Assembly: GCA_903827975.1 (NCBI GenBank)
Contig: CAIKKG010000024.1
Location: forward strand, 523-64,522
Direction: 5' to 3'
Length of the DNA stretch: 64,000 bases
DNA from: an uncultured bacterium
GTDB lineage: Bacteria > Patescibacteriota > Minisyncoccia > UBA6257 > GWB1-50-10
Shown here: positions 1 to 64,000 of the stretch, in pieces
How positions within the stretch are numbered: position 1 is the first letter of the stretch
Layout of the letters: every line of letters begins with the position of its first letter
The notes under the pieces: generated by a model
Database searches by the model: none
What the model saw: the letters and a program-made list of their open reading frames with translations, nothing else
What the model was told of the DNA's origin: nothing
Position numbers and translations under genes: made by a program

Positions 1-985
1 CTACGGTAACCACATCACCCATAGTAACCTGATCGGTATCCATAAGATTTGAAATAGGTACAACGATATGACGCTCGATTACGCGCTTGAGCTGTCTTGC
101 GCCATATTTCGCGTCGGTGCCCTCTGACAAAAGGAAATTGCGAGCAGCATCCGTATAATGAATTATGAAATTCTTTTCTATTGGGGCTTGAAAAATAATT
201 CGTTCCTGAACCTTCTTTAATTCAATATCAAGAATCTTTTCCATGTGACTTGGTAAAAGCGAGTGAAAAACAATTACTCTATCAAGTCGATTCATAAATT
301 CCGGTGAGAAGTGATGGCTTGCCGCAGTCTTTGCGGTTTTATAAATCTTCTTATCCAGCTCCACACCGTCTTCTTTTATTCCTGGATGAAAGCCAATACC
401 CCCACCAGTTAATTCGGACATCTCACGCGAGGCAAGGTTTGATGTAAAAAATATCATGGTCTCAGTAAAGTCCACAAAATTTCCATCTCCGAGAGTTAGA
501 GTTCCCTCATCAAGAACGCCCAAGAGAAGTTCCCATAGCGCGCCAGATGCTTTTTCAATCTCATCAAACAATACCAATGATATTTTTGTTTCTTCTGTAT
601 GGTAAAGCTTCAGCCGTTCATTTGTAATCCGAGGTTTTCTATCTGAGCCAACATACCCCGGAGGTGAGCCGAGAAGTTTACTTATCTCGTGGCTACGCTG
701 AAACTCTGCACAATCGATTTTAAGAACCGCGCCAGGATTTTCGAAAAGCACATCAGCAACTGAACGCACAAGATGCGTCTTACCCGCACCAGTTGGGCCT
801 AGTAAAAGGAAACTTGCAATCGGCTTCTCATAAGAACAAAGTCCTGAGCGCCACGTCTGCAGCGCCCTTGAAACCGTTCGGATGGCCCTAGCCTGTCCGA
901 TTACACGGGATTTAAGCTCATGCTCAAATTCCATTGACCACGAACTTAAAAGAGTTGGATTGAGCCTAACGGTTTTCTTATCCAC
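1..985 (-). CDS. Clp/Hsp100-family AAA+ ATPase containing only the second nucleotide-binding (D2) domain. The C-terminus runs past the window start.
   Basis: Minus-strand translation gives (M/V)DKKTVRLNPTLLSSWSMEFEHELKSRVIGQARAIRTVSRALQTWRSGL...FLLLGPTGAGKTHLVRSVADVLF...VLFDEIEKAS...ARQLKRVIE. These are the ClpA/B/C D2 Walker A/B, sensor and arginine motifs. An in-frame TAA lies just upstream, and an AAGGGGG RBS sits 5 nt before a GTG at 983-985, so there is no D1 or N-domain. Confidence 0.7.
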   Translation of the reverse strand, partial: MDKKTVRLNPTLLSSWSMEFEHELKSRVIGQARAIRTVSRALQTWRSGLCSYEKPIASFLLLGPTGAGKTHLVRSVADVLFENPGAVLKIDCAEFQRSHEISKLLGSPPGYVGSDRKPRITNERLKLYHTEETKISLVLFDEIEKASGALWELLLGVLDEGTLTLGDGNFVDFTETMIFFTSNLASREMSELTGGGIGFHPGIKEDGVELDKKIYKTAKTAASHHFSPEFMNRLDRVIVFHSLLPSHMEKILDIELKKVQERIIFQAPIEKNFIIHYTDAARNFLLSEGTDAKYGARQLKRVIERHIVVPISNLMDTDQVTMGDVVTV

Positions 986-1189
986 GCACACCCCCTTTGG
1001 TTAGATTATTAATTAGAATTTTCTAGGATTTTAAGTTGTTAATATGTATTCTCCTTGAAAACACTGATGCTAATTGCAGTGTACTTAAATTCTGATTATG
1101 GTGTCAATTAATTGGTATTTCAGCAGGTTTGGTTTTTCCAAAATGATTGTAATGAGCCATAAAATCCTCTATTCTTTATTTTGTAATTT

Positions 1190-1277
1190 GGAGGGGTGGC
1201 TGAGTGGTCGAAGGCACACGACTCGAAATCGTGCAGGGGAGAAATCCCCTCGAGAGTTCAAATCTCTCCCCCTCCGC
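1190..1277 (+). tRNA. tRNA-Ser (anticodon CGA)
   Basis: The sequence folds as a cloverleaf with acceptor GGAGGGG/CCCCTCC, anticodon stem CACGA/TCGTG around loop CTCGAAA (anticodon CGA), a long variable arm (GCAGGGGAGAAATCCCCTCGAG) and T-loop GTTCAAATC. CCA is not encoded. Confidence 0.75.
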
Positions 1278-1298
1278 AAATATTTTTTGTTGTGATGT

Positions 1299-2366
1299 AT
1301 GCACTCTGTTACAATAAAAAGAATGAGACGAGAAAATTCCAGAATAGTTAAGACTGTTCGTAATGTGATGCCGGCCGTAGTTTCAATTGCTCTCACAAAG
1401 CCGTTAGACGAACTTAAAAAGGAGTTTGATGGTATAAAAAGAAAACCTAAAAATGCGAGGTTCTCAATTCCTGCGGAAAAAATTGATGCTCGTGGAATGG
1501 TTGATGTTGGTGGAGGTTCTGGCTTCATCGTTGATAAATCAGGAATCATACTCACAAATCGTCACGTGATTGATGAAGATGGCGTTGAATATTCTGTAAC
1601 GACTTCGGACGGTAGAAAGTTTAGCGCAAAATTATTAGCCCGTGATCCAGTTGATGATGTAGCAATACTTAAAATAGAATCTGAAAAGAAACTCCCATAT
1701 GTAGATTTGGGTGATTCGTCGGACATCGAACTCGGACAAAGAGCACTCGCATTCGGTAATGCTCTCGGAATATTTAAAGACACGGTTTCTATGGGAATTA
1801 TTTCCGGCCTCTCAAGAGCAGTATCTGCGCATGGCGACCCAAAGGCACCGATGCAGGAGATGAGGGGACTCATTCAGACAGATGCGGCAATTAATCCAGG
1901 TAACTCTGGTGGTCCACTCGTTACAATATACGGAGATGTAATAGGTATAAATGCAGCAATTGTTTCTGGTGCTGAAAATATCAGCTTTGCAATTCCAATT
2001 AACTCTGCAAAGCGCGATCTTAATGATTTAAAAAAATATGGTCGCATTCGTCGCCCGCTACTTGGGGTTCGTTATCTGATACTTAACGAGGACTTTAAAG
2101 AAAAAATGAATCTCTCTGTTTCATATGGCGCGCTTATCACGAAAGAGCATCCGATGGATATCGCGGTTGTTGAAGCGAGTCCCGCTGCAGATGCAGATCT
2201 TAGGGAGAATGATATTATCCTTTCCTGGAACAATGAGGACGTGGTGAGTAATAAAAGTATTCAGGACTTTTTAGAAAATTCTAATGTGGGCGACGTCATT
2301 AAACTATCGGTATTGCGTGGCGAGAAAATGTTAGATAAGGAGGTTACACTAACCGAGAGAAATTAA
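1299..2366 (+). CDS. htrA: Trypsin-like serine protease of the HtrA/DegP (S1C) family with a C-terminal PDZ domain
   Basis: The 355-aa ORF carries the catalytic His (TNRHVI), Asp (DVAILK) and GNSGGPL serine motif, followed by a PDZ-like C-terminus. Confidence 0.8.
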   Translation: MHSVTIKRMRRENSRIVKTVRNVMPAVVSIALTKPLDELKKEFDGIKRKPKNARFSIPAEKIDARGMVDVGGGSGFIVDKSGIILTNRHVIDEDGVEYSVTTSDGRKFSAKLLARDPVDDVAILKIESEKKLPYVDLGDSSDIELGQRALAFGNALGIFKDTVSMGIISGLSRAVSAHGDPKAPMQEMRGLIQTDAAINPGNSGGPLVTIYGDVIGINAAIVSGAENISFAIPINSAKRDLNDLKKYGRIRRPLLGVRYLILNEDFKEKMNLSVSYGALITKEHPMDIAVVEASPAADADLRENDIILSWNNEDVVSNKSIQDFLENSNVGDVIKLSVLRGEKMLDKEVTLTERN

Positions 2367-2375
2367 TACTGAAAT

Positions 2376-2402
2376 CAAAAAACGCCGTTAGGCGTTTTTT
2401 GT
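2376..2402 (+). terminator. Rho-independent terminator after htrA
   Basis: AAAAAACGCCGTTAGGCGTTTTTTG forms a GC hairpin followed by a T-run. Confidence 0.7.
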
Positions 2403-2416
2403 TTGCTTATATTTTT

Positions 2417-3346
2417 TTAATATACATACTCATCGACCACCAACCCCTGCTTATCAAAAAGAATTATGCGGTCATGAGATGAATCAAATGTCATTGGCTC
2501 GGAGTTCCATGTTCTCCAATCATTAGAGAAAAATCCAGCATCTGTGCGGTGTTCGTTATAACAAGAAATATGATTTTGATTGCTTATTATAGTTCTACAC
2601 TCAGCCTCAACTAATCCACTTATTCTGTTTAATTCATCTGGCTTTGGTGTCACGCACGTACTTAGAGAGCGCACAAAATCCTGACACTTTCCACTTAAAA
2701 GAATTAATTTTGTGTAACTCGCAATCGGACACTCATTAGGCAGACTAGGACTTATTTTATATTTCTCGTTCAGATAACCAGTGCACTTATTTAATCTGAA
2801 GTTAGAGCCGAACGCACTATACCATCCATATACATAGACCCTCCCGCCAGCATCCAGCGTTATGTCAGATAACTGCATTGTTCCAAATACGCTTGGATTA
2901 TAATCTGGAATTGCCTGCGAAATAATAACTGAATTACCTTTGTTTCCGTGCACGCTCCATCCAGTTACATTGATTGGGCTCTTAATAGATTGGTCTGCAT
3001 ATATTGCGAACTGACCACCATCTGGCGGGTAAATATTTGAATTCGGACGAGAAAACGAATCGATGTGAACCTGCTTATAATATGGTGATAGCTGTTCAGC
3101 AGAAAATCCGATTGGTGGGGTCGGTGGGGCTGGTGGCGTCACTTGAGTTGTCTGATTGTTCTGCCCCTGACCAGAGGTTGTTGTCTGAGTACCGTTCGTG
3201 TTTGTACCTTGACTCGTAGTTCCTGAGCCTACACCACTAGGAAGTGTAAACATACTTTTTAGATTTACTCCCTTAAATACATTAAATAAAATAAATACTC
3301 CGAGGCCCACAATTAACAACCACAGAATTGCTGATCCTTTGCGCAT
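2417..3346 (-). CDS. Hypothetical membrane-anchored exported protein with a Thr/Gln/Gly-rich and PPAPPTPP linker
   Basis: The 309-aa ORF has an N-terminal TM helix, a low-complexity T/Q/N-rich segment, a proline linker and a Cys-containing C-terminal domain. It lies 5 nt downstream of leuS on the same strand. Confidence 0.55.
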   Translation of the reverse strand: MRKGSAILWLLIVGLGVFILFNVFKGVNLKSMFTLPSGVGSGTTSQGTNTNGTQTTTSGQGQNNQTTQVTPPAPPTPPIGFSAEQLSPYYKQVHIDSFSRPNSNIYPPDGGQFAIYADQSIKSPINVTGWSVHGNKGNSVIISQAIPDYNPSVFGTMQLSDITLDAGGRVYVYGWYSAFGSNFRLNKCTGYLNEKYKISPSLPNECPIASYTKLILLSGKCQDFVRSLSTCVTPKPDELNRISGLVEAECRTIISNQNHISCYNEHRTDAGFFSNDWRTWNSEPMTFDSSHDRIILFDKQGLVVDEYVY

Positions 3347-3350
3347 ATAT

Positions 3351-5792
3351 TTATAGTACGAAATTTATTAGTCTATCTTCCACGAAAATAGTTTTCTTAA
3401 TCTCCTTACCATTAAGTATGCCACTAACAGTACTATTTTTCATTGCCTCTACTTTTGCATCGGCCTCTGAAATTCCAACTGGTACAGTAATTCTGGACTT
3501 AAATTTGCCATTAATCTGAACGACTAATTCAAATGTGTCTTCAACTGTCTTACTATGTTCAAAGGTTGGCCATTTTGAAATATGGATTGATTTTTTATTT
3601 CCTAGCTCGTACCAAAGTTCTTCTGTGATGTGTGGCGCAAATGGCGCAATTAGTTTAATCAAAACTTCAAACTCTTTTCGACTTAACCCTTTCTCTTCAA
3701 CTTTATTTAATAGAACCATTAGAGAACTTATCGCTGTATTGTACTGAAGGTTCTCAATATCACTTGTCACCTTCTTTATTGTCTGGTGCAAAATTCTCTC
3801 CCTGCTTTCATCTTTTGCTACTTTTTCTTTTTCAATAACACGTTGTCCCAATCTCCAAACACGATCTAAAAATCTCGTTATTCCAAGCATTCCTGCATCG
3901 CGAAAATCTCCACCCTGCTCAAATGGAGCTAGGAACATTAGATATGTGCGAAGAGTGTCCGCTCCGAATCTCTTTATATACTCGTCTGGATTAACTACAT
4001 TCCCTTTTGACTTAGACATCTTTGCTCCATCCTTAATCAAAAGTCCGTGAGCTCTGAATTTAGTGAATGGCTCCTCAAAATTAATTATTCCTATATCACT
4101 CAAAACCATTGTTATAAATCTTGAGTAAAGAAGATGAAGAACTGAGTGCTCAGCTCCACCAATATACTCATTTACTGGTAGCCATTTCTTTGTAATCGCG
4201 TCATCCCACGCAACTTTTTTGTTAGTCGCACTTGGGTATCGTAAAAAGTACCATGCTGAATCAAGGAATGTGTCTGACACGTCTGTCTCTCTGCGTGCTA
4301 CGCTTCCACAACGAGGACATTTTGCCGAGTGAAATGATTTAACCGAGGCGAGAGGTGACTCTCCGGTACCCTCTGGGCGAAATTCTTTTACATTAGGAAG
4401 TATTATAGGCAACTCTTTCTCAGGAACTGCAAACCAGCCGGGCATTCCCTTCTGCTCTCCAATACCACCGAATGCGCACTCCTCGCAAAATATCATTGGA
4501 ATTGGTGGGCTCCAGTAACGCTGACGAGAGACCAACCAGTCTCGAATACGAAACTGTATTTTTCTCTCACCCCCAACCAACTTAACAATCTCCCACATAG
4601 CGTCAGCACTTTTCATTCCGTTAAATTTTTCGGAATTTACAAGCGTTCCCTCTCCTGCGAATGACTCTGTTTGTGCCTCACCTGGTTTTAGACCGCCCCC
4701 ATCAATTACTACCTTAATTGGTATTTTAAACTTCTTGGCGAATGCAAAATCTCGCTCGTCGTGTGCGGGCACAGCCATAATTGCTCCAGTTCCGTATCCT
4801 GATAATACATAATCACTTATATATATTGGGATTCCATCTCCACTTGCGGGGTTAATTGCGAGAACTCCCTTAAGCTCAACACCGGTTTTTTCCTTGCTAC
4901 CCATTGCTCGCTCCTCTTCTGTTTTCTTAACTGTTAAATCAATATATTTTTTTACCTCTCCGAAATTTAGAATTTTCGTTTTCAGTTTCTGCACTAGTTC
5001 GTGCTCAGGAGCTAAGACAACATAAGTTGCTCCATATAACGTATCTGGTCGTGTTGTAAATACTTTTATTACCTGTGGGAAATCTGAAACTGCAAAATTA
5101 ATTTCTGCGCCTTCTGATTTTCCAATCCAGTTTTTTTGCGCGATCTTAACACGCTCTGACCAATCTAGATTCTCTAAATTATGTAAAAGACGATCAGCAT
5201 AATCAGTGATTCTGAAGAACCACTGCTCCAAATCTTTTTTTGGTGCAACGCTGCTACATCGCTCACACTTACTTGCTATTACCTGCTCATCAGCAAGAAC
5301 TGTTTTACAACTTGGGCACCAGTTTACCGATTGCTTCTTTCGATATGCGAGTCCGCGCTTCCACATCTGAACAAATAACCACTGAGTCCACTTATAATAT
5401 TCCGCGTCGTATGTCTCAACATGTTCATTCCACGCAAACCCATTTCCAAGTATCTCAAGTTGCTTATAAAATCTTTTTTCGGAAATTTTAGATTGTTTAA
5501 TAGGGTGCGTTCCTATTTTCATCGCATAATTTTCTGAGTGGATTCCAAATCCATCAAGTCCGATTGGTTCAAAAACATCATAACCGTTCATTCTCTTGAA
5601 TCGCCCGTAGATATCCGAACCAGTGAACGCATACATATTGCCAACATGTAAGCCTTCCGCCGAAGGATATGGGAACATCATGAGATTATAAAAAGGATTT
5701 TTTGCCTTTTTTAAATCTGGTTCATATATTCCATCCTTTAACCATTTCTTCTGCCACCTACTCTCGATTTTTGAAAACTCATACTTCTTCAT
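3351..5792 (-). CDS. leuS: Leucine--tRNA ligase
   Basis: The 813-aa protein has a HIGH-type motif (HVGNMYAFTGSDIYGRF), a KMSKS motif (KMSKSKGN) and a CP1 editing region. Confidence 0.95.
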   Translation of the reverse strand: MKKYEFSKIESRWQKKWLKDGIYEPDLKKAKNPFYNLMMFPYPSAEGLHVGNMYAFTGSDIYGRFKRMNGYDVFEPIGLDGFGIHSENYAMKIGTHPIKQSKISEKRFYKQLEILGNGFAWNEHVETYDAEYYKWTQWLFVQMWKRGLAYRKKQSVNWCPSCKTVLADEQVIASKCERCSSVAPKKDLEQWFFRITDYADRLLHNLENLDWSERVKIAQKNWIGKSEGAEINFAVSDFPQVIKVFTTRPDTLYGATYVVLAPEHELVQKLKTKILNFGEVKKYIDLTVKKTEEERAMGSKEKTGVELKGVLAINPASGDGIPIYISDYVLSGYGTGAIMAVPAHDERDFAFAKKFKIPIKVVIDGGGLKPGEAQTESFAGEGTLVNSEKFNGMKSADAMWEIVKLVGGERKIQFRIRDWLVSRQRYWSPPIPMIFCEECAFGGIGEQKGMPGWFAVPEKELPIILPNVKEFRPEGTGESPLASVKSFHSAKCPRCGSVARRETDVSDTFLDSAWYFLRYPSATNKKVAWDDAITKKWLPVNEYIGGAEHSVLHLLYSRFITMVLSDIGIINFEEPFTKFRAHGLLIKDGAKMSKSKGNVVNPDEYIKRFGADTLRTYLMFLAPFEQGGDFRDAGMLGITRFLDRVWRLGQRVIEKEKVAKDESRERILHQTIKKVTSDIENLQYNTAISSLMVLLNKVEEKGLSRKEFEVLIKLIAPFAPHITEELWYELGNKKSIHISKWPTFEHSKTVEDTFELVVQINGKFKSRITVPVGISEADAKVEAMKNSTVSGILNGKEIKKTIFVEDRLINFVL

Positions 5793-5831
5793 ATTGTTTA
5801 TTGTACTTCAAAAAATGCTACTTCTACAAAT

Positions 5832-5861
5832 ATTAAAAACCGCCCTAATATTGGGCGGTTT
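5832..5861. terminator. Bidirectional terminator hairpin between leuS and the pyrophosphatase gene
   Basis: AAAAACCGCCCTAATATTGGGCGGTTTTTAA. Confidence 0.6.
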
Positions 5862-5874
5862 TTAATAACTTCGC

Positions 5875-8271
5875 TTAGTTTGTTTTAATGCGCATTCCGT
5901 AAAATGAACGCCAAACGAATACGAGTGATATTACAAAGAATATTGCTGATAGAATTAGGCTTGTCGTGCGAGGAAGTGTTATCGCAAGCTCAACCGCTAA
6001 AAGTCCGAAAAGTGTTGTGAACTTAATAATCGGATTCATCGCAACAGATGAGGTGTCCTTAAATGGATCGCCAACTGTATCTCCAACAACAGTTGCGGCG
6101 TGTAGCGGAGTATTCTTCTGCCTAAGCTCTGTCTCAACGAGTTTCTTCGCATTATCCCAAGCACCACCTGCGTTTGCCATGAAGATTGCCTGGTATAGAC
6201 CGAAAAGCGCAATAGAGATTAGATATCCAATAAAGAAGTATGGCTCTAGTGATGCAAATGCAAGTGTACTAAAGAATACAACTAAGAAAATATTGAACAT
6301 TCCTTTCTGAGCAAACTTTGTGCAGATCTCAACAACTTTTTTAGAATCCTCAATAGATGCCTTTTCTAAATTATCATCGAGTTTTATTTTTGCCTTAATG
6401 AATTCAACAGCGCGATAGGCTCCTGTAACAACAGCCTGAATTGATGCTCCAGAGAACCAATAAATTACAGCGCCACCAGTTATGAGACCAAGAAGAAATG
6501 GTGGATGGAGAATAGAAAGATTACTCACCAAGTCTGGCCTTAGACCCTTTGTCAAAACCATAATAATAGAAAAAATAAGTGTCGTGGCTCCAACAACAGC
6601 GGTTCCAATTAATACGGGCTTTGCTGTTGCTTTAAACGTATTGCCAGCACCATCATTTTCTTCCAAAAACTCTTTTGCTTTTTCAAACTCTGGTTCAAAT
6701 CCAAACTCCTTTTTAATCTCTGCACTGATGTTTGGAAGCGTTTCAATTGTTGATAGTTCATAGACTGATTGTGCGTTGTCCGTTACTGGACCGTACGAAT
6801 CTACAGCAATTGTAATTGGCCCAAGTCCCAAAAATCCAAAGGCCACAAGTCCAAATGCGAATACCGCAGGAGCAATCATAATGCTTCCAAGTCCCATGGT
6901 ACTTATTCCATAAGCGATTGCCATGAGTGCTGTGATTGTTAGGCCAGTCCAGTACGCACTGAAATTACCAGCAACCAATCCTGACAAAACATTAAGAGAT
7001 GCCCCACCCTCTCGTGATGCAGAAATAATCTCATCCACGTGCTTTGATTTTGTTGATGTGAATACTTTTACTAACTCAGGAATAAGTGCTCCGGCAAGTG
7101 TTCCACAACTTATTATTGAGGTGAGTTTCCACCATAATGTTCCGTCTCCAAGTGAGGGGATTAAGAAGTATGAGACCAAAAATGTAACACCAATAGAAAT
7201 AACAGACATAATCCATACCAATGTAGTAAGTGGAACTTCAAAATTCATCTTGTCTGCATTTTTAAAACGTGAATATGTGATACTCTCGTTTATTGCGTAA
7301 GAGATTACACTCGTTACAACCATCATAATGCGCATAGCAAATATCCAAACAAGTAGCTGTGTCTGCACGAGTGCTGCTCCTACAGCCAATAGTATGAATG
7401 TGATTAATGCAACGCCAGTTACTCCATACGTTTCAAATCCGTCCGCTGTCGGACCAACTGAATCACCAGCATTATCACCAACACAGTCTGCAATAACACC
7501 AGGGTTGCGCGCATCGTCCTCTTTAATTCCAAAAATAATCTTCATGAGGTCCGCACCAATATCTGCAATTTTTGTAAATATTCCTCCTGCAACACGAAGT
7601 GCTGCTGCACCAAGCGATTCACCTATTGCAAACCCTATAAGACATGAGCCGGCGAATTCTCCAGGAACAAAAAGTAGAATTGCTAACATCAAAAATAATT
7701 CGACACTTATTAGAAGCGTACCAACACTCATTCCAGCTTGAAGTGGAATCTGGCATGTTGGGAGTGGCTTACCTCTAAGTCCCGCGAATGCCGTGCGTGA
7801 ATTTGCAAACGTATTAATGCGAATTCCAAACCACGCTACTCCGTAACTTCCCAAAATACCGATGACACTGAACAAGAGAATTGTTAAAACGCGTAAAGCC
7901 TCAAAATGTCTAAGATATCCGAAATAAGCAACAATGATTATTCCGATAAAAGCCTCCAAAATCATAAGAAACTTTCCCTGTGTAATAAGATATGTTTTGC
8001 ATGTCTCATAAATAAGCTCTGAAATTTCTTTCATTGCTTTATGTACCGGAAGCTTCTTAACACGGGTAAACATTACCAAACCAAATAACATTCCAAGAGC
8101 GGAGACTAACATACCCCACAGCAAAAGCGTGTGACCATCTATACCCCACATAAATGTCGCTGACCTAAAATCTGGCAAAATAAGTTCCGCTTCACTTGCG
8201 TGTGCAACAGGAACCATAATTACTGCGATTGCTGATACTACTGATGTGATAGCTGCTAATAATTTACTCAT
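5875..8271 (-). CDS. hppA: Membrane-bound proton/sodium-translocating pyrophosphatase (V-type H+-PPase)
   Basis: The 798-aa polytopic protein contains the GGIFTKIADIGADL and DCVGDNAGD (GDNVGD-type) signature motifs. Confidence 0.9.
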   Translation of the reverse strand: MSKLLAAITSVVSAIAVIMVPVAHASEAELILPDFRSATFMWGIDGHTLLLWGMLVSALGMLFGLVMFTRVKKLPVHKAMKEISELIYETCKTYLITQGKFLMILEAFIGIIIVAYFGYLRHFEALRVLTILLFSVIGILGSYGVAWFGIRINTFANSRTAFAGLRGKPLPTCQIPLQAGMSVGTLLISVELFLMLAILLFVPGEFAGSCLIGFAIGESLGAAALRVAGGIFTKIADIGADLMKIIFGIKEDDARNPGVIADCVGDNAGDSVGPTADGFETYGVTGVALITFILLAVGAALVQTQLLVWIFAMRIMMVVTSVISYAINESITYSRFKNADKMNFEVPLTTLVWIMSVISIGVTFLVSYFLIPSLGDGTLWWKLTSIISCGTLAGALIPELVKVFTSTKSKHVDEIISASREGGASLNVLSGLVAGNFSAYWTGLTITALMAIAYGISTMGLGSIMIAPAVFAFGLVAFGFLGLGPITIAVDSYGPVTDNAQSVYELSTIETLPNISAEIKKEFGFEPEFEKAKEFLEENDGAGNTFKATAKPVLIGTAVVGATTLIFSIIMVLTKGLRPDLVSNLSILHPPFLLGLITGGAVIYWFSGASIQAVVTGAYRAVEFIKAKIKLDDNLEKASIEDSKKVVEICTKFAQKGMFNIFLVVFFSTLAFASLEPYFFIGYLISIALFGLYQAIFMANAGGAWDNAKKLVETELRQKNTPLHAATVVGDTVGDPFKDTSSVAMNPIIKFTTLFGLLAVELAITLPRTTSLILSAIFFVISLVFVWRSFYGMRIKTN

Positions 8272-8303
8272 GGTGTTTGTATATTAGTTATTCGATTATT
8301 TTT

Positions 8304-9515
8304 TTATTCTTTTACTTCTTCTTCACTAGAAACAATTGCTGCAACCCCACCATCCTGAGCCTCATCTGGATTTGATTGTGAACGAACATCAATCTTCCAT
8401 CCAGTAAGCTTTGCTGCAAGTCTTACATTCTGCCCACCCTTTCCGATTGCTAGTGATAGTTGATCCTCCGGTACAAGTATTCTTGCTTCGTGATGACCAA
8501 GTATCTCAACTAGTTTTGTTTTTGCTGGAGATATTGCGTTAGCAATAAATTTTGCAGGATCATCTGACCACTCAATAATATCTATTTTTTCATTACCAAG
8601 CTCATTTGTTACCGCCATTACTCTTGTGCCACGCTGTCCAACAGCAGATCCAACTGGATCAACACCCTCTTCTTTTGAAGACACCGCTATCTTACTTCTA
8701 CTACCTGGCTCACGAGCAACTTGTTTTATTTCAACAATTCCTTCTGCAATTTCAGGGACCTCAAGCTCAAATAATTTTGAAACAAATTTTGAGTGTGAAC
8801 GAGATAGAACAATTCCCGGATGTCGTACGTCCTGCTGAACCGTAGCAACATAAAATCTCATTCGCTCGCCAACGCGATAATGCTCTCCCTGGATTCCGTC
8901 TCCTTGAAACATGACTCCGATTGCGCGACCAAGGTCCACATAAACATTTCCTCGATCAAAGCGCTGTATTATTCCACTGACTATCTCTCCCTGTCTGCCA
9001 GCAAATTCTTCCTGTACAGATGCACGTTCTGCATCGCGGATATTTTGTAATACAACTTGCTTTGCTGTCTGTGCTGCAATTCTTCCAAAATCAGAATGAG
9101 ACTCTAAAGGAAATTCTAACTCCTCTCCGATTTCTGCATCTTTTTTAATATCTTTTGCTTCCTCTAAAAATATGTGGCGGTCTGCGTTATATCTAGGAAG
9201 TAATTCTCCCTCGTCTTCTGGCTCCTCTCTTTTTTCAAATCTTGCGCGTGGTGCTTCTTTTGTTTCTGTTTCTGTAACTTCTTCCTCCTCAATAATTCGA
9301 ACTTGCTCTGGATCAACAACTGTTTTTACCTGCCAAAATTTTAATCCACCCGTCTTTGAATCAAATTTTGCACGAATAACCTCTCCGCGCTTTCTGTATT
9401 CTTTTTTATATGCGGCTGCAATTGCGGCCTCGATTGCGCTAAAAACTTTCTCCGGAGAAATTCCTTTCTCGGTTGCAATCTGCTGAACTGCTGCGCCCAA
9501 TTCTTTTATATTCAT
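8304..9515 (-). CDS. nusA: Transcription termination/antitermination factor NusA
   Basis: The 403-aa protein has a conserved N-terminal domain plus S1 and tandem KH domains (GKGGQNVRLAAKLTGWKIDV). Confidence 0.9.
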   Translation of the reverse strand: MNIKELGAAVQQIATEKGISPEKVFSAIEAAIAAAYKKEYRKRGEVIRAKFDSKTGGLKFWQVKTVVDPEQVRIIEEEEVTETETKEAPRARFEKREEPEDEGELLPRYNADRHIFLEEAKDIKKDAEIGEELEFPLESHSDFGRIAAQTAKQVVLQNIRDAERASVQEEFAGRQGEIVSGIIQRFDRGNVYVDLGRAIGVMFQGDGIQGEHYRVGERMRFYVATVQQDVRHPGIVLSRSHSKFVSKLFELEVPEIAEGIVEIKQVAREPGSRSKIAVSSKEEGVDPVGSAVGQRGTRVMAVTNELGNEKIDIIEWSDDPAKFIANAISPAKTKLVEILGHHEARILVPEDQLSLAIGKGGQNVRLAAKLTGWKIDVRSQSNPDEAQDGGVAAIVSSEEEVKE

Positions 9516-9620
9516 TTTTGTTTAAAATTTTATCCGCTCTTATTGAGCGGACTTTGACCTTCGAATATAGTATAACACATATATATTTAGGTGCAAGGCG
9601 ATATTGACATACCAAAAAGA

Positions 9621-9652
9621 AAAAGCCCCGCAATATACGGGGCTTTAATTTA
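9621..9652 (-). terminator. Rho-independent terminator after the small upstream gene and before the nusA leader
   Basis: A GCCCCGCAATATACGGGGC hairpin with a T-run on the minus strand. Confidence 0.55.
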
Positions 9653-9949
9653 TAATAGTAACCTCTCCCAGTCACCAGAAATATATTCACGCGCCTCAAC
9701 ATTAAAGGCGTCAATCAGATAATTCCCCTCAGCCTCAAAAACGCATTTCCTCCTCTTTTTTACTATGACCCAGCACCAACCGCTCATTCCGGATGCGGAT
9801 GCAATCTTGGTCTCAATTCTAATACCCCTACCCACAAACTTCATGTGTTTAAACATGAAAAAGTTATGCGAGTCGATCTGGACCACAGAACCGTTTTTCT
9901 TTACGAAAAGAATTACCTTATTGACCACCTCTTCGAATGTGAATGGCAT
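9650..9949 (-). CDS. Hypothetical protein of about 100 aa, the second gene of a two-gene unit of unknown function
   Basis: The ORF is preceded by GAGGTG 7 nt before ATG (MPFTFEEV...). It has 45-50% GC, above the local average, and no recognisable motifs. Confidence 0.5.
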   Translation of the reverse strand: MPFTFEEVVNKVILFVKKNGSVVQIDSHNFFMFKHMKFVGRGIRIETKIASASGMSGWCWVIVKKRRKCVFEAEGNYLIDAFNVEAREYISGDWERLLL

Positions 9950-9969
9950 CGTACACCTCACTATAGTGG

Positions 9970-10548
9970 TTATACGAAAACCCTGATTCCACTAAGCCTA
10001 TCCTCGATTGCATCCATCTCAAAGGCAAAAAGTGCGCACTCGTGGCCGAAATCAGATGAGAAGTTTGGGTCCACCCATATCATAAAAATCTTCCTGCGAA
10101 TCCGCACAAAAAACACATTGATAGACTCCTTATGGTCTGGGTCAGTAAGCAAAATCTTATTATTTGCCTCTTTTTCCCTGCTATCATGGTCAAATATTGC
10201 TAGAAACAGCCCGGCAAAGTCATCTGGAGTAAGAATATTCCCAGGCTTCATCCCAAGCTTCGAAAGATGTAGGAGCGCCTCGCGGTCACTCATATCTTTA
10301 GCGTAATCGAGACTATGAAGTGAGCCACTGACTTTCGGAATAACTGAGCTAATATATGGGATAATTGACTCCCTGAACGAGCGCATCGGCATAATTCCAG
10401 CCAGCAAAAAAGCCTCTTTTGACTGTTCAGTGGTAGAAATCTCGTGTTCGATGACATTCTTAAAAAAATAAGTACTACTCCCAGGTTGTGCAGTGGATTT
10501 TCTTACCCCACTTATATCACAAGACTTCTTTCTACTTTTTTTTGTCAT
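9970..10548 (-). CDS. Hypothetical protein of 192 aa, the first gene of a two-gene unit
   Basis: A strong GGAGGTG RBS precedes the ATG. The protein is soluble and has no recognisable motifs. Confidence 0.5.
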   Translation of the reverse strand: MTKKSRKKSCDISGVRKSTAQPGSSTYFFKNVIEHEISTTEQSKEAFLLAGIMPMRSFRESIIPYISSVIPKVSGSLHSLDYAKDMSDREALLHLSKLGMKPGNILTPDDFAGLFLAIFDHDSREKEANNKILLTDPDHKESINVFFVRIRRKIFMIWVDPNFSSDFGHECALFAFEMDAIEDRLSGIRVFV

Positions 10549-10639
10549 CTCACACCTCCAATGTGCACATCGACTCTAGACCGACGTGATTATTAATATT
10601 CTAAGCGCATTCTGATACAAACAATAAACCTTGTCAAAG

Positions 10640-10672
10640 TAAAAACCCCCAGGATATGGGGGTTTTAATATT
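10640..10672 (-). terminator. Terminator downstream of tsaD
   Basis: AAAAACCCCCAGGATATGGGGGTTTT hairpin. Confidence 0.6.
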
Positions 10673-10822
10673 TAATTGAGCGCGTTACGCACTCAGCTTT
10701 GTCTTGCTATGCAAGTTATATGTGACCGAATATGTTTAAGGACTGAACTTATAATAGCATAATCAAACTACATTTATATGCCTACCCTGTGGATAAGAAA
10801 ATGAGCCTCAATTTATTGAGGA

Positions 10823-11860
10823 TTAGAGCGAGATATTGGCGTTTGCGGATATCCGTCTATTCTTTTTTCTTAGATGACTCATGTATCCCGCAACTCCAAT
10901 CATTGCAGCATTGTCAGTGTTGTATTCGAATGATGGAGCGAAAAATTTAATTTTTAATTCTTTTGCTTTATTAGAAAGCACACCGCGTAATGCGGAGTTA
11001 GCCGCTACACCACCTGAGAGAAGAATTGATTTTGCTCCGAACTCTTGGGCGGCTCGTTCTGCTTTTTTTGCCAATGTCTCAACGGCAGCAGTTTGGAAAC
11101 TTGCAGCGACATCATTTATATTCGCGTCTTTGTGATCCCTAAGATAATAGAGAACGGAGGTTTTTAGACCTGAAAAGCTAAAATCGTAGTCTTTTGAGTG
11201 CATGAGTGGGCGAGGAAACTCAATTGCCTTAGAATTTCCCAGTTTTGCGTGCTTTTCTATCTCAGGACCACCTGGATACTGAAAACCCAGCATTCTTGCT
11301 ACCTTATCGAAGGCCTCGCCAACAGCATCATCACGTGTCTCACCTAACTTTTTCCACTTTGAAAGGGAATCTACCCTTAGAAGCATTGTATGGCCGCCAC
11401 TAACAACAACCGCAATTGCCGGAAATATAGACTTAAGTCCGGAAATGGAAAATTGCTGATTCTTATCCTTATTTGCAAGTAAAAAGCTGTATAAATGCCC
11501 CTCCATGTGGTTTACACCTATAAGCTCTGCTTTGGGAAAGCTATTTTTTCTAACCTCCTTAGAGAATCCAACGCCAGTCCATAGTGCTGGCTCAAGACCA
11601 GGACCCACAGTAACGGCTACAATATCGGGTAGTTTTTTCCCTAAAGTCTTTTTTATCTCATCAAAAAGTATTGGAAGGTTTATTAAGTGTTCTCTTTTTG
11701 CAATATTTGGTACAACACCACCAAACGGACGGTGAAGTTCGATTTGCGAAGAGACTAGATTACTCAAAATCTTAAACTTGGGCGCTGAAAGTCCTCCAGT
11801 CGCCTCTACAACCGCGAGTGCTGTCTCATCACACGAAGTTTCTATAGACAAAATCCTCAT
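10823..11860 (-). CDS. tsaD: tRNA N6-adenosine threonylcarbamoyltransferase (Kae1/TsaD family)
   Basis: The 345-aa protein starts MRILSIETSCDETALAVVE and has the ASKH-fold motifs and metal-binding His residues (HMEGH). Confidence 0.9.
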   Translation of the reverse strand: MRILSIETSCDETALAVVEATGGLSAPKFKILSNLVSSQIELHRPFGGVVPNIAKREHLINLPILFDEIKKTLGKKLPDIVAVTVGPGLEPALWTGVGFSKEVRKNSFPKAELIGVNHMEGHLYSFLLANKDKNQQFSISGLKSIFPAIAVVVSGGHTMLLRVDSLSKWKKLGETRDDAVGEAFDKVARMLGFQYPGGPEIEKHAKLGNSKAIEFPRPLMHSKDYDFSFSGLKTSVLYYLRDHKDANINDVAASFQTAAVETLAKKAERAAQEFGAKSILLSGGVAANSALRGVLSNKAKELKIKFFAPSFEYNTDNAAMIGVAGYMSHLRKKNRRISANANISL

Positions 11861-11901
11861 TGCGTTGATTATATGGGAATCCTGTAAATTATCAAAGAAA
11901 G

Positions 11902-13425
11902 TTGAATAAAGGGTTTCAGCGTTATACTATAGACTCAATGATACGAGTGTTTGAAATAATACCTGGAGCGCTCTCCTGGACGATACTTTTGACCCTTCTG
12001 CTTCTTTCTTGGAAGCTCCCTCTTTTTGTTTCTGTTTTTATAGTTCTTTTTGACCTCTACTGGTTTCTTAAGACCCTATACCTTTTCTTCCACCTTCGTT
12101 TTTCATTTTCAAAAATGTGGGCGAACATGAAGATTGATTGGTTTAAAAAACTAAGTTCTGACAATCTTGATTACGAAAAAATATATCACTTTGTCGTGCT
12201 CCCAATGTACAAGGAGCCATATGAGGTTGTTCGTGAAACATTTATAAATCTTTTAGATGTAAATTATCCGAAGGATAAAATGTTTGTTCTTCTTGCAACA
12301 GAAGAGAATGGTGGCACAGAGTCAAAAGAAACTGCTGAGAAAATTAAAAAAGAGTTTGGAAATAAATTTAAGGGCTTCCTTATAACAGAACACGTTCTTG
12401 ATCCTATAACAGAGGCTGCTGGAAAAGGGTCAAACGAGGCATATGGCGTACGTGTAGCAATGAGGGAGATGATAGAACCATCTGGCATTCCTATAGAAAA
12501 TATTATTGTTTCTGTTTTTGATGTTGATACTCACGCTGGCACGGAATACTTCGGAATTCTAACTCACTCATTTCTTACAACTCCGAATCCTCACCGCTCA
12601 AGTTATCAGCCGATTCCTATATTTACAAAGAATATTTATGACGTCCCGGTTGTTGTACGACTTATTTCGTTTAGCTGTACGTTCTGGCAACTCATGCAAC
12701 AGGCGCGTCCTGAGCAATTAGTCTCGTTCTCATCTCATAGTGTTCCCTTAAAAGAACTTGTTGAGATTGGCTACTGGCGAACAACAATTGTTTCTGAAGA
12801 TTCTCAAATTTTTTACCAGTTTTACAACCACTTCAATTCTGACTGGCGCGTAGTTCCTTTGTTCTATCCAACATATATGGATGCTGTTGTTGGCGAGACA
12901 ACCTGGGAAGCTATGAAGAACCTCTATAAACAGCAGCGTCGTTGGGCGTGGGGAATTGAGAACTTTGTTTATGCAATGTCATTTTTTGCAAAAAATAAAT
13001 TAATCAGCGCTCGCACTAAAGCGTATTGGACATTTAAACTTGTTGACGGGTTTACCTCGTGGGCCACAAGTTCGTTTATCATTTTCTTTTTTGGTGTCTT
13101 ACCAAATGTTATTGGCGGTGCGGAATTTCACACATCAATTACGTCTTATAACCTACCCAGAATAACTGGTATTATTGTTAAATTGAGTACTTTCGGTATT
13201 ATCACATCCTCATTTTTAAGTATTATGCTTCTTCCGCCACATCCACGTGAAGGGAAGTTGAAGTGGTACCGCATATTCTTCTACATTGCACAGTGGGCTC
13301 TAATTCCTGTTACATTTATATTTTTCAGCGCTATTCCAGCTCTTGAGGCACAGACACGCATGTTACTTGGTGGAAAATTCAAACTTGGTTTCTGGGTAAC
13401 ACCAAAAACAACGAGAAAGAAATAG
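11902..13425 (+). CDS. Family-2 glycosyltransferase, a processive membrane beta-glycosyltransferase of the cellulose/chitin-synthase type
   Basis: There are N-terminal TM helices, a DxD motif (FDVDTH), a QxxRW motif (QQRRWAWG) and C-terminal TM helices. Confidence 0.75.
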   Translation: MNKGFQRYTIDSMIRVFEIIPGALSWTILLTLLLLSWKLPLFVSVFIVLFDLYWFLKTLYLFFHLRFSFSKMWANMKIDWFKKLSSDNLDYEKIYHFVVLPMYKEPYEVVRETFINLLDVNYPKDKMFVLLATEENGGTESKETAEKIKKEFGNKFKGFLITEHVLDPITEAAGKGSNEAYGVRVAMREMIEPSGIPIENIIVSVFDVDTHAGTEYFGILTHSFLTTPNPHRSSYQPIPIFTKNIYDVPVVVRLISFSCTFWQLMQQARPEQLVSFSSHSVPLKELVEIGYWRTTIVSEDSQIFYQFYNHFNSDWRVVPLFYPTYMDAVVGETTWEAMKNLYKQQRRWAWGIENFVYAMSFFAKNKLISARTKAYWTFKLVDGFTSWATSSFIIFFFGVLPNVIGGAEFHTSITSYNLPRITGIIVKLSTFGIITSSFLSIMLLPPHPREGKLKWYRIFFYIAQWALIPVTFIFFSAIPALEAQTRMLLGGKFKLGFWVTPKTTRKK

Positions 13426-13463
13426 ATTCGTTTAGGGTCTTTTTCTGTGTCATACTCATATAA

Positions 13464-13994
13464 ATGAAGGATTTTGTTTCTGAAGCAATTGTACTTGGGA
13501 TTCAACCGTCTAAGGAACACGATAGGATTGTTTCGCTTTTTACAAAAAAACACGGGAGAATTCAGGCTCGTGTTGCTGGTGGTGCGAGACTGCTTTCTAA
13601 GTTTGCACTACACCTAGACCCAATAAATCTTGTATTTATTCGTGTTGCTCACAAAAATAAATTTACAATAACCGACGCGCTCACCTCAGATAGATTTGTA
13701 TCTACGCGCGAAGGACAATCATTTGGAAATGCTCTAAAGGTACTTGGGCTTGTTCGCGTGCTTGCTCCAGAGGGTGAGGCAGACATGAGGCTTTGGCATG
13801 ATCTGCTAGATGCATTTTCAAGCGGGAATGTTAATCCAAATCATTTTTTAAATCTTTTCGGATATGATTCCGAGCTCGGTGCGTGTGATTCGTGTAATGA
13901 GAAGGAGGTCTCATATTTTTCGATAAAAACACACGAGCTTTTATGTGTCACATGCAGTACAAAGCTACCTGAAAATGCGTTATTATTACTCTAA
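13464..13994 (+). CDS. recO: DNA repair protein RecO, short form
   Basis: An N-terminal OB-fold region (EAIVLGIQPSKEHDRIVSLFTKKHGRI) is followed by a C-terminal Cys4 zinc finger (CDSC...CVTC). Confidence 0.6.
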   Translation: MKDFVSEAIVLGIQPSKEHDRIVSLFTKKHGRIQARVAGGARLLSKFALHLDPINLVFIRVAHKNKFTITDALTSDRFVSTREGQSFGNALKVLGLVRVLAPEGEADMRLWHDLLDAFSSGNVNPNHFLNLFGYDSELGACDSCNEKEVSYFSIKTHELLCVTCSTKLPENALLLL

Positions 13995-13997
13995 TAT

Positions 13998-15800
13998 ATG
14001 TCACTTAATAAATTTAAAAAGTTTTTCAAAAAAGAATTTGTTGATGAGGATGAGGAATACGAAGATGATAAATCCTATAAACGATTTAAAAAAATAGTTT
14101 TAGGCCTAGTTTCATTTTTTGGTCTTGTGATAGTAGGGGCGGGCATTGTCCTGTACCTAGTTCTTTTTGGTGCTGGTTCACATCGAGTAGATATAACAAT
14201 TTCTACACCAGAGGAAATAACAGCCGGCGTTCCGTTTGATGTTGTTGCAACAATTTCGAATCGCCAGGATGTCGCGGTTAGTGATGCAAAAATTAGCATA
14301 GACATTCCGCAGGACCTGATATATCTTGGCATTTCAAATGGAAATACAGCAACCGATGCTATTGGGGACATAGGCGCGACAAGTTTTATAAAACACACTT
14401 TTAAGGTTGTCTCGGTTGGTGCGGTTAATTCATCACAAAAAATTATTTTAAATGTCTCTTATATCTCTGGTGGAAGTTCGCGTTTTAAGGTTGAGTCAAG
14501 CAAAACAATCTCAACAAAAAATTCTCCGGTTACTTTAGAGACTAAGATTTTGGGCAATGTAATACGCGGCTCTGCCTTTGAATTAGAAATTAAATATAAA
14601 AACCTAACCTCTTTTGACTTCCCTGATGTTGCGCTCCAGATAAATTATCCAGATGCTTTTAGTTATGAATCCTCATCGATTCCGCCTGAGGTTGCTAATA
14701 ATTATTGGAGGCTAGGTAAATTAAAGGGTGGTGAGGCTGGGGCTATAAAAATAAAAGGTACATACACTGGCCCAGGCGAGACAGCACTTGAAATTCCGGC
14801 CACTTTTTATGCGCAGTTTTCCGGAAAAGACTATCTGATTGCTGATTCTAAAACATCAGCAACCCCGTCTCCATCTCCTGTTAATTTAACAATACTTGTT
14901 AATAATCAGGAAAATTATGTTGCTAGGGTTGGAGATAAGATAACCATAACAATTCACTATGAAAACAAAAGTGGAATCGCGCTCTCAAACGTTGTTTTAA
15001 AAGCTAATATAGATGGCTCAATGATAGATGTTGGAACACTTGATACCAATGCTCGCGTTGATACAACAAATAACTGGATGACTTGGGACTCTTCAAATGT
15101 TCCACAGTTTAATCTTTTGGATGCTGGGGCGGTAGGGAATATGACCGCATCAGTAAGAATAAAAAATCTATATCCAATAAGAAATGTTGGAGATAAAAAT
15201 TTTGCCGTCCATGTTTCTGCAAAGTTAGAATCACCGACTGTTCCATATTATGTCTCATCTTCAAAAACAACATCTGCAATAAGTGAGAATATAAAGATTG
15301 CCGGGCTCACAACAATAACGCCTCAATTATTTTTCCGAGATGAGGGAATAGATTCCGTAAATGCTGGTGCATTCCCTCCGCAGGTTGGGATGCCAACAGA
15401 GTATACAGTTCACTGGATTATCAGGAATTTTTCTACCGATGCTAAAAATGTAAAAATCAGCGCGAGCCTTGGGTCTGGTGTTGAATTTGTTGAATCGATA
15501 CTAAGCACTACAAGTGAATCGCCTACATACGACTCATCAAGCGGCGAGATTGTGTGGAATATAGAAAAGATACCGGCGACTCGTGGTGTAATCGGAAATC
15601 CTGTTGAAGCAATATTTAGAGTTCATGCAACACCAAAAACAAAAAATATCGGACAGTTCATGGAGATACTTGGAGAATCTATTTTAAAAGCAACCGATGA
15701 CTTTACTGGGCTCGAACTTGATGCGCGTGGACCTGGACTTACTACAGCCTTAACAGATGATAGGACCGTTGGCGCTGACGGAGGAAGAGTAATTCAATAG
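13998..15800 (+). CDS. Hypothetical membrane-anchored surface protein with repeated beta-rich domains
   Basis: The 600-aa protein has a basic N-terminus and one TM helix, then a long extracytoplasmic region of repeated Ig-like or DUF11-like segments. Confidence 0.55.
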   Translation: MSLNKFKKFFKKEFVDEDEEYEDDKSYKRFKKIVLGLVSFFGLVIVGAGIVLYLVLFGAGSHRVDITISTPEEITAGVPFDVVATISNRQDVAVSDAKISIDIPQDLIYLGISNGNTATDAIGDIGATSFIKHTFKVVSVGAVNSSQKIILNVSYISGGSSRFKVESSKTISTKNSPVTLETKILGNVIRGSAFELEIKYKNLTSFDFPDVALQINYPDAFSYESSSIPPEVANNYWRLGKLKGGEAGAIKIKGTYTGPGETALEIPATFYAQFSGKDYLIADSKTSATPSPSPVNLTILVNNQENYVARVGDKITITIHYENKSGIALSNVVLKANIDGSMIDVGTLDTNARVDTTNNWMTWDSSNVPQFNLLDAGAVGNMTASVRIKNLYPIRNVGDKNFAVHVSAKLESPTVPYYVSSSKTTSAISENIKIAGLTTITPQLFFRDEGIDSVNAGAFPPQVGMPTEYTVHWIIRNFSTDAKNVKISASLGSGVEFVESILSTTSESPTYDSSSGEIVWNIEKIPATRGVIGNPVEAIFRVHATPKTKNIGQFMEILGESILKATDDFTGLELDARGPGLTTALTDDRTVGADGGRVIQ

Positions 15801-15930
15801 CACTCGACTATTTAAATATATTAGCGTATTATTTTTTTGTTTGATAAGCTCTTTAAAAACTGGCTGACTTGATGCGAGCCATATTCAAATACGCATCTAT
15901 TATCGCCCTACTATGGGCAAAGGAGAAAGT

Positions 15931-16467
15931 ATGAGGTGTTTTACAGTTGAGAATGGCGAACTAAAAAATGGCATTGCCGTTGATGGTTCGTCCTTTACGG
16001 GCGAGTGCTTGTGTCTCGGTTCATGTTGCGAAAAGGGTCACCTGGCCGTAATGCCATTTTTCTACCCCAACCCGCCAACAATTTCTGAGGACGAGCTTGG
16101 TAAGTATTTTTTCTACGACGCACACCCAGTGATGCCTAAAGGCTCAGAGTTCTTTGCAATTGCAAAACCAAACAACCCGATAGACTCACGCATTTTAGTT
16201 CGATTATCGCACTATGAATGCAGGGTGATGTCTGGTTCCTCAACTGAGGTTGGTTTCGGCTTTGCTGTGGTCGGTGAAAAAGCGTCCGACTATTTTTATG
16301 AGTCGATGAGGATTCTAACCCCTGGAACGGTTCTGTTCCTTAGGGAGCAGTGTGTCTCTTCTGCTGATACGCTTGTCCTTGTTGCTGGCACAAGAGAGGC
16401 CAGCTTCATGAAGCTTCAGGAATTTGTAGAGAAAGTTGTAGAGTATGAGGATTCAACTGATAATTAA
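15931..16467 (+). CDS. Hypothetical Cys-rich protein encoded by a GC-elevated gene
   Basis: An AAAGGAG RBS sits 7 nt before the internal ATG (MRCF...). The N-terminus is Cys-rich (CLCLGSCCEKGH), GC is about 47% and the gene has its own terminator. Confidence 0.5.
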   Translation: MRCFTVENGELKNGIAVDGSSFTGECLCLGSCCEKGHLAVMPFFYPNPPTISEDELGKYFFYDAHPVMPKGSEFFAIAKPNNPIDSRILVRLSHYECRVMSGSSTEVGFGFAVVGEKASDYFYESMRILTPGTVLFLREQCVSSADTLVLVAGTREASFMKLQEFVEKVVEYEDSTDN

Positions 16468-16489
16468 TACAACAACCCACACATTATTA

Positions 16490-16514
16490 ACGCCCCGGAA
16501 ACGGGGCTTTTTAT
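16490..16514 (+). terminator. Rho-independent terminator
   Basis: CGCCCCGGAAACGGGGCTTTTTATTT. Confidence 0.7.
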
Positions 16515-16562
16515 TTACTGCTTAGCTTTGCGAACCCAAAATATTGTAGTAGATTTAGGTAT

Positions 16563-17900
16563 ATGGATATTTTCGAAAAAATCACATCTCTAGCCAAAAG
16601 GCGGGGTTTTATTTATCAGGGGTCTGAGATATATGGAGGTCTTGCTGGTACCTGGGATTACGGACCACTTGGTGCAGAGTTGAAGAGAAATATTAAAAAT
16701 GAATACTGGAAAACAATGGTCCAGCTAAGGGACGATGTTGTCGGTATTGATGCGGCAATAATAATGAATCCAAAAGTCTGGGAGGCATCTGGCCACACAG
16801 AATCTTTTGCTGATCCACTATCCGAGTGTAAAAAGTGTCATCATAGATTTCGTGCGGATAATATTATTCCCGAGGAACTTTTCACTTCTGAAAATTTTAA
16901 AATTGCTGATTACAAGTGCCCAGACTGTGGTGGTGAACTAACCGAACCAAAACGTTTCAGTACGCTCGTCGAAACATATCTTGGAGTAATTGAAGGAGAA
17001 AAATTAAAAACATATTTACGTGGGGAAATTACACAGGGCGTTCATGTTAACTTCAAAAATGTTTTAAGTTCTTCGCGCGTAAAAATTCCTTTTGGTGTCG
17101 CACAGATTGGAAAAGCTTTTCGAAATGAAATAACTCCGGGGGATCTAACATTCCGCTCGCGTGAATTTGAGCAGATGGAATTACAGTTTTATGTTAAACC
17201 AGAAGACGAGGAGTCTATGAAGTGGTTTGAATTTTGGAAAGAAGCGCGCCGACAATGGTATCTCTCGCTCGGAATGCGCGCGGAAAACCTTCAGTTCAAA
17301 AAGCATGTTAAACTCGCACATTATGCGAAAGCTGCGTTTGATATTGAATACCACGCAAGAGATGAGTGGTGGGAAATGGAAGGTATTCACCACAGGGGTA
17401 CTTGGGATCTTTCGCGCCATGAACAGTTTTCAAAACAAGACCTTACATATTTTGACGAAGAGACAAAGGAGCGCTACACACCAATGGTCATAGAGACCTC
17501 AGGTGGAGTTGATCGCGCAACACTTTTCTTCCTGATGGACGCATACAGAGAGGAGGAGGTAAAGGAGGGCGACGTCAGAACCGTTTTGAAACTACATCCG
17601 AAACTTGCGCCAATGAAGGCGGCGGTCTTCCCACTTCTCGCAAACAAACCTGAGTTAGTAGCGAAGGCTCGCTCTGTTTATGAAGATTTGAAAAAAGATT
17701 GGATGATTGCGTGGGATGAGCGTGGAAATATTGGAAAGAGGTACCGCTCACAGGATGAGGCTGGAACCCCTTATTGCATTACCGTTGATTTTGAAACATT
17801 GGAAAATGAAACAGTAACGATTCGCGATAGAGACACAATGGAGCAAAAAAGAGTAAAGATATCAGATATTCACGACTTCATTAGATCTAAATTGGTGTAA
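16563..17900 (+). CDS. glyQS: Glycine--tRNA ligase, the dimeric class II form
   Basis: The 445-aa protein starts MDIFEKITSLAKRRGFIYQGSEIYGGLAGTWDYGPLG and has class II motifs plus a Cys-rich insertion. Confidence 0.9.
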   Translation: MDIFEKITSLAKRRGFIYQGSEIYGGLAGTWDYGPLGAELKRNIKNEYWKTMVQLRDDVVGIDAAIIMNPKVWEASGHTESFADPLSECKKCHHRFRADNIIPEELFTSENFKIADYKCPDCGGELTEPKRFSTLVETYLGVIEGEKLKTYLRGEITQGVHVNFKNVLSSSRVKIPFGVAQIGKAFRNEITPGDLTFRSREFEQMELQFYVKPEDEESMKWFEFWKEARRQWYLSLGMRAENLQFKKHVKLAHYAKAAFDIEYHARDEWWEMEGIHHRGTWDLSRHEQFSKQDLTYFDEETKERYTPMVIETSGGVDRATLFFLMDAYREEEVKEGDVRTVLKLHPKLAPMKAAVFPLLANKPELVAKARSVYEDLKKDWMIAWDERGNIGKRYRSQDEAGTPYCITVDFETLENETVTIRDRDTMEQKRVKISDIHDFIRSKLV

Positions 17901-17956
17901 CTATTCACGTTACACTCAGAATTACATAAAATGTTTCTACATAAACATTTTTTAAC

Positions 17957-17975
17957 AAGCTGGTAGTGCGATGAA
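17957..17975 (+). repeat. Copy A of the conserved intergenic motif AAGCTGGTAGTGCGATGAA, preceded by the imperfect palindrome AAATGTTT-CTACAT-AAACATTT
   Basis: The same 19-mer occurs at 27243 and 27362. Confidence 0.6.
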
Positions 17976-17998
17976 TGCTAGACTTTATAAATAAAGAT

Positions 17999-18038
17999 AA
18001 AAAATCCGCCCTTTTCTTGAAGTGGCGGATTTTTATTT
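17999..18038. terminator. Bidirectional terminator between convergent glyQS and hsp20
   Basis: AAAAAATCCGCC-CTTTTCTTGAAGT-GGCGGATTTTTATTT. Confidence 0.7.
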
Positions 18039-18044
18039 GGTTTT

Positions 18045-18509
18045 TTAACCTTCTTTTACTTTTACCTTTTTTGCCTTACTTCTGTTCATCTTTGGCATCC
18101 TTATTGTTAGAACCCCGTTCTTAACAACTGCTGTAGATTTCTCTGGGTCAACCTCAACTGGGAGCATTACCGATCTGGAGAACCTTCCCCAGAAACACTC
18201 CTGATAAAAATAATCTTTTTCTTCAATTTTTTCCGACTTCTCTCGCTCTCCCCTAACTGAAACAGACTCATTTGTTATATGAATATCCAAATCCTCTGGA
18301 CTTACGCCGGCAACAGTAGACTGAACAATGACATCGTCGCCGTCTTGATAGACGTCGATGGTTAACTGCCCCTCAGTCTCATCATCGTTTATCTCATCCT
18401 CATCGGATTCACTTGTTGGCTTAATTTCTTTTTCAATTGTTATTTTCATGGGCTCGCTTTTTACCTTTGCTAACTCCACAAAAATATCTTCGTAGTTTTT
18501 ATCCTCCAT
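18045..18509 (-). CDS. Hsp20/alpha-crystallin family small heat-shock protein
   Basis: The 154-aa protein has an alpha-crystallin domain with the C-terminal VKNGVLTIRMPK motif. Confidence 0.8.
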   Translation of the reverse strand: MEDKNYEDIFVELAKVKSEPMKITIEKEIKPTSESDEDEINDDETEGQLTIDVYQDGDDVIVQSTVAGVSPEDLDIHITNESVSVRGEREKSEKIEEKDYFYQECFWGRFSRSVMLPVEVDPEKSTAVVKNGVLTIRMPKMNRSKAKKVKVKEG

Positions 18510-18516
18510 ATCTGTA

Positions 18517-19224
18517 TTATATCACAATATCTTTTAACTTCTCAAAATCTGAAAAAACAAAGAATGAGACGCCCACAAGAAATAATGTCGGTATAAGTAT
18601 TGAAACATCCTGAAACTGACTTACAAGATAGTTGAAAATACTATGAACTATAACTGCGATTGATATACCGATAATAATAAAGTGGCTTCTATTTTGAGAT
18701 ATTATTCCCTTTGCCCAATAATATCCTATTATTGCCGAGGCTAGTGTGTGCAAAAGAGTCGCACCAACAAGGCGTAATGATATCATCTGTCCAACCTCCA
18801 TGAAATCGACATTACCAACAGACTTCATCAGTGAGGCTACGATAAATATATTTTCAACGGTTGCAAAACCGAGGCCTGCAACAATCATATAAATCATTGC
18901 ATCGACTGGTTCATCAAAATCTGGATTCCCATTAACAAGGGCATACGTACCAAAAAATTTCAGGGTCTCTTCTATTGCCGCATATATGAAAATTGAACCT
19001 AGTAATATGGAGTTTGAATTTGGTGTTACCATCTGCACTAAAATCTGTAATAAAAGTGCTGGCGCGCTTACTATCATACCAATAAGAAAGGTTCTTATAA
19101 TTAACATTACCGGCTCTGGATTCTCATCTTCATGAAGAAAAAATGCCAGCCAGATTATCGCAGGTGAAAGTGCTATTCCTATTATTGTCAGCACCTGAAT
19201 TATTAATGCTTGAGCGGTTACCAT
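18517..19224 (-). CDS. PrsW-family intramembrane metalloprotease
   Basis: The 235-aa polytopic protein has the EExxK motif (AAIEETLKF), FxxxH and a conserved His (ATLLHTL; VIVHSIFN). Confidence 0.55.
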   Translation of the reverse strand: MVTAQALIIQVLTIIGIALSPAIIWLAFFLHEDENPEPVMLIIRTFLIGMIVSAPALLLQILVQMVTPNSNSILLGSIFIYAAIEETLKFFGTYALVNGNPDFDEPVDAMIYMIVAGLGFATVENIFIVASLMKSVGNVDFMEVGQMISLRLVGATLLHTLASAIIGYYWAKGIISQNRSHFIIIGISIAVIVHSIFNYLVSQFQDVSILIPTLFLVGVSFFVFSDFEKLKDIVI

Positions 19225-21344
19225 TTTTCTACAAGTAGTAATTTCTTATTTTCGATTGGTAGTTTTTCATAAATTGCCTCTGTTATAAATGGCATAAATG
19301 GATGCATTAATTTAAGAGATGAAGAGAGTACATGAAATAAAACTTTTTGTGTATTCTCTTTTTGCCCATCAACCTTCATCTGCTCCTTTGATGCCTCAAT
19401 ATAAGTATCGCAAAATGAGTGCCAGAAAAATTCATATATATCGTGTAGCGCCTTTGAAAACTCAAAACCCTCAATATCTTTCCCGACGCTTTCCTTAAGA
19501 TTTTTTAACTCCTCAAGTATTTTTTTGTCTGCCTCTGTAATTCCATCAGGGTTCTCTTCGTTTATTTGTGTCTCCGCATTTTGACTCCCCATTACAAATT
19601 TTGCGGCGTTCCAAATTTTATTTGTAAACTTCCTACCTCCTATTACTGCTGTCTCATCCCAACGAATATCCTGTCCACTTGCCTGCCAGACTACAGCAAA
19701 ACGTGCTACATCCGCTCCATACTCTTCAATATATTTTAGTGGGTCTATCCCAGTACCAAGACTCTTAGACATTCTTTTTCCATCTTTCGTCATTATCGTT
19801 CCGTGTATGAGAACGTTTTTAAATGGTGCCTCACCCATAAATTCGAGACCTGAATATATCATTCGTGCAACCCAAAGATTTAAAATATCACGAGCGGTAA
19901 TAAGTGTATGACCTGGATAATATTTTTTTCTGTCGGATTCTGAAAGTCCGGCAAATGGCCAGAGTGCTGAAGAAAACCACGTATCCAAAACATCATCAGC
20001 TTGAACCATTTTGCACTCGCCACAATGTTCACAAGCACTTGGTTTCTCTGCAGAAACTTTAAATTTTTCTGAGTCCTTCTCACAATACCAGACCGGCAAT
20101 CTATGACCCCACCAAATCTGTCTTGAAATTGTCCAGTCGCGGATGTTTGATAACCAATCAAAATAAGTCTTACTAAATCGCTCTGGCGTAATACTTACTT
20201 TTCCAGACTGAACTGCATCAGTTGCCTTTCCTGCAAGTTCTTTCATTTTTAGAAACCACTGCATTGATGGAATTGGCTCAATAAGTGAGTTACACCTATA
20301 ACATATTGAAACGCGATGTGGATATGGTTCAATTTTTATAACCTTATCGCCGAGATCAGCAATAATTTTTTCGCGGGCCTCAAGCACCTTCATTCCTTCG
20401 TAGACCCCCGCTTCTTTTGTCATTTTTCCTCTTGCATCGATAACAATAACCATTGGGAGTTTGTGCCTCTCACCTATTTCAAAATCTAACACATCATGTG
20501 CTGGGGTTACCTTCACCATTCCAGTTCCAAATGTCTGATCAATCGCCTCGTCACCAATAATAGGAATCTCACGATTTACTAATGGGAGCATAACTTTGGT
20601 TCCGATTAGTTTGGTGTAGCGCGCATCATTTGGATTCACAGCAATTGCTGTATCACCAAGCATTGTCTCAGGACGAGTTGTTGCAACAATAATTTCGTCT
20701 GAATATTTTATATGCCAGAGATTTGTATCCTCATCTTTATATTCAAGTTCAAGTTCTGATAGACTTGTCCCGCAACGCGTGCACCAGTTTACAGTTCTAA
20801 AGCCTCGATATAGCCAACCGCGCTCATAATAATGTACAAATGTTTTTTGAACATCAATTGCGTATTCGGGATCCATGGTGAAACGCGTTCGCGACCAATC
20901 AGCAGAACACCCAAGTCTTTTTAATTGCTCTAAAATTAGACCACCATATATATTCTTCCACTCCCAAACCTTTTCAATAAATTTTTCTCGGCCTATTTCA
21001 AAACGGCTTATGCCCTGTTTTTTTAAATCTTTTTCCACAACAAACTGAGTCGCAATTCCAGCGTGATCGGTGCCAGGAAGCCAGAGTGCTCTTCTCCCTT
21101 TCATGCGTTGGTAGCGCACAGAAATATCCTGCAGCGTATTGTCTAATGCATGGCCCATATGTAGTGAGCCCGTTACATTAGGTAGTGGCATATAGACTAT
21201 GTATGGTTCTGCGTCTTTTTCAACTGGAAGATTATCTGGATTAAAGAATCCAGAACTCATCCATTTCTCGTATATTTTAACCTCATGCGCCTTCGCGTCA
21301 TATGGACCCTCAAAAATCCCGTCAGTTTTTGTTTGTTCCTGCAT
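19218..21344 (-). CDS. valS: Valine--tRNA ligase, short form lacking the C-terminal coiled coil
   Basis: The 708-aa protein has PNVTGSLHMGHALDNTLQDISVRYQRMKGRRALWLPGTDHAGIATQ and a KMSKS motif. Confidence 0.9.
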   Translation of the reverse strand: MQEQTKTDGIFEGPYDAKAHEVKIYEKWMSSGFFNPDNLPVEKDAEPYIVYMPLPNVTGSLHMGHALDNTLQDISVRYQRMKGRRALWLPGTDHAGIATQFVVEKDLKKQGISRFEIGREKFIEKVWEWKNIYGGLILEQLKRLGCSADWSRTRFTMDPEYAIDVQKTFVHYYERGWLYRGFRTVNWCTRCGTSLSELELEYKDEDTNLWHIKYSDEIIVATTRPETMLGDTAIAVNPNDARYTKLIGTKVMLPLVNREIPIIGDEAIDQTFGTGMVKVTPAHDVLDFEIGERHKLPMVIVIDARGKMTKEAGVYEGMKVLEAREKIIADLGDKVIKIEPYPHRVSICYRCNSLIEPIPSMQWFLKMKELAGKATDAVQSGKVSITPERFSKTYFDWLSNIRDWTISRQIWWGHRLPVWYCEKDSEKFKVSAEKPSACEHCGECKMVQADDVLDTWFSSALWPFAGLSESDRKKYYPGHTLITARDILNLWVARMIYSGLEFMGEAPFKNVLIHGTIMTKDGKRMSKSLGTGIDPLKYIEEYGADVARFAVVWQASGQDIRWDETAVIGGRKFTNKIWNAAKFVMGSQNAETQINEENPDGITEADKKILEELKNLKESVGKDIEGFEFSKALHDIYEFFWHSFCDTYIEASKEQMKVDGQKENTQKVLFHVLSSSLKLMHPFMPFITEAIYEKLPIENKKLLLVEKW

Positions 21345-21477
21345 AGTAATCTTAATTCTATCGCCATTTTGGCAATACTATCAAGTTATTATGTTGCCGT
21401 TGACGTGGACGACAAACTGAACGAAAATGCTATAAGAAGGTTAATAAAAAAATAACTCATAAAAGAAGGAGGCCGAA

Positions 21478-21990
21478 ATGGGAACTAAAAAGAAAGAGGG
21501 TTCCACAATGAGGCTGATTAGTAGAGCCTCATTCTTGGACTTTCTCGTAGAGGGTGAGCCATTTGTAATTCCTGCATTAATGTTTGATGTAACTCCATTT
21601 AGCTCTGAGGAATCATTTTCAGAAGAAGATGAGTTTTCTACCCGTGTCATAGATGAGGAAAACCCACCAACTGAAATTACACACGTTCTTTTTTACGAGG
21701 TTGAAAGGCCGGCCACATTCAAGGAGGCACTACTTTCCATTTCTCCTGACATTGAGTCGCTTTCTTTCACTGAGCGTCAGGTTGTTAAATTCCTGAACAC
21801 ACACATCGAGTTACTAAGATGTGCCAAACGCTCTACATTCTTTCTTATCAAGAAAAATGGAAAAATGTTTATTGCACTACACATGTTCTGGGGTACTCAG
21901 GCGCGATTAAGGAAGTTTAACCTTGATTACCACTACAAACTCCTGCCGAGTGAGCACTATCGCCTTGTTGTTCCTGATCGTGAACAATAA
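21478..21990 (+). CDS. Hypothetical protein
   Basis: The 170-aa ORF has a strong AAGGAGG RBS 5 nt upstream and no recognisable motifs. Confidence 0.5.
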   Translation: MGTKKKEGSTMRLISRASFLDFLVEGEPFVIPALMFDVTPFSSEESFSEEDEFSTRVIDEENPPTEITHVLFYEVERPATFKEALLSISPDIESLSFTERQVVKFLNTHIELLRCAKRSTFFLIKKNGKMFIALHMFWGTQARLRKFNLDYHYKLLPSEHYRLVVPDREQ

Positions 21991-22025
21991 TAGCAAAACA
22001 ACACCCCCAACTCCAAAAATGGAGT

Positions 22026-22904
22026 ATGGGGGTTTTTTTATATAAATGTGATATATTGAAACCAATTATGATAATAGATGGAAAAAGGATGGCTGACGGA
22101 ATAATAGATGAATTGAAGAAAAGACCCGACCAGAAGAAGTTTCTGGCTGCTATTCTGGTTGGCGATGACCCAGGCTCAATTGCCTTTTTAAGGCAGAAAG
22201 AGAAGGTCGCTGAGGAACTAGACATCGAATTTCAGCTACATAAATTTCCTGAGCGTGTTTCTAGAGAAACACTAAGAAGGTCAATGGATAAGATTACAGG
22301 CAGAAGAATGTGTGGTGGACTTATTGTGCAATTACCCCTCCCTTCGCATATTAATATGCACTATATTTTAAATGCCATCCCAAGAGAGGAGGACACCGAC
22401 GTTCTTAGCGAGCGCGCACTTGGTTCTTTCTATGCGGGTAGGGGTGTTGGACTTCCACCAGCTGTTGGAACATTAATTACAATTCTAGCTAGTGAGATGA
22501 AGACATCTGATGGCGAGGAAGCAGAGATGGCTAGTTGGCACGTACAGGATAAAAAGGTTGCGGTTGTTGGACTAGGCTTCTTGGTTGGAAGGCCTATTGC
22601 AACTTGGCTTATAGGAAAAAGTCGCGAAGCGCACTTTTTAGATAAGGGTAGTGATTTTTCAGTATTGCAGAGTATGGATATTGTAATCCTTGGTACTGGA
22701 CACGCACATCTTGTAAACGCCGGCATGTTCAAAAAGGATGCGCTTGTTATAGATTTCGGCTATGCGAGAAAAGGAAAGGATACCCTTGGAGATTTTGATC
22801 CGACAAATGTGCCGGACACAATGAAATACACACCAACGCCTGGTGGAACAGGGCCAATACTTGTTGCGCGTCTCTTCAAAAATTTCTACGACTTAAATAA
22901 ATAA
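22026..22904 (+). CDS. folD: Bifunctional methylenetetrahydrofolate dehydrogenase/methenyl-THF cyclohydrolase
   Basis: The sequence shows MIIDGKRMA...ILVGDDPGS...PTPGGTGPILVARL. The true start is probably the internal ATG at MIIDGK. Confidence 0.75.
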   Translation: MGVFLYKCDILKPIMIIDGKRMADGIIDELKKRPDQKKFLAAILVGDDPGSIAFLRQKEKVAEELDIEFQLHKFPERVSRETLRRSMDKITGRRMCGGLIVQLPLPSHINMHYILNAIPREEDTDVLSERALGSFYAGRGVGLPPAVGTLITILASEMKTSDGEEAEMASWHVQDKKVAVVGLGFLVGRPIATWLIGKSREAHFLDKGSDFSVLQSMDIVILGTGHAHLVNAGMFKKDALVIDFGYARKGKDTLGDFDPTNVPDTMKYTPTPGGTGPILVARLFKNFYDLNK

Positions 22905-22936
22905 AAAAATCCCGCCGAGTGGCGGGGATTTTTTTA
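22904..22936. terminator. Bidirectional terminator between folD and recA
   Basis: AAAAAAATCCCGCCGAGTGGCGGGGATTTTTTT. Confidence 0.75.
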
Positions 22937-23971
22937 CTCTTCTTCTTTTTCTTCTTCTACTGCAACTCCTTTTGTTTCTGCTGCAACAGTTGTTTTCTTT
23001 TTTATTATGTCTAGAAGTTTTTTATCTTCTTTTAATTTCAATCTTATATTGTCGAAACCAACTCCAAGTTTCTCATTTTCAAATGAGTAGCTTGCGCCAA
23101 GTTTTTTTACGATGCCGTACTTGATTGCCGTGGTAAGTACATCTGCTTCGTATGAGATTCCCTCTCCGTATAAAATATCAAACTCTGCAACTTTAAACGG
23201 TGGGGCAACTTTATTTTTAACAACTTTTGCCTTTGTTCGATTTCCTACTACGTCCTCACCTTTTTTAATCTGAGCGATGCGACGAATATCTATTCTAACT
23301 GATGAATAAAATTTCAGTGCCATACCGCCTGGTGTTGTTTCTGGATTTCCAAAAACAAGTCCTATTTTCATACGCGTCTGGTTAATAAAAATAACAATTG
23401 TGTTTGACTTGGCTGCAATCGCTGTAAGCTTGCGAAGTGCTTGTGACATTAGGCGTGCCTGTAGTCCCATGTGCTGAGCGCCCATCTCACCCTCGATTTC
23501 TGCGCGAGGCGTTAGTGCGGCGACTGAGTCAACCACAACAACATCAATAATATTTGAACGAACTAAACTTTCTAAAATGTTTAATGCCTCCTCTCCGTTA
23601 TCAGGCTGTGAAATAATTAAATCATTTGTCTTAACGCCAATGCGTGCAGCATACTCTGGATCGAGTGCGTGCTCTGCGTCTATAAATGCAGCTCGTCCTC
23701 CATGCTTCTGAACTTCAGCGACAGCATGCAATGCTAATGTTGTTTTACCAGAACTCTCAGGACCGAAAATCTCAATCACTCTCCCCTTCGGAAATCCTCC
23801 TACCCCAAGTGCGAGGTCGAGGGAAAATGAACCAGTTGGTATTGCCTCCACCTTCATTTTTGCCTGCTCACCCAACTTCATAACAGCTCCCTCACCAAAG
23901 CGCGACTGCAGTGATTCCATTAATGACTCTAAGTCCTTTCCCCCATCTTTTATTTTTTTTGCTGGTGCCAT
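22934..23971 (-). CDS. recA: Recombinase RecA
   Basis: The 345-aa protein has [17 protein letters not shown] (Walker A) and conserved L1/L2 regions. Confidence 0.95.
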
Positions 23972-23973
23972 AT

Positions 23974-24693
23974 TTATTCTTGTGTTGTTGTTGATGTGTT
24001 TATCTCAACTACCGGTTCGACTTGTTTTTCGGTTTTCTTAGTTGATGTAGTTAAGTATACCTGTTTCGTCATTTGAAGTTCTTTTCCTAGAATTCCCCTT
24101 ACTTTAAAATTGAACGTATTGAAGCCTGAAGTGAGTGTGAAGTTTTTTTCAAAAAGACCACTCTCATCTGGAAACACAGTCTCATCGTTTATTGTTATTT
24201 GGTTTTTTGGATCAACCCTTCCTTTAATAGCGAAGGTAGATGTCGAAACTGAAATATTATCATCAAAATTCTCGAGAGATAATGTTGGCTTTCCTATAAA
24301 CGCTGAGCCCCTTAAAATTATCACTATGACCAGACCGAGAATTATTCCTATGATAACTAGAGATTTTGTATTTATAAATTTCTTTATAAGCTCACCATTT
24401 TTTATTTCATTACTTTTTTCAGGACTCTGCTCAACTTTTTTTTCTGCACTTTGCTTCTTATACTCAGCCCACAATGACTCTTTATTTAGATTTAGTATGT
24501 CTGCAATTTTAGAAATATATCCGCGCACATAGGGAGATGATGGAAGCTTCCCAACTTTTTCCTTAACAATTAATTCTATGAATCTCTCTGAGATTCCGCT
24601 CTGTAGTGAAAGCTTTTCAACTGACATACTCTTCGCCTTCATTGCATCCTCAATTATTGAAGCAACTGATTTTGTTTCTGTATTTTCTTCCAT
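23974..24693 (-). CDS. RodZ-like protein with a helix-turn-helix domain and a single TM helix
   Basis: An N-terminal XRE-type HTH ([22 protein letters not shown]) is followed by a basic stretch, one TM helix and an extracytoplasmic tail. Confidence 0.5.
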
Positions 24694-24706
24694 ATTAAAT
24701 TATTTA

Positions 24707-26818
24707 TTAGTTATCTCCCGACTCATCCACTATTAGCACCTCTCTCGGTTTTGCGCCATCACCAGGTCCAACCATTCCCCTTTCTTCCATCATATCAATT
24801 AGACGGGATGCTCGAGCATAGCCAACCTTTAATCTCCTTTGTAAAAGTGATGCCGATGCTTTTTTTGCAACTTTGACTGCCTCAACCGCCTCATCAAAAA
24901 GTTCATCATCATCTCCAGAAGAGCTTCCTGAAAAACTTTCGAATACGTGTGTTGCCTCTGGTTCGGAATCTATCTGCTCGCTAGAATATGCTGGCTCATT
25001 ATTTTCTCTAATAAATTTCGTAACACTCTTAATCTCGTCTTCCGTAATGAATGCCCCTTGAATACGGCGTGGCTTTGAAAAGTCTGAAGAAACAAAAAGC
25101 ATATCACCATGCCCAAGAAGTTTTTCTGCTCCCGCCGTATCAAGAATTGTGCGTGAGTCAATCTGACTTGCTACCTGAAGTGCTATGCGCGTTGTTATGT
25201 TTGCTTTGATGAGTCCCGTGATTACTTCAACCGAAGGTCGTTGGGTAGATACTATTATATGTATTCCAGTTGCGCGCGCCATCTGCGCCAACCTTATTAT
25301 AGAACCCTCAACCTCTCTCCCGTACGTAGACATGAGGTCAGCCAACTCATCAATAACAACCAAAATGTATGGTAGTTTTTCTTCTGCTTCTTTGTTATAA
25401 CTTTTAATATCACGGGAGCCCGCCTCAAGAAGAACCTGATATCTACGATCCATTTCTTGAATCACCCAGCGCAATGCACCGATTGCTTTTTTATTGTCCG
25501 TAACAACTGGCGCAATCAAATGTGGTAAATCATTATAAACAGATAGTTCAACGCGCTTTGGATCTATCATAATCATTCTCAACATTTCTGGAGAATTTTT
25601 ATATAGAAGAGAAATTAATATCGAATGAAGCGCGATTGATTTTCCTGAGCCTGTGGCGCCGGCTACCAACATGTGTGGCATCTTAGCGATGTTTGTAAAT
25701 ATTGGGTCGCCATTCACATCTCTACCAAGAGCGAATGCAAGTGGTTCTGATTTTTGGAATTCGGGATAAAGAAGGAGACTACCTAGTCGCACAATTGCGG
25801 CGGATTTATTTGGGACCTCTATACCAACCAAAGATTTTCCTGGAATCGGAGCCTCGATACGAATTGGGTGCGCTGCGAGTGCCATTGCAAGATCCTGGTT
25901 CAATGTAGTTATGCGCGAAATTTTTACACCCTCAGCTGGTTTCAATGTATATCTCGTAACAGAAGGTCCAACATTTATCTCGCCCATCTCAACAGGAATT
26001 CCAAAACTTTCGAGCGTTCTTTTAATTCCGTTTGCGTTTGCGCGTAAGTCGCCTATCGTAGGTTTTTCAACAGTCGAAGATAAAAGAGTTGTTGGTGGTG
26101 GTGTATAATTTTTTATACTTTTCTGAGCTAATGTTTTTGGAATATCAAACGCACCAACATCAATTTCATTTGATTCATCTTTTTGTTTTTGATCACGCAA
26201 TGGTCTTTTTATTTCATCCTTAATAGGCTCCTCAGCTGCTGTCGTTGGTAATTTTATTTCTATTTCTTTTTCCTCTTCTTCTTCATCCTCATCTCTAATA
26301 AACCAAGAGAAATTAATTGGTCGGTTTAGTGTTAATAAAAATGATGCGACTAGTGCCGCGAGTAAAAGAATTATTGATGCTGGTGTTCCGAGTGGATTTT
26401 TTAATGAACCAATAAATCCTCCAATTACCCCACCACTTCCAGCAGCTAAAACATCCATGAGTCCGAGCCCGGAAAATACAAACAAAACTCCTCCGATTAA
26501 TGCGATGCCGAAAAATTTTTTTGTTTCAGGTGAAACAAATGAGTACGCAAGAATTACTGAGACGATTGGTAGTAGATAATAACCCCAGCCAAATAATTTA
26601 AAAAGTATGTTGTAGATGGATTCACCCAAAGGTCCGGCCTGTTGAAATCCGGCAAGTAAAAGTATTAGCGCCAACCCAGACAATGCGATTGCAATCACAT
26701 ATTTTTTTACATCTGGGTGAATATCTAATCGTTCACTTCGCACTTTCGCTTCCCTTCCTTTTTCTTCCTTTTCTTTTTTTACTTCCCTATTTTTATTTTT
26801 TATTTTTTTTCGTGACAT
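24707..26818 (-). CDS. ftsK: DNA translocase FtsK/SpoIIIE
   Basis: The 703-aa protein has N-terminal TM helices, an acidic linker, a motor domain with VAGATGSGKS and a gamma-domain-like C-terminus. Confidence 0.9.
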   Translation of the reverse strand: MSRKKIKNKNREVKKEKEEKGREAKVRSERLDIHPDVKKYVIAIALSGLALILLLAGFQQAGPLGESIYNILFKLFGWGYYLLPIVSVILAYSFVSPETKKFFGIALIGGVLFVFSGLGLMDVLAAGSGGVIGGFIGSLKNPLGTPASIILLLAALVASFLLTLNRPINFSWFIRDEDEEEEEKEIEIKLPTTAAEEPIKDEIKRPLRDQKQKDESNEIDVGAFDIPKTLAQKSIKNYTPPPTTLLSSTVEKPTIGDLRANANGIKRTLESFGIPVEMGEINVGPSVTRYTLKPAEGVKISRITTLNQDLAMALAAHPIRIEAPIPGKSLVGIEVPNKSAAIVRLGSLLLYPEFQKSEPLAFALGRDVNGDPIFTNIAKMPHMLVAGATGSGKSIALHSILISLLYKNSPEMLRMIMIDPKRVELSVYNDLPHLIAPVVTDNKKAIGALRWVIQEMDRRYQVLLEAGSRDIKSYNKEAEEKLPYILVVIDELADLMSTYGREVEGSIIRLAQMARATGIHIIVSTQRPSVEVITGLIKANITTRIALQVASQIDSRTILDTAGAEKLLGHGDMLFVSSDFSKPRRIQGAFITEDEIKSVTKFIRENNEPAYSSEQIDSEPEATHVFESFSGSSSGDDDELFDEAVEAVKVAKKASASLLQRRLKVGYARASRLIDMMEERGMVGPGDGAKPREVLIVDESGDN

Positions 26819-27242
26819 GAGAGGTTTGTATACATCTAATTAAAGGCGAGTGTGCTTAAAAATTCAAGTAATGAAATTTAGAATTTGTGTCTTAATACTT
26901 GTGTTTTTTCATTTTTTTAAAACTCGTCCCTTATGCTTTTTAAGCACCTCTCATTATCCTGGTTTTTAATTTTCTATTACGACAATCACCCATCACCAAA
27001 CATAAATATATTCACATTCTAATAGCCACCAATTCCCTGTCTTTTTAGCGCCGACCCGCCAATGAAAACTATCTAGTAAGCCCGGGCAGGTAAAATACCC
27101 TCGCGATACAAGAACAACCTTAGACTATAACTCACCCACCCATAAGACATTTCAAGGTTCGTAAATCTGCAGACTGTGAGTCTCACAACTAGGTCATCCC
27201 ATCAACCCACCCATTGGAAGATTTATATTCAAACTAGCCGAC

Positions 27243-27313
27243 AAGCTGGTAGTGCGATGAAACCTACATTTTTTAAAATTTTTATGGAAAAGTGTTTGTG
27301 CACAAACACTTTT
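27243..27313 (+). repeat. Copy B of the intergenic element. It consists of AAGCTGGTAGTGCGATGAA-ACCTACATTTTT, a spacer, and the 26-nt perfect palindrome AAAAGTGTTTGTGCACAAACACTTTT.
   Basis: It is a direct repeat of 27362-27423, and the 19-mer is also at 17957. Confidence 0.7.
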
Positions 27314-27361
27314 AAACCGAAAAACAAGGAAAACAAGGAAAACCTGATTTATCAGCATTGA

Positions 27362-27423
27362 AAGCTGGTAGTGCGATGAAACCTACATTTTTGTTTTTTA
27401 AAGTGTTTGTGCACAAACACTTT
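27362..27423 (+). repeat. Copy C of the intergenic element, the 19-mer plus the 24-nt perfect palindrome AAAGTGTTTGTGCACAAACACTTT
   Basis: It is a near-identical tandem copy about 120 bp downstream of copy B. Confidence 0.7.
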
Positions 27424-27483
27424 GTGTAATTATTCGTGTATAATTTTAGTTTTTTTAGCTAAATGTTTTTAAATTTTATGCAA

Positions 27484-27522
27484 ATAAAAAACCCCCGTCC
27501 GCCTGCTGGCGAATCGGGGGAG
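27484..27522 (-). terminator. Terminator of the GC-rich ORFan
   Basis: A CCCCCG-TCCGCCTGCTGGCGAAT-CGGGGG hairpin with a T-run on the minus strand. Confidence 0.65.
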
Positions 27523-27526
27523 TGAG

Positions 27527-28051
27527 TTATTTCGGCACCACAATCTGAAGTCTTCTCGTCGGACCGCCGACCAGTCTCCATGCGTGGTGTGTAGCGGTTG
27601 AAAATATTTGTGGGACCAGCCTGTCCATCTCTGGGAAGGATTGGAATTCAATGACAACAACCTCGTCATCAACCTCAGTCAAGAACATCGTGGCTCGGCA
27701 GTCCTTCATTATTTCGGAATGCCCGTACACGCGAATAAAGCGGGCAATCTGTGATTGCTGAAGACAGAGACTTTTAAGACTTCCCCTGCCAAGCTCTTCG
27801 AAAATCTTCGAAACGCATGATTTGTTCTTAAGAACCTGCCAGACCTCGAGCTGGACCTCTCCCGCCTCGGCACCCTTTAATGAACTGTGCCATTCATGGG
27901 CAAGCGGATCTATGTGCATAAAAAGTTCCTCGTTCATTAAGCATTCTTTCCGCGCATCGTCTGGTGAGATGCTTTCAATTAAAATTTCCTTTTCCGGAAA
28001 GATGTGCTTCAGAATTCTAACAGGAAAAATCTTTCGGATAGTTCGTCTCAT
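27527..28051 (-). CDS. Hypothetical protein encoded by a GC-anomalous, stand-alone transcription unit
   Basis: The 174-aa ORF has about 50% GC against about 40% background. It has its own TTGACA-type -35, an AAGGGAG RBS and terminators on both sides. Confidence 0.55.
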   Translation of the reverse strand: MRRTIRKIFPVRILKHIFPEKEILIESISPDDARKECLMNEELFMHIDPLAHEWHSSLKGAEAGEVQLEVWQVLKNKSCVSKIFEELGRGSLKSLCLQQSQIARFIRVYGHSEIMKDCRATMFLTEVDDEVVVIEFQSFPEMDRLVPQIFSTATHHAWRLVGGPTRRLQIVVPK

Positions 28052-28160
28052 ACTGTCTCCCTTGTTTTTAATGAGCAGACCTATTCTGTCATAAAATCAA
28101 CTTTTGTCAACCCTTTGCGTTTCTGCTTTGGAATATTCTTTATAAAAAATTTTGCGTTTA

Positions 28161-28196
28161 CAAAAAAACTCTCCCGTATTTGGGAGAGTTTTTTAT
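28161..28196 (-). terminator. Terminator downstream of the exonuclease and small-peptide unit
   Basis: CTCTCCCGTATTTGGGAGAG flanked by A/T runs. Confidence 0.65.
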
Positions 28197-28208
28197 TTAA
28201 TTATTTTC

Positions 28209-28319
28209 TTACTTTGGCCCTAAGAACAACAAGGGAATATAAACCATGATGAGACCGAGAATTAGAAGCGAGACCATGATGATTGTAAAAACTCTGCGTT
28301 TTTTTGGATTCATTTTCAT
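28209..28319 (-). CDS. Small membrane peptide of 36 aa (MKMNPKKRRVFTIIMVSLLILGLIMVYIPLLFLGPK)
   Basis: This ORF is not in the supplied ORF track because it is under 60 aa. It has a basic N-terminus followed by one TM helix, and lies 17 nt downstream of the exonuclease gene on the same strand, before the terminator. Confidence 0.35.
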   Translation of the reverse strand: MKMNPKKRRVFTIIMVSLLILGLIMVYIPLLFLGPK

Positions 28320-28336
28320 AATGTAATTATACTATT

Positions 28337-28909
28337 TTAGAACAATCCTTCTGGTGGGGGAGTCACTTCTTTATAATCTTCAAAATTAACTTTTTTCATA
28401 TCAGTAACATTGCGCTCAGGAATATACAAAAACTTTTTTTCCAATATTTGATCATAGATGCGTTTTGTAACTCTTACGTCCTGAGTACAATAATCTTTTA
28501 ATCTTTGCATCTCTCCGTTTCTATAAAATTCTATTGCTTGTAACCCGTGTCCGCTTTTTCCCTCTCCTAGATTTGCTTCTGCTAATATTCCAAGACCAAC
28601 TCGACGGCCGAATTTTTTTTCAATTTCTTCAAGAATATCGTAGTGTGCAATCTTTGAAATATTTGATTTAAAATATTTTTCTAATACTGGCACATCAAAT
28701 CTTTTACTTGCAAATCCGATTAGTAGGTAAGCGTTTTTAAAATATGCCTCCATCTTGTCAGTCTCGTGTTCGTCAAAGCAATAATAAGCATCCTCATTAT
28801 ATGAGTAGATGCCCACGACCGACATCTCAAGCTTTGTTATATTTTCCTGACCGCCGACATCTGCAAACGTATTTTTTGTTTCGATGTCGAATACTATTTT
28901 GTCTTGCAT
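28337..28909 (-). CDS. DEDD-family 3'-5' exonuclease with an RNase H-like fold
   Basis: The 190-aa protein has an Exo I-like FDIETKN motif and an Exo III-like YCTQDV (YxxxD) motif. Confidence 0.55.
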   Translation of the reverse strand: MQDKIVFDIETKNTFADVGGQENITKLEMSVVGIYSYNEDAYYCFDEHETDKMEAYFKNAYLLIGFASKRFDVPVLEKYFKSNISKIAHYDILEEIEKKFGRRVGLGILAEANLGEGKSGHGLQAIEFYRNGEMQRLKDYCTQDVRVTKRIYDQILEKKFLYIPERNVTDMKKVNFEDYKEVTPPPEGLF

Positions 28910-29103
28910 ATAAAAGTGATTTGTTTAGAGTACCCCCAAGTAGGGAATGGGTCAATAAATTTCGAAACTATCCAACATAATGAGATATGCCTACACTCGC
29001 CTGAAAAATTAGGTGTGGATCAACTGTGGTTAGTTACTTTGTTCGACATCCTACAAATACTATAAATATAAAATGCCCACCTGCGTGGGACATTTTATAT
29101 TTG

Positions 29104-29175
29104 TGGGCGCTGAGGGTGTCGAACCCCCGACCTACTCGGTGTAAACGAGTCGCTCTACCGCTGAGCTAAGCGCCC
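29104..29175 (-). tRNA. tRNA-Val (anticodon TAC)
   Basis: The reverse complement GGGCGCTTAGCTCAGCGGTAGAGCGACTCGTTTACACCGAGTAGGTCGGGGGTTCGACACCCTCAGCGCCCA has the anticodon loop TTTACAC. Confidence 0.8.
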
Positions 29176-29232
29176 TATATATTATTCCGATAGTTTAAAC
29201 AAAAACTTAAAATCACACAACCTCTAACCCCT

Positions 29233-29304
29233 GTCGGTCCGGCAGGACTCGAACCTGCAACCGGGCGTGTATAAGACGCCTGCTCTGCCATTGAGCTACG
29301 GACC
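29233..29304 (-). tRNA. tRNA with anticodon TAT, formally tRNA-Ile(UAU) decoding AUA
   Basis: The reverse complement CGGTCCGTAGCTCAATGGCAGAGCAGGCGTCTTATACACGCCCGGTTGCAGGTTCGAGTCCTGCCGGACCGA forms a good cloverleaf with anticodon stem GGCGT/ACGCC and loop CTTATAC. Confidence 0.7.
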
Positions 29305-29354
29305 GAATCCATCCCTCGGTTTATACTAACGCGAGAGATGCATTTAAATCAATA

Positions 29355-31199
29355 CTATCCTTCAATCGTCGCAATCTTAAATCCGAATTTATTTATTAAA
29401 GAATAGAACTCATCCTGTTCAAGTGTCTCCTTTTCTATAAGAGCTTCTGCTATTGCATCAAGTGCTTTGCGGTGCTTTGTCACAATTGCTCTTGCTGTAG
29501 CGTGTGCTTTCTGTATGTGCTCGTTTATTTCAGAATCTATTATTGAGCCTACTGATTCAGAATAATTTTTTTCTGTTCCTATATCGCGTCCAAGGAAAAC
29601 CATTCCGCCAGAATTACCAAATGCACGTGGCCCGAGTTTTTCACTCATTCCGTATCTAGTAACCAATCGTTCTGCAACATCAGTAGCATTTTGAATATCG
29701 CTTGATGAGCCAGTTGTCACATCTTTAAATACTGCCTGCTCTGCGGCAAATCCTCCAAATGAAACCGCCATGTCTGCAACAAACTGTGCTTTTGTGCGTA
29801 GACTGCTTTCTTCTAGTGGAAGTTTAAGTGTATATCCGCCAGCCATTCCGCGACTCACAATAGAAACTTTATGTACTGGATCTGAGTCTTTCATTGCGGC
29901 CGCAACAAGTGCGTGACCAGCCTCATGATAAGCGGTAATCTCTTTTTGCTTCGGTGTGATTACACGACTTCTTCGTGCTGGACCGAGTAATACCTTTTCA
30001 ATTGAGTTTAGGAAATCCTCCTGCATAACTGTTTTGCGATTACTCCTTGCTGCGAGTATCGCCGCCTCATTCACAAGATTAGAAAGATCCGCTCCTGCAA
30101 ATCCTGGTGTTCGTGTTGCAATCATTTTGAAATCTATTTTTTCATCAAGCGGTTTTCCCTTCGCGTGAATTTTTAAAATTTCCTCCCTATCTTTTACATC
30201 TGGCATATCAAGCACAACTCTTCTATCGAAACGTCCTGGGCGCAACAATGCAGAATCAAGAACATCTGGCCTGTTTGTTGCCGCAATTACAATCACGCTT
30301 GTGTCGCGCTCAAATCCATCCATCTCTACAAGTATCTGATTGAGTGTTTGTTCGCGCTCATCGTGTCCGCCACCCATTCCAGTTCCACGCTCACGACCAA
30401 CAGCATCTATCTCATCAATAAATATAATTGCTGGTGCCATCTTTTTTGCAATCTCAAATAAATCACGAACGCGAGAAGCTCCAACACCAACAAACATTTC
30501 AACAAATTCTGATGCTGAAATATGGAAGAAGGGGACTCCAGCCTCACCAGCCACTGCACGAGCCAACATTGTTTTTCCTGTACCTGGTGAACCCATTAGT
30601 AAGACTCCGCGCGGAATTTTTGCGCCGATCTGTGTAAACTTTTTTGAATTTTTTAAGAATTCCACAATCTCTAATAATTCTTCTTTTGCCTCCTTCAATC
30701 CGGCAACATCCTTAAATGTGGTTTTGTCTTTTGCTGGAGAAAATAGACGAGCGTTTATTTTTCCAAATGAGAACGCCTGACCCGCACCATTTTTTGCCTG
30801 TCTAAAAATCCACCAGAAAATACCAATCATAAGAAGTGCGGGGATAAGTACTGGGATAAGAATACTCATCCAGTATTTTGAACCACTCTCATCTTGAATT
30901 TTAAAATTGACCTTCTGCAATGCATCAGCTGACACTCCATAATTTTTAAATGTTTCTGAAATTCCTAACTCGTTTTCTTTACGAGAAACTGCTTTTTCAG
31001 AACTTTTTAAAGTCACGTTTATTTCGTTACCACTAACTGTAATATCCTTAACCTCGCCAGCAATTATTTTATTAGCTAAAACATCAATGCTTAATTCTGT
31101 TGGTGCTTTTGTATCAAAACTAAGAAGTGCGGTAAACAAAAAGGCTGTTACAGTAAGAGAGAGAACTACCCATATAATATTTTTTCCTAGTGATTTCAT
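29355..31199 (-). CDS. ftsH: ATP-dependent zinc metalloprotease FtsH
   Basis: The 614-aa protein has two N-terminal TM helices, an AAA module (GPPGTGKT; DEIDA), the HEAGHALV zinc site and a second region of homology. Confidence 0.95.
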
Positions 31200-31465
31200 G
31201 CGTTTATAGTTTTTATTTTTAGTTATTTTTTAATTCTGACTTTTCTTTTTCTATTATTACAATATTAGATTACACCACCAATTCTTCTGATTTGTGATGT
31301 CTATCCAAAACCCAAATCGAAATAATATTTTTTACTCCCTTACTATAATTGAATGAACATAATTATGGAATAGGGAATGTGTGTTTTTTGTTTTGTTTGA
31401 ATTTAATTAAGCTGTTCGGTATGGTTTGGTCTGATTTATATAGGGTATATATAGGGGAATACGCG

Positions 31466-31494
31466 TTGACAAATTGGTATATTGGTGATATAAT
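31466..31494 (+). promoter_or_regulatory. Consensus sigma-70 promoter, TTGACA-17 bp-TATAAT, driving the GC-rich two-gene cassette
   Basis: A perfect -35 TTGACA (31466-31471), a 17-nt spacer and a perfect -10 TATAAT (31489-31494), followed by an AAGGGGG RBS and ATG at 31524. Confidence 0.6.
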
Positions 31495-31523
31495 ATCTTT
31501 AAGATCTTTAACAAGGGGGTTAT

Positions 31524-31904
31524 ATGTTGCGCTTCTATAGCCTCATTGAGGCTACGGACTGGAGTAGTATAATAGCTGCTCTAGCAACTGGCGTCGGAAT
31601 ACTCTGGGTCTTTGCTCAGTTTTCCGCGCACAACGTCCATGTCGGCGAGATTGTCGATATTGGAGTCTTCGTCTCCTTCTGTGGTTCCGCTACCTGCGGT
31701 TACACAAAGGAGGAGAAATCTGAGCTTTCGGCCATGCTCAGTTTCTCAATCCCACTCTTCGTGCTTCTACTTATTGCGCGCTGGAATGGGACACTGTTAG
31801 GTGAGTTTGGGGCGAGGATTGCCTACTCGGCGATTATTGCAACAACACTTACCTCAATCTTTGGGGCTAAATTTGGCTCAGTACTATACAGAATACTTAA
31901 CTAG
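31524..31904 (+). CDS. Hypothetical small polytopic membrane protein encoded by a GC-rich acquired cassette
   Basis: The 126-aa protein has 3-4 predicted TM helices and about 55-58% GC codon usage, unlike its neighbours. Confidence 0.55.
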   Translation: MLRFYSLIEATDWSSIIAALATGVGILWVFAQFSAHNVHVGEIVDIGVFVSFCGSATCGYTKEEKSELSAMLSFSIPLFVLLLIARWNGTLLGEFGARIAYSAIIATTLTSIFGAKFGSVLYRILN

Positions 31905-31925
31905 CGGCACGATTGCCGCATTTTC

Positions 31926-32288
31926 TTGGAGCAGGAAATGAATAGCAAGGAAATGAATAGCAAGAAGTTGATCTGCGTGCTCGGCTTACCGATGGCGATG
32001 TTCGCCTTCCTCTTGACCGAGGCTCTCACTGGCTCCGTGATGCTTGGGTTCGCAGGCTTCACGCTCGCGATGATCCTCATCTATGGACTCATCAGCTCGA
32101 CCATCCCGGTTGTGCTGCTTACTATCTCTGCTGCTGACCCCTTTATGTGGGCCGGCGTCGGAATCGGGACCTCGCTGGCCCTCGTGACAGTCTTACTGTC
32201 TCGGAGCTGGGAACCGCCCTTCCGGACAGTCCTTAGGGACTGGGTTCGGACTCACGGTCAACGAGTACCACTGCGCGACAAGATGTAG
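31926..32288 (+). CDS. Hypothetical small polytopic membrane protein, the second gene of the GC-rich cassette
   Basis: The 120-aa protein has 3 TM helices. There is a 15-nt tandem duplication at its start (MNSKE-MNSKK), and GC is about 58%. Confidence 0.55.
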   Translation: MEQEMNSKEMNSKKLICVLGLPMAMFAFLLTEALTGSVMLGFAGFTLAMILIYGLISSTIPVVLLTISAADPFMWAGVGIGTSLALVTVLLSRSWEPPFRTVLRDWVRTHGQRVPLRDKM

Positions 32289-32300
32289 TGTATATAAACA

Positions 32301-32336
32301 AAACCCCCGCCTTTCGGCGGGGGAGATTTTTTTATT
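32301..32336. terminator. Bidirectional terminator shared by the GC-rich cassette and rpsA
   Basis: AAAACCCCCGCCTTTCGGCGGGGGAGATTTTTTT. Confidence 0.75.
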
Positions 32337-33420
32337 TCTTAAGTTTAAGAGTAATCTTTCGTTCCTGTGGTTTTACTGCGTCCACAACGAATGAGTATTC
32401 CTTTCCGATTGTGAGATGTTTTCTCATCTCCTCGGCTCCTCCAAACTCTGTTACGTGAACATATCCCTGATATGTCTCATCCAAGTTTACAATTGCGCCG
32501 AACGGATTGAACATATATACCTTACCCTTAACCTCCTGGTTCTCGCCATACTTATTGGCTACAACCATCCAAGGGTCTGGCTTTAATGCTTTAAGAGAAA
32601 GTGAGATTTTTCCTTCCTTAATATCAACAATCTTTGCTTTTACAACATCATCTACCTTCACAACATCCTTCGGATTCTCAACAATTCTGTAATCCAACTC
32701 TGATACGTGAATAAGTCCCTCAACTGCTGGATTGTCTACGAATTTTACGAATACTCCGAAATCTGCGACACCCGAGACCACGCCATCAACCGTCTGTCCT
32801 ACTTCGTAGTTTTTAGCTAGTTCGCGTGATGAGATTTCAGTTGCTTCCTTTTCAGAAAGAATTAATTTTCCTGCGCGTGGGTTTGCATCAATAATCTTTA
32901 CAGAGATTTCCTCTCCAACAAGCTTTTGTAATGCGCTTCCAATCTCAGTTCTCTCGGCTGTTATTGCTTTAGGATAGTGATCCGCGGCAAGCTGTGAAAC
33001 AGGAAGAAAGGCTGGAATACCCTTAACGTTTGCGATAAGTCCTCCCTTGTTAAATCCTGTGATTTTAATCGTAAATGCCTCATCCTTTCCGCGAAGTTCA
33101 TCAACCTCGCCCCAGGCTTTTTGTTTGCCAGCCTCAGAAAGTGAGAGCTCAACAAATCCATCATCATTATCAACCTCGATAACTTTAGCGTGAATAGGGC
33201 TGCCTACCTCAAGACTCTTTACCAGTTCGCGTGCGTTCTGCAACTCTCCGCGATAAACTACGCCAGTTCCGTGACGTCCAAGGTTCACAAGAATTGCGCG
33301 TGAGCTCTTATCCAAAACAGATCCCTCGACGATATCTCCAACTTTTACAGAGGAGAAAATCTGCGGACTTGTTTTTGCAAGCTGTGTAAGTATAAGCATG
33401 CCGTTCTTTACGATATTCAT
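32332..33420 (-). CDS. rpsA: 30S ribosomal protein S1, short form with four S1 domains
   Basis: The 362-aa protein contains four S1 (OB) repeats with conserved G..V.G.V......G.FV patterns. Confidence 0.8.
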   Translation of the reverse strand: MNIVKNGMLILTQLAKTSPQIFSSVKVGDIVEGSVLDKSSRAILVNLGRHGTGVVYRGELQNARELVKSLEVGSPIHAKVIEVDNDDGFVELSLSEAGKQKAWGEVDELRGKDEAFTIKITGFNKGGLIANVKGIPAFLPVSQLAADHYPKAITAERTEIGSALQKLVGEEISVKIIDANPRAGKLILSEKEATEISSRELAKNYEVGQTVDGVVSGVADFGVFVKFVDNPAVEGLIHVSELDYRIVENPKDVVKVDDVVKAKIVDIKEGKISLSLKALKPDPWMVVANKYGENQEVKGKVYMFNPFGAIVNLDETYQGYVHVTEFGGAEEMRKHLTIGKEYSFVVDAVKPQERKITLKLKK

Positions 33421-33467
33421 AGTGCTAATAGAATAGTGAGTTTTTTTGCGCTAGTCAATGCCATAAT

Positions 33468-34118
33468 ATGAATAGGGCTCAATTATTGAAAAGATGGAAA
33501 AAATCAGCTATCATACATGTTGCATCTATGATTATTACTTACCAGGGCGGCAATTATTTCAAAATTCAGTCTGGTGAATTAGCAATTCTAATTGACCCAG
33601 AAAATCAGCGCTCATATAGAGGAACGCAGATTATTGTAAACACGGTTAAACCAACACTTGTCGCAAGACCGGAGGATTCTGATGATGACTCAGCACAACC
33701 AGTCTGGATAGAGAACCAAGGAGAGTATGAGATTAAGGGTATTCGAATTAGGGGATGGAGCGCTGGATATGACTCGAAGACAAAGAGAGAAACAACTGCT
33801 TATCGTATTCTATTTGATGAGATTTCAATTGTTATACTCGGACATCTTTCAGAAGTTATTAATCCTGAGATTGTTTCGGAACTTACAGACGCTGATATCT
33901 TAATCGCGCCCGCAGGTGGCTCGCCATATGTATCACAACAGATAATTTCAAAATTAATCCGCCAGATGGAACCTGGGATTATAATTCCTTCACTTTATAA
34001 GGATGTTAAGCCATTCTTGAAGGAGCTTGATCACCCGGAAGCGAAGCCCGAGGATAAGTTAGTTATTAAAAAGAAAGATATTGTGGCAAAGGCTATGAAG
34101 GTTAGTGTACTTCAATAA
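33468..34118 (+). CDS. Hypothetical protein, possibly a degenerate metallo-beta-lactamase-fold protein
   Basis: The 216-aa protein has an MBL-like N-terminal beta pattern (YFKIQSGELAILIDP) but lacks the HxHxDH motif. Confidence 0.4.
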   Translation: MNRAQLLKRWKKSAIIHVASMIITYQGGNYFKIQSGELAILIDPENQRSYRGTQIIVNTVKPTLVARPEDSDDDSAQPVWIENQGEYEIKGIRIRGWSAGYDSKTKRETTAYRILFDEISIVILGHLSEVINPEIVSELTDADILIAPAGGSPYVSQQIISKLIRQMEPGIIIPSLYKDVKPFLKELDHPEAKPEDKLVIKKKDIVAKAMKVSVLQ

Positions 34119-34514
34119 ATGGCGAAAAATAGTATTCACAATTATGTTAGTAAGATTCGTAATTCTGATGAGAAGATAAAGAATCGTTTTGTTGCGATTG
34201 CTTCCGCAATAACAATGATTGGTATTATTTTTGTCTGGCTTATGTATCTTAATATAACAATCCCCTCAATTTCAGCAGAAAACAAATCAGCAGAAGAAAT
34301 TCCAAAGATAGATTTTACTGGGCAGGTTATGAATAAGCCCGTAGATAATTCGTTTTTTGGAATTATAAAAAGAGGTTTTTCCGTAATGGGACAGAATATT
34401 GTAGGTCAGTTCTCAGCGCTAAAGAATGATGCCTCCGATAGCTTTTCTAAAATAAAGGGATTGGCCAGTAAAAAAAATGAGTCTATTATAAAGCCTGACA
34501 ATTCTGCGTTCTAA
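34119..34514 (+). CDS. Hypothetical single-pass membrane protein
   Basis: The 131-aa protein has one TM helix and abuts the preceding stop codon. Confidence 0.45.
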   Translation: MAKNSIHNYVSKIRNSDEKIKNRFVAIASAITMIGIIFVWLMYLNITIPSISAENKSAEEIPKIDFTGQVMNKPVDNSFFGIIKRGFSVMGQNIVGQFSALKNDASDSFSKIKGLASKKNESIIKPDNSAF

Positions 34515-34574
34515 TAATTGGTTGTATCAGAATAAATAAAACTCTTGGTATTGTCTGAATAATTTTTAAAAAAT

Positions 34575-37052
34575 ATGAAAAAGAAGAAAGAAGAACCAAT
34601 AGGCGAAATAGTAGTTCAGCGCATTGAGCCGCGCGAGATAACGGACGAGCTCAAAAGTTGCTACCTCGACTATGCGATGTCGGTTATTGTTTCGCGCGCG
34701 CTTCCAGACGTTAGAGATGGACTAAAACCTGTACAGCGCCGCATCCTTTGGGCTATGTGGGATACAGGACTTTTGCATTCCGCAAAATTCAGAAAATCTG
34801 CCAACGTCGTTGGAGAGGTTCTTGGTAAATATCACCCACATGGAGACTCGGCTGTTTATGATGCTATGGCTCGCATGGCACAAGACTTCTCTCTTCGTTA
34901 TCCACTCGTAGATGGTCAGGGTAACTGGGGTTCTATTGATGGTGATGCGCCAGCTGCTATGCGTTATACCGAAGCAAGGCTTACAAAGATTGCTGCGGAA
35001 CTTTTAGTTGATATCGAAAAGGGAACGGTTGATTGGAATCCGAACTATGACAACTCACGTGAGGAGCCAACATTTTTCCCAGCAAAACTTCCACACCTTC
35101 TTCTTAATGGAACTGTTGGTATCGCCGTTGGTATGGCCACATCAATTCCTCCACACAATCTAATGGAGATTGTTGATGCAACTATTTATCTTTCAAATAA
35201 CCCTGATGCAAACACTCGTGAACTTTTGCAGTTTGTTCCCGGACCTGATTTTCCAACTGGTGGAATAATTTATGATAAGCGCGGAATCGAGGAGGCATAT
35301 TCAACAGGACGTGGTGCTATAACAATGCGTGCGGTCACAGAAATTGAAGAACGTAAGGCTGGGAGTTTTCATATTATAGTTTCAGAAATTCCATATCAGG
35401 TTAATAAGTCCGACCTTATAACTAAGATGGCGGAGTTGGCTCAAGAAAAAAGAATTGAGGGTATTCGTGATTTGCGCGATGAGTCTGACCGAGAAGATAA
35501 GGTGCGCATTGTTATTGATTTAAAAAATGATGCGTCTCCGCAAAAAGTTTTAAACCAACTTTTTGAATATACTGAGCTCCAGAAAAATTTTCACTTTAAT
35601 ATGTTGGCGCTCGTAAACGGAATTCAACCACAGATTCTATCACTTAAGGATGTTCTTAGTGAATATATTGCACACAGAAAAGTTATGGTTCGTCGCAGAA
35701 CTGAGTTTGATCTAAAAAAGGCTGAGGACCGTGCTCATATTTTAATTGGTTTGGTTACCGCTCTTGATGTAATAGACAAGATAATCGCAACAATTAAGAA
35801 GTCTAAAGACAAGGAGGCTGCACGCGAAAATTTAATGAAGAATTTCAAACTTTCCGAAATTCAGGCAAATGCAATTTTGGAAATGAAATTGGCTGCACTC
35901 GCTGCACTTGAGAGAATTAAATTGGAAGACGAGTTAAAGGAGAAAAAGAAATTTATTGCTGAGTGTCAGGCGATTTTAAAATCAGCAAAAAGAATGCTCG
36001 AGATTATTCAGTCCGAATTACAAGAATTGAAAGAAACATATTCAAGCCCACGCAGAACCAGAGTTATTGCATCAGGCCTTAAGGAGTTCCGTGAAGAGGA
36101 TCTCGTCCCACAGGAAGAGGTGATTATCACGATGAGTCAGGATGGCTACATAAAGCGCATGTCGGCTGGAATTTTCAAAGCACAGAAACGTGGCGGAAAG
36201 GGACTTATTGGTTCTGAGCTAAAAGATGAGGATTTAGTAAATCAGATTATAACTGCTGATACTCACGATAATATTTTATTCTTCACTGACCATGGACGCG
36301 TATTCCAAACAAAGGCGTATGAGGTTCCAGTTGCAGCAAGAACAGCAAAAGGTAAGTCGGTTCATAATTTCTTAACAATTCCGCCGTCAGAAAAAATCTG
36401 CTCAATTGTGAGTTATTCTGATAAGCAGGAAAAAAATAGTGTGAATAAGTTCTTGGTTATGGCGACTCAGGGCGGTGTAATTAAAAAGACACCGGTCACA
36501 GACTTTGCGAATGTTCGCCGAAGCGGAATTATTGCTCTTAAGTTGAAGGCCGATGATTCGCTTCAGTGGGCTGCATTTTCTGGCGGTGAGGATGAGATTA
36601 TTCTTGTTACTTCAAACGGACAATCAATTCGTTTTAAGGAAAAGGATGTCCGCGCAATGGGAAGAACTGCGGCTGGAACAAAGGCTGCGAGACTTAAGAA
36701 GGGTGATGTTGTTGCTGGATTTGATATCATTCCAAAAGGAACGAGCAATGATACACAGTTTTTAGTTGTAATGGCTCACGGTTTTGCAAAACAAACACCA
36801 TTAAAGGATTACAAGACACAGAAGCGTGGCGGAGGAGGAATTAAGACTGCAAAAATAACAGAAAAAACAGGAAAGGTTATTGCCGCAAGAATTATTTCTG
36901 ATGAGGTTGAGGAGGTTCTGGCATTTTCTTCTAAGGGTCAGGCCTTAAGAACCAAGCTCGCAGACATTAGAGTCGCTGGACGCGCGACGCAAGGTGTAAA
37001 AATAATGAACCTTGATTCAGGGGACTCACTAATGGGAATTGTGTGTCTTTAA
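34575..37052 (+). CDS. gyrA: DNA gyrase subunit A
   Basis: The 825-aa protein has the active-site region [10 protein letters not shown], a GyrA-box-like segment and a C-terminal beta-pinwheel domain. Confidence 0.95.
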
Positions 37053-37112
37053 AAAATTGATTGTTTTATAAACTGGTATAAAAAAAATAAATAGAATTTC
37101 AAAAAACAACTT

Positions 37113-37134
37113 CCACCTATTCATGAATAGGTGG
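37113..37134. promoter_or_regulatory. Perfect 22-nt palindrome CCACCTATTCA|TGAATAGGTGG immediately upstream of a TATAAT (37142-37147) and the start of the SBP-pilin operon
   Basis: It is perfectly self-complementary with no T-tail, so it looks like an operator rather than a terminator. Confidence 0.4.
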
Positions 37135-37153
37135 AATTGCTATAATAAGCTCA

Positions 37154-38452
37154 ATGTCAAACGCTAAGCTCATTATTATTGGTGTGGTCGGGGTTTTAGT
37201 TCTTATTTTTGTTCTAATGCTTATCGGCATTATCCCAGGACTTAAGAGTAATCAACCGAATGCTGCTCCGGCAAGTCTAGTAATGTGGGGCGTAGGAAAT
37301 AGGGCTGGGCAGTTTGATAATGCTTTTCAAGCGTTCAAACAGACCTACCCAAATGTTCAGATTTTATATAAGGGTTTCGATACGCAAGATGAGTATGAAT
37401 CCGCACTAATAGAAGCATTCGCCTCTGGAAATAGTCCGGACATCTTTATGGTCGCAAATGAGAGTTTCCCTCGTTTTGCAAATAAAATAATTCCTTTTTC
37501 TACTGCTGCAATAACACTAACTCAGCTTGAACAGCTATTTCCGCAGACGGTTGAGCAGACATTTGTTCGAAATGGGCAGGCATATGCGCTTCCACTTTCA
37601 ATTGATACACTAGCACTTATTTATAACAAGGATATGTTCAATGCTGCGAGCATTCCTTTTCCACCTAAAACGTGGGAGGAATTTAAAACAATATCTCCGC
37701 GCTTATTGAAAAACGATAAGCTTACTGGCGCGCTTATCACGGCACCAAGCCCAATGGGTGGCTCTGAAAAAAACGTGGCTTACGCATCCGATCTTTTGGG
37801 CACTATCATGATTCAGAATGGAGCTAAAATGGTAAATTCAGATTTTTCGAATGCTTTGTTCTTATCACAGGAGGGTAGGGATGCAATTACTTTTTATACT
37901 CAGTTCGTAGACTCTCCAAATAGCACATCAACATGGAACGATGCGATGCCATACTCGATTGACGCATTCAGTCAGGAGAAAACCGCAATGACATTTGGGT
38001 ACCTGAGTGATGTAAATACAATTCGTTCAAAAAATTCGTTTCTTAATTTTGGCGTAGCGCTTCTTCCACAGTATGAGGGTACTTTAGCGGCCACACATCC
38101 GTTCTATTATGGTCTAGCTGTCTCAATTCAGACTAAGAACAATGATGCGGCTAAAAGATTAATTTTATCTCTTACTACCGACCAGAATATTGCTGAAATG
38201 TATCTCAAGGAAACAAAGACTCCACCAGCCCTTCTATCACTAATTAATCAGGACTTTAATGATTTACAGTTAAATGTTTTTGCGCGTCAGGCTTTAATTG
38301 CTCGCTCATGGCCTAAACCAGATAACCGCGCAGTAAAAGATATTTTTTCTCAGATGATAGATAATATAACCTCTAAAAAGCTCTCAGTTTATTCTGGTAT
38401 CCAGCAGGCGGAAGGCGAAGTTAATACCTTATTCAGAAATAAAAGCTTATAA
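37154..38452 (+). CDS. Extracellular solute-binding protein, ABC-transporter family-1 SBP, membrane-anchored
   Basis: The 432-aa protein has an N-terminal TM anchor and an SBP-like fold, and is the first gene of the operon that continues into the pilin paralogs. Confidence 0.55.
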   Translation: MSNAKLIIIGVVGVLVLIFVLMLIGIIPGLKSNQPNAAPASLVMWGVGNRAGQFDNAFQAFKQTYPNVQILYKGFDTQDEYESALIEAFASGNSPDIFMVANESFPRFANKIIPFSTAAITLTQLEQLFPQTVEQTFVRNGQAYALPLSIDTLALIYNKDMFNAASIPFPPKTWEEFKTISPRLLKNDKLTGALITAPSPMGGSEKNVAYASDLLGTIMIQNGAKMVNSDFSNALFLSQEGRDAITFYTQFVDSPNSTSTWNDAMPYSIDAFSQEKTAMTFGYLSDVNTIRSKNSFLNFGVALLPQYEGTLAATHPFYYGLAVSIQTKNNDAAKRLILSLTTDQNIAEMYLKETKTPPALLSLINQDFNDLQLNVFARQALIARSWPKPDNRAVKDIFSQMIDNITSKKLSVYSGIQQAEGEVNTLFRNKSL

Positions 38453-38462
38453 TAATTAATAT

Positions 38463-38876
38463 ATGAAACAACTAGTTGCTCTAACTGTTTTGTTACTGGT
38501 CGCCTTTGCAATTTTTATGCCCACACACAACGCGCAGGCTTTAAGTATCTGGGCTGGTGCAAAGTGTGGTGGCGCGGTGATTGGTCTGAATGATGGGCCC
38601 ACTGGCGCGTGTAATCTTTGTGATGCAATGATCGTGCTTCGAAACATAATAAACTTCGGGTTTACGCTCGCCATCTCGATAAGCACTGGTATGATTGCGT
38701 GGGGTGCTGTTCGTATGATGACTGCTGGAGGTAGTGAGAGTAACGTTAGTGAGGCAAAGAAAATAATATTTAGTGCCATAACTGGTGTAGCAATTGCACT
38801 TGGTTCGTGGATTATAGTAAATACATTATTCTCCGTGTTTACCGGTTCGTGGAACTGGAATCATTTCACGTGTTAA
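38463..38876 (+). CDS. VirB2/TrbC-like pilin-module protein, paralog 1
   Basis: A signal peptide (…THNAQA) is followed by Cys residues and a hydrophobic-charged loop-hydrophobic hairpin (LAISISTGMIAWGAVRMMTAGGSESNVSEAKKIIFSAITGVAIALGSWIIV). The hairpin is shared with 38893, 39598 and 61648. Confidence 0.6.
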   Translation: MKQLVALTVLLLVAFAIFMPTHNAQALSIWAGAKCGGAVIGLNDGPTGACNLCDAMIVLRNIINFGFTLAISISTGMIAWGAVRMMTAGGSESNVSEAKKIIFSAITGVAIALGSWIIVNTLFSVFTGSWNWNHFTC

Positions 38877-38892
38877 TATAAATAATAAATAA

Positions 38893-39579
38893 ATGAAAAA
38901 ATCTATTTTAAGAAAAATATTGTTTGTTGCACTAATCGTTATCGCGATATCCTTTCCATCGGTTTCTGTGGTCCGCGCACAATGCGCCCCAAACTCTAGT
39001 CAGTGCCCAGCAGAACTGTGTGGTGGAACATCAGGCTTTGTAGATAGCGATGGTGTGTGCTACACATCAGCAAGTTGTACCAACTCAAATATGTGTACTG
39101 GCGTTGTAACTGGTGGTGTATGTAATCCATCAAATGATTGTGCGTCCTCTTGCGGTGGAAGTCAGGGATATGCGGATAGTGAGGGATCATGCTACACAAG
39201 CTCGGCGTGTAATAACTATACTAGGTGTTCTGGTGGAACTAATACTGGTGGTGGCAATGCTGGTAGTGGTAATAATACTGGCGGGTTAGGTATTGGAGGT
39301 GGTGGCAATGCTGGATCAGACATGCAACTACAGAATCCTCTTGGGGTGAGTAGTATAAATGGTCTCATCAACAGAATAATTGATATTCTTATTATTTTAG
39401 GCATTCCTATTGCTAGTGGAATGATTATATGGGCGGCGTTCCTCTTCATGACCTCTGGTGGCGAGCCAGATAAGCTAACAACCGCAAGACACGCAATATT
39501 GTGGACTGTTATTGGATTTGTTATACTTTTAATTGCTAAGGGTATTGCTAGTATTATCAGGTCCGTTATGGGTATATAA
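38893..39579 (+). CDS. Pilin-module protein, paralog 2, with an N-terminal duplicated Cys-rich domain and a Gly-rich linker
   Basis: After the signal peptide come two copies of a roughly 33-aa Cys motif (C..G.SG[FY].DS[DE]G.CYTS..C.N...C.G), then GGNAGSGNNTGG and the conserved C-terminal 2-TM hairpin (LFMTSGGEPDKLTTARHAILWTVIGFVILLIAKG). Confidence 0.6.
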   Translation: MKKSILRKILFVALIVIAISFPSVSVVRAQCAPNSSQCPAELCGGTSGFVDSDGVCYTSASCTNSNMCTGVVTGGVCNPSNDCASSCGGSQGYADSEGSCYTSSACNNYTRCSGGTNTGGGNAGSGNNTGGLGIGGGGNAGSDMQLQNPLGVSSINGLINRIIDILIILGIPIASGMIIWAAFLFMTSGGEPDKLTTARHAILWTVIGFVILLIAKGIASIIRSVMGI

Positions 39580-39597
39580 CTAAAAAAATATTCTGAA

Positions 39598-39999
39598 ATG
39601 AAAGGTCGGATGTTTGTTTATATAATAAATCAATTTATGAAAAATCTAATAAAATATTCAGTACTTGGTCTTTCAATGTTTCCAGTATTAGCATCTGCTG
39701 CTAATGCAATAACTGGTGGTCCTACAAGTGCTGGTGATGTTTGGACTATAATCAATAATCTTTTGGGTTGGATGGTTGGTCTTTTCTTTTTGGCTGCGAC
39801 TGTTTTTATTCTTTTGGCCGGTTTCAAATATATGACTGCGGCTGGAGATGAGTCAAAGGTTACAGAAGCAAAAAACTATCTTACATATGCTGTAATAGGT
39901 ATTGCTGTTGGGCTTTTAGCATTTGCTATCCCAAATATTCTTGCCTCATTCCTAAAAGTTAATGTTCCGACTGGGGGTCCAGCTGGACAGGCCTTCTAA
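39598..39999 (+). CDS. Pilin-module protein, paralog 3. The ATG at 39637 is an alternative start.
   Basis: It has a signal peptide and the conserved hairpin (AGFKYMTAAGDESKVTEAKNYLTYAVIGIAVGLLAFAIP). Confidence 0.6.
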   Translation: MKGRMFVYIINQFMKNLIKYSVLGLSMFPVLASAANAITGGPTSAGDVWTIINNLLGWMVGLFFLAATVFILLAGFKYMTAAGDESKVTEAKNYLTYAVIGIAVGLLAFAIPNILASFLKVNVPTGGPAGQAF

Positions 40000-40017
40000 G
40001 TTATTTAACTAATTAAA

Positions 40018-40050
40018 AACCTCCGAGCTTTCATGTTTCGGAGGTTTTTG
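40018..40050 (+). terminator. Terminator of the SBP-pilin operon
   Basis: AAAAACCTCCGAGCTTTCATGTTTCGGAGGTTTTTGG. Confidence 0.7.
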
Positions 40051-40085
40051 GTTTAATGAGTGGGTTAGCAGGTATTCGTATATAT

Positions 40086-40167
40086 GCTCCCGTGGCGGAA
40101 CTGGCATACGCGCATGGCTTAGGACCATGTCCCGCAAGGGTTGGAGGTTCAAATCCTCTCGGGAGCA
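40086..40167 (+). tRNA. tRNA-Leu (anticodon TAG)
   Basis: The sequence shows acceptor GCTCCCG/CGGGAGC, a D-arm GGCGGAACTGGCATACGCGC like E. coli tRNA-Leu, anticodon stem CATGG/CCATG around loop CTTAGGA, a long variable arm and T-loop GTTCAAATC. Confidence 0.8.
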
Positions 40168-40173
40168 CAAAGA

Positions 40174-40198
40174 TAAAAACACCAATCTGGTGTTTTTA
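40174..40198 (+). terminator. Terminator after tRNA-Leu
   Basis: AAAAACACCAATCTGGTGTTTTTAG. Confidence 0.65.
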
Positions 40199-40369
40199 GT
40201 TTGTTTATTTAAACTATTTAGATTGGATTGTAAATTATTGACAAGCCTTTAAATTAGTGTTTTGCTCTAATTAATTCCTTGCCGCATGGCATAGGTGGTT
40301 ACTGAAAGGTAGCAACGGGGTCTTTCCTTTCCCTATCAAAAGGATGTTCTTTCCAATAGAAAGGGTCGT

Positions 40370-40663
40370 ATGACCAATACACCCATTCCCGCAATTCGCA
40401 TCTCCATCTCTAGCGGCCCCTCCCGCGAGGAGCTGTTCGATGCTCTTCGCCTGCGCCATGAGCACCGGCCCATCTTGGTCAAGGTCCACCCCTTGGACCA
40501 GAAGCCGATGGATATTAAGTTCATCGTGAACGGAATCGCCGTCGAGGATGGAAGCGGACAGAACTGGCTCATTGAGTTTTTGAACGTGCAGACCCACCAG
40601 ATCGTTCGCGGGTATTACAACTCGCGTACGCGCGCGGGTTGGCTCGACTTCCCTCGAGTGTAG
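40370..40663 (+). CDS. Hypothetical 97-aa protein encoded by a GC-rich (about 57%) stand-alone gene
   Basis: It has a TTGACA -35 at 40238, an AAGGG RBS 5 nt before ATG and its own terminator. It is a GC island between tRNA-Leu and the tyrosine recombinase. Confidence 0.5.
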   Translation: MTNTPIPAIRISISSGPSREELFDALRLRHEHRPILVKVHPLDQKPMDIKFIVNGIAVEDGSGQNWLIEFLNVQTHQIVRGYYNSRTRAGWLDFPRV

Positions 40664-40676
40664 TCATCACATCAAT

Positions 40677-40708
40677 CGCCGCCCGATATATTCGGGCGGT
40701 TTTTTTAT
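40677..40708 (+). terminator. Rho-independent terminator
   Basis: CGCCGCCCGATATATTCGGGCGGTTTTTTT. Confidence 0.7.
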
Positions 40709-40713
40709 ATAAA

Positions 40714-41604
40714 TTATTCCTCCTTCCTTCTAACTCCGTGAAATGCTTCGTGTACCTCATGAAGCTCTTTATTTGTAAGATGAGTATAGACCTGAGTTGT
40801 AGAAATATTTGCGTGACCCAGTAATTCCTGCACCGAGCGAAGATCTGCTCCATTAATTAATAGATCTGTTGCAAATGAGTGGCGTAACTCATGAGGATGA
40901 ACTCGCTTCGCAATCCCAGCCTTCCTCGCATATGTATCAACTAAACGCTGAACAGTTCTTGGAATTATTCTACCTAAAATCTTACCTGTTTTTGCAATAC
41001 TAACAAAAAGTGCCTCCTCAGCATCTGTTCGTTTTTCTAAATACTCTTTAATTGCTTTTTTTGAACTTGTAGAAAGAAACACAACACGAATCTTCTCTCC
41101 CTTTCCTCGAACAGAAAGCTCACCACGAGTTAGATCTATATAGCGTGGAAGATTGCATATCTCTGAGACTCGGAGCCCCGTTGAAAACAGAACCTCGAGT
41201 ACGGCCCTATCGCGAAGTGCACGAAGCGAGTCTCCTTCTGGTGCCGCAAGCAATCGTTCGAGCTCTTTATACTCCAAAACCTCTATATCTCTCCTTGCAA
41301 CCTTCGGTAGTTCTATTGTTTCTGGCGCTAGAGACTTTATTCCACGGCGCACAAGGTACTTTAAAAAATTGCGAAGTGAGATTACGTAGTAATTTTGCGT
41401 TATTTTTTTAATATTCTTGCGGGCTAGCGTAATGCGGAATGATCGCACAACCGAGTCTGTTATCTCGCCTGGAGTCTCAACACCAGTCTCCTTTAAAAAT
41501 ACCGTTAGGTAGTGCGAATAATTTTCACGCGTTTTAAGAGAACGGTTCTTTTCAATCTCAAGATAGTCCAAATACTCCTGAAAAAGCTTCTTAATCTCGC
41601 TCAT
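40714..41604 (-). CDS. xerD: Tyrosine site-specific recombinase of the XerC/XerD type
   Basis: The 296-aa protein has an N-terminal core-binding domain (LDYLEIEKNRSLKTRENY) and a C-terminal catalytic region HPHELRHSFATDLLINGADLRSVQELLGHANISTTQVYTHL, with the R...HxxR...Y residues. Confidence 0.8.
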   Translation of the reverse strand: MSEIKKLFQEYLDYLEIEKNRSLKTRENYSHYLTVFLKETGVETPGEITDSVVRSFRITLARKNIKKITQNYYVISLRNFLKYLVRRGIKSLAPETIELPKVARRDIEVLEYKELERLLAAPEGDSLRALRDRAVLEVLFSTGLRVSEICNLPRYIDLTRGELSVRGKGEKIRVVFLSTSSKKAIKEYLEKRTDAEEALFVSIAKTGKILGRIIPRTVQRLVDTYARKAGIAKRVHPHELRHSFATDLLINGADLRSVQELLGHANISTTQVYTHLTNKELHEVHEAFHGVRRKEE

Positions 41605-41667
41605 TACCCTTATTGTATCACAAGAATATTGTGCGACACATAATGTGCCTCGTGGTGGGCATTATTT

Positions 41668-41696
41668 TTGACAAATTTCTCTATTCATAGTAGGAT
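41668..41696 (+). promoter_or_regulatory. Candidate promoter of rpsO: TTGACA, a 17-nt spacer, then TAGGAT
   Basis: A perfect -35, 17-nt spacing and a 4/6 match at -10. Confidence 0.35.
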
Positions 41697-41703
41697 TACG
41701 GAC

Positions 41704-41970
41704 ATGCTTACGAAGCGAAAGAAACAAACCGTAATCAAGGATTTTCAGACACACACAACCGATACCGGCTCTGCCGAGGTTCAGGTTGGGCTTTTGACGA
41801 AACAAATTAAGTCACTTGCTGATCACTTGAAGAAACACGCGAAGGACCACCACTCACGCCGTGGACTTCTTATGATGGTTGGTAAGCGTCGCAGATTCTT
41901 ACAGTATTTAAAGCGTGAGGACGTAAAAAAGTATGACAAGTTGGTCAAAAAACTCGATATCGAATCGTAA
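41704..41970 (+). CDS. rpsO: 30S ribosomal protein S15
   Basis: [73 protein letters not shown]. The ORF-track start at 41668 is an N-terminal over-extension. Confidence 0.85.
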
Positions 41971-42568
41971 CTCAAGAACGGTTAGCCCTGTAAAGAGCGG
42001 ACCTGTTCAGCGAGTACCCTTACAAAAACAACCTCAGGTTGTAAAAAAAGAAATCCCAAGCGCCTACAAAAATCAGCGTGTTGGGATTTTTTTAGATATT
42101 CAGAACATATACCACTCTGCAAAACACCTTTTCAACTCTCGAATTAATTTTCAAGAGCTTGTAAAAGCCTTGGTAAAAGAGCGTGTGCTCGTAAGAGCAG
42201 TTGCGTATGTTGTGAAAAGTGAGACCGCGGCAGGTGAAGAATCGTTCTTTGACGCTCTTAGAAAGACTGGATTCGAACTTCGTTCAAAGGACTTGCAGAT
42301 TTATCCAGATGGTTCCAAAAAAGCCGATTGGGATATCGGAATGGCAATTGATGCCGTACGTATGTCGAGCTCACTCGACACGATAATCCTTGTAACTGGG
42401 GATGGTGACTTTATTCCGCTAGTTGAATATTTGAAAGTTGGGCTTGGAAAGCATGTAGAGGTTGCTGGGTTCTCCAAAACATCCTCTGGAAAGCTAAAAG
42501 AGGTTGCTGAACCATTCATAGAGATAGAAAAGATTCCAAAAATTCTTATGGGTATAAGGAATCGATAA
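41933..42568 (+). CDS. NYN-domain (LabA-like, PIN-fold) putative ribonuclease inserted between rpsO and pnp
   Basis: The motifs [12 protein letters not shown]...[17 protein letters not shown] are present. The start is uncertain because it overlaps the rpsO 3' end. Confidence 0.6.
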
Positions 42569-42716
42569 TACAAAATAAAAACTGCCGCATTGGCGGTTTT
42601 TTGATTTTTGTGTCCTGGTCTGGCAAAAAAATTAGATACAAGGTACGATAAGCTGGTAAATAAAAAGGCGAAAAAATAAAAATAAGTCCTGTTTGACATA
42701 ACGGGGCACAAACAAA

Positions 42717-44783
42717 ATGAATTTAAATAGAAAAAAGTTTGAGACAGTTTTAGGAGATGCTAAGTTGCAGGTTGAGGTTTCTGAGCTAGCCCATCAGGCG
42801 AACTCAGCAGTTTTGGTATCACACGGAGATACGGTTGTTCTTGCGGCCACAGTTATGGGTCACAAAGAGACCTCGTTAGATTATTTTCCGCTTACTGTGG
42901 ATTTCGAGGAGCGTTTTTATGCAGTTGGAAAAATCTTGGGAAGCAGATTCGTACGCAGAGAAAATAGACCGACTGAGAACGCTATTCTCTCAGGAAGGTT
43001 GATAGATAGAACTATCCGCCCTCTTTTTGATCAGCGCTTACGCCGTGAGGTTCAGGTAATTCTCACAATTATTTCATACGATGGTATTCATAGTCCTGAT
43101 GTGGTTGCATTGTTTGCGGCATCAGTCGCTCTCGGTATTTCTGACATCCCTTGGGGTGGTCCAGTTGCTGGCGTACGCACAAGCGTTACGGAATCAGCCG
43201 ACGGAAAAACATACGCATCATTTTTTGCAGGAACAGAGTCATTCATTAACATGATTGAGCTCGAAGGAAAGGAGGTTTCTGAAAAAGTTGCAACAGATGT
43301 TTTTGTGTCCTCACAAGAAACAATTAAACAACTTGTCTCATTCCAGAAAAATATAATTACAGAGATTGGAAAAAAGAAGCAGGATGTATTAGAGCCTGAG
43401 ACAACTCCAGCTGTAAAAGAATTATTTACACGCTTCTTGGATGGAAAATTGGAAGGTGCGTTGAAAAATGACACACTCTATCCACTTAAGGAAGAGTTGT
43501 TTGAATATTTAAAAACTACAGAAAATGCGGAAGCTGCATTAAGGCATGGCGAGCACATATTCGAGACGGTTGTCGATGAGTTTGTTCACACATATGCATT
43601 AAAAGAAGGTAAGCGTGTTGATGGAAGAGGATTCGATGAAGTTCGCGATTTATATGCTGAGGTTCATATGTTTGAGCGCCTTCACGGCTCGGCAGTATTT
43701 ATGCGTGGCGACACCCAGGTATTTGCAGCAACAACACTTGGCTCTCCTGCAGATGAGCAACTAACAGAAGATATTAGTGGTGTAACAAAAAAGCGTTTTA
43801 TGCTCCACTACAACTTCCCAAGTTTCTCAACTGGTGAGACTGGCCGTTCACGTGGCCCAGGAAGACGAGAGATAGGACATGGTGCACTCGCACACAAAGC
43901 AATTTCGCAGGTGATCCCAGACAAGGAAGAATTTCCATATACAATTCGCGTTGTTGCGGAAACTCTCTCATCGAATGGTTCATCATCACAGGCAACAATC
44001 TGCTCAACATCACTTTCACTTATGGATGCTGGTGTGCCGATTAAGAAACCTGTTGCTGGAATTGCAATTGGGCTTATGACTGGAGAAGATGGAAATTATA
44101 AAATATTAACAGATATACAGGGTCCAGAGGATCACTATGGTGATATGGATTTCAAAGTTGCGGGAACAGATGCTGGTGTCCTAGCAATTCAGATGGATGT
44201 AAAAATCGGTGGAATCTCAAAAGAAATATTTATTGAGGCTTTGAAAGCTGGTGAGAAGGCACGTATGACAATACTTAGTGTTATGAATAAAACACTTTCT
44301 GCGAGCAGAGAGTCAGTATCAAAATATGCACCATTAATTCTTAAGATTTCAATTCACCCAAGCCAGATTGGTTTGGTTATTGGCCCTGGTGGAAAAATGA
44401 TTAACGGAATTATTGCTGATTGCGGTGGCGACATCTCAATCGATATTGATGAGGACGGCACAGTATTTGTATCAGGTGCTGACTCAGCAATGGTTAAGAA
44501 GGCACTTAGCACAGTGCAGGCGCTTGTACATGAATACAGCGTTGGTGATGTTGTAACCGGACCGATTATTAAGCTTCTTGAGTTTGGAGCTATTGTTGAT
44601 CTTGGTGGAGGACAGGATGGAATGATACACGTATCAGAATTAAAAGATGGATTTGTTAAGAAGGTTGAGGATGTTGTTCATCTTGGTGAGGTGGTAACCG
44701 CAAAAATTGTACGCTCTGAAAATGGAAAGATTGGTCTTTCATTAAAAGCGCTCGCACCAAAACAAGAAGAACCAAAACAGTAA
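42717..44783 (+). CDS. pnp: Polyribonucleotide nucleotidyltransferase (PNPase)
   Basis: The 688-aa protein has two RNase PH domains plus C-terminal KH and S1 domains. Confidence 0.95.
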   Translation: MNLNRKKFETVLGDAKLQVEVSELAHQANSAVLVSHGDTVVLAATVMGHKETSLDYFPLTVDFEERFYAVGKILGSRFVRRENRPTENAILSGRLIDRTIRPLFDQRLRREVQVILTIISYDGIHSPDVVALFAASVALGISDIPWGGPVAGVRTSVTESADGKTYASFFAGTESFINMIELEGKEVSEKVATDVFVSSQETIKQLVSFQKNIITEIGKKKQDVLEPETTPAVKELFTRFLDGKLEGALKNDTLYPLKEELFEYLKTTENAEAALRHGEHIFETVVDEFVHTYALKEGKRVDGRGFDEVRDLYAEVHMFERLHGSAVFMRGDTQVFAATTLGSPADEQLTEDISGVTKKRFMLHYNFPSFSTGETGRSRGPGRREIGHGALAHKAISQVIPDKEEFPYTIRVVAETLSSNGSSSQATICSTSLSLMDAGVPIKKPVAGIAIGLMTGEDGNYKILTDIQGPEDHYGDMDFKVAGTDAGVLAIQMDVKIGGISKEIFIEALKAGEKARMTILSVMNKTLSASRESVSKYAPLILKISIHPSQIGLVIGPGGKMINGIIADCGGDISIDIDEDGTVFVSGADSAMVKKALSTVQALVHEYSVGDVVTGPIIKLLEFGAIVDLGGGQDGMIHVSELKDGFVKKVEDVVHLGEVVTAKIVRSENGKIGLSLKALAPKQEEPKQ

Positions 44784-44792
44784 TTCACTCAC

Positions 44793-44822
44793 AAAAAAAC
44801 CGCGCTTGCGCGGTTTTTTGTT
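44793..44822 (+). terminator. Terminator after pnp
   Basis: AAAAAAACCGCGCTTGCGCGGTTTTTTG. Confidence 0.75.
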
Positions 44823-44855
44823 GTCCACATTTTTGTATGGTGTATAATAAAACAA

Positions 44856-45953
44856 ATGACAGACTTTCAACCACAACAGGGTCAAAATTGGTCGGACAAA
44901 AACCCTATGATCGGAACAGGAGAAGGAGAGGTACCACTAGCTAATACACCATTAGCAGAAGCGACAATGAGGACAATGTCCTCTGATGTTGCTTCTATAA
45001 AAGAGAGTGGTGGTGGAGAACCAAAACCATATAACCCGCAGGCAGAGAGCTTGCAACCAATGCAGTCGTTTTCTGAGGTTCCAATTCCTCAACCCGAGAT
45101 TGGTGGGGTTGCGCCAATGGCCCCACAACAGGAATACATCGCTCCAAAACCAAAGATGAATATGTACGTAATCATCGTTGGAATATTAGTTGCGGTTGTA
45201 GTTATTGTACTTGGTTATTTCTTTGTATACCCACTTCTTTCTCCATCTGTACAAACCCCACCAGCTCAGCAAGTTGTTCCAAACCCTGAAGCACAGGTAC
45301 CAGCAGCTGGTGAGCCGCTTCCACCAAATCCTTCTGAGACAACTACAACAAGTGCTGTTGTGCCACCAGAGGCTCCGGCAACTGGACCAGCAACCGTTGT
45401 AATGCATTCTTCTTTATTTAAAACATCTGCTGATGCATCATCAGAAGTAACACTCGCGTCACTAGCGCTTCCTGAAGTTAAGAAAGCAATACAGTCAGGT
45501 CCAGTCGAGGTTCCGATTTTTAAGGAGATTGTCTTTAAAAACGATACTGGAAAAGTTTATGCGGCGTCATCAATACTTTCCGTTTTCATTCCAAGCGTCT
45601 TTACTGAAAATGTAAGCTCTTTGTTTGAAAAAGACTTTTCTTTCTTTACCTATGTTGATAAGACGGACGTCTGGCCAGGCGTTGTTCTAAAACTAGCAGT
45701 TGGTGCGGATATTACGGCAGCTAAGGCTGAAATTGCAAAGTTAGAAATTAACAATGAGATTGGATCGCTATTCTTTTCTCAGCCAGGAACAGCGAGTGTT
45801 TGGAAGGATGGTAAGGTTGGATCATTCGCTGGACGCTATATTCCTTTCTCAACAAAAGGTTTTGCCTTCAACTACGCATGGGTTAATGATTATCTAATTC
45901 TTAGTACTAGTTATGTTGGAGAGCAGGCAGCTGTAAAAAACCTTGGGTTTTAA
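44856..45953 (+). CDS. Hypothetical single-pass membrane protein with Pro/Gln-rich low-complexity regions
   Basis: The 365-aa protein has a disordered N-terminus, one TM helix, a proline-rich linker and a C-terminal globular domain. Confidence 0.5.
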   Translation: MTDFQPQQGQNWSDKNPMIGTGEGEVPLANTPLAEATMRTMSSDVASIKESGGGEPKPYNPQAESLQPMQSFSEVPIPQPEIGGVAPMAPQQEYIAPKPKMNMYVIIVGILVAVVVIVLGYFFVYPLLSPSVQTPPAQQVVPNPEAQVPAAGEPLPPNPSETTTTSAVVPPEAPATGPATVVMHSSLFKTSADASSEVTLASLALPEVKKAIQSGPVEVPIFKEIVFKNDTGKVYAASSILSVFIPSVFTENVSSLFEKDFSFFTYVDKTDVWPGVVLKLAVGADITAAKAEIAKLEINNEIGSLFFSQPGTASVWKDGKVGSFAGRYIPFSTKGFAFNYAWVNDYLILSTSYVGEQAAVKNLGF

Positions 45954-46126
45954 TTAATCCGAAATAACTATCAGCTAAAAACCGCCGCGACTATGAAAGA
46001 CTCATAGCTCTCGGTGGTTTTTTTATGCGAGCTCATTTAATAAATCAAATGATTTTTTAATGCAATGTGCTAAAATGATTCTGTCGTAGTTTGACAACGT
46101 CGCCACACTAAACTATTTTTTAAAAT

Positions 46127-46453
46127 ATGATTACAAAGGAAGAGTTTGAGATGCTCAAAGAAAAATTACTCGAGGATAAGATTAAACTTTCTGGGGAACT
46201 AGAAGATCCTCACGTCAGTTTTGGAAGTGATGTTGATGCCTTTGATGAGGAGACTGATGAGGCTGAGGAGTTTGCAAATAGACTTGGCATTCAGGTAACA
46301 CTTAAAGAGCGCCTTCGTGAGGTGAATAGTGCGCTTGAGAGAATGGCTGTTAATGAGTATGGAACTTGCGAAGAGTGTCATAACCCAATCTCACTCGAAG
46401 TTCTTTCGGCGGAACCAGAGTCGCGCCTCTGCAAGTCTTGCAAAATAAAATAA
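46127..46453 (+). CDS. DksA/TraR-family C4-type zinc-finger protein
   Basis: The 108-aa protein has a coiled-coil N-terminus and CEECHNPISLEV...CKSC. Its 3' end overlaps the comM start. Confidence 0.65.
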   Translation: MITKEEFEMLKEKLLEDKIKLSGELEDPHVSFGSDVDAFDEETDEAEEFANRLGIQVTLKERLREVNSALERMAVNEYGTCEECHNPISLEVLSAEPESRLCKSCKIK

Positions 46454-47997
46454 TGATTAGTTCCGTTCCGAAACTTTTCTCGGCGGAACTTGAGGGTATT
46501 GATGCTGATCTTATTGAGGTGGAGGCTGACTTAAATGTTGGCCTCCATTCTTTTAATATTGTTGGGCTTGCGGACAAGGCTGTTAGCGAAGCTAAAGAGC
46601 GCGTTAATTCCGCTCTCAAAAATTCTGGAGTTAAACCACCAACGAGAGAAAACAGAAAGATAACAATAAATCTTGCGCCGGCGGATACTAAAAAAGCTGG
46701 CGCTCGTTTTGATCTTCCAATTGCAATTGCATACATGTTAGCGAGTAACCAGTTAAAAACTTTTGCGACTGATGATAAATTGTTTGTAGGTGAACTTTCT
46801 CTTGATGGGTCATTACGCACAATTAGTGGCGCATTAAACATTGCGCTACTTGCGAGAGCGCGCGGAATTAAACAACTATTCCTTCCGGCTCAGAACGCTT
46901 CTGAGGCTGCTGTTATAGAGGAGGTTGAGATTATTCCAGTAAGGTCTGTTAAACAACTAGTTGATCACTTGGAGGGTGTTCTGAAAATAGAACCACAGCC
47001 AGTCACGAAATTTGTTCCTGGTTATTCTCAATCACAAGTTGCACTTAGAGATGTTCGTGGACATGTCGCTGCAAAACGTGCACTTGCGATTTCGGCGGCT
47101 GGCGGACACAACATCCTTATGTCAGGACCGCCTGGCACGGGCAAGACGATGCTTGCGCAAGCAATCCCATCAATACTTCCACTTCCATCACTTGAAGAGA
47201 GTATTGAGATTACAAAGATTTATAGTGCTGCGGGCCTTACACAACGCGCATCTTTTATTGAGTGGCGACCTTTTCGCGCACCGCACCATAGTGCGTCACT
47301 TGTTTCTATTCTTGGTGGTGGAGCAAATCCGCGCCCTGGAGAAATAAGTCTATCTCATAGAGGTGTTTTATTTTTAGATGAGCTTCCTGAGTTTCACCGT
47401 GACATTTTGGAAGGTCTTCGTCAGCCATTAGAAGATGGTAGGGTACACATAGCTCGCGCAAAAAAGACATTAGTATTTCCAGCGCGCTTTATTCTAGCCG
47501 CCGCAATGAATCCATGTCCGTGTGGTCATTTTGAGTCAGGTGATAAGGAGTGTAAGTGTAGCGCTCATGAAATACTTCGTTACCAGAAAAAACTCTCTGG
47601 CCCATTACTTGATAGATTTGATATTCAGATTGAGGTTAAAAAAATTCCGATAGAGGATTTGCAAAAACCTCGCGAAAAAAATGAGGGAGATGATGAGGAA
47701 AAAATGAAGTGTCAGATTGAGACTGCTAGAAGAATGCAGATTTTTAGATTTAAAGACACCTTCCCGCGAATACATTCTAATGCTGAGATGAGTTCTCGTC
47801 AGACTGAAAAATTTGTATTATCTGATTCTGGTGCTGAGGAATTTTTAAAAATGATTTTAGAAAAACAAGTTCTATCAACGCGAGGGTATTATCGCGTCCT
47901 AAAAGTTGGTAGGACAATTGCAGATCTTGCTGGTTCTGAATGTGTAAAAAAAGAACACCTTGCAGAGGCGTTCCAATATCGCTTAAGAGAGATTTAG
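46438..47997 (+). CDS. comM: YifB/ComM-family Mg-chelatase-like AAA+ ATPase, a competence-associated helicase
   Basis: The 519-aa protein has a Lon-like N-terminal domain, Walker A GPPGTGKT, an MCM-like AAA domain and a C-terminal domain. Confidence 0.85.
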   Translation: MQNKIMISSVPKLFSAELEGIDADLIEVEADLNVGLHSFNIVGLADKAVSEAKERVNSALKNSGVKPPTRENRKITINLAPADTKKAGARFDLPIAIAYMLASNQLKTFATDDKLFVGELSLDGSLRTISGALNIALLARARGIKQLFLPAQNASEAAVIEEVEIIPVRSVKQLVDHLEGVLKIEPQPVTKFVPGYSQSQVALRDVRGHVAAKRALAISAAGGHNILMSGPPGTGKTMLAQAIPSILPLPSLEESIEITKIYSAAGLTQRASFIEWRPFRAPHHSASLVSILGGGANPRPGEISLSHRGVLFLDELPEFHRDILEGLRQPLEDGRVHIARAKKTLVFPARFILAAAMNPCPCGHFESGDKECKCSAHEILRYQKKLSGPLLDRFDIQIEVKKIPIEDLQKPREKNEGDDEEKMKCQIETARRMQIFRFKDTFPRIHSNAEMSSRQTEKFVLSDSGAEEFLKMILEKQVLSTRGYYRVLKVGRTIADLAGSECVKKEHLAEAFQYRLREI

Positions 47998-47998
47998 C

Positions 47999-49069
47999 TT
48001 ACTTATTAGCAAAAGGATTTTTTACTCCTAAAACTTCGAAATGAAGATGGCACCCAGTAGGGCCGTCTGCATTCCCTGTACTTCCAACCAATCCAATCTG
48101 CTCTCCCTGAGTTACTGAATCACCAACCTTCACAAGCGCCTTGCTAAGGTGTGCATAGCGAGTCCTAACTCCGTTTGAGTGTTCAATAAGAACAAATAAT
48201 CCGTATCCATTATTCCATCCAGTAGAGCCATCGCTCTTAAGTGTACTGTCCTCTATTACCATTCCTCCTGCTGATGCCTTCACTGCAATGCCACACTTAT
48301 TTCCGATATCAACCGCGTTTACATCATGCAGCTCTCCAAAATTCATACCAGCAAGTGGAAGTGTAAAGAAATTTTTTAATTCCTGGAGTTTCGCGGTTGT
48401 CTGCTCTGCTGATATTTTAGCCGTTGGTTTTACAGCTGGTAATATCAGAGAACCACTTCCATCTGCCATGATTTTCTGGTAATTAGGGTTATATCTCTTT
48501 ATTGAGTCGATCTCTGTTGAATACTTCTTTGCTACACCCTCTAAAATATCACCCTCTTTTACGGTGTATAGCACACCAGACACTGGAAGTATTGATAATA
48601 CTTGGCCAACTTTTACAGCTTTTATACCACCATTCGCGAACTTTATTGTATCTGCTGAAATATTAAATTTTATTGCGATTTTTGCGATTGTGTCTCCTTT
48701 CTTCACCTTATACTGCTTAATGCCATTTTCTGATGCAGAAAAATCTGGCGTCGGATTTGATGTGGCAATTGCGGTAGCGCTCTCATTATCAACAAAAACC
48801 CTCCTTAGGTCAGTTGTATATGTCGGGGACACACCTAACCCAGACTGTAAAGATGGGTCGGCCTCTATTGAGATTGGGCCACCCTTATTTCCGAAATTAA
48901 GCTCTTCGTGAGCATAATAAAAAACCGCATTTGTGTGCGATAAAGGCATGAGATTCAGAATAAGCATGGTGGTCACGAAAATTAACGACCATATATTGGT
49001 CGTTTTTGATATCTCCTTTATTAGTGGTTCTATTTTCCTGACTATCAATTGTATTTTAGGAATAAACAC
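47999..49069 (-). CDS. LysM-repeat M23-family peptidoglycan endopeptidase
   Basis: There are two LysM repeats (YKVKKGDTIAKIAIKF; YTVKEGDILEGVAKKY) and an M23 catalytic region ending ...GPTGCHLHFEV. Confidence 0.8.
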   Translation of the reverse strand: MFIPKIQLIVRKIEPLIKEISKTTNIWSLIFVTTMLILNLMPLSHTNAVFYYAHEELNFGNKGGPISIEADPSLQSGLGVSPTYTTDLRRVFVDNESATAIATSNPTPDFSASENGIKQYKVKKGDTIAKIAIKFNISADTIKFANGGIKAVKVGQVLSILPVSGVLYTVKEGDILEGVAKKYSTEIDSIKRYNPNYQKIMADGSGSLILPAVKPTAKISAEQTTAKLQELKNFFTLPLAGMNFGELHDVNAVDIGNKCGIAVKASAGGMVIEDSTLKSDGSTGWNNGYGLFVLIEHSNGVRTRYAHLSKALVKVGDSVTQGEQIGLVGSTGNADGPTGCHLHFEVLGVKNPFANK

Positions 49070-49154
49070 ATTCTAGCAAATTCGGGTCTTTTTTTCAATT
49101 TAGTTGATGCTTAATGCGGAGCCCTGTGATAGAATAAAATTAGATATAAAGAAT

Positions 49155-49571
49155 ATGAACCTTATCAAACAACGCAAAACTTATTCTGGAATAATGCTTT
49201 TTATATTTTTATTTGTTATTTTTTTTAGTACACAGATAAAAAAAGCTGATGCTGTGGTTGGTTTTGTTGGTGGAATGACAGTCGGTGGAGAGATTGAGAC
49301 AATGTACCCATGCACATGTGGATATACGGCGTGGCTTGCGGCTATGTATATTTATATTCAAGGAAAGCCTTATACCATGTCAGGAACTTATGTTTTTTCA
49401 GAGACCATGACTGATATTTTCTCTAGTTGGATAGTAAAACCGTTATCAAGTATGGTTGGAACATACATTCCTGGCGTCCAGCTTTGCTATATGCAGGTTG
49501 GGTATGTTTGTACTGTCCTTCCATCAAGGGGATTCATAACAAAGATTGGTACCGGTCTTGCTGTGCAGTAG
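49155..49571 (+). CDS. Hypothetical small exported Cys-containing protein
   Basis: A signal-peptide-like N-terminus (MNLIKQRKTYSGIMLFIFLFVIFF) is present. The start was chosen at the internal ATG, and 49104 is an alternative. Confidence 0.4.
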   Translation: MNLIKQRKTYSGIMLFIFLFVIFFSTQIKKADAVVGFVGGMTVGGEIETMYPCTCGYTAWLAAMYIYIQGKPYTMSGTYVFSETMTDIFSSWIVKPLSSMVGTYIPGVQLCYMQVGYVCTVLPSRGFITKIGTGLAVQ

Positions 49572-49606
49572 TAATAAATTTATTTTTACTAAGTTAAACT
49601 AAAAAA

Positions 49607-50425
49607 ATGCGACAAAAATTTGGTCAGCACTTTCTTAAGAGTTCTGAAAAATTAAAATTAATATCTGAAGCAATACAAATTCAGGCGGGGGATACGGTAA
49701 TCGAGATAGGCCCAGGCCACGGCGAGCTAACCAACTTTATTATTGCTGAATTAGAGGGCCTCAAAAATACCAAGCTTATTCTGATTGAGCGCGATATTTT
49801 ACTTATCCCAGAGCTTCGTAGGAAGTTTAGCACCGCACTTTCTATTGGTAGATTAGAAATTATTGAGGGGGATGCTTTGTTTGAACTTCCGAAACTTGCT
49901 GAGAGGGAGAATATAAAAAATCTATCCTATAAACTGGTTGGTAATATTCCTTATTACATAACTGGATCTCTATTTCGAGTCATTGAGGGGTTGAAGAATA
50001 AGCCCTCGCTTGCAGTCTTCACACTTCAAAAAGAGGTTGCTATTCGCGTAACAGCTGACTCACCAAAAATGAACCTGCTTTCTGCGAGTGTTAAATACTT
50101 TGCGAACTCTGAGCTATTGATGATTTTATCAAAGGACTTATTCTCCCCGCCTCCGGAGGTTGATTCTGCGGTGATCCGCCTTGTAACACTTCCCGAGCCG
50201 GATGTAACACCACCAGAATTTTATTATACTTTTATAAAAGCTCTTTTTAAGCAGCCTAGAAAAACTCTTTTAAATAATCTAAAGGAGCTTCCTGAGTTTG
50301 GCGCGCTCTCACATGATGAACAGGAAAAATTACTTAGTGGTTTTGGTGTTTTGGAAAGCTCAAGACCGCAAGATATGCACATAAGCGCTATAAAACAATT
50401 AGCGAATGTGTTGTATACTAAATAG
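49607..50425 (+). CDS. rsmA: 16S rRNA (adenine1518/1519-N6)-dimethyltransferase
   Basis: MRQKFGQHFLKS followed by a SAM-binding VIEIGPGHGELT motif. Confidence 0.9.
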   Translation: MRQKFGQHFLKSSEKLKLISEAIQIQAGDTVIEIGPGHGELTNFIIAELEGLKNTKLILIERDILLIPELRRKFSTALSIGRLEIIEGDALFELPKLAERENIKNLSYKLVGNIPYYITGSLFRVIEGLKNKPSLAVFTLQKEVAIRVTADSPKMNLLSASVKYFANSELLMILSKDLFSPPPEVDSAVIRLVTLPEPDVTPPEFYYTFIKALFKQPRKTLLNNLKELPEFGALSHDEQEKLLSGFGVLESSRPQDMHISAIKQLANVLYTK

Positions 50426-50430
50426 TATAA

Positions 50431-51186
50431 ATGCAGAAAAGAACTATTATTTCTCTCGGCATTCTTCTAACCGGCATAGTGAGCATGGTCTGGCTTTTTT
50501 CAGGAGAAAAAACAAAGGCTGGTAATTTCGACATATCTATTTCTGCGGGTGGAACAGATGATGCACGTTTTGTTGGTGTTGGTGGTGGGACTGGTGATTA
50601 CTCAAATTCACAAAACAGAACGGAAGACGTTGCAAAGGAGTATGGACTTGAGATGTTAAAAATAAATCCGCAAGGAATTGGAAATGTTACTGGTGTAGCC
50701 CTTCCAAATGATGCGGTTTTAAATGGTATTGTGAATCGAGCGGCTTCCGCAAAAATTTTAGTTAAGCTTTTCACCAAGACAGATTTTAAGATTGTCAGTG
50801 ACTCTTCCTCTAGCACAATAAAAAATTATATTGGCTCACTCGTTGATGAAGAAAACAAAGCAGCCGCAGCTACGGCTCTTTTTTACAAAGTACTTGGTAG
50901 CTTCGTAACTGAGAGTGATTCTCAGAAACTTATTTCTATAAATAATGATATTTCAATACATATAAATGAATTACTTGCGATGCAAGTTCCAGAATCATGG
51001 GCCACTTTTCATCTTGGCCTATTAAATTTTTGGGAGTCAAAGTTAACCTATTCAAAGTCATTTCTTAATAAAGGGAGTGATCCGTTATTGGCGGCAAGTG
51101 CCTCACAAAATCTTTTGCTGTTACTAGATCAAGAAAAAAGTATTAGGACTGATTTTTTAAGTCGCGTTAGTGGAATTAAATTGTAA
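50431..51186 (+). CDS. Hypothetical membrane-anchored protein, the first gene of the T4SS-like operon
   Basis: The 251-aa protein has an N-terminal TM anchor, and the gene is tightly packed with those downstream. Confidence 0.45.
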   Translation: MQKRTIISLGILLTGIVSMVWLFSGEKTKAGNFDISISAGGTDDARFVGVGGGTGDYSNSQNRTEDVAKEYGLEMLKINPQGIGNVTGVALPNDAVLNGIVNRAASAKILVKLFTKTDFKIVSDSSSSTIKNYIGSLVDEENKAAAATALFYKVLGSFVTESDSQKLISINNDISIHINELLAMQVPESWATFHLGLLNFWESKLTYSKSFLNKGSDPLLAASASQNLLLLLDQEKSIRTDFLSRVSGIKL

Positions 51187-51188
51187 AT

Positions 51189-53198
51189 ATGCAGACCAGA
51201 AAAATAAGAATACTCACATCATTTCTCGCGGTTGTAATTCTCTCGAACTCGCTTTTTTTTGCGTTTCCTCAAAAATCTCTTGCCCAGACTAGTGCTGATG
51301 GTGGTGCTCAGGAAATTGCAGCAAAGTGTGGACTCACAAACGCTACTACGTGGATAGCGGGTAAGCTTTCGGCGGTTGTAACTGGTGCGACTCCAAACAC
51401 TCAGGTTTCTGTAAAGAATGATGAGGCAGCCTCAACCTCTCTTTGGGATGGAGCAAAAGAATGTCTCCTTGCGCTTTGGAATGCTCTTATAAAGATAGCT
51501 TTTAACATGTTTAAAAAGCGCTTACTTGATAGGCTCACCGATGATCTGGTTGGTTGGATAAGTGGAAAAACTGGCAAGCCAAAGTTTATCACTAATTATA
51601 AGGACATGTTAAAGAACACGGCTGATGCTGCTCTTGGAGATACTATTCGTGCAATCGGAGCTGGAAAGTTGTGCGACAATAAACTTAGTGTTCAGCTTCA
51701 ATTAAATCTTCAAGCACTGGATTCTCAAGATTTTTCTAAGAGAGTGGACTGCACGCTTTCTCAGGTTGTTAAGAACATTGGGGCTTTTGGAGATAATTTT
51801 AAAAATGGAAGTTGGATTGGGTATCAGGAGGTCAATTCGCTTCAAAATAATAAGTATGGACTACAACTTTTGGCTATGGATAATCTCGCGCGAGGTCAGG
51901 CAAAGCAGACCGATCTTTTAAAAACCGAGATGGGGGGCTCAAACGGATTCCTATCCACTAAACTTTGTAATAAATGGACAATAATAGGACAAAAGAATGA
52001 TTGTAATACAGGAAGGGGAACGCTCTGCCCAGCTGAGATTGAGCTTGGCTCATTTATCTCTCCACGTGGCAATGATACATACCTAGATGCGGAACAGGAT
52101 GGCTCAGCACTAGCCATAAAATTCCAAGGCGACTCATCAATGAGCTCTTCACTAGCTCAGGTTCCTCCTAATGCTCAGATTAATAAGCTTTTGTGTAAGC
52201 CGGAGGACCAGAAAATAACAACACCTGGATCAACGCTCGCCGCCTCACTAAGCAACTCTCTTGATGCTGATACGAGGAAATTAATAGGTGCTGACGACCT
52301 AACTCCATATTTAGCAAAAATATTTGATGCTGCTTTTAATCGTGTAATAAAAGAGGGTGTTAGAGGGCTCGCAGAAGCTAGCACGAATATTTTCAGTCAG
52401 AGTAGTACTGGCACACAACCACAGTCATATCAAACGAGCTCTCAGTGCTCCTCAATTCGTACCAATGGAACAACTCAATGCTCATTAATACTCACTCAGG
52501 GCGCTCCACAGTGTATTGCCGAGAAGAAGCTTGGTGCTACGGATGCTGATTATGCAAAATGTAATTTAGCCGCTAAGAATGATTGTAATGCCGCCGCGGC
52601 ATCTGCTTGTGATCGCGATGCTATCTATGTTGGTTATGGAGGTTCAATGGTTAGCACCGCCACATCGGACTTACAGTTAAATTCTGTGTCCACATCTACA
52701 ATCTATAACCTTGCGTCCACAACACTTAATACAATTAATACAAAGATTCCACCAATACTTGCTGAGGTTCAGGCTTTGTATGTTCAGTACCAAGGAAGCT
52801 TGATGCTTCTCTCTAGTTGTGAAAAGGCCAAAACCCTACCAAAAGAGGTGTGCCCAACTACATCACTACTTCTAACTCAGTTAATACCCGTCTCCTCACG
52901 CATTAATGGTGTTCCGATGGCAGTAACAACATATAAAAATGAATTGTTGGAAATTATTGGAAAATTAAACAACCCATCACTTAAAGCTGCTGATGCATCA
53001 TATCTTTCTGTTCGGGTCCAGCTTATTTCAACTGATATAACAGATACAATAGACAAATTTACTTCTGATAAATCCATGTTGACGGCTATAAACTTAACAG
53101 AAGAATATAATTCATGCTCAGCAGCAATACCATCAGCGAATAAATATTACATATGCCCAGGCACTAGCACTCCGGGTGGTGGTCCGATTCAGCCGTAA
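51189..53198 (+). CDS. Large exported Cys-rich protein of the T4SS-like operon
   Basis: The 669-aa protein has a signal peptide (…SLAQTSA) and more than 20 Cys residues spread through a Ser/Thr/Asn-rich sequence. Confidence 0.45.
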   Translation: MQTRKIRILTSFLAVVILSNSLFFAFPQKSLAQTSADGGAQEIAAKCGLTNATTWIAGKLSAVVTGATPNTQVSVKNDEAASTSLWDGAKECLLALWNALIKIAFNMFKKRLLDRLTDDLVGWISGKTGKPKFITNYKDMLKNTADAALGDTIRAIGAGKLCDNKLSVQLQLNLQALDSQDFSKRVDCTLSQVVKNIGAFGDNFKNGSWIGYQEVNSLQNNKYGLQLLAMDNLARGQAKQTDLLKTEMGGSNGFLSTKLCNKWTIIGQKNDCNTGRGTLCPAEIELGSFISPRGNDTYLDAEQDGSALAIKFQGDSSMSSSLAQVPPNAQINKLLCKPEDQKITTPGSTLAASLSNSLDADTRKLIGADDLTPYLAKIFDAAFNRVIKEGVRGLAEASTNIFSQSSTGTQPQSYQTSSQCSSIRTNGTTQCSLILTQGAPQCIAEKKLGATDADYAKCNLAAKNDCNAAAASACDRDAIYVGYGGSMVSTATSDLQLNSVSTSTIYNLASTTLNTINTKIPPILAEVQALYVQYQGSLMLLSSCEKAKTLPKEVCPTTSLLLTQLIPVSSRINGVPMAVTTYKNELLEIIGKLNNPSLKAADASYLSVRVQLISTDITDTIDKFTSDKSMLTAINLTEEYNSCSAAIPSANKYYICPGTSTPGGGPIQP

Positions 53199-53206
53199 AT
53201 ATAACA

Positions 53207-55237
53207 ATGAAGCTTCTCAATAAAAAACTGTTACTGGTTTTAGGAATCGTTCTTCTTTCTGGACTTGTCGTCCCTCATTTAGCGCATGCAGCTGGTATGA
53301 TGGAACAGGCACTTACAGATGTAGTAACCTATACCTTTAAATTCATTACCTATATTTTTGCATATATAGGTTCGGTATTATTCAGTTTTGCCGGTATGCT
53401 AGTGGACTACACACTGAGACTTAATATGACTGTTGGGGATACTGAAAAGAATCTTCTTCTTGGTGTTGGTTGGGGCATCACAAAAGATATTGCAAACCTT
53501 GGCTTCGTGCTCGCTATGATTATTATTGCGTTCGCAACAATAATCGGAAATGAAAGTTATGGATACAAAAAATTACTTGCTAATTTAATTGGTGCTGCGA
53601 TTGCTGTAAACTTCAGTCTTGCAATTGCTGGGGTATTTATCGATTTCTCTCATGTTATTACTGTATTTTTTATAAATAAAATAAGTACTACTGGCGCTTC
53701 TGGCATGGCTGAGCAGATGGCAAATGCGTTTAGCGTTCAGAATTTTCTATTAGAGGACTCTAACAATCCACTACCTCCGAATCCGTCTGAGGAGAGTGGG
53801 ACAATGTCACGCCTAAGTACTGCGGTTGTAATCTCTCTTGTGAGTTTAGTCTTTGTACTTGTGTTCACAATAACGGCTGCAATTATATTTTTAATATTTG
53901 CAATAATGCTTCTCGCTCGATATGTCTGGCTATCATTCCTTCTTATTATCGCTCCGATAACATGGTTGTTCTGGGTTATCCCTGGAATGAGTGGTAAGTT
54001 CGGAGAGTGGTGGAGTAACTTCTTAAAACAGGTTTTCTTTGCACCAGCAATGACGTTCTTCCTATATCTTGCTTTTATGAGTGTGCAGGGTCTTGCCGAA
54101 AAACCAGCCACGGGTGCTTTCTTCAAAGATGGCGCGCTTGCAGCAATAATAAGTTCTGGAGCTAATATGGTTGTTTTGATTGGAATCCTTGTTGGTGGAC
54201 TTATAACAGCTGAAAAAATGGGCGCAACTGGCGCAAAAATGGGAATGGAGAGATTGTCTGCTTTGGGTGGCGCCTCAAAGGATTATGCAGGGAGTATAGC
54301 TAAGAAATATGGTAAGAAGGTTGCAGAAACAAAAGCTGTTAAGAGTGTGCAGAGTGCAGCCCTTCGTGTTGGCTCTAGCGCAAGGAAGCTTGCTGAATAT
54401 AAACCAACAAGTAGAACTGGTAAGATTTTGACCGCTGTAACAGGGCTAGGTCTTGCAAAGTCTGTTGTTGGACTTGGAGGAGAAAAATTACAAAATATTG
54501 GTGGCGTGCCAGTAAATCCGGACTCGCTTGGTTCAAGGGCCTGGTCTGCGGTCTGGGGTAAGTATCCTGATAATCGCGCTCAATCTAAGAAGGATGCTGA
54601 TGAGAGGGAACAAAACAAGGGAGCTGAGGAGCTCACGGCTGATCATGAGAAACTACGCACCGAGCGACAGAGGCTTGTTGATAATGGCGTAAGTGAGAAA
54701 GACCCAAGAATTGTCACTATGGATAAGCAACTTGGAAAGCTAAAATCAAGTGTTGTAGAGAAAACAAGCCTACCAAAAGACGTAGAAGGATTAATTAACA
54801 AAGAAAAGGAATTGAAGTTGAAGTTGGAAGAATTGGCAGCTGGTGGTAGTGACATCTCTGTGATTAAAAAGCAACTTGAGAAAGCAACTGATGAACTTGA
54901 TAAGGCTCAAAGAGAGGACTCGAAAATAACACCGGCTAGTAGGGCGTGGAAGAGCCACCGCATTACAAAAGAAGCCACTAGAATGGCTGGTATAATAGGC
55001 GGAAAAATAAAACCTGGTGAGCCAGACCCAGACACAGACACAGATTCCGCTATAGCACAAGAGAAATTATGGCGCGAAATTGATACGCAGAAGAAGCCTA
55101 ACTCCAAACCAGCTTGGGCGGAACGCGTAATTAAACTCGACGCTGCTCTAACAGAAGCTACTGCTGCCCACCTTCCACCTGACGCACTTAAGTACATTGG
55201 GGATTTAAAGGCTGAGGCGATTGATAAGAGTACATAA
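53207..55237 (+). CDS. VirB6/TrbL-like polytopic inner-membrane channel protein with a C-terminal coiled-coil charged tail
   Basis: The 676-aa protein has a signal or TM N-terminus, at least 6 TM helices across the first 350 residues, then a K/E-rich coiled coil. Confidence 0.5.
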   Translation: MKLLNKKLLLVLGIVLLSGLVVPHLAHAAGMMEQALTDVVTYTFKFITYIFAYIGSVLFSFAGMLVDYTLRLNMTVGDTEKNLLLGVGWGITKDIANLGFVLAMIIIAFATIIGNESYGYKKLLANLIGAAIAVNFSLAIAGVFIDFSHVITVFFINKISTTGASGMAEQMANAFSVQNFLLEDSNNPLPPNPSEESGTMSRLSTAVVISLVSLVFVLVFTITAAIIFLIFAIMLLARYVWLSFLLIIAPITWLFWVIPGMSGKFGEWWSNFLKQVFFAPAMTFFLYLAFMSVQGLAEKPATGAFFKDGALAAIISSGANMVVLIGILVGGLITAEKMGATGAKMGMERLSALGGASKDYAGSIAKKYGKKVAETKAVKSVQSAALRVGSSARKLAEYKPTSRTGKILTAVTGLGLAKSVVGLGGEKLQNIGGVPVNPDSLGSRAWSAVWGKYPDNRAQSKKDADEREQNKGAEELTADHEKLRTERQRLVDNGVSEKDPRIVTMDKQLGKLKSSVVEKTSLPKDVEGLINKEKELKLKLEELAAGGSDISVIKKQLEKATDELDKAQREDSKITPASRAWKSHRITKEATRMAGIIGGKIKPGEPDPDTDTDSAIAQEKLWREIDTQKKPNSKPAWAERVIKLDAALTEATAAHLPPDALKYIGDLKAEAIDKST

Positions 55238-55308
55238 TTTAGTGGTAGTTGGTAAAATAATTATAGTACTTACCTAATCTAAAATAGTAATCACACAAAA
55301 CAGATAAT

Positions 55309-56439
55309 ATGGCATTCGAATATCCATCAAAAAACGCTTTTCTTAATAGGTATAAAAATCTACACGAAACACTTCGTGAGGTTGTCGACTCCTCTGAAAC
55401 AAATAGGGTTTTTAAGAGTATCTGTAGGGAGCATTATCTAAATAGTGAGAAGGAGGAGCTTCTTGGCGCATTGGTTTCTTTTGTTCTCATGGGTTTCTTA
55501 CCACAGGAAGACCTTGCAAATGAGATAGGTGAGCAGTTGTTCTTGAATGATAGGCACTCAAAGGAGCTTGCGAATGAGATTAATACTCGCGTTTTCTACA
55601 CAATAAAAGATGAGATAGCGTCAGAATACAACCCAACTAGAGATGAGGGTGAACAACCATCAGAGATTGGTGTTCAGCAATATGAGGCTATAGAGCCTGA
55701 GCCGTTAGCGGTTGAAAGCGAGACTGAGGAGATTGAGCTTCCTAATACATTTGGTGAGAATATTCGCGCTAGCGCGGGTGATACAAGTGATATGCCGGTC
55801 TCACTACAGATTAACGAAGATGGTGGGCCAGCAGTGCTTCAAGAAGGTGCTTCGTTTTTCAAAAAATCCACAGAGCAGGCAGAGAGAAGGGCTCCAATTG
55901 CTCCGTTCAAGATGTTCGCCTCATCATCAGAGTCTACGGATGCGAGACCAACTGTAAGAGTAAAAGTTGAAACCCCACGCTCTTTTGGTTGGCCGGCAGA
56001 AAAAAAAGAGGAGGAGAGCGTCGTTCATTATAATGAGTCTGCGTTTCCGACTGACCAGCAGGCCTCTGAAGGTTTAATTCACCTTGAGGCAATTCAAAAT
56101 ATTACTCCTGATACCACGAAAAGTTCTCCAATCCCAGCAGTTGAAACACCAGTTGTGAGTCAGGATGTCGTGAATACAGAGCTTCCTGCGGTTGTGAGCC
56201 AAAATACTGAGGATAAGAAGGCGTGGTCAATAAAATCAATATTCAAAAAAGAAAATACCAACGAGAAGAAAATATCTTTTAATGAGATGCCGGCAACCGA
56301 TACAGATCAACATATTCCTGTTCAGATAACAACGAGTGTTTCAAAAGATGCTCCTTTTGTTATTTCTACAGAGGAATCTTCCAAAGAAGTAGATAAAAAA
56401 GATCCGGCGCTCGATGGTAATGTGGTTCATCTTAAGTAG
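55309..56439 (+). CDS. Hypothetical acidic protein of the T4SS-like operon
   Basis: The 376-aa protein is Glu/Asp/Ser/Thr-rich with no TM helix. Confidence 0.4.
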   Translation: MAFEYPSKNAFLNRYKNLHETLREVVDSSETNRVFKSICREHYLNSEKEELLGALVSFVLMGFLPQEDLANEIGEQLFLNDRHSKELANEINTRVFYTIKDEIASEYNPTRDEGEQPSEIGVQQYEAIEPEPLAVESETEEIELPNTFGENIRASAGDTSDMPVSLQINEDGGPAVLQEGASFFKKSTEQAERRAPIAPFKMFASSSESTDARPTVRVKVETPRSFGWPAEKKEEESVVHYNESAFPTDQQASEGLIHLEAIQNITPDTTKSSPIPAVETPVVSQDVVNTELPAVVSQNTEDKKAWSIKSIFKKENTNEKKISFNEMPATDTDQHIPVQITTSVSKDAPFVISTEESSKEVDKKDPALDGNVVHLK

Positions 56440-56447
56440 TTTTTAAT

Positions 56448-56930
56448 ATGGCAGAATTCCAAGTTCCGCAATTTATCGAGGAGAAACCAAAAATCGTTGG
56501 CCCACTAACCATCGTTCAGTTTTTGTATATTGGTTCTGGTGCGGCAATTTCTCTTATAAGTTATTACGCTTTTAATACTATTTTATGGTTAATTATCTCA
56601 ATAATAGTTGTTGGAATATCAGTTGCGCTCGCCTTTGTTAAGGTTAATGGCCAGGACCTGCCAGTTGTTGCTTTGTCTGCTTTTCAGTTTATATGGGGCC
56701 CAAGAAAATACACTTGGCAAAGAGCGATGGAGCAGACGACTTTTGATACTTCTGATTTGGAGAAGATTCAGGTAATAAGAAAAAATATCAGCATTCAAGA
56801 TAAAATTAAATCTATTGCGCTTGGTATTACAACTGGAAGTATTGAGAGAACGAAAGCCGGCGGTACAAAATTTCAGTCTGTTACCTACATAACAGGGGAG
56901 CATAAGGTTGCGAAGAGAGTTGATTACTAA
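56448..56930 (+). CDS. VirB3/PrgI-like small two-TM protein
   Basis: The 160-aa protein starts MAEFQVPQFIEEKPKIVGPLTIVQFLYIGSGAAISLISYY… with two adjacent TM helices, and sits immediately upstream of the VirB4-type ATPase as in canonical T4SS loci. Confidence 0.5.
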   Translation: MAEFQVPQFIEEKPKIVGPLTIVQFLYIGSGAAISLISYYAFNTILWLIISIIVVGISVALAFVKVNGQDLPVVALSAFQFIWGPRKYTWQRAMEQTTFDTSDLEKIQVIRKNISIQDKIKSIALGITTGSIERTKAGGTKFQSVTYITGEHKVAKRVDY

Positions 56931-56959
56931 ACCGCGTAAATACGGTACAATATTAATAC

Positions 56960-57598
56960 ATGGCTGATATAAGCATCCCAACACAACAATTCGTTGACGT
57001 AAAAGAAGTACGCGATGGCGTTTTGTATTTAAAGTCTGGTGGTATCCGCAAAATACTTATCGTCGGCGGAATTAACTTTGATCTCAAATCAGAAGGTGAG
57101 CAAAATACAATACTTGCAAGTTTCCAGAATTTTTTAAATACAATTGATTTTCCTATACAACTTCTCATTCACTCAAGAAAGGTTAATGTTGAGAGTTATC
57201 TTTCGAAAATGGTTCAGTTAAAAGATAAAGAGGATAATGAACTTTTAAAAATACAGATTGGTGAATATATAAACTTCATACGTTCTTTTGTTGATGAGAA
57301 CGCAATAATTAGTAAGGTATTTTTAGTTGTTGTCCCATATGAGTCTGCTTCTGCGAAATCAAGTTCATCTGGTTTTTTTGATATTTTTAAAAAACAGACG
57401 AAGGTTGAGATTAATGAGTCCGAAAATGCTGCAATAGAGCAACTTAATCATAGGGTTTCTGAGGTGACCGACGGATTAATGCAGGTTGGTCTTAATGTTA
57501 CATCACTTAATAGTGATGAGATTACTGAGTTGTTTTACAATATGTACAATCCACAACTAGCCGAGAAGAAAAATATGGACTTAATAAAAGAATCATAA
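56960..57598 (+). CDS. VirB4/TraE-type conjugation-family ATPase, N-terminal domain ORF
   Basis: MADISIPTQQFVDVKEVRDGVLYLKSGGIRKILIVGGINFDLKSEGEQNTILASFQNFLNTIDFPIQLLIH matches the N-terminal membrane-proximal domain of Gram-positive-type VirB4 (TcpF/PrgJ-like). It ends with TAA-GAA-TAA, in frame with the next ORF. Confidence 0.6.
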   Translation: MADISIPTQQFVDVKEVRDGVLYLKSGGIRKILIVGGINFDLKSEGEQNTILASFQNFLNTIDFPIQLLIHSRKVNVESYLSKMVQLKDKEDNELLKIQIGEYINFIRSFVDENAIISKVFLVVVPYESASAKSSSSGFFDIFKKQTKVEINESENAAIEQLNHRVSEVTDGLMQVGLNVTSLNSDEITELFYNMYNPQLAEKKNMDLIKES

Positions 57599-57607
57599 GA
57601 ATAAAAA

Positions 57608-59359
57608 ATGAAGATACAAATTCCACAAACTTATAAACCATCATCGAAAGACCTACCAAATATTGTAGCGCCGTCAGGTCTTGAGGTAGATGCTAATTAT
57701 TTGAAACTAGGTGATTACTTTGTAAAAACTATTTTTATTTTTACGTACCCTCGCTTCGTGGTTTCTGGTTGGTTCTCTCCTATTATAAATATTTCGGAGA
57801 TGATGGATATCTCTATTTTCGTTCACCCAATGGAGACTGGCGCGGCCTTGCGCGACCTACAAAAGAAGGTTGCTCAAGTGCAGTCTGAGCTTTCTGAGAA
57901 GGAATCGAAGGGTATGGTTCGCGATCCACTACTTGAAACAGCTTATCAGGACATTGAGAGTCTAAGAGATTCATTGATGCAGGCGAGGGAGAAACTTTTT
58001 AAGGTTGGTGTTTATATTACTTTATATGGGCAGAGCCTTGAGGCGCTTACAAAATTGGAGAATGAGATAGAATCCTTACTTGAAAGTAAGTTGATATATG
58101 TTAAACCCGCGCTTTTCAAACAACTTGAAGGTTTTAATTCTATTCTTCCACTTTGTACTGATAAACTACTAACACACACACCACTTAATTCTGGGCCAGC
58201 ATCGTCCCTTTTTCCCTTCGTCTCTCCAGACCTTACATCAGATAAGGGAATTATGTATGGGATTAATATACACAACAGCAGCCTCGTTATATTCGATCGC
58301 TTCTCCCTTGAAAATGCCAACCAGGTTATATTTGCAAAATCAGGTGCTGGTAAATCATACACTGCAAAACTTTTGATTCTTCGCTCTCTCATGGTTGGAA
58401 CTAATGTTATTGTTATTGATCCTGAGAATGAGTATCAGAATCTTTCAAGCGCTATTGGTGGAAGTTATTTTAAAATCTCACTTACTTCATCGAGCCACAT
58501 TAATCCCTTTGACATACCAATCATACCGGAGGGGGATGAGCCGGCGGACGTTTTTAAATCACACATATTAAATTTGTCTGGCTTGGTTAAATTAATGCTT
58601 GGCGCAATATCACCTGAAGAGGATGCTCTACTTGATAAGGCTCTTACTGATACATATGCATCGCGCGATATTACCGCGGAAAACTTTGGTCAAACAAAGG
58701 AAATGGATGCACCACTCTTAGAAGATTTGCAGGTTATCTTACAAAACAACAAGGGTGGTTTCCAACTTGCACAACGCCTTGAAAAATTCACACATGGAAC
58801 ATATGCGGGTTTTACAAATGCTCCAACAAACGTTGATTTTAAAAATCGTTTGATTGTTTTCTCGATTCGCGACCTTGATGAGGAGTTGCGACCAATCGCG
58901 ATGTATATTGTTTTGAACTTTGTTTGGAATCTTGTTCGTGCTGAGCTTCGACCACGATTTCTTATTGTTGATGAGGCGTGGATTATGATGAAGTTTAAAG
59001 ACAGCGCCTCTTTCTTGTTTGGACTTGTTAAGCGTGCTCGTAAATACTACCTTGGAATCACAACCATTACACAGGACGTTGAGGACTTTTTGAAGTCTGA
59101 GTATGGTAAGCCTATCGTCACAAACTCAGCAACCCAGATTTTAATGAAACAATCTCCAGCATCTATTGATTCAGTTGCTAGTGCGTTTAGTCTTACAGAG
59201 GGTGAGCGCGGCTTACTACTTGAGGCGAGTGTTGGAGAGGGATTGTTTTTTGCGGGCGCAAAACATGTTGCTATTAAAATTATTGCGTCATACACAGAGG
59301 ATCAAATAATAACAACAAAACCTGATCAGATTTTAGAAATTAAGGGTCTAAAACAATAA
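57608..59359 (+). CDS. VirB4/TraE-type ATPase, C-terminal ATPase domain ORF
   Basis: Walker A AKSGAGKSYT, Walker B FLIVDEAW and C-terminal motifs are present. The frame is the same as the preceding ORF. Confidence 0.7.
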   Translation: MKIQIPQTYKPSSKDLPNIVAPSGLEVDANYLKLGDYFVKTIFIFTYPRFVVSGWFSPIINISEMMDISIFVHPMETGAALRDLQKKVAQVQSELSEKESKGMVRDPLLETAYQDIESLRDSLMQAREKLFKVGVYITLYGQSLEALTKLENEIESLLESKLIYVKPALFKQLEGFNSILPLCTDKLLTHTPLNSGPASSLFPFVSPDLTSDKGIMYGINIHNSSLVIFDRFSLENANQVIFAKSGAGKSYTAKLLILRSLMVGTNVIVIDPENEYQNLSSAIGGSYFKISLTSSSHINPFDIPIIPEGDEPADVFKSHILNLSGLVKLMLGAISPEEDALLDKALTDTYASRDITAENFGQTKEMDAPLLEDLQVILQNNKGGFQLAQRLEKFTHGTYAGFTNAPTNVDFKNRLIVFSIRDLDEELRPIAMYIVLNFVWNLVRAELRPRFLIVDEAWIMMKFKDSASFLFGLVKRARKYYLGITTITQDVEDFLKSEYGKPIVTNSATQILMKQSPASIDSVASAFSLTEGERGLLLEASVGEGLFFAGAKHVAIKIIASYTEDQIITTKPDQILEIKGLKQ

Positions 59360-59362
59360 TAA

Positions 59363-59752
59363 ATGCCTAAAAAAACGCCGCAAACCCCGCAGAAAAAAAT
59401 GGGTGAGCCACTAGCGGAACCAAAGTTTGGTATGGTTGAGCTATTTTTAGGTTCTTTTTTTTGTCTTCTACTTGATTTGTTATCAGCCATCACAGCAATA
59501 GCTTTTGTGGGTCTTTTCGTAAAATCTTTCTCGTGGCTTATTTTTACTTTTTGGTTTAAAATTAAGAAGTGTCATGTTGCAGATAGTCTTATTGGAAGAT
59601 TTCTTGTTCCAGTATTTGTAAATTTAATTCCAATTGTTCCAACTTTAGCCGCAACGTTTCTTGTCTCCGCATATATGGAGAATCACCCAGAAAAGTTTGC
59701 CGCCGTTGAACAACTGACCCCAGCAACTGCAAATGTTCCCATTAAAAAATAA
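59363..59752 (+). CDS. Hypothetical small membrane protein of the T4SS-like operon
   Basis: The 129-aa protein has 3 TM helices. Confidence 0.4.
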   Translation: MPKKTPQTPQKKMGEPLAEPKFGMVELFLGSFFCLLLDLLSAITAIAFVGLFVKSFSWLIFTFWFKIKKCHVADSLIGRFLVPVFVNLIPIVPTLAATFLVSAYMENHPEKFAAVEQLTPATANVPIKK

Positions 59753-60452
59753 AACTATGAGATTTTTTTTCAAAATAGTAATCACAGCATTTTCTTTTAT
59801 CGCTCTTGTTTCAACAACAAATGTTTTTGCTGCTCCTGTTGTTACCCCTCAAATTCCACCGCGTTTAATTCTTTCTTGGAGTGCGTCGAGCATTCACCCG
59901 TCTAACTATAAGGGCAAGGTTCTTCCTTCTTTAAACACGCCAATAGTTGTTTCTGTTGAGTTGCTCGCAAATGGTAAGTTTGCCGATATATCTAAAACAA
60001 CAATTATTTGGAGAAAGTCTGGAGAGGTGATTAAGCGTGGTGTCGGATTAAAACAAATATTTATTGCACCTGACTCAAATGATTCAAGTGATGTTTTTAT
60101 AGATGCTGAGGTTGATTTTGCTAACAACGTTGTGGAACAGTCGCTTTTGATCCCCGTTGTAAAACCTTTTGTTTCTATCGAGATACCATATCCAAACTCT
60201 GTTGTTCGTGGTGATTCTGATGTAACAATTAGAGCGACCCCTTATTTTTTCAATGCCTCTTCTCTTGATGATCTTGTTTTTTACTGGCAGATTGGTGATA
60301 TAAAAAAGAATATGGAACAGAACAACTCCATCACACTTAAGGTTTCTGGTGCTTATTCCTCCCAGGATAGCCTTCCTATAACCTCGTATGTGCAGAGCAG
60401 GGATGTGTTAACTGATATAATAGTAACTAACAAACCGTTATTTGTTCGATAA
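59733..60452 (+). CDS. Hypothetical exported protein of the T4SS-like operon
   Basis: The 239-aa protein has a signal peptide (…TNVFAAP). Confidence 0.45.
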   Translation: MFPLKNKTMRFFFKIVITAFSFIALVSTTNVFAAPVVTPQIPPRLILSWSASSIHPSNYKGKVLPSLNTPIVVSVELLANGKFADISKTTIIWRKSGEVIKRGVGLKQIFIAPDSNDSSDVFIDAEVDFANNVVEQSLLIPVVKPFVSIEIPYPNSVVRGDSDVTIRATPYFFNASSLDDLVFYWQIGDIKKNMEQNNSITLKVSGAYSSQDSLPITSYVQSRDVLTDIIVTNKPLFVR

Positions 60453-60458
60453 TCACGC

Positions 60459-61670
60459 ATGAAACCAATTTATAAAATTCTTATTACTTTAGTTGTAATA
60501 ATCATCGTCATATTCCTTTCATATTTCTTGTGGACAAAGTTTTTTGCGCCAAAGTCTGTGACGCCACAAGAGCCTGGAACTGGTGTGATAATTACACCTC
60601 CTAGTGATAATAATGGTCAGACTGGAGGAGGTGATAATCCTCCGGGTGGCGCGCCAGGCACATCAACACCTACAACATCTAACGTGGATGAGTATTTATT
60701 TAAAAAACTTTCTGATAAGCCGGCTCTGGCTTTTTGGGTCTCTATAACTGGTAATACGGCTTTTTATGTTTCTGAGTCTGGCGTAGTTATGGAGGCTAAG
60801 GATGGAGAGGACTCTGTAGTTTCAAAACAACCAATCTCTAATTTTATAAGTTTAGAGGCGTCTCCATCTGGTGAGAAGGTTATTCTTTCCTTTGGAAGTC
60901 CGTCAAATATTCAATTGGCAATTTTTGATTCTGTTGATAAGGTTTTGCGCCCACTTCCAAAAGAAATCTTAAGTGCTTCGTGGGCTGGAACTGATAATCA
61001 GTTGGTTGGTGTCACACAACAAAATGATGTAACTCTACTCTCATTAATAAATATCTCAAAACAACCCTACACTTACAAGACGCTTGTAACAAATTTTTCT
61101 ATAAAGGATGCTTTGTTTTCTGCCAAGTCAGCAACTGAGATTTTAATCTCTGAAAAACCTTCATCTCACTCTCTATCTGGCGTCTGGCAACTAGATACTG
61201 ACACCGGCGTTATGACACTTGTTGTGAGCCCTGCTCTTGGTTCTTTTATAAGGTGGGCTAGTGGAAAGGATTTAATGTTTAAGTTCGCATCACCAAATAA
61301 GTTTTCAATACTGGATCGTTCCTTTGGTGAAATATCGCCGGTGTTATTTACAACGCTACCAAATAAATGTGATGGTGGTCTTGATGTGATTTATTGTTTT
61401 ATTCCTAAAGACAAGGGTGTTTTCTCAAATACAAACTCGATGCCTGACGATTATTTTATGAATAATATCTTCACTAGTGACGATTTTTATAAAATCTCTC
61501 CGTCCTCCGGCATTGAATCACTTATAATGGCTGGTGGGTCGGGTAAGATTCCGGTTATTGATGCGGATAATGTCTCATATGCAAACTCATCAACTTATTT
61601 TATTAATAAGTATGATAATTATGTTTATGCAATTCAAAAAACAACAAATGAAGTTATTAATGATTACTAA
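60459..61670 (+). CDS. Hypothetical membrane-anchored extracytoplasmic protein of the T4SS-like operon
   Basis: The 403-aa protein has an N-terminal TM anchor and a Gly/Pro/Thr linker. Confidence 0.45.
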   Translation: MKPIYKILITLVVIIIVIFLSYFLWTKFFAPKSVTPQEPGTGVIITPPSDNNGQTGGGDNPPGGAPGTSTPTTSNVDEYLFKKLSDKPALAFWVSITGNTAFYVSESGVVMEAKDGEDSVVSKQPISNFISLEASPSGEKVILSFGSPSNIQLAIFDSVDKVLRPLPKEILSASWAGTDNQLVGVTQQNDVTLLSLINISKQPYTYKTLVTNFSIKDALFSAKSATEILISEKPSSHSLSGVWQLDTDTGVMTLVVSPALGSFIRWASGKDLMFKFASPNKFSILDRSFGEISPVLFTTLPNKCDGGLDVIYCFIPKDKGVFSNTNSMPDDYFMNNIFTSDDFYKISPSSGIESLIMAGGSGKIPVIDADNVSYANSSTYFINKYDNYVYAIQKTTNEVINDY

Positions 61671-63081
61671 AAAGGTTTTACTGTCCTTGTTTGTGGTTGT
61701 TGCTGTGTTTGCTCCAATGTACTTATTTGCAGCGGAAACAGCATCGACTGGCCCAACACCGATTGTTGTTACAATGTCATCACCAATGCCGTGCATTCCA
61801 GTTCCTTTCATGGGTGGGAACACCTGCTCACAACCCGCAGGAGACTCAGCTATTCAGACTTATATAAAACTTTTGTATCAATTCGCGGTTGGAATCTCTG
61901 GTATTGTTGCTGTAGGAATGATTGTGTGGGGATCTATTCAGATTTCTTTATTTAGCGAGAGTATAACCCAGAAAAGTGAGGGGAGGGATAAAATTACGTC
62001 AGCAATAATTGGTGTTATTCTTCTTCTTGGTTCTTATTTGCTACTTAATACTATAAACCCGAGAATTGTTCAGCTTGGTCAGACACTTACAACTGTTAAA
62101 CAAGCAAAGCCGTCATCAGACATTGCAAAGGTTGGTGTGTCGAGTTGTGGAACATCAACTTTAATATCAGGAGCGGTTGGTACACCAATAGATTTTAATG
62201 TTAAACCAGACGCTGGTAATACTTGTAAATATAGAAAGCTTTTTGTATATAGAGATGGTTTTACAATTTCTGGTATGGATGCTGCATATTATGGTGGTTC
62301 TGGTGATGTTCAAATAGCGGCGCAGTCTGTTATTTGGCTCTACCCTTATCGCGTGAAGGGGGCTGTGGAAACATTTGATAGCAACGGCACACTAGCAAGC
62401 GCTAAGTGTATTGTATATGCATATAAAGAGCCTAGTATGACGAGTATTCGTTTTACAAACCTACAAAATACAATTGAGCCTTGTGTGTTAAGTGACAAAC
62501 AGGAAGATGGGTATGTTGGTGGTCCTGGGTCAGGAGTTGGTAACGTTTCTGGAGATGTAAAGGATTTAGCCAATCAATTAGGTAGTCCAAACTCTACTGT
62601 GAAATTCTCTACGGACAATTCTTGTAATCCTCCCGGCTCTGCCGCAAAAAATATTCTTTATTCTATGCAAAACGGAACGGCGCCTTTTGTCTGCTCTGCT
62701 GGTTGTCAAACAAACAAAACAGAGTGCACACAAAATGGGGCTTATCCTGAGGCTTCTATATTAAAAGCAATTATAGCCCTGCAAAATTCTAAAACAACAG
62801 TTTCGACGGTCACTAGTTTAACTGGTGGTGATCATTCGGCTAATTCTGGGCATTACCAAGGTACAGCTTTTGATCTCAGTGTAGGATCAAGCAACACAGA
62901 TGATTGGAATAATGTTATGAAAATTTTAAATACTTCGGGTGTTACAGCATACTGCGAATACCAAGGACCTGGGGAGGATAAAGCTAAACTTCACACAAAA
63001 TGTGCAACTGGAATAAGTGGTGGGCATCTCCATGTACAGGTCAATAAAAACAGTAATGCTATAAACAATGGGACTCCATAA
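61648..63081 (+). CDS. Fusion protein with an N-terminal VirB2/TrbC-like pilin module and a C-terminal M15-family zinc peptidoglycan peptidase domain
   Basis: After the signal peptide comes the conserved hairpin AVGISGIVAVGMIVWGSIQISLFSESITQKSEGRDKITSAIIGVILLLGSYLLLNT, paralogous to 38463, 38893 and 39598. The C-terminus has SGHYQGTAFDL and GGHLHVQV (H-x6-D ... H-x-H zinc site of M15, VanY/endolysin type). The start was trimmed from the ORF-track 61534 to the ATG after the upstream stop. Confidence 0.6.
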   Translation: MKLLMITKKVLLSLFVVVAVFAPMYLFAAETASTGPTPIVVTMSSPMPCIPVPFMGGNTCSQPAGDSAIQTYIKLLYQFAVGISGIVAVGMIVWGSIQISLFSESITQKSEGRDKITSAIIGVILLLGSYLLLNTINPRIVQLGQTLTTVKQAKPSSDIAKVGVSSCGTSTLISGAVGTPIDFNVKPDAGNTCKYRKLFVYRDGFTISGMDAAYYGGSGDVQIAAQSVIWLYPYRVKGAVETFDSNGTLASAKCIVYAYKEPSMTSIRFTNLQNTIEPCVLSDKQEDGYVGGPGSGVGNVSGDVKDLANQLGSPNSTVKFSTDNSCNPPGSAAKNILYSMQNGTAPFVCSAGCQTNKTECTQNGAYPEASILKAIIALQNSKTTVSTVTSLTGGDHSANSGHYQGTAFDLSVGSSNTDDWNNVMKILNTSGVTAYCEYQGPGEDKAKLHTKCATGISGGHLHVQVNKNSNAINNGTP

Positions 63082-63083
63082 AA

Positions 63084-63118
63084 ATAAAAATCCCCGCTTT
63101 ATGCGGGGATTTTTTTAT
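63084..63118. terminator. Bidirectional terminator between the T4SS-like operon and jag
   Basis: AAAAATCCCCGCTTTATGCGGGGATTTTTTT. Confidence 0.75.
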
Positions 63119-63543
63119 GAGACGAATTTTATTACAACCCTTCTTTCTTTTCCCATTCCAGTACTCTCTGTTTTAAGTTCTGGATTTGCTGTTATCTCCA
63201 TATGCACCAGGCGCCTCTCATAGCCGTTCATTGCGGGTAGTTCGACTTCTTGCTTCGTTATCATCGCTTTGCGTGCTGCAGCCTTAACCAGCTCCACTAT
63301 TAGGCGTTCTCGCTCCTTCCTGTAGTAGTTTAGATCAATAACGTGGGGAATAAGACCCTCTTTCTTTAAAACGATGTTTATTATGTGATCTATTGCCGGA
63401 AGTATTATTTCTACATTATCGGACACAAACCTGTCGTCAATAAGAATGATAACTTTCCTGCGCTCCTCGTCGATAGCAACCTCGGCCTCCGGATACCCGA
63501 GAAGTGCTATTATCTCCTTTGTTTTCTCAATAATAGGGTTCAT
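63115..63543 (-). CDS. jag: Jag/KhpB-family RNA-binding protein with KH-like and R3H domains
   Basis: The 142-aa protein has the R3H motif NGYERRLVHMEI and sits downstream of yidC as in the rnpA-yidC-jag operon. Confidence 0.7.
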   Translation of the reverse strand: MNPIIEKTKEIIALLGYPEAEVAIDEERRKVIILIDDRFVSDNVEIILPAIDHIINIVLKKEGLIPHVIDLNYYRKERERLIVELVKAAARKAMITKQEVELPAMNGYERRLVHMEITANPELKTESTGMGKERRVVIKFVS

Positions 63544-63563
63544 TGGTTTAGGTTTACAGTATA

Positions 63564-64000
63564 CTACTCATCTTCAAATTTTGGCAATCTTTTGTTGATA
63601 TACATCTGTTGGAATATGGAGAAGATACCGGAAACGGTCCAATAAACACTGAGTGCTGTTGGTAGATTGATGAGTATTAGAAGTGTAAATGCGGGACCTA
63701 TTACAGACATTGTTTTGGCCATCCCAGCCATAGGGTTGTCACTTGTTGTGTCTTTCTGCGCGCCCATCATCAATTTTGTTTGGATATATTGTGCTATTCC
63801 AGCAACAATAGGCATTAAATAACCTTTTGTTCCTAGATCAATAAGCCCTAGGAATGTTGTTGTCGCAAAAATTCCAGTTGATAGCTCCTTTGAGAATACT
63901 TGGAATAAAACTATGAACACTGGAAGCTGAAGTATAAGCAATAAGATTCCTGAAAATGGGTTTAGTTTATATTTTTTGTATAAACTAAGCATCTCCTGTG
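63564..64000 (-). CDS. yidC: Membrane protein insertase YidC. The N-terminus lies beyond the window end.
   Basis: …QEMLSLYKKYKLNPFSGILLLILQLPVFIVLF… is the conserved YidC C1-loop to TM3-5 region, and the frame is open to the window edge. Confidence 0.75.
   Translation of the reverse strand, partial: QEMLSLYKKYKLNPFSGILLLILQLPVFIVLFQVFSKELSTGIFATTTFLGLIDLGTKGYLMPIVAGIAQYIQTKLMMGAQKDTTSDNPMAGMAKTMSVIGPAFTLLILINLPTALSVYWTVSGIFSIFQQMYINKRLPKFEDE

Follow-up and report, generated by a model that had tools for sequence, protein, structure and literature searches.

A VirB2-like pilin of Candidatus Jorgensenbacteria carrying a duplicated cysteine-rich module between its signal peptide and its pilin hairpin

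Introduction

Arrays of VirB2-like pilin genes occur widely among the ultrasmall Patescibacteria and are indispensable to Southlakia epibionticum (PMC12102498, PMC10633639, PMC12857230). The pilin arrays of the Patescibacteria type IV secretion system (T4SS) were described by Quinonero-Coronel et al. 2025 (PMC12102498), and the essential array of S. epibionticum by Wang et al. 2023 (PMC10633639). According to reviews, polymerization into an extracellular filament has not been directly demonstrated for any Patescibacteria VirB2-like pilin.

An array of three pilin genes was found in an uncultured groundwater bacterium belonging to Candidatus Jorgensenbacteria. The second gene (paralog 2) encodes a protein in which a Cys-rich region precedes the pilin hairpin. 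What is this region, and what could it do on a pilin? The window mentioned below is the whole stretch of DNA that was analyzed, 64 kb in length.

Results

Gene and domain architecture

The ORF at 38893..39579 on the forward strand encodes 228 aa, exactly as first reported in the initial annotation. The protein is identical to MCX6788395.1, designated as "pilin [Candidatus Jorgensenbacteria bacterium]". The gene is present on 14 contigs from independent samples with its gene neighbors unchanged, which excludes an assembly artefact. The architecture that had been proposed for the protein (signal peptide, tandem Cys-rich module, Gly-rich linker and conserved pilin hairpin) was recovered, with the following parts:

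38893..38979, + strand, Sec-type signal peptide (aa 1-29), recognized from the sequence: MKKSILRK n-region, hydrophobic core and VRA↓Q cleavage motif
38980..39117, + strand, Cys-rich repeat 1 (aa 30-75; Cys 31, 38, 43, 56, 62 and 68); 92.6 bits with the HMM built from the two copies
39118..39231, + strand, Cys-rich repeat 2 (aa 76-113; Cys 77, 83, 87, 100, 106 and 112); 78 bits with the same HMM
39232..39321, + strand, Gly/Asn-rich flexible linker (aa 114-143)
39322..39576, + strand, VirB2-like pilin domain (aa 144-228), recognized through PF18895, AlphaFold2 and identity to short pilins

The N-terminal hydrophobic segment covers aa 1-32 in the Kyte-Doolittle analysis, and the N-terminus of the 228-aa pilin contains neither a lipobox nor a prepilin-peptidase motif. 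In the VirB2-like domain, a conserved LQNPLG motif at the N-terminal end is followed by two helices (aa 155-187 and 192-227) with the polar loop SGGEPDKLTTARH between them.

The pilin hairpin and the position of the insertion

The hairpin matches the Pfam family PF18895 (T4SS_pilin; VirB2-like pilins of Patescibacteria and monoderms) with 43.3 bits against the cut-off of 26.6 (E 4e-11), aa 152-222 corresponding to profile positions 2-71 of 71. It also matches an NCBIfam ICE pilin-like family (4.6e-6), under the cut-off of that family. AlphaFold2 predicted the two helices as a confident hairpin (pLDDT 80-87), and the hydrophobic segments of the protein are aa 1-32, 155-189 and 195-228. The layout is that of PF18895: a cleavable signal peptide, then a pair of hydrophobic helices with a short, polar and positively charged loop between them. 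The size is not; PF18895 proteins are small (~100-130 aa, with the mature N-terminus at an NPLG-type motif), while this protein has 228 aa.

The hairpin is 42-48% identical to the short pilins P0002 and P0004. It belongs to a subfamily with the motif "NPLG...WAAFLFMTSGG", whose other members are ~112 aa long and Cys-free. The best 120 hairpin relatives are 93-153 aa long, and Cys is absent from 113 of 117 relatives. Among these 117 relatives, the NPL motif begins at a median position of 28 and at 66 at the most, versus aa 148 here. Short relatives have their mature N-terminus 3-6 residues ahead of NPLG. Since the relatives are typically ~112 aa long and Cys-free, the module was inserted at the very point where signal peptide and mature pilin meet, the site at which signal peptidase normally forms the mature N-terminus.

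Other members of the subfamily are extended at the same end. The relative P0003 has a 40-aa Gly/Asn N-terminal extension, and an ORF at 4716-5252 of the related locus L023 is extended at its N-terminus by 65 aa that include one Cys pair as well as a PTQ linker. The N-terminus thus appears to be a variable display site in the NPLG hairpin subfamily. Gly-rich linkers also tie hairpins to other modules in two related loci (L037 and L043) and in P0005. P0005 resembles the present protein in its Cys-containing N-terminus, its GGGGGNGGGGNAGS linker and its hairpin, and was rejected as a module homologue as its N-terminus aligned only with a BLASTP E of 3.3.

The Cys-rich repeats

The 12 Cys of the module are divided into six and six, and all 12 positions correspond between the two repeats. 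Both repeats have the same framework, C-x5/6-C-x3/4-C-x12-C-x5-C-x5-C, and the mature protein has no Cys outside the module. The initial annotation had proposed two repeats of about 33 aa with 5-6 Cys each. The repeats are real, and their length was underestimated: each unit is ~45 aa long (aa 30-75 and 76-121), the alignment of repeat 2 with repeat 1 extending to aa 121, inside the linker. Each unit has six Cys, the first of which had been missed.

The self-alignment that had been suggested as a check gave a local BLOSUM62 score of 110 for one half against the other, versus 35.8 +/- 6.7 for composition-preserving shuffles (z = 11), and none of 2000 shuffles matched the observed score. An HMM built from the two copies recovered both, at 93 and 78 bits, and had no other match in the window or across 40 related loci.

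The two repeats are 44% identical in protein and 54% identical in DNA. Synonymous divergence between them is saturated (pS 0.71; pN 0.38), and no DNA-level repeat was detectable between the two module copies. A recent expansion of the module, as had been suggested, is not supported by these values, and the duplication is old. The core CGG..G[FY].DS[DE]G.CYTS and all six Cys are kept between the copies despite the saturated dS. The 84-aa module is composed largely of small and polar residues (S 16, C 12, G 11, N 7 and T 7), its net charge is acidic, and hydrophobic core residues are nearly absent. Considering the even Cys count (6 + 6), the lack of any other Cys, the few core hydrophobics, the Sec signal and the positive-inside loop, the most economical reading is that the module would be a displayed, disulfide-stabilized extracellular domain.

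Linker and variation within the species

The Gly-rich linker had been recognized correctly; it reads GGTNTGGGNAGSGNNTGGLGIGGGGNAGS, with 15 Gly and 6 Asn in 37 aa, and AlphaFold2 modeled it with pLDDT of about 30. Within it, 17 nt (GGTGGTGGCAATGCTGG) are directly repeated without mismatch, at 39247 and 39298. A recent small duplication is seen in the linker alone.

Eight alleles from independent assemblies differ at seven synonymous and two nonsynonymous sites over the whole gene. Four of these nine polymorphic sites fall in the linker (aa 114-143), and no nonsynonymous change was found in aa 30-113. The matching of all 12 Cys between the copies and the amino-acid invariance in the eight alleles indicate that the module is under constraint and is not junk. 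The initial annotation had left room for the region to be unconserved in homologues; homologues do not have it in an unconserved form, they lack it entirely, and it is kept between the two copies and within the species. Paralogs 1 and 3 of the array both change fast between strains, paralog 3 showing seven nonsynonymous versus one synonymous difference in the related locus L010.

Pilin array, T4SS genes and neighborhood

The following features of the window surround the gene or belong to the T4SS:

37154..38452, + strand, SBP_bac_1 membrane-anchored solute-binding-protein-like (SBP) gene, at the head of the pilin array and separated from paralog 1 by 10 bp
38463..38876, + strand, pilin paralog 1 (137 aa), of the "C...CxxC...NIINF...C-terminal Cys" hairpin subfamily; PF18895 at 26.7 bits, barely over the cut-off
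39598..39999, + strand, pilin paralog 3 (133 aa), short, canonical and Cys-free; PF18895 E 4.4e-14
40020..40049, + strand, stem-loop with T-run, CCTCCGA...TCGGAGG TTTTT, after paralog 3, recognized from sequence and alignment
56448..59359, + strand, T4SS core: PrgI/VirB3-like gene (56448-56930), a 212-aa gene of unknown function, and VirB4-like ATPase gene (57608-59359)
61660..63081, + strand, fourth hairpin protein (473 aa) at the end of the T4SS cluster: signal peptide, T4SS_pilin hairpin (PF18895 6e-8) and a ~330-aa Cys-rich C-terminal domain

The gaps between the genes of the array are 10-18 bp, and the stem-loop is likely the terminator of an SBP-pilin operon. Gene callers place the start of paralog 3 at 39610 or 39637. 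The three adjacent hairpin paralogs are 24-30% identical to one another. Tandem divergent paralogs and a VirB4-type T4SS, which together characterize PF18895 arrays, are thus both present in the window. The order gyrA, SBP gene and pilin array is common to three distant CPR genomes (L006, L007 and L008). A mobile-element origin of the array was rejected, because the neighbors are core housekeeping genes (gyrA, rpsO and pnp) and the order is kept in these distant genomes.

The PrgI/VirB3-like gene matches Pfam PrgI (7.5e-7), and the VirB4-like ATPase matches the TraG P-loop family (4.5e-26) and AAA_10. The T4SS cluster (VirB3, VirB4 and the hairpin fusion protein) lies 11-24 kb downstream of the pilin array and is not contiguous with it. 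Neither a relaxase nor a coupling protein was seen in the 64-kb window. The 61660..63081 protein shows that the hairpin carries additional, predicted extracellular domains in the same genome. Its C-terminus was considered as an LAS metallopeptidase; a PDB sequence search returned a marginal "adhesin" match alone and did not confirm this reading. The motif subfamily of paralog 1 recurs in metagenome loci, often fused to hydrolase-like domains.

Search for homologues and fold of the module

No homologue of the module was found among about 15 billion proteins. In an exhaustive HMMER search of 1.84 billion representatives, the sole accepted match of the module was its own protein, and local phmmer with the module as query retrieved the identical database entry at 184 bits. 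The only other match of the exhaustive search, P0006 (E 5.6e-4), was rejected as spurious; it is a 485-aa repeat protein whose matched stretches are Cys-free.

The initial annotation had proposed a comparison with EGF- and defensin-like folds. Each module unit has six Cys in ~40 aa, as do EGF-like, beta-defensin and knottin domains. The usual spacing ranges of EGF and beta-defensin take in the first four spacings of the module (x6, x4, x12 and x5), and a beta-hairpin is predicted in the module. The EGF framework ends with C-x-C-x8-C and that of defensins with CC, and the last spacing of the module, C-x5-C, fits neither. The best Pfam matches of the module, to the EB module (E 0.17) and AtDEF-like (E 0.8), are at chance level, and the PDB sequence search with the module gave no relevant match. 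AlphaFold2 modeled repeat 1, with repeat 2 as an alignment row, as a small beta-hairpin at low confidence (pLDDT 58). Foldseek returned no matches for this model, a fold test limited by that pLDDT. In the full-protein model from a 7-row alignment, the module was likewise at low confidence (pLDDT 34-58 over both runs). An EGF, defensin or knottin assignment is therefore not supported by Pfam, PDB sequences or Foldseek, nor by the C5-C6 spacing.

Three further candidates were rejected. For an antifreeze-protein-like beta-helix, suggested by the 6-residue Cys spacing of CTNSxxC, there was no PDB sequence match, and the period fits only three Cys per repeat. Metallothionein-like metal binding was rejected because the module has no CxC or CC motifs, with Cys making up only 14% of it. 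A lanthipeptide or bacteriocin precursor was rejected because adjacent modification, export and immunity genes are missing; no LanB, LanC, LanM, peptidase-ABC exporter or similar gene is present in the 64-kb window, where the neighbors are housekeeping genes. The module, an orphan with an internally duplicated 6-Cys framework, is thus a small candidate new fold.

Comparison with known pilin systems

The closest known system is the VirB2-like arrays of Patescibacteria. The present array shares with them the PF18895 match, tandem divergent paralogs and Sec signal peptides, and this genome likewise has a monoderm-type T4SS (VirB3/PrgI-like and VirB4-like). The described Patescibacteria members are Cys-free and within the size range of the relatives above, whereas here a 114-aa insertion consisting of two 6-Cys mini-domains and a Gly/Asn tether is added. 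The present array lies beside gyrA and the SBP gene, 11-18 kb away from virB4, and not within the T4SS cluster. The protein is an unusual, not category-breaking, variant of the already published Patescibacteria pilin arrays.

The hairpin also resembles the conjugative pilins TraA (F), VirB2 (Ti) and TrbC (RP4) of PF04956 in its two-helix hairpin and short polar loop. The PF04956 score of 21.9 bits is under the cut-off of 27.9, outside that family. The Foldseek match to the T-pilus structure 8exh_A is not significant (rank 27, E 9.2), helical hairpins matching non-specifically. Classical conjugative pilins have long leader peptides and no folded extracellular domain, and the present organism is monoderm.

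Fusions of the hairpin to cell-wall-hydrolase-like domains are found in CPR pilin loci: the 61660-63081 protein, L008 9384-10334 (weak SLT_3), and proteins in L022 and L043. As in the present protein, a T4SS_pilin hairpin carries a Cys-rich extracellular domain via a Gly/Ser-rich linker. Their extra domain differs in being C-terminal, larger (150-330 aa), provided with enzyme-like motifs and attached to the CxxC/NIINF hairpin, and it is not homologous to the 6-Cys module.

Modular type IV pilins, such as Streptococcus sanguinis PilB and PilC, carry grafted adhesive modules. The design appears to be the same, a polymerizing pilin with an extra folded module that would lie exposed on the filament and provide binding. 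They belong to another filament system, with a class III signal peptide, processing by prepilin peptidase and a C-terminal graft, whereas in the present protein a Sec signal peptide is combined with a VirB2-type helical hairpin and the graft is N-terminal, and the likeness is one of analogy only. Type IV pilins are characterized by a class III signal peptide (G↓F/M-x-x-x-E) and a hydrophobic alpha-1 N-terminal helix; the signal here is classical Sec with no prepilin motif.

Discussion

There is about an even chance that the product of the gene is a lineage-specific "modular" VirB2-like pilin belonging to a Patescibacteria T4SS, and the most likely role of the Cys-rich module is binding, displayed on the cell surface or on a pilus. 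Once exported by Sec and cleaved at VRA↓Q, the protein would have its hairpin in the membrane, with SGGEPDKLTTARH as a cytoplasmic loop and both termini on the outside, and three disulfides would organize the fold of each mini-domain. The VirB4-type machine encoded 18 kb away would then extract and polymerize the hairpin. Solved conjugative pili have the termini of their subunits on the outer face and the loop toward the lumen; by analogy, the N-terminus of the polymerized hairpin would point toward the filament exterior, and the tethered module would be exposed at the surface, where it would serve in binding or host recognition. Its mode of action would resemble that of the modules grafted onto modular type IV pilins, without homology to them.

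Several observations weigh against this modular-pilin reading. The orphan module offers no homologue from which a function could be transferred, and its predicted structure is of low confidence with no fold match. The 64-kb window contains no gene for a thiol-disulfide oxidoreductase, and anoxic groundwater is the usual habitat of these organisms. Helical packing might be impeded if every subunit bore a ~9-kDa module, and the pilin array is not adjacent to the T4SS genes. The other hairpin proteins with hydrolase-like domains make the hairpin look more like an anchor in the membrane or the T4SS.

This last point leads to the possible, though rather doubtful, alternative of a membrane-anchored surface protein, in which the hairpin is a two-helix membrane or T4SS anchor that never polymerizes and the Gly-tethered module acts, for example, at the T4SS or the host-contact site. 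In related loci, 23 of 126 hairpin-bearing ORFs (18%) are at least 180 aa long with large extra domains. Several of them show lytic-transglycosylase-like or metallopeptidase-like motifs and are unlikely filament subunits, and the 473-aa protein of the window belongs to such fusions. These fusions, however, are C-terminal and built on the CxxC/NIINF hairpin subfamily of paralog 1, whereas the hairpin of paralog 2 is nearest to short canonical pilins and keeps the N-terminal NPLG motif.

A structural or protective coat is improbable. Here, inter-subunit disulfides or a dense hydrophilic shell would stabilize the filament or shield it against phages or host defenses, for which the extremely small-residue, polar and acidic composition would be suitable; the fast evolution of paralogs 1 and 3 suggests surface selection on the array. 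The even number of Cys, their identical spacing and the conserved G[FY]xDS[DE]GxCYTS motif, an aromatic/acidic beta-hairpin, resemble instead a folded unit with intradomain disulfides, and the module is invariant within the species.

It is very improbable that the module is a pro-region or cargo, cut near GNAGS↓DMQLQNPLG and secreted as a disulfide-rich toxin, bacteriocin-like peptide or signal while the pilin matures normally. The mature N-terminus of the short relatives lies at the equivalent site, which is preceded here by the small residues A-G-S, and the Cys spacing is loosely like that of beta-defensin and EGF, with the AtDEF-like Pfam match at chance level. No hydrophobic segment precedes the site, and therefore cleavage by signal peptidase I is not expected. 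The window encodes no dedicated protease and no lanthipeptide or bacteriocin maturation gene, and no homology of the module to any peptide family was found. A functionless low-complexity insertion, expanded by slippage and tolerated at an exposed, variable pilin N-terminus, would fit the orphan status of the module, the slippage-type repeats and polymorphism of the adjoining linker, and relatives with low-complexity extensions such as P0003, and is highly unlikely given that all six Cys and 44% identity survived synonymous saturation, that eight alleles carry no nonsynonymous module change, and that the repeat stands out from composition-matched shuffles.

The module occurs only within a single species-level lineage, from an organism not yet cultured, and the function given here is one that we infer. 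The one Patescibacterium amenable to genetics requires T4SS pilin arrays for its epibiotic life, and a pilin that bears a grafted and constrained extracellular module offers a concrete candidate for the component in contact with the host cell. Tentatively, this protein may be the first VirB2-like T4SS pilin displaying a folded, disulfide-rich new-fold domain along the pilus or at its tip; it would act as a host-recognition determinant, specific to the species, in an epibiotic CPR bacterium, and the mature N-terminus of Patescibacteria pilins would be an evolvable "display socket" for binding modules inserted de novo. As sampled, one hairpin subfamily has N-termini extended by 40, 65 and 114 aa, and another has C-terminal hydrolase-like domains, a pattern which suggests that the hairpin may be a general carrier for surface modules. 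Modular pilins of this kind could steer searches for host-specificity determinants in CPR genomes.

Domain Architecture of a Modular Pilin

Three genes encoding the two-helix hairpin of VirB2-like pilins are arranged in tandem with gaps of 10–18 bp, and the middle one, paralog 2, is exceptionally long:

38463–38876, +, paralog 1 (137 aa)
38893–39579, +, paralog 2 (228 aa)
39598–39999, +, paralog 3 (133 aa, Cys-free)
40020–40049, stem-loop and T-run ending the array

The translation of paralog 2 is identical to MCX6788395.1, labelled "pilin [Candidatus Jorgensenbacteria bacterium]". Independent metagenome assemblies contain the gene on a total of 14 contigs, its neighbours unchanged in every one; it is thus real and not an assembly chimera. 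The following domain architecture is near certain.

Domains of paralog 2
Classical Sec signal peptide, MKKSILRKILFVALIVIAISFPSVSVVRA followed by Q; hydrophobic window aa 1–32
aa 30–113, Cys/Ser/Gly/Asn/Thr-rich region (the module)
aa 114–143, Gly/Asn-rich linker
C-terminal 85 aa, match to PF18895 (T4SS_pilin), scoring 43.3 bits (cut-off 26.6)

AlphaFold2 predicts the hairpin helices confidently (155–187 and 192–227, pLDDT 80–87), while the module (pLDDT 34–58) is not confidently modelled and the linker scores about 30.

VirB2-like pilins, found with PF18895 and PF04956, are described as widespread in Patescibacteria, where 441 arrays of 2–11 divergent genes each (mean identity 25%) were reported (PMC12102498). 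The array of Southlakia epibionticum is described as essential for epibiotic growth (PMC10633639; review PMC12857230). Paralog 2 is a modular pilin inside this already published kind of array. Term searches in PMC12102498, PMC10633639, and PMC12857230 did not bring up any pilin described as carrying a Cys-rich module at its N-terminus.

The Cysteine-Rich Module

The 12 Cys residues form two groups of six (31, 38, 43, 56, 62, 68 and 77, 83, 87, 100, 106, 112) with the common framework C-x5/6-C-x3/4-C-x12-C-x5-C-x5-C. Alignment of one half of the region with the other gave a BLOSUM62 local score of 110, against 35.8 ± 6.7 for 2000 composition-preserving shuffles, none of which reached it (z = 11). 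The tandem Cys-rich repeats of the initial annotation are thereby borne out, but each repeat spans about 45 aa and contains six Cys rather than five to six. The two copies share 44% protein and 54% DNA identity, synonymous sites differ at a proportion of 0.71 (saturated) and nonsynonymous sites at 0.38, and no DNA-level repeat was detected in the module. The duplication is thus old, and the recent expansion proposed initially is wrong. Both copies retain the six Cys and the core CGG-x2-G[FY]xDS[DE]GxCYTS, having been maintained under constraint.

An exhaustive phmmer search of 1.84 billion representative proteins with aa 29–120 recovered only paralog 2 itself and one spurious match, the Cys-free repeat protein P0006 (E 5.6e-4). 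The best Pfam E-value for the module was 0.17, and PDB sequence searches gave no relevant match. A single-repeat model, with the other repeat as an alignment row, formed a small three-stranded sheet (pLDDT 58.5) that had no Foldseek match in PDB. The EGF/defensin-like folds named earlier for comparison found no supporting match in these Pfam (E at least 0.17) and structure comparisons, and assignment to EGF, defensin, or knottin families is speculative at best and unsupported. A word-indexed protein search with a 92-aa Cys-rich query gave no hit and missed even the identical database entry, so negatives of this search on low-complexity or Cys-rich queries are not trustworthy. Among 40 related loci, the 6-Cys module was seen only in paralog 2. 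By sequence, it is classified as an orphan confined to one species-level lineage.

The Hairpin as a Carrier of Extracellular Modules

A profile of the hairpin matched 1012 proteins, and the best-matching 120 have lengths of 93–153 aa (median 112). Their N-P-L-type motif lies at median position 28, straight after the signal peptide, versus aa 148 in paralog 2; the module and linker (114 aa) are therefore inserted exactly at the junction of signal peptide and mature pilin. Cys is absent from 113 of the 117 motif-bearing proteins among these best 120. The carrier belongs to the "NPLG...WAAFLFMTSGG" subfamily of pilins, and its closest relatives are P0002 and P0004 (42–48% identity). Two relatives have shorter insertions at the same junction: that of P0003 is 40 aa long and Gly/Asn-rich, and that of L023 4716–5252 is 65 aa long and includes a single Cys pair and a linker rich in Pro, Thr, and Gln.

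The 40 related loci contain 126 hairpin-bearing ORFs (median 123 aa), and 23 of them are 180 aa or longer. Nearly every long one is extended at the C-terminus and is a member of the paralog-1-like "C...CTVCD...NIINF" subfamily.

Hairpins with a C-terminal Cys-rich domain ("CGT...CTVCD...NIINF" subfamily) in related loci
L007 2185–3363
L008 9384–10334 (weak SLT_3 match)
L017 245–1108
L022 137–1303
L043 3743–4771

Several long proteins carry motifs reading like lytic transglycosylases (AESSGN...YGLMQV) or, in an unconfirmed reading by eye, metallopeptidases, and the fusions are usually encoded directly 5' of a short NPLG-type pilin. Possibly they act as VirB1-like wall hydrolases that use the pilin hairpin as an anchor. 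These hydrolase-like fusions favor a reading of paralog 2 as a non-polymerising membrane anchor, which is possible but rather unlikely. Gly-rich linkers connect hairpin and module in many long proteins, indicating that the hairpin is a common carrier of extracellular modules. Large modules at the N-terminus are rare in this sample and limited to paralog 2 and one other architecture.

Genomic Context

A membrane-anchored SBP_bac_1 gene (solute-binding-protein-like, SBP) and gyrA lie upstream of the array. Three distant CPR genomes, with SBP proteins only 35–37% identical, have the same order, which suggests a functional link between the SBP-like protein and the pilins.

Loci with the order gyrA, TM-anchored SBP_bac_1, pilin array
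Window 34575–39999
L006 5263–12091 (seven tandem pilin genes)
L007 498–3363
L008 5040–12268

Directly 3' of tRNA-Leu(tag) (40086–40168) lies an insert of about 450 bp that varies between strains (40172–40700; GC 53% versus about 40% in the flanks). It holds an ORF of 97 aa without a Pfam match (40370–40663), adjoins a XerC-like tyrosine recombinase gene (40714–41604, −), and is missing from strain L010 (GCA_037131435.1). This may be a very small integrated element or what remains of one.

Secretion machinery is present in the same region, as a monoderm-type T4SS cluster downstream of the array (50.4–63.1 kb) that includes large unannotated membrane and secreted proteins:

51189–53198, +, 669 aa, secreted, Cys-rich, no Pfam match, cluster head
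53207–55237, +, 676 aa, many transmembrane helices and a long charged C-terminal tail, no Pfam match, cluster head; may be a VirB6/PrgH-like channel protein
56448–56930, PrgI/VirB3-like gene
57608–59359, VirB4-like ATPase
61660–63081 (listed ORF 61534–63081), +, fourth hairpin protein, cluster end

In the fourth hairpin protein, the signal peptide and hairpin are followed by a Cys-rich C-terminal domain of about 330 aa ending SGHYQGTAFDL...GGHLHVQV. Its H-x6-D/HxH pattern resembles LAS metallopeptidases by eye, an unconfirmed likeness; Pfam finds the hairpin only, and its one match among PDB sequences is a marginal "adhesin" (E 7.5e-4). The adjoining jag and yidC genes suggest that the cluster lies near the replication origin. 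Neither a relaxase, a coupling protein, nor a disulfide oxidoreductase was seen within the 64-kb window, the remainder of which contains housekeeping genes.

Variation within the Species

The window was compared with eight alleles from other assemblies, and the numbers are small. Paralog 2 has seven synonymous and two nonsynonymous variable sites, T116A (linker) and G217S (helix 2). Within aa 30–113, one synonymous and no nonsynonymous change was observed. Small as they are, these counts favor the + frame as the coding frame and speak for constraint on the module. Of the gene's nine polymorphic positions, four fall in the 30-aa linker, which also contains a perfect 17-nt direct repeat, GGTGGTGGCAATGCTGG, at 39247–39263 and 39298–39314, encoding GGGNAG twice. 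The linker thus seems to be where the gene has been evolving recently and is prone to slippage.

Nonsynonymous and synonymous differences between the window and L010, the most divergent strain
Paralog 1: 3 and 1
Paralog 2: 1 and 5
Paralog 3: 7 and 1

The short pilins, paralogs 1 and 3, may be under diversifying selection, although these counts are small.

Proposed Function

The domain order, signal peptide, positive-inside loop, even intradomain Cys framework, flexible tether, and pilin family of paralog 2 are established. A module serving as a structural or protective coat is improbable. Still less credence is given to a cleaved pro-region setting free a Cys-rich peptide, and just as little to a functionless insertion, against which the conservation data speak.

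In the display model, paralog 2 would be exported by Sec and cleaved between A29 and Q30, and its hairpin would enter the membrane with both termini outside. The module would fold oxidatively into two mini-domains with three disulfides each, and extraction and polymerisation would depend on VirB4. In solved F-type and T-type pili, the termini face outward; by analogy, the N-terminal module would be expected on the filament exterior. The adhesin role claimed initially is plausible and unproven, and display and binding by the module is given roughly even chances. The module would then serve to contact a host cell or a substrate.

Follow-up and report, generated by a model that had tools for sequence, protein, structure and literature searches.

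A Paceibacteria gene cluster beside ksgA that very probably encodes a chromosomally inherited type IV secretion system without DNA-processing parts

Next to ksgA in an uncultured bacterium of the Patescibacteria (Paceibacteria/Parcubacteria group), a string of genes encodes an ATPase, membrane proteins and a pilin-hydrolase fusion, which raises the question whether these genes serve conjugation, build a pilus or form a device for host contact. Within the window, the whole 64-kb stretch of DNA that was analysed, the cluster occupies positions 50431-63081 (Table 1), where we counted 11 ORFs, all on the forward strand and spaced by -20 to +71 nt. A preliminary description of this DNA had proposed a tight same-strand cluster at these coordinates, which is real, and had given it twelve genes, a count that did not hold. 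The 3' end of ksgA lies 5 nt ahead of g1, and in contigs of the same species g11 is followed by the genes for Jag, YidC, RnpA, L34, DnaA and DnaN, with dnaA ~4 kb past the cluster. The hairpin at the 3' border has a stem of 12 bp with 6 GC pairs, flanked by runs of A and T. The GC content of the cluster (0.37-0.44) equals the range of the entire window, in agreement with the earlier statement that the composition is not anomalous. Each of g1, g2, g9, g10 and g11 has only one hydrophobic segment, located at the N-terminus, consistent with the at least five exported or membrane-anchored proteins announced beforehand, and 5 of the 11 cluster proteins had no assignable family.

Table 1. Features of the type IV secretion (T4SS) cluster and of its surroundings, in window coordinates.
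Feature	Coordinates	Strand	Assignment	Basis
g1	50431-51186	+	251-aa bitopic membrane protein, TM 5-23, ectodomain mostly helical	
g2	51189-53198	+	669-aa exported protein, 18 Cys	
g3	53207-55237	+	VirB6/TrbL-type polytopic membrane protein, ~7 hydrophobic segments	TrbL_3, TrbL, Foldseek
g4	55309-56439	+	376-aa protein, no TM segment	
g5	56448-56930	+	PrgI-family (VirB3-equivalent) protein, 2 TM	Pfam PF12666
g6	56960-57598	+	TrsD/TraC-like soluble protein, detached VirB4 N-terminal domain	NCBIfam, Pfam
g7	57608-59359	+	VirB4 ATPase (Gram-positive/MPF-FATA type), predicted motor	NF045971, P-loop_TraG, Walker motifs, PDB
g8	59363-59752	+	small membrane protein of 129 aa with 2 hydrophobic segments	
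g9	59733-60452	+	~231-239-aa exported beta-rich protein, conserved Trp	
g10	60459-61670	+	membrane-anchored TolB-like beta-propeller, TM 7-25	profile search
g11	61660-63081	+	VirB2-like pilin, middle beta domain, C-terminal LAS zinc-hydrolase domain	
Hairpin	63086-63114	.	bidirectional terminator-like hairpin between convergent g11 and jag, cluster 3' end	
Array pilins	38463-38876, 38893-39579, 39598-39999	+	three tandem VirB2-like pilin genes, outside 50431-63081	
M23/LysM gene	47999-49069	-	cell-wall hydrolase with LysM and Peptidase_M23 domains, encoded divergently from the ksgA-T4SS gene string	

The ATPase belongs to the VirB4 family, as had been claimed. In an HMM search, g7 matched the NCBIfam model NF045971 ('VirB4-like conjugal transfer ATPase, CD1110 family') with 346.5 bits against a cutoff of 325 (E 3e-103) over profile positions 183-734, as well as Pfam P-loop_TraG (4.5e-26), and it carries both expected motifs, Walker A AKSGAGKS at 243 and Walker B FLIVDE(AW) at 451. 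The nearest solved structure is 4ag5, the C-domain of the Thermoanaerobacter VirB4 (E 9e-46), and TrwK was matched in the PDB at E 1e-4. The N-domain that the preliminary description placed within this protein is encoded by a gene of its own, g6, which lies directly 5' of virB4 and was found in 78 of 80 related loci. It matched NCBIfam NF041427 TrsD/TraD (6.4e-9), carries a precomputed PF26593 TraC-like annotation, and aligns with positions 2-134 of the CD1110-family VirB4 model and 129-288 of NF045975. The part of full-length VirB4 profiles that g6 represents is the initial ~180 positions, and an in-frame g6-VirB4 fusion occurs in 4 of 78 related loci. The VirB3-like two-TM protein exists as described, yet it is encoded two genes upstream of VirB4 and not immediately before it, with g6 in between. 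This protein, g5, was found in 77 of the 80 loci, matched Pfam PrgI PF12666 (E 7.5e-7, 30 bits, cutoff 27) and aligned to positions 24-126 of NF045975, a model of a Mycoplasma VirB3-VirB4 fusion.

For the polytopic protein g3, which ends in a long, charged, coiled-coil tail, the proposed VirB6/TrbL-like identity found support from several sides. While the window protein itself remained below the Pfam threshold in a local scan, PF19590 TrbL_3 is annotated on its counterpart in precomputed data for same-species contigs, and among 57 homologues there were 8 matches to TrbL PF04610, the strongest at E 1.2e-4. Upon structure prediction (AF2, pLDDT 83.5) and Foldseek search, the best five PDB matches of the g3 model were all TrwI/VirB6 chains of R388 (E 2.5e-3, probability 1.0, TM 0.45-0.54), a modest match that points to a VirB6 fold. 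Profiles of g1 and g9 matched no VirB8-family chain (NTF2-fold; e.g. PrgL, TraM, TcpC) among PDB sequences, and, with no VirB8-like protein detected at the sequence level, the channel appears to lack a part of the Gram-positive architecture.

Pilins are encoded both inside and outside the cluster. The last gene does encode the pilin-hydrolase fusion that had been noticed: g11 joins a T4SS_pilin domain (residues ~62-132) through a beta domain to a LAS (Hedgehog/DD-peptidase) zinc peptidase domain (~296-465), in which the H-x6-D ... H-x-H zinc-binding/catalytic motif is present; its start codon is ambiguous between 61534, 61627, 61648 and 61660. Both domains occur in 78 of the 94 homologues examined, the peptidase domain was matched by 141 clusters at 50% identity, and some relatives are additionally fused to an SLT transglycosylase. 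Judged by these sequences, the fusion of pilin and LAS peptidase recurs as a family. An HMM of in-cluster pilins matched all three genes of the array at 38463-39999 (4e-16, 2e-9 and 6e-11), whose products score 26.7, 43.3 and 52.7 bits against Pfam T4SS_pilin, all at or above the cutoff of 26.6, and the middle one also matched TrbC (2e-4). Counting g11, four T4SS_pilin proteins thus reach the gathering score. The array products are probably the pilus subunits of the same T4SS, and the 340-residue C-terminal extension may bar g11 from a canonical VirB2 pilus.

Conjugation functions were absent, as the preliminary description had maintained. The scan covered ~47 larger ORFs, which comprise most long ORFs of the 64-kb window, and found neither a relaxase nor a VirD4/TcpA coupling protein among them; the region 49000-63200 holds only short, imperfect repeats, none of them oriT-like. 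Since relaxase and coupling protein are missing from the ORFs scanned in these 64 kb, the system is very probably not one of conjugation, though genes for both could lie elsewhere in the genome. The sole FtsK-like protein of the window was considered as a coupling protein and rejected, because it carries the FtsK alpha and gamma domains and is hence a true FtsK. No integrase lies in or beside the cluster, and to this extent the claim of its absence stands; the sole recombinase, a XerC/D-type gene at 40714-41604, lies 9 kb upstream amid housekeeping genes. A type IV pilus, T2SS or Tad system was likewise rejected, given a VirB4 ATPase and pilins of the VirB2/TrbC type. Among the 11 proteins there was no PilB/GspE ATPase, PilC/GspF platform, type IV prepilin (class III signal peptide) or prepilin peptidase, and the description 'pilus-like' fails if taken to mean a type IV pilus.

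The distribution of the locus indicates vertical inheritance within the phylum. We found at least 596 related loci, all in Patescibacteria MAGs, with VirB4s 57-80% identical, and the best of at least 5,000 plasmid VirB4s, from Actinobacteria and Firmicutes, were 30-35% identical to g7; by similarity ranking, this strongly suggests a monophyletic Patescibacteria clade of VirB4. The gene order ksgA-g1...g11-jag-yidC is kept in about 35 loci, and g5-g6-g7 in 77-80 of 80. The synteny comparison across relatives bore out the supposed chromosomal fixation, placing the cluster in many species at the same site between housekeeping genes, from ksgA to jag-yidC-rnpA-rpmH-dnaA, in dozens of Paceibacteria/Parcubacteria genomes.

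We are confident that the cluster is a chromosomally inherited T4SS of the Patescibacteria clade, derived from the MPF-FATA type, which has lost its DNA-processing parts. Such a T4SS is already known, having been described in 2023-2025 (Wang et al. 2023; Quinonero-Coronel et al. 2025), and ultrasmall Patescibacteria (CPR) carry this cluster beside the replication origin. The published repertoire comprises VirB4, TrsD, PrgI, VirB6 and VirB2 arrays and no relaxase, and in Paceibacteria its neighbourhood is ksgA/rnpA/rpmH/dnaA (PMC12102498). The present cluster shares the VirB4, the separate TrsD-like protein, PrgI/VirB3, VirB6, the VirB2-like pilins with a tandem array, the wall hydrolases, the lack of a relaxase and the chromosomal site near ksgA, rnpA, rpmH and dnaA, and differs in nothing fundamental. 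The earlier reading as a minimal, non-conjugative T4SS (VirB3/4/6 plus VirB2-like pilins) for host contact in a reduced-genome organism is thereby supported and matches the published system (PMC12102498; PMC10633639; PMC12857230). In comparison with the cluster of S. epibionticum (SEML1_0006-0019), in which the pilin array is internal, the array here lies 10 kb from virB4. To the known system we add this external array, the TolB-like propeller g10 and the recurrent pilin-LAS-peptidase fusion; for the in-cluster fusion, the propeller and several Paceibacteria-specific exported proteins, we found no description in the papers searched. The saccharibacterial T4SS is essential for epibiotic growth (PMC10633639), essentiality being established only in Saccharibacteria, a class other than that of the present lineage.

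One might instead take the cluster for a degenerate or active ICE or an integrated plasmid, with relaxase, coupling protein and integrase beyond the window or diverged past recognition. The conjugal-transfer model (CD1110 family) matched by g7 speaks for it, as do the conjugative plasmids that carry the nearest non-Patescibacteria VirB4 relatives and the room that PMC12102498 leaves for very different relaxases. Yet the same site between ksgA and jag-yidC-rnpA-dnaA is occupied in dozens of species with divergence that tracks the host, the GC content is normal, no flanking repeats or attachment-like sites were seen in 49000-63200, the 64 kb hold no relaxase, T4CP or adjacent integrase, and a relaxase is close to only 15 of 2,474 virB4 genes from Patescibacteria (PMC12102498). 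The conserved synteny largely refutes this reading, which we regard as extremely improbable.

The T4SS could also serve another purpose than exchange with a host. It is very unlikely to be an adhesive surface filament for host attachment only, with no substrate translocation. Several pilin genes in cluster and window, the exported or adhesin-like g2, g9 and g10 and the lack of a coupling protein would fit such a filament, and T4SS pili are chiefly attachment organelles in many systems (PMC12857230), but adhesion and motility of Patescibacteria are already served by type IV pili (PMC12857230), and VirB6 and VirB3 are kept across the whole phylum (PMC12102498), a retention that argues for a channel function. 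A nucleic-acid import machine like H. pylori ComB or archaeal Ced/Ted, bringing host DNA or RNA into a nucleotide-auxotrophic cell, appears unlikely, if somewhat less so. The cluster holds no ComEC-like or other DNA channel, DNA-binding protein or nuclease, the competence of S. epibionticum needs ComEC and type IV pili with the T4SS essential independently (PMC12857230; PMC10633639), and the sequence does not reveal which way material would be moved. Such import is a sub-case of the host-contact T4SS and no true alternative to it.

Among other known systems, the Gram-positive MPF-FATA T4SSs (pGO1 Trs, pCF10 Prg/Pcf and the C. difficile CTn-type CD1110 family) come close, sharing the CD1110-family VirB4, the TrsD-like split N-domain of pGO1, PrgI as the VirB3 equivalent and a monoderm architecture without VirB7/9/10. 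In contrast to these mobile elements, the present cluster is chromosomally fixed, its VirB4 is only 30-35% identical, it lacks a relaxase, a T4CP (PcfC/VirD4), a PrgB-type adhesin and a detectable VirB8-like protein, and it has VirB2-like pilins, which are absent there. With the Mycoplasma ICE T4SS, likeness lies in g5, g6 and g7, which one after the other match positions 24-126, 129-288 and 291-893 within the single Mbov_0397 model, though under its cutoff (282 vs 590 bits), and in the g11 pilin domain, for which the Mbov_0395 pilin-like model gave a weak match (E 1.1e-3). What are three genes here is one VirB3-VirB4 fusion (Mbov_0397) there, and no ICE carries the present cluster. The R388 Trw/VirB-type system shares the VirB4 fold (TrwK), the VirB6 fold (TrwI) and VirB2-type pilins, whereas its outer-membrane core complex (VirB7/9/10), VirB5, VirB8, VirB11 and VirD4 are missing here. 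Likeness to archaeal Ced/Ted is structural only (Aeropyrum pernix pilin, PDB 8dfu, 13% identity); VirB4 matches CedB weakly, and there is no CedA-like channel protein.

The component assignments were computed here, and the mechanism that we propose draws on established T4SS biology. VirB4 and the TrsD-like g6 would dock on PrgI/VirB3 and VirB6/TrbL_3 as a cytoplasmic-membrane translocon, where VirB4 would pull VirB2-like pilins from the membrane and polymerise a tube, as in other T4SSs, with pilins from the three array genes and perhaps also from the g11 pilin module. The LAS zinc peptidase of g11, possibly aided by the nearby M23/LysM enzyme, might open the wall locally, and the lineage-specific g1, the Cys-rich g2, the beta-rich g9 and the TolB-like propeller protein g10 could form a wall-spanning or host-contact scaffold. 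The filament or conduit would touch the host cell and pass macromolecules between both cells, whether by exporting effectors or by taking up material from the host. A review proposes the T4SS as a pilus conduit (PMC12857230), and a 2026 preprint describes tubular structures that reach the host in a cultivated relative. More speculatively, and we consider this doubtful, g11 might be an undescribed module in which a peptidoglycan cutter forms part of the T4SS filament or sits anchored next to it. If so, the apparatus could cut its own wall or, more interestingly, the host wall at the contact point, and with the Paceibacteria-specific exported set of g2, g9 and g10 it would be a host-penetration device and no passive channel.

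The remaining proteins are conserved to varying degrees. For g1, nothing was found in Pfam or NCBIfam and nothing meaningful among PDB sequences, and orthologues at the same position in just 7 of 80 loci indicate that it evolves fast. The protein g2, syntenic in 28 of 80 loci, has 18 Cys where more than 20 had been claimed; its core (~residues 100-400) is conserved and its Cys-rich C-terminal part variable, neither it nor its 19 homologues, with one exception, matched Pfam, and its profile returned only coiled-coil noise from the PDB. In g4 (orthologues in 16 of 80 loci), a conserved helical N-domain of ~110 aa precedes a long, poorly conserved acidic/Pro-rich region, with no match in Pfam, NCBIfam or, by profile, the PDB. 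The protein g8, also without a Pfam or NCBIfam family, has orthologues right behind VirB4 in 7-8 close loci and was rejected as a pilin (hhalign probability 0.3% against a pilin profile). The protein g9 matched no Pfam or NCBIfam family; it is syntenic in 31 of 80 loci with invariant W49, P56, W93 and W185, and weak PDB matches to Ig-like chains (E 0.2-2) suggest that it possibly folds into two Ig-like modules. The g10 profile, built from 28 orthologues, matched TolB beta-propeller chains (E 3.5e-9) and WD40 proteins (~1e-7), and the gene is syntenic in 29 of 80 loci. Outside the cluster, the M23/LysM protein (Peptidase_M23 4.8e-23, LysM 6.8e-17) is a candidate accessory enzyme with a VirB1-like role, as M23/LysM domains are reported in VirB1-like proteins near virB4 (PMC12102498); tblastn detected its gene in 8 loci, and in 6 of them (L001, L002, L003, L005, L006, L013) it keeps this position.

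The eleven ORFs g1 to g11, all on the + strand at window positions 50431-63081 with intergenic spacings of -20 to +71 nt, very probably constitute a member of the Patescibacteria T4SS, and as a kind of system the cluster is already known (Quinonero-Coronel et al. 2025, PMC12102498). The preliminary description, made from sequence alone, had read this stretch as a minimal non-conjugative T4SS of twelve tightly spaced same-strand genes. That reading is supported: the core components are identified, their chromosomal setting is conserved, and no conjugation genes were found in the 64 kb; the tight same-strand packing also stands, while the gene number is corrected to eleven. In the published survey, the Patescibacteria VirB4 clade is monophyletic and nested in MPF-FATA, TrsD is the most frequent companion gene of virB4, PrgI, VirB6, and frequently arrayed VirB2-like pilins also accompany it, relaxases are almost absent, and Paceibacteria T4SS lie near ksgA, rnpA, rpmH, dnaA, and dnaN (PMC12102498). 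The window cluster is the same system.

Table. Features of the T4SS cluster and its surroundings, with presence among 80 related loci.
Feature	Window position	Strand	Evidence or remark	Loci with feature
VirB2-like pilin tandem array, three genes	38463-38876, 38893-39579, 39598-39999	+	HMM from in-cluster pilins	
LysM + Peptidase_M23 wall hydrolase	47999-49069	-	just upstream; divergent from ksgA-T4SS string	
ksgA/rsmA (16S rRNA dimethyltransferase)	49607-50425		RrnaAD 1.9e-40; stop codon 5 nt before cluster start	
g2				28/80
g3, VirB6/TrbL-type	53207-55237	+	~7 hydrophobic segments, charged tail	48/80
g5, PrgI family, 2-TM, VirB3 equivalent	56448-56930	+	30 bits vs cutoff 27	77-80/80 (g5-g7)
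g6, missing VirB4 N-terminal part	56960-57598	+	TrsD/TraD 6.4e-9; positions 2-134 of CD1110-family VirB4 model	77-80/80 (g5-g7)
g7, VirB4 ATPase	57608-59359	+	NCBIfam 'VirB4-like conjugal transfer ATPase, CD1110 family' E 3e-103, 346.5 bits (cutoff 325)	77-80/80 (g5-g7)
g9				31/80
g10				29/80
g11, pilin + LAS peptidase	~61660-63081	+	start codon ambiguous	
g11 C-domain (LAS/Hedgehog fold)	62545-63078	+	residues ~296-473; family incl. proteins P0100-P0247	
In-cluster pilin				45/80
Strong bidirectional hairpin	63086-63114		3' end of cluster, facing convergent jag (R3H) + yidC	

We found g7 to be the VirB4-type ATPase that had been proposed: besides exceeding the CD1110-family cutoff, it matched Pfam P-loop_TraG (4.5e-26), carries the Walker A motif AKSGAGKS and the Walker B motif FLIVDE, and has the Thermoanaerobacter VirB4 C-domain (4ag5, 9e-46) as its nearest solved structure, with R388 TrwK at 1e-4. 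An FtsK/HerA identity for the ATPase was considered and rejected. The match of g7 to the CD1110-family model begins only at profile position 183, and the N-domain, previously placed in the same protein, is split off as g6, which also has a precomputed TraC-like Pfam match. In 4 of 78 related loci (L015 at 746-3106, L018, L034, and L051), g6 and g7 form a single TrsD-VirB4 ORF of ~790 aa, indicating that the split is real and lineage-specific; a PrgI-TrsD-VirB4 triple fusion in L015 was rejected, as PrgI is its own ORF there and the fusion is limited to TrsD and VirB4. The VirB3-like 2-TM protein reported directly upstream of VirB4 was correctly identified as g5, but g6 lies between the two. 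All three proteins, g5, g6, and g7, align in succession along one Mycoplasma VirB3-VirB4 fusion model.

The VirB6/TrbL-like identity of the polytopic protein g3 was likewise upheld, although it was recovered solely via predicted structure and precomputed Pfam matches: the local Pfam scan gave no match to g3, and its sequence profile found no VirB6 among all PDB chains. TrbL_3 is annotated on the equivalent protein in same-species contigs, and 8 of 57 g3 homologues have a TrbL match. The AlphaFold model (pLDDT 83.5) returned R388 TrwI/VirB6 chains as its five top Foldseek PDB matches (E 2.5e-3, probability 1.0, TM 0.45-0.54).

The pilin-anchored LAS peptidase family represented by g11 is the most novel element of the cluster. 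Residues 62-124 score above the threshold of Pfam T4SS_pilin, and the C-domain, used as sole query among 1.84 billion proteins, retrieved 141 representative clusters. Across an alignment of 94 family proteins, H398, G401, and D405 are conserved without exception, and H392, S396, Y399, H456, H458, and six Cys almost without, giving the pattern SxHxxGxAxD...HxH, which we take to be the LAS-enzyme signature. Members are mostly ~300-aa proteins with the LAS/Hedgehog domain at the C-terminus; T4SS_pilin is also present in 78 of the 94 homologues, HH_signal matches occur in 10, Peptidase_M15 families in 4, and an SLT lytic transglycosylase domain in 3. The co-occurrence with T4SS_pilin and the conserved LAS motif thus show that the terminal "pilin-hydrolase fusion" of the preliminary description is correct and a recurrent architecture. 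The hydrolase domain was not detected by local Pfam and NCBIfam scans and was recognised via motif conservation, structure prediction, and the family-wide scan; searching PDB directly with the g11 sequence yielded nothing but a spurious adhesin match. In other Paceibacteria, the in-cluster pilin carries a C-terminal extension of 250-400 residues that differs in sequence from that of g11, one of them with a weak CHAP match. No earlier description of a pilin-LAS-peptidase fusion was found in the literature searched, whose limited coverage makes this absence weak evidence.

Among the remaining six genes, g10 encodes a TolB-like beta-propeller anchored in the membrane (its 28-orthologue profile matches TolB at 3.5e-9), and g1, g2, g4, g8, and g9 have no recognisable family. 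The product of g1 is bitopic and mostly helical; that of g2 is exported, 669 aa long, with a conserved core at residues ~100-400 and 18 Cys rather than the more than 20 first counted; g4 is cytoplasmic, its small conserved N-domain followed by a long, poorly conserved tail; g8, small and with two TM segments, was rejected as a further pilin (hhalign probability 0.3%); and g9 is exported and beta-rich, with invariant Trp residues and weak Ig-like PDB matches only. Profiles of g1, g2, g3, g4, and g9 against all PDB chains gave no match to VirB8, VirB5, VirB6, or an adhesin, and otherwise only noise of the coiled-coil or Ig-like kind. Outside the cluster, ~10 kb upstream, the three array pilins (137, 228, and 133 aa) all reach the Pfam T4SS_pilin gathering score, the middle one bearing a Cys/Gly-rich N-terminal extension; a solute-binding-protein gene directly precedes the array and tRNA-Leu follows it. 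The LysM-M23 gene was detected in 8 loci, in 6 of them at this same position, and may serve the T4SS.

Could the cluster be the remnant of an integrative element or plasmid, or a different kind of pilus? A search for relatives of g7, with one genome per species, gave at least 596 loci, and the best 80 of these all come from Patescibacteria MAGs (Paceibacterota, Parcubacteria, Jorgensenbacteria, Harrisonbacteria, Kaiserbacteria, and others) at 57-80% identity, with the order ksgA-g1...g11-jag-yidC kept in closer relatives. Contigs with an identical VirB4 have rnpA, rpmH, dnaA, and dnaN ~4 kb past g11, and the best plasmid VirB4s, from Actinobacteria and Firmicutes, are only 30-35% identical to g7. 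The conserved order, the dnaA-side context, and the distance of the plasmid VirB4s together indicate a vertically inherited chromosomal cluster and not a mobile element, in line with the chromosomally fixed, non-mobile unit first proposed. An ICE or plasmid remnant was rejected on the conserved chromosomal site and on the lack, as previously stated, of any relaxase or VirD4 among the larger ORFs scanned in the 64-kb window. Of these, ~36 lie outside the cluster and cover most, though not every one, of the long ORFs there; nearly all are housekeeping genes or, in four cases, lack a Pfam match. Among them are LeuRS, H+-PPase, NusA, TsaD, another class I tRNA synthetase, FolD, RecA, FtsH, S1, GyrA, PNPase, a XerC/D-type recombinase, an NYN-domain protein, DksA/TraR, ComM, and an FtsK with both alpha and gamma domains. 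The cluster GC of 0.37-0.44 equals that of the remaining window, agreeing with the reported absence of a compositional anomaly, and the stretch 49000-63200 has only short, imperfect repeats. A type IV pilus/Tad system was rejected from the family profiles of the cluster proteins. As sigma-70-like sites were fewer than in shuffled controls (35 versus 41), we claim no promoter.

Judging from general T4SS knowledge, VirB4 and its detached N-domain would be seated on PrgI and VirB6 in the membrane, where VirB4 could dislocate VirB2-like pilins into a filament or tube; the wall might be opened by the g11 LAS peptidase, perhaps with the M23 enzyme, and the lineage-specific exported proteins may form an extracellular scaffold or host-contact surface. 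By analogy with other lineages, the apparatus would serve epibiotic interaction. We consider this filament-conduit mechanism moderately likely. In the saccharibacterium S. epibionticum, Tn-seq showed a homologous cluster without coupling and relaxase proteins to be essential, including its pilins, for epibiotic growth (Wang et al. 2023, PMC10633639). A 2025 review called these systems the first T4SSs essential for the carrier bacteria's own survival and proposed that the pilus is a conduit serving uptake or signalling (PMC12857230), a 2024 perspective called the role of the Saccharibacteria T4SS completely unknown and suggested nucleotide acquisition (PMC11665869), and a 2026 preprint described, in a cultivated relative, tubular structures directed at the host and uptake of host RNA. 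Present in ~80% of Candidate Phyla Radiation genomes and essential in the single species tested, the Patescibacteria T4SS ranks among that radiation's best conserved and least understood machines. The window brings no system of a new kind; it supplies a clean and complete example from Paceibacteria, with the whole ksgA-to-dnaA gene order, and its testable parts, namely the pilin-anchored LAS peptidase family, the TolB-like propeller, and the separate three-gene pilin array, could help to address how an ultrasmall epibiont gets through cell walls and makes its connection with the host.

Several further features of the window were recorded. Between the M23 peptidase gene and ksgA, a 155-aa ORF (49104-49571, +) with an N-terminal hydrophobic segment, 5 Cys, and no family is called as a gene (138-154 aa) in same-species contigs, and tblastn found it in 0 of 80 related loci. 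A few kb upstream of the cluster, a DksA/TraR-type C4 zinc-finger gene (108 aa; 46127-46453, +) shares 16 nt with the TTG-initiated gene that follows, which encodes a ComM/Mg-chelatase-like ATPase (46438-47997, +); in other bacteria, ComM is a helicase associated with competence. The membrane H+-translocating pyrophosphatase (617 bits; 5875-8271, -), a 600-aa DUF11-repeat protein (13998-15800, +), and a neighbouring 507-aa protein with only a weak glycosyltransferase match are possible envelope or energy features of a reduced genome. The cumulative GC skew over 1-64000 has its minimum near 32-33 kb and then rises, with dnaA ~4 kb past the right end; gene orientation instead of a replication origin may cause this turning point. 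Finally, ARAGORN identified a tRNA-Ile with anticodon TAT (UAU) at 29233-29305 (-), adjoining tRNA-Val(TAC). In most bacteria, AUA is instead read by a CAU tRNA carrying lysidine, so the UAU anticodon suggests a decoding strategy independent of TilS.

Follow-up and report, generated by a model that had tools for sequence, protein, structure and literature searches.

The window analysed in the present study, a 64,000-nt stretch of DNA, carries what we consider, with a probability of roughly 0.93, to be a standard Patescibacteria type IV secretion (T4SS) operon that supplies VirB4 in two separate chains. A TrsD-like gene encoding a putative stand-alone VirB4 N-terminal module (ORF-N, 56960..57598, forward strand; 212 aa, soluble; recognised by NCBIfam, BLASTP and fold) is followed by a predicted short-form VirB4 ATPase (ORF-C, 57608..59359, forward strand; 583 aa, middle domain plus P-loop ATPase domain; recognised by Pfam, NCBIfam and PDB matches). 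The split is an ancient, conserved two-gene arrangement, and the secretion machine is most likely intact.

The junction between the two reading frames

According to the open reading frame list, ORF-N (56960-57598) and ORF-C (57608-59359) lie in the same frame, both starts being equal to 2 modulo 3, and they total 795 aa. The window sequence from 57590 to 57613 reads GAA TCA TAA GAA TAA AAA ATG AAG, which places a first TAA at 57596-98, a second TAA at 57602-04 and the ATG of the ATPase at 57608. The preliminary description of this locus, two in-frame ORFs of ~795 aa in all with TAA GAA TAA AAA between them, is therefore exact with regard to both sequence and ORF list, and no single polypeptide of ~750-820 aa carrying both N-terminal and ATPase domains is encoded in the window. 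We annotate the junction itself (57596..57607, forward strand) as the N gene's own stop codon followed by an A-rich spacer of 9 nt that leads to the start codon of the ATPase.

Both termini recur in database proteins. The C-terminus of ORF-N (...DLIKES) is also seen in P0009, and two further homologues (P0001 and P0003) stop at the residue equivalent to the end of ORF-N. On the other side of the junction, the ORF-C start MKIQIPQ matches the consensus start MKIKIPQ of the 583-aa homologues, one of which (P0121, 583 aa) is 100% identical to ORF-C and starts at the same ATG. ORF-C itself ends in TAA TAA ATG, a nearby second TAA being ordinary in this AT-rich operon.

Assignment of the two halves to VirB4

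ORF-C is predicted from its sequence to be a VirB4-type ATPase with intact motifs. It matches the Pfam family P-loop_TraG (E 4.5e-26) as well as AAA_10 and DUF87, exceeds the cutoff of the NCBIfam model NF045971 for the VirB4-like conjugal transfer ATPase of the CD1110 family (346.5 bits against 325), and aligns with the crystal structure of a VirB4 C-terminal domain (PDB 4AG5; E 9e-46). The Walker A (AKSGAGKS, aa 243-250) and Walker B (LIVDEAW, aa 452-458) motifs are invariant in 22 homologues, and the best 120 homologues are all 577-595 aa long with identities of 74-100%.

The link of ORF-N to TrsD is remote. Its best NCBIfam match is TrsD/TraD (NF041427; 35.9 bits, E 6.4e-09, profile positions 29-200 of 201), a score far under the cutoff of 200 that makes it a remote homologue rather than a member by the NCBI threshold. 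A Pfam scan of ORF-N returned no family, the PF26593 (TraC-like) model being apparently absent from the library scanned; PF26593 is present in the precomputed annotation of all 120 best ORF-N homologues, including those 69-77% identical. These 120 were the best of 1140 homologues and span 152-232 aa, all except P0009 falling between 209 and 232 aa; P0009 (152 aa) lies on an 817-nt contig whose end truncates it. Full-length homologues are 55-77% identical to ORF-N, and the best of them come from Patescibacteria/Parcubacteria MAGs.

An AlphaFold model of ORF-N, built with 38 homologues, has a mean pLDDT of 74.4. A Foldseek search of the PDB with this model returned chains of the R388 VirB4 protein TrwK at ranks 1-14, all with a probability of 1.00, the probability falling to 0.06 at rank 15. 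The match is modest in extent (TM(query) 0.45-0.52, ~190 aligned columns, E ~1e-3) and was seen by fold search only, a phmmer search of PDB sequences with ORF-N giving no match even at E <= 10.

On the models of full-length VirB4, ORF-N and then ORF-C are collinear. ORF-N covers positions 129-288 of 894 in VirB4_plasma (NF045975), 2-134 of 752 in CD1110 and 18-173 of 792 in TIGR00929, and ORF-C covers 291-893, 183-734 and 240-723 of the same models, so that in NF045975 the coordinates abut at 288 and 291. Since the profiles fill the missing front part and the modelled fold matches TrwK, ORF-N is predicted to be the N-terminal module of VirB4.

Comparison with the plasmid pSK41 places the break at a homologous position. 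In pSK41, trsD (227 aa) lies 14 nt upstream of the gene for the TrsE ATPase (672 aa, DUF87). By BLASTP, ORF-N aligns with TrsD over 177 aa (E 1e-05), reaching both C-termini, near which ...FYNMYN of ORF-N aligns with ...FYALYD of TrsD, and residue 31 of ORF-C aligns with residue 49 of TrsE (E 1e-37); the homologous position of the break follows from these alignments of both halves. When the ORF-N alignment was compared by hhalign with pSK41 TrsD as a single sequence, the match was weak (probability 6%, E 0.006, 63 columns), and the link to TrsD is therefore based on the NCBIfam profile and BLASTP.

Conservation of the split among relatives

A total of 80 loci from GTDB species representatives of the Patescibacteria were fetched using the ATPase as bait, a choice meant to recover fused and split forms alike. 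The N gene lies directly upstream of the ATPase in 79 of these, the 80th being truncated with 147 nt of upstream sequence. Among the 79 informative loci 76 are split, including one with a 212-aa N ORF ending at its own stop (L057), and three are natural single-ORF fusions. When 1.84 billion cluster representatives were searched exhaustively with a profile, 3186 N-module proteins were identified; of the best 150 of these representatives (50%-identity clusters), 149 are stand-alone and one is fused (P0243, 797 aa). The orthologue comparison that the preliminary description had called for thus gives the same split as the conserved state, in 76/79 informative loci and 149/150 cluster representatives, and it bears out one of the four alternatives raised there, a genuine domain split with separately translated polypeptides. 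Both halves are evidently under purifying selection.

The details of the junction vary freely. In the 76 split loci the spacer ranges from -23 (overlap) to +497 nt and the stop codons comprise TAA, TGA and TAG. In 44 of the 76 the genes overlap or lie no more than 12 nt apart (for example ATGA, an 8-nt overlap or TAAnATG), a further 26 have a gap of 23-163 nt, values that depend on the start codon chosen, and six carry an insertion of 427-497 nt with a gene between the halves, for either a 23S_rRNA_IVP four-helix-bundle protein (as in L016) or a PDDEXK_3 protein (as in L012). Relative to the stop of the N gene, the ATPase is in frame 0, +1 and +2 in 20, 31 and 25 split loci, respectively (chi-square ~2.4, p ~0.3). 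In the closest sequenced relative (L081; ORF-C 89% and ORF-N 74% identical) the TAA stop and the start sequence ATG AAG ATA CAA ATT CCA are unchanged, with 169 nt of hairpin-rich sequence between them, and the frame differs. With frames uniform and the closest relative out of frame, the shared frame in the window is a one-in-three coincidence and no more than chance. The weight that had been placed on this shared frame and on the TAA-GAA-TAA motif is consequently unjustified, as frame and spacer vary freely among orthologues.

The fused single ORFs encode proteins of 786 aa (L018), 790 aa (L022) and 794 aa (L040), and together with P0243 they are ordinary full-length VirB4 proteins, unlike the two-cistron window. 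They match TIGR00929 (VirB4_CagE) in one stretch, positions 6-726 of 792 in L018 and 18-725 of 792 in P0243, from which it follows that the N and C parts correspond to one VirB4. The nearest relatives of the L018 ATPase belong to split loci (L015, L025 and L013), and those of L022 and L040 are each other. This pattern, inferred from pairwise identities and not from a tree, points to two or more later re-fusion events within split lineages, one in L018 alone and one in L022 plus L040. N-module homologues of 280-432 aa were considered as truncated fusions and rejected, as they have low-complexity tails with no similarity to ORF-C. These variants bear Pro/Glu/Thr-rich disordered tails of a kind compatible with a chain that has a C-terminus of its own.

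Operon organisation and translation

The operon spans ~50431-63081. Immediately upstream of ORF-N is a gene for a PrgI/VirB3-like small membrane protein (56448..56930, forward strand; 160 aa, ~2 TM segments), which matches Pfam PF12666 (PrgI) at E 7.5e-07, scoring 30 bits where the cutoff is 27, and has hydrophobic segments within aa 16-69 in a hydropathy scan. It occupies the same position as the gene before trsD in pSK41 and the PrgI gene in L081-L083. Further upstream, a polytopic membrane protein of 676 aa (53207..55237, forward strand) has ~7-8 hydrophobic segments by hydropathy scan and no significant Pfam match, and from its position and topology only it is a candidate VirB6-like channel subunit. 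The operon also encodes small membrane proteins and ends with a T4SS pilin-domain protein (61534..63081, forward strand; Pfam PF18895 T4SS_pilin, E 7.1e-08), whose gene holds the same position in L081. VirB4 is thus encoded together with other T4SS membrane components, PrgI upstream and T4SS_pilin downstream. The operon is flanked by ksgA on one side and jag/yidC on the other, neighbours that place it near the origin of replication; in L081, rnpA and dnaA follow.

No Shine-Dalgarno motif was found before any of the eleven operon genes, all leaders being A/T-rich, and most genes lie 2-9 nt from the preceding stop. The missing ribosome-binding site before ORF-C is accordingly uninformative, since it is common to the whole operon, for which we infer coupled or leader-independent initiation. 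TAA closes other operon genes at the lengths expected from their homologues.

Under the two-polypeptide reading, a ~24-kDa TrsD-like protein would correspond to the first ~200 residues of canonical VirB4 and a ~66-kDa protein to the rest, including the P-loop ATPase, both genes lying in a tight operon in the order VirB3-like, TrsD-like, VirB4. For the ATPase cistron, as for the other operon genes, the probable mode of translation is coupling or re-initiation, here at the A-rich junction of 9 nt. The two polypeptides would then hold together without a covalent link, the N-module attaching the ATPase to VirB3 at the membrane, and an apparatus assembled in this way would be functional. This docking role is proposed for the detached module because, according to a 2025 review (PMC12857230), the N-terminal domains of VirB4 join the protomers within each dimer and touch VirB3 and VirB8. 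In R388, the stretch equivalent to the TrsD-like protein is part of this N-terminal domain.

Alternative explanations

The preliminary description had also raised a recent nonsense pseudogenisation of a once-continuous virB4, inactivating the T4SS. The shared frame would be expected in that case, and the 795-aa total resembles the rare fused relatives of 786-797 aa, but the stop and start coincide precisely with natural ends that are conserved across hundreds of stand-alone homologues, sequence conservation is strong in both halves (ORF-N 55-77%, ORF-C 74-100% identity), and the split is older than the divergence from relatives with other spacers and frames. With the break present in 76 of 79 informative loci, the orthologue comparison refutes this explanation, to which we attach a negligible probability. 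A sequencing or assembly artefact behind false stops is just as improbable. Nothing specific favours it beyond the window being probably metagenome-derived, and it would have to account for two distinct stop codons and, in addition, an ATG in the right place, whereas P0009 (...DLIKES end) and P0121 (same ATG) reproduce both termini and the same architecture is found in ~76 independent MAGs. Programmed stop-codon read-through, or reassignment of TAA, yielding a fused 799-residue VirB4 in the lineage of the window draws on the shared frame and the short 9-nt spacer and fares only marginally better, remaining very unlikely. Two TAA stops one codon apart would both have to be read through, no conserved structure or context lies beside the stop, and reassignment is at odds with the other operon genes that end at TAA at homologue-expected lengths. 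The in-frame state is not conserved either: the 20/31/25 distribution of frames, the out-of-frame closest relative with its 169-nt spacer, the spacers of -23 to +497 nt and the use of TAA, TGA and TAG all contradict read-through.

A different kind of alternative accepts two genes and takes ORF-N to be an autonomous TrsD-family accessory factor (e.g. an assembly chaperone or regulator), a distant relative of the VirB4 N-terminus that is not the missing domain of the ATPase. TrsD is without an assigned function (PMC12102498), the stand-alone protein has gained long disordered Pro/Glu/Thr-rich tails in other lineages, and TrsD homologues of Gracilibacteria are reported as not associated with virB4 (PMC12102498). 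We nevertheless regard this as improbable, though less so than the preceding three, because ORF-C lacks the region that ORF-N supplies and the profile coordinates abut, the seamless natural fusions follow full-length VirB4 models without interruption, the N gene and the ATPase are adjacent in 79/79 informative loci, and the predicted fold of ORF-N matches the VirB4 N-terminal region only.

Interpretation and relation to known systems

Returning to VirB4 made as two polypeptides, the T4SS of the window is best treated as intact and its genes named as a TrsD-like VirB4 N-terminal module and a VirB4 ATPase, with no disrupted-gene flag. The fusions and collinear profiles support the hypothesis that the TrsD family, to which no function has been assigned, is a detached VirB4 N-terminal module. 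A more speculative extension, which we hold to be possible but doubtful, is that the interruption ~200 residues into VirB4 serves a function, as a design feature common to Patescibacteria and pGO1/pSK41-type monoderm T4SSs; the separately dosed TrsD-like N-module might work as an interchangeable adaptor that connects VirB3 with the ATPase ring, free to gain disordered tails that recruit other partners and re-fused secondarily at least twice. If true, this would give the uncharacterised TrsD family its first function. The adaptor reading is an interpretation layered on published gene inventories and contains no new element.

The two-gene arrangement as such has already been published. TrsD has been described as the most abundant T4SS component of Patescibacteria (Quinonero-Coronel et al. 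2025, PMC12102498), with 2,272 homologues, of which 1,664 are associated with VirB4, and is found outside Patescibacteria only in the pGO1-type MPF_FATA subclass. The same study gives the Patescibacteria T4SS set as VirB4, TrsD, PrgI/VirB3, VirB6 and VirB2-like pilins, in clusters that are often near dnaA, rnpA and ksgA and mostly without a relaxase. In Ca. S. epibionticum ML1, TrsD counts among the components listed as essential (PMC12102498), and in the one Patescibacterium tested epibiotic growth is reported to require the T4SS (cited through PMC12102498). The study treats TrsD as a remote homologue of the VirB4 N-terminus, a statement taken here through PMC12102498 only; the word TrsD is absent from the main text of the paper cited there for this homology (Guglielmini et al. 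2014, PMC4027160). A search of the text of PMC12102498 gave no passage that presents the pair as a split VirB4 or refers to the rare fusions. Our additions are modest: the pair is shown explicitly to be a VirB4 that is split yet collinear, the relative frames are shown to be uniformly distributed, and rare re-fusions as well as small genes inserted between the halves are described.

Among known systems, canonical VirB4 proteins (R388 TrwK, PDB 7O41/8RTB; the CD1110 family; TIGR00929) are single chains, whereas that of the window is broken after the first ~200 residues; the likeness lies in the collinearity of ORF-N plus ORF-C with full-length models and in the TrwK-like predicted fold of ORF-N. 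The staphylococcal TrsD/TrsE (TraD/TraE) pair of pSK41/pGO1, of the MPF_FATA type, shares with the window a stand-alone protein of ~200-230 aa (212 aa in the window) immediately upstream of a short VirB4-like ATPase, with a gap of 14 nt in the plasmid and 9 nt in the window. Identity between the two pairs is 22-24%, and whereas pSK41 carries its conjugative system on a plasmid, together with a relaxase and a coupling protein, that of the window is chromosomal. The closest homologues of ORF-N and ORF-C are all from Paceibacteria/Parcubacteria MAGs, and there is no substantive difference from the Patescibacteria T4SS of PMC12102498, with which the window agrees in gene set and order (PrgI-like, TrsD-like, VirB4, T4SS_pilin) and in genomic location.

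Variation at the junction between the trsD-like gene and virB4

Natural fusions, in which the TrsD-like module and VirB4 form a single open reading frame, are present at the orthologous loci L018 (746-3106), L022 (788-3160) and L040 (1638-4022), as well as in the database protein P0243. These proteins of 786-797 aa are nested in lineages that are otherwise split, and nearest-neighbour sequence identities point to re-fusion having happened independently at least twice. Stand-alone N-modules of 280-432 aa occur in other Patescibacteria lineages (e.g. the database homologues P0276, P0279, P0282, P0306, P0311, P0316 and P0317), with the extra length residing in long, low-complexity C-terminal tails rich in Pro, Glu, Thr and Gln.

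An extra small gene was found precisely between the trsD-like gene and virB4 in six of the 80 orthologous loci, namely L012 (3530-3995), L016 (3561-3995), L039 (3553-3983), L051 (3446-3935), L063 (2972-3420) and L078 (3420-3920). The products are either PDDEXK_3/GxxExxY proteins, as in L012 (PF13366, E 1e-29), or 23S_rRNA_IVP four-helix-bundle proteins, as in L016 (PF05635, E 3e-27). Recurrent insertion at one intergenic site suggests that these genes are mobile or site-preferring. In L081, the closest relative, an insertion of ~160 nt (5832-6000) separates the N-gene stop from the ATPase ATG, whereas only 9 nt lie at the same junction in the window. This insertion contains several short GC-rich inverted repeats identified by eye (e.g. 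TTAACGGGATGAATCCCGTTAG and CCGACCACCTGCGGTGGTCG); although annotated as a 53-aa ORF, it may instead represent a miniature repeat element or some structured RNA.

Translation signals and genomic setting of the T4SS operon

No Shine-Dalgarno-like motif was found at any gene of the operon (50431-63081); leaders are A/T-rich throughout, and most genes begin 2-9 nt past the previous stop, together suggesting that initiation in this organism is Shine-Dalgarno-independent or coupled. The T4SS_pilin-domain ORF (61534-63081) is listed with a GTG start, giving a 137-nt overlap with the preceding ORF (60459-61670); translation probably begins instead at an ATG further downstream, ahead of a hydrophobic signal-like segment (MKLLMITKKVLLSLFVVVAVF...).

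Just upstream of the ksgA/T4SS block, a minus-strand gene (47999-49069) encodes a cell-wall hydrolase with LysM and Peptidase_M23 domains. Because such domains have been noted in VirB1-like candidates (PMC12102498), this protein may act as the peptidoglycan hydrolase of the T4SS. The operon is flanked on one side by ksgA (49607-50425; RrnaAD, E 2e-40) and on the other by jag (R3H) and yidC (60KD_IMP) on the minus strand (63115-63992), and therefore lies close to the probable replication origin; dnaA is next in the syntenic L081. The same origin-near placement has already been published for Paceibacteria (PMC12102498).
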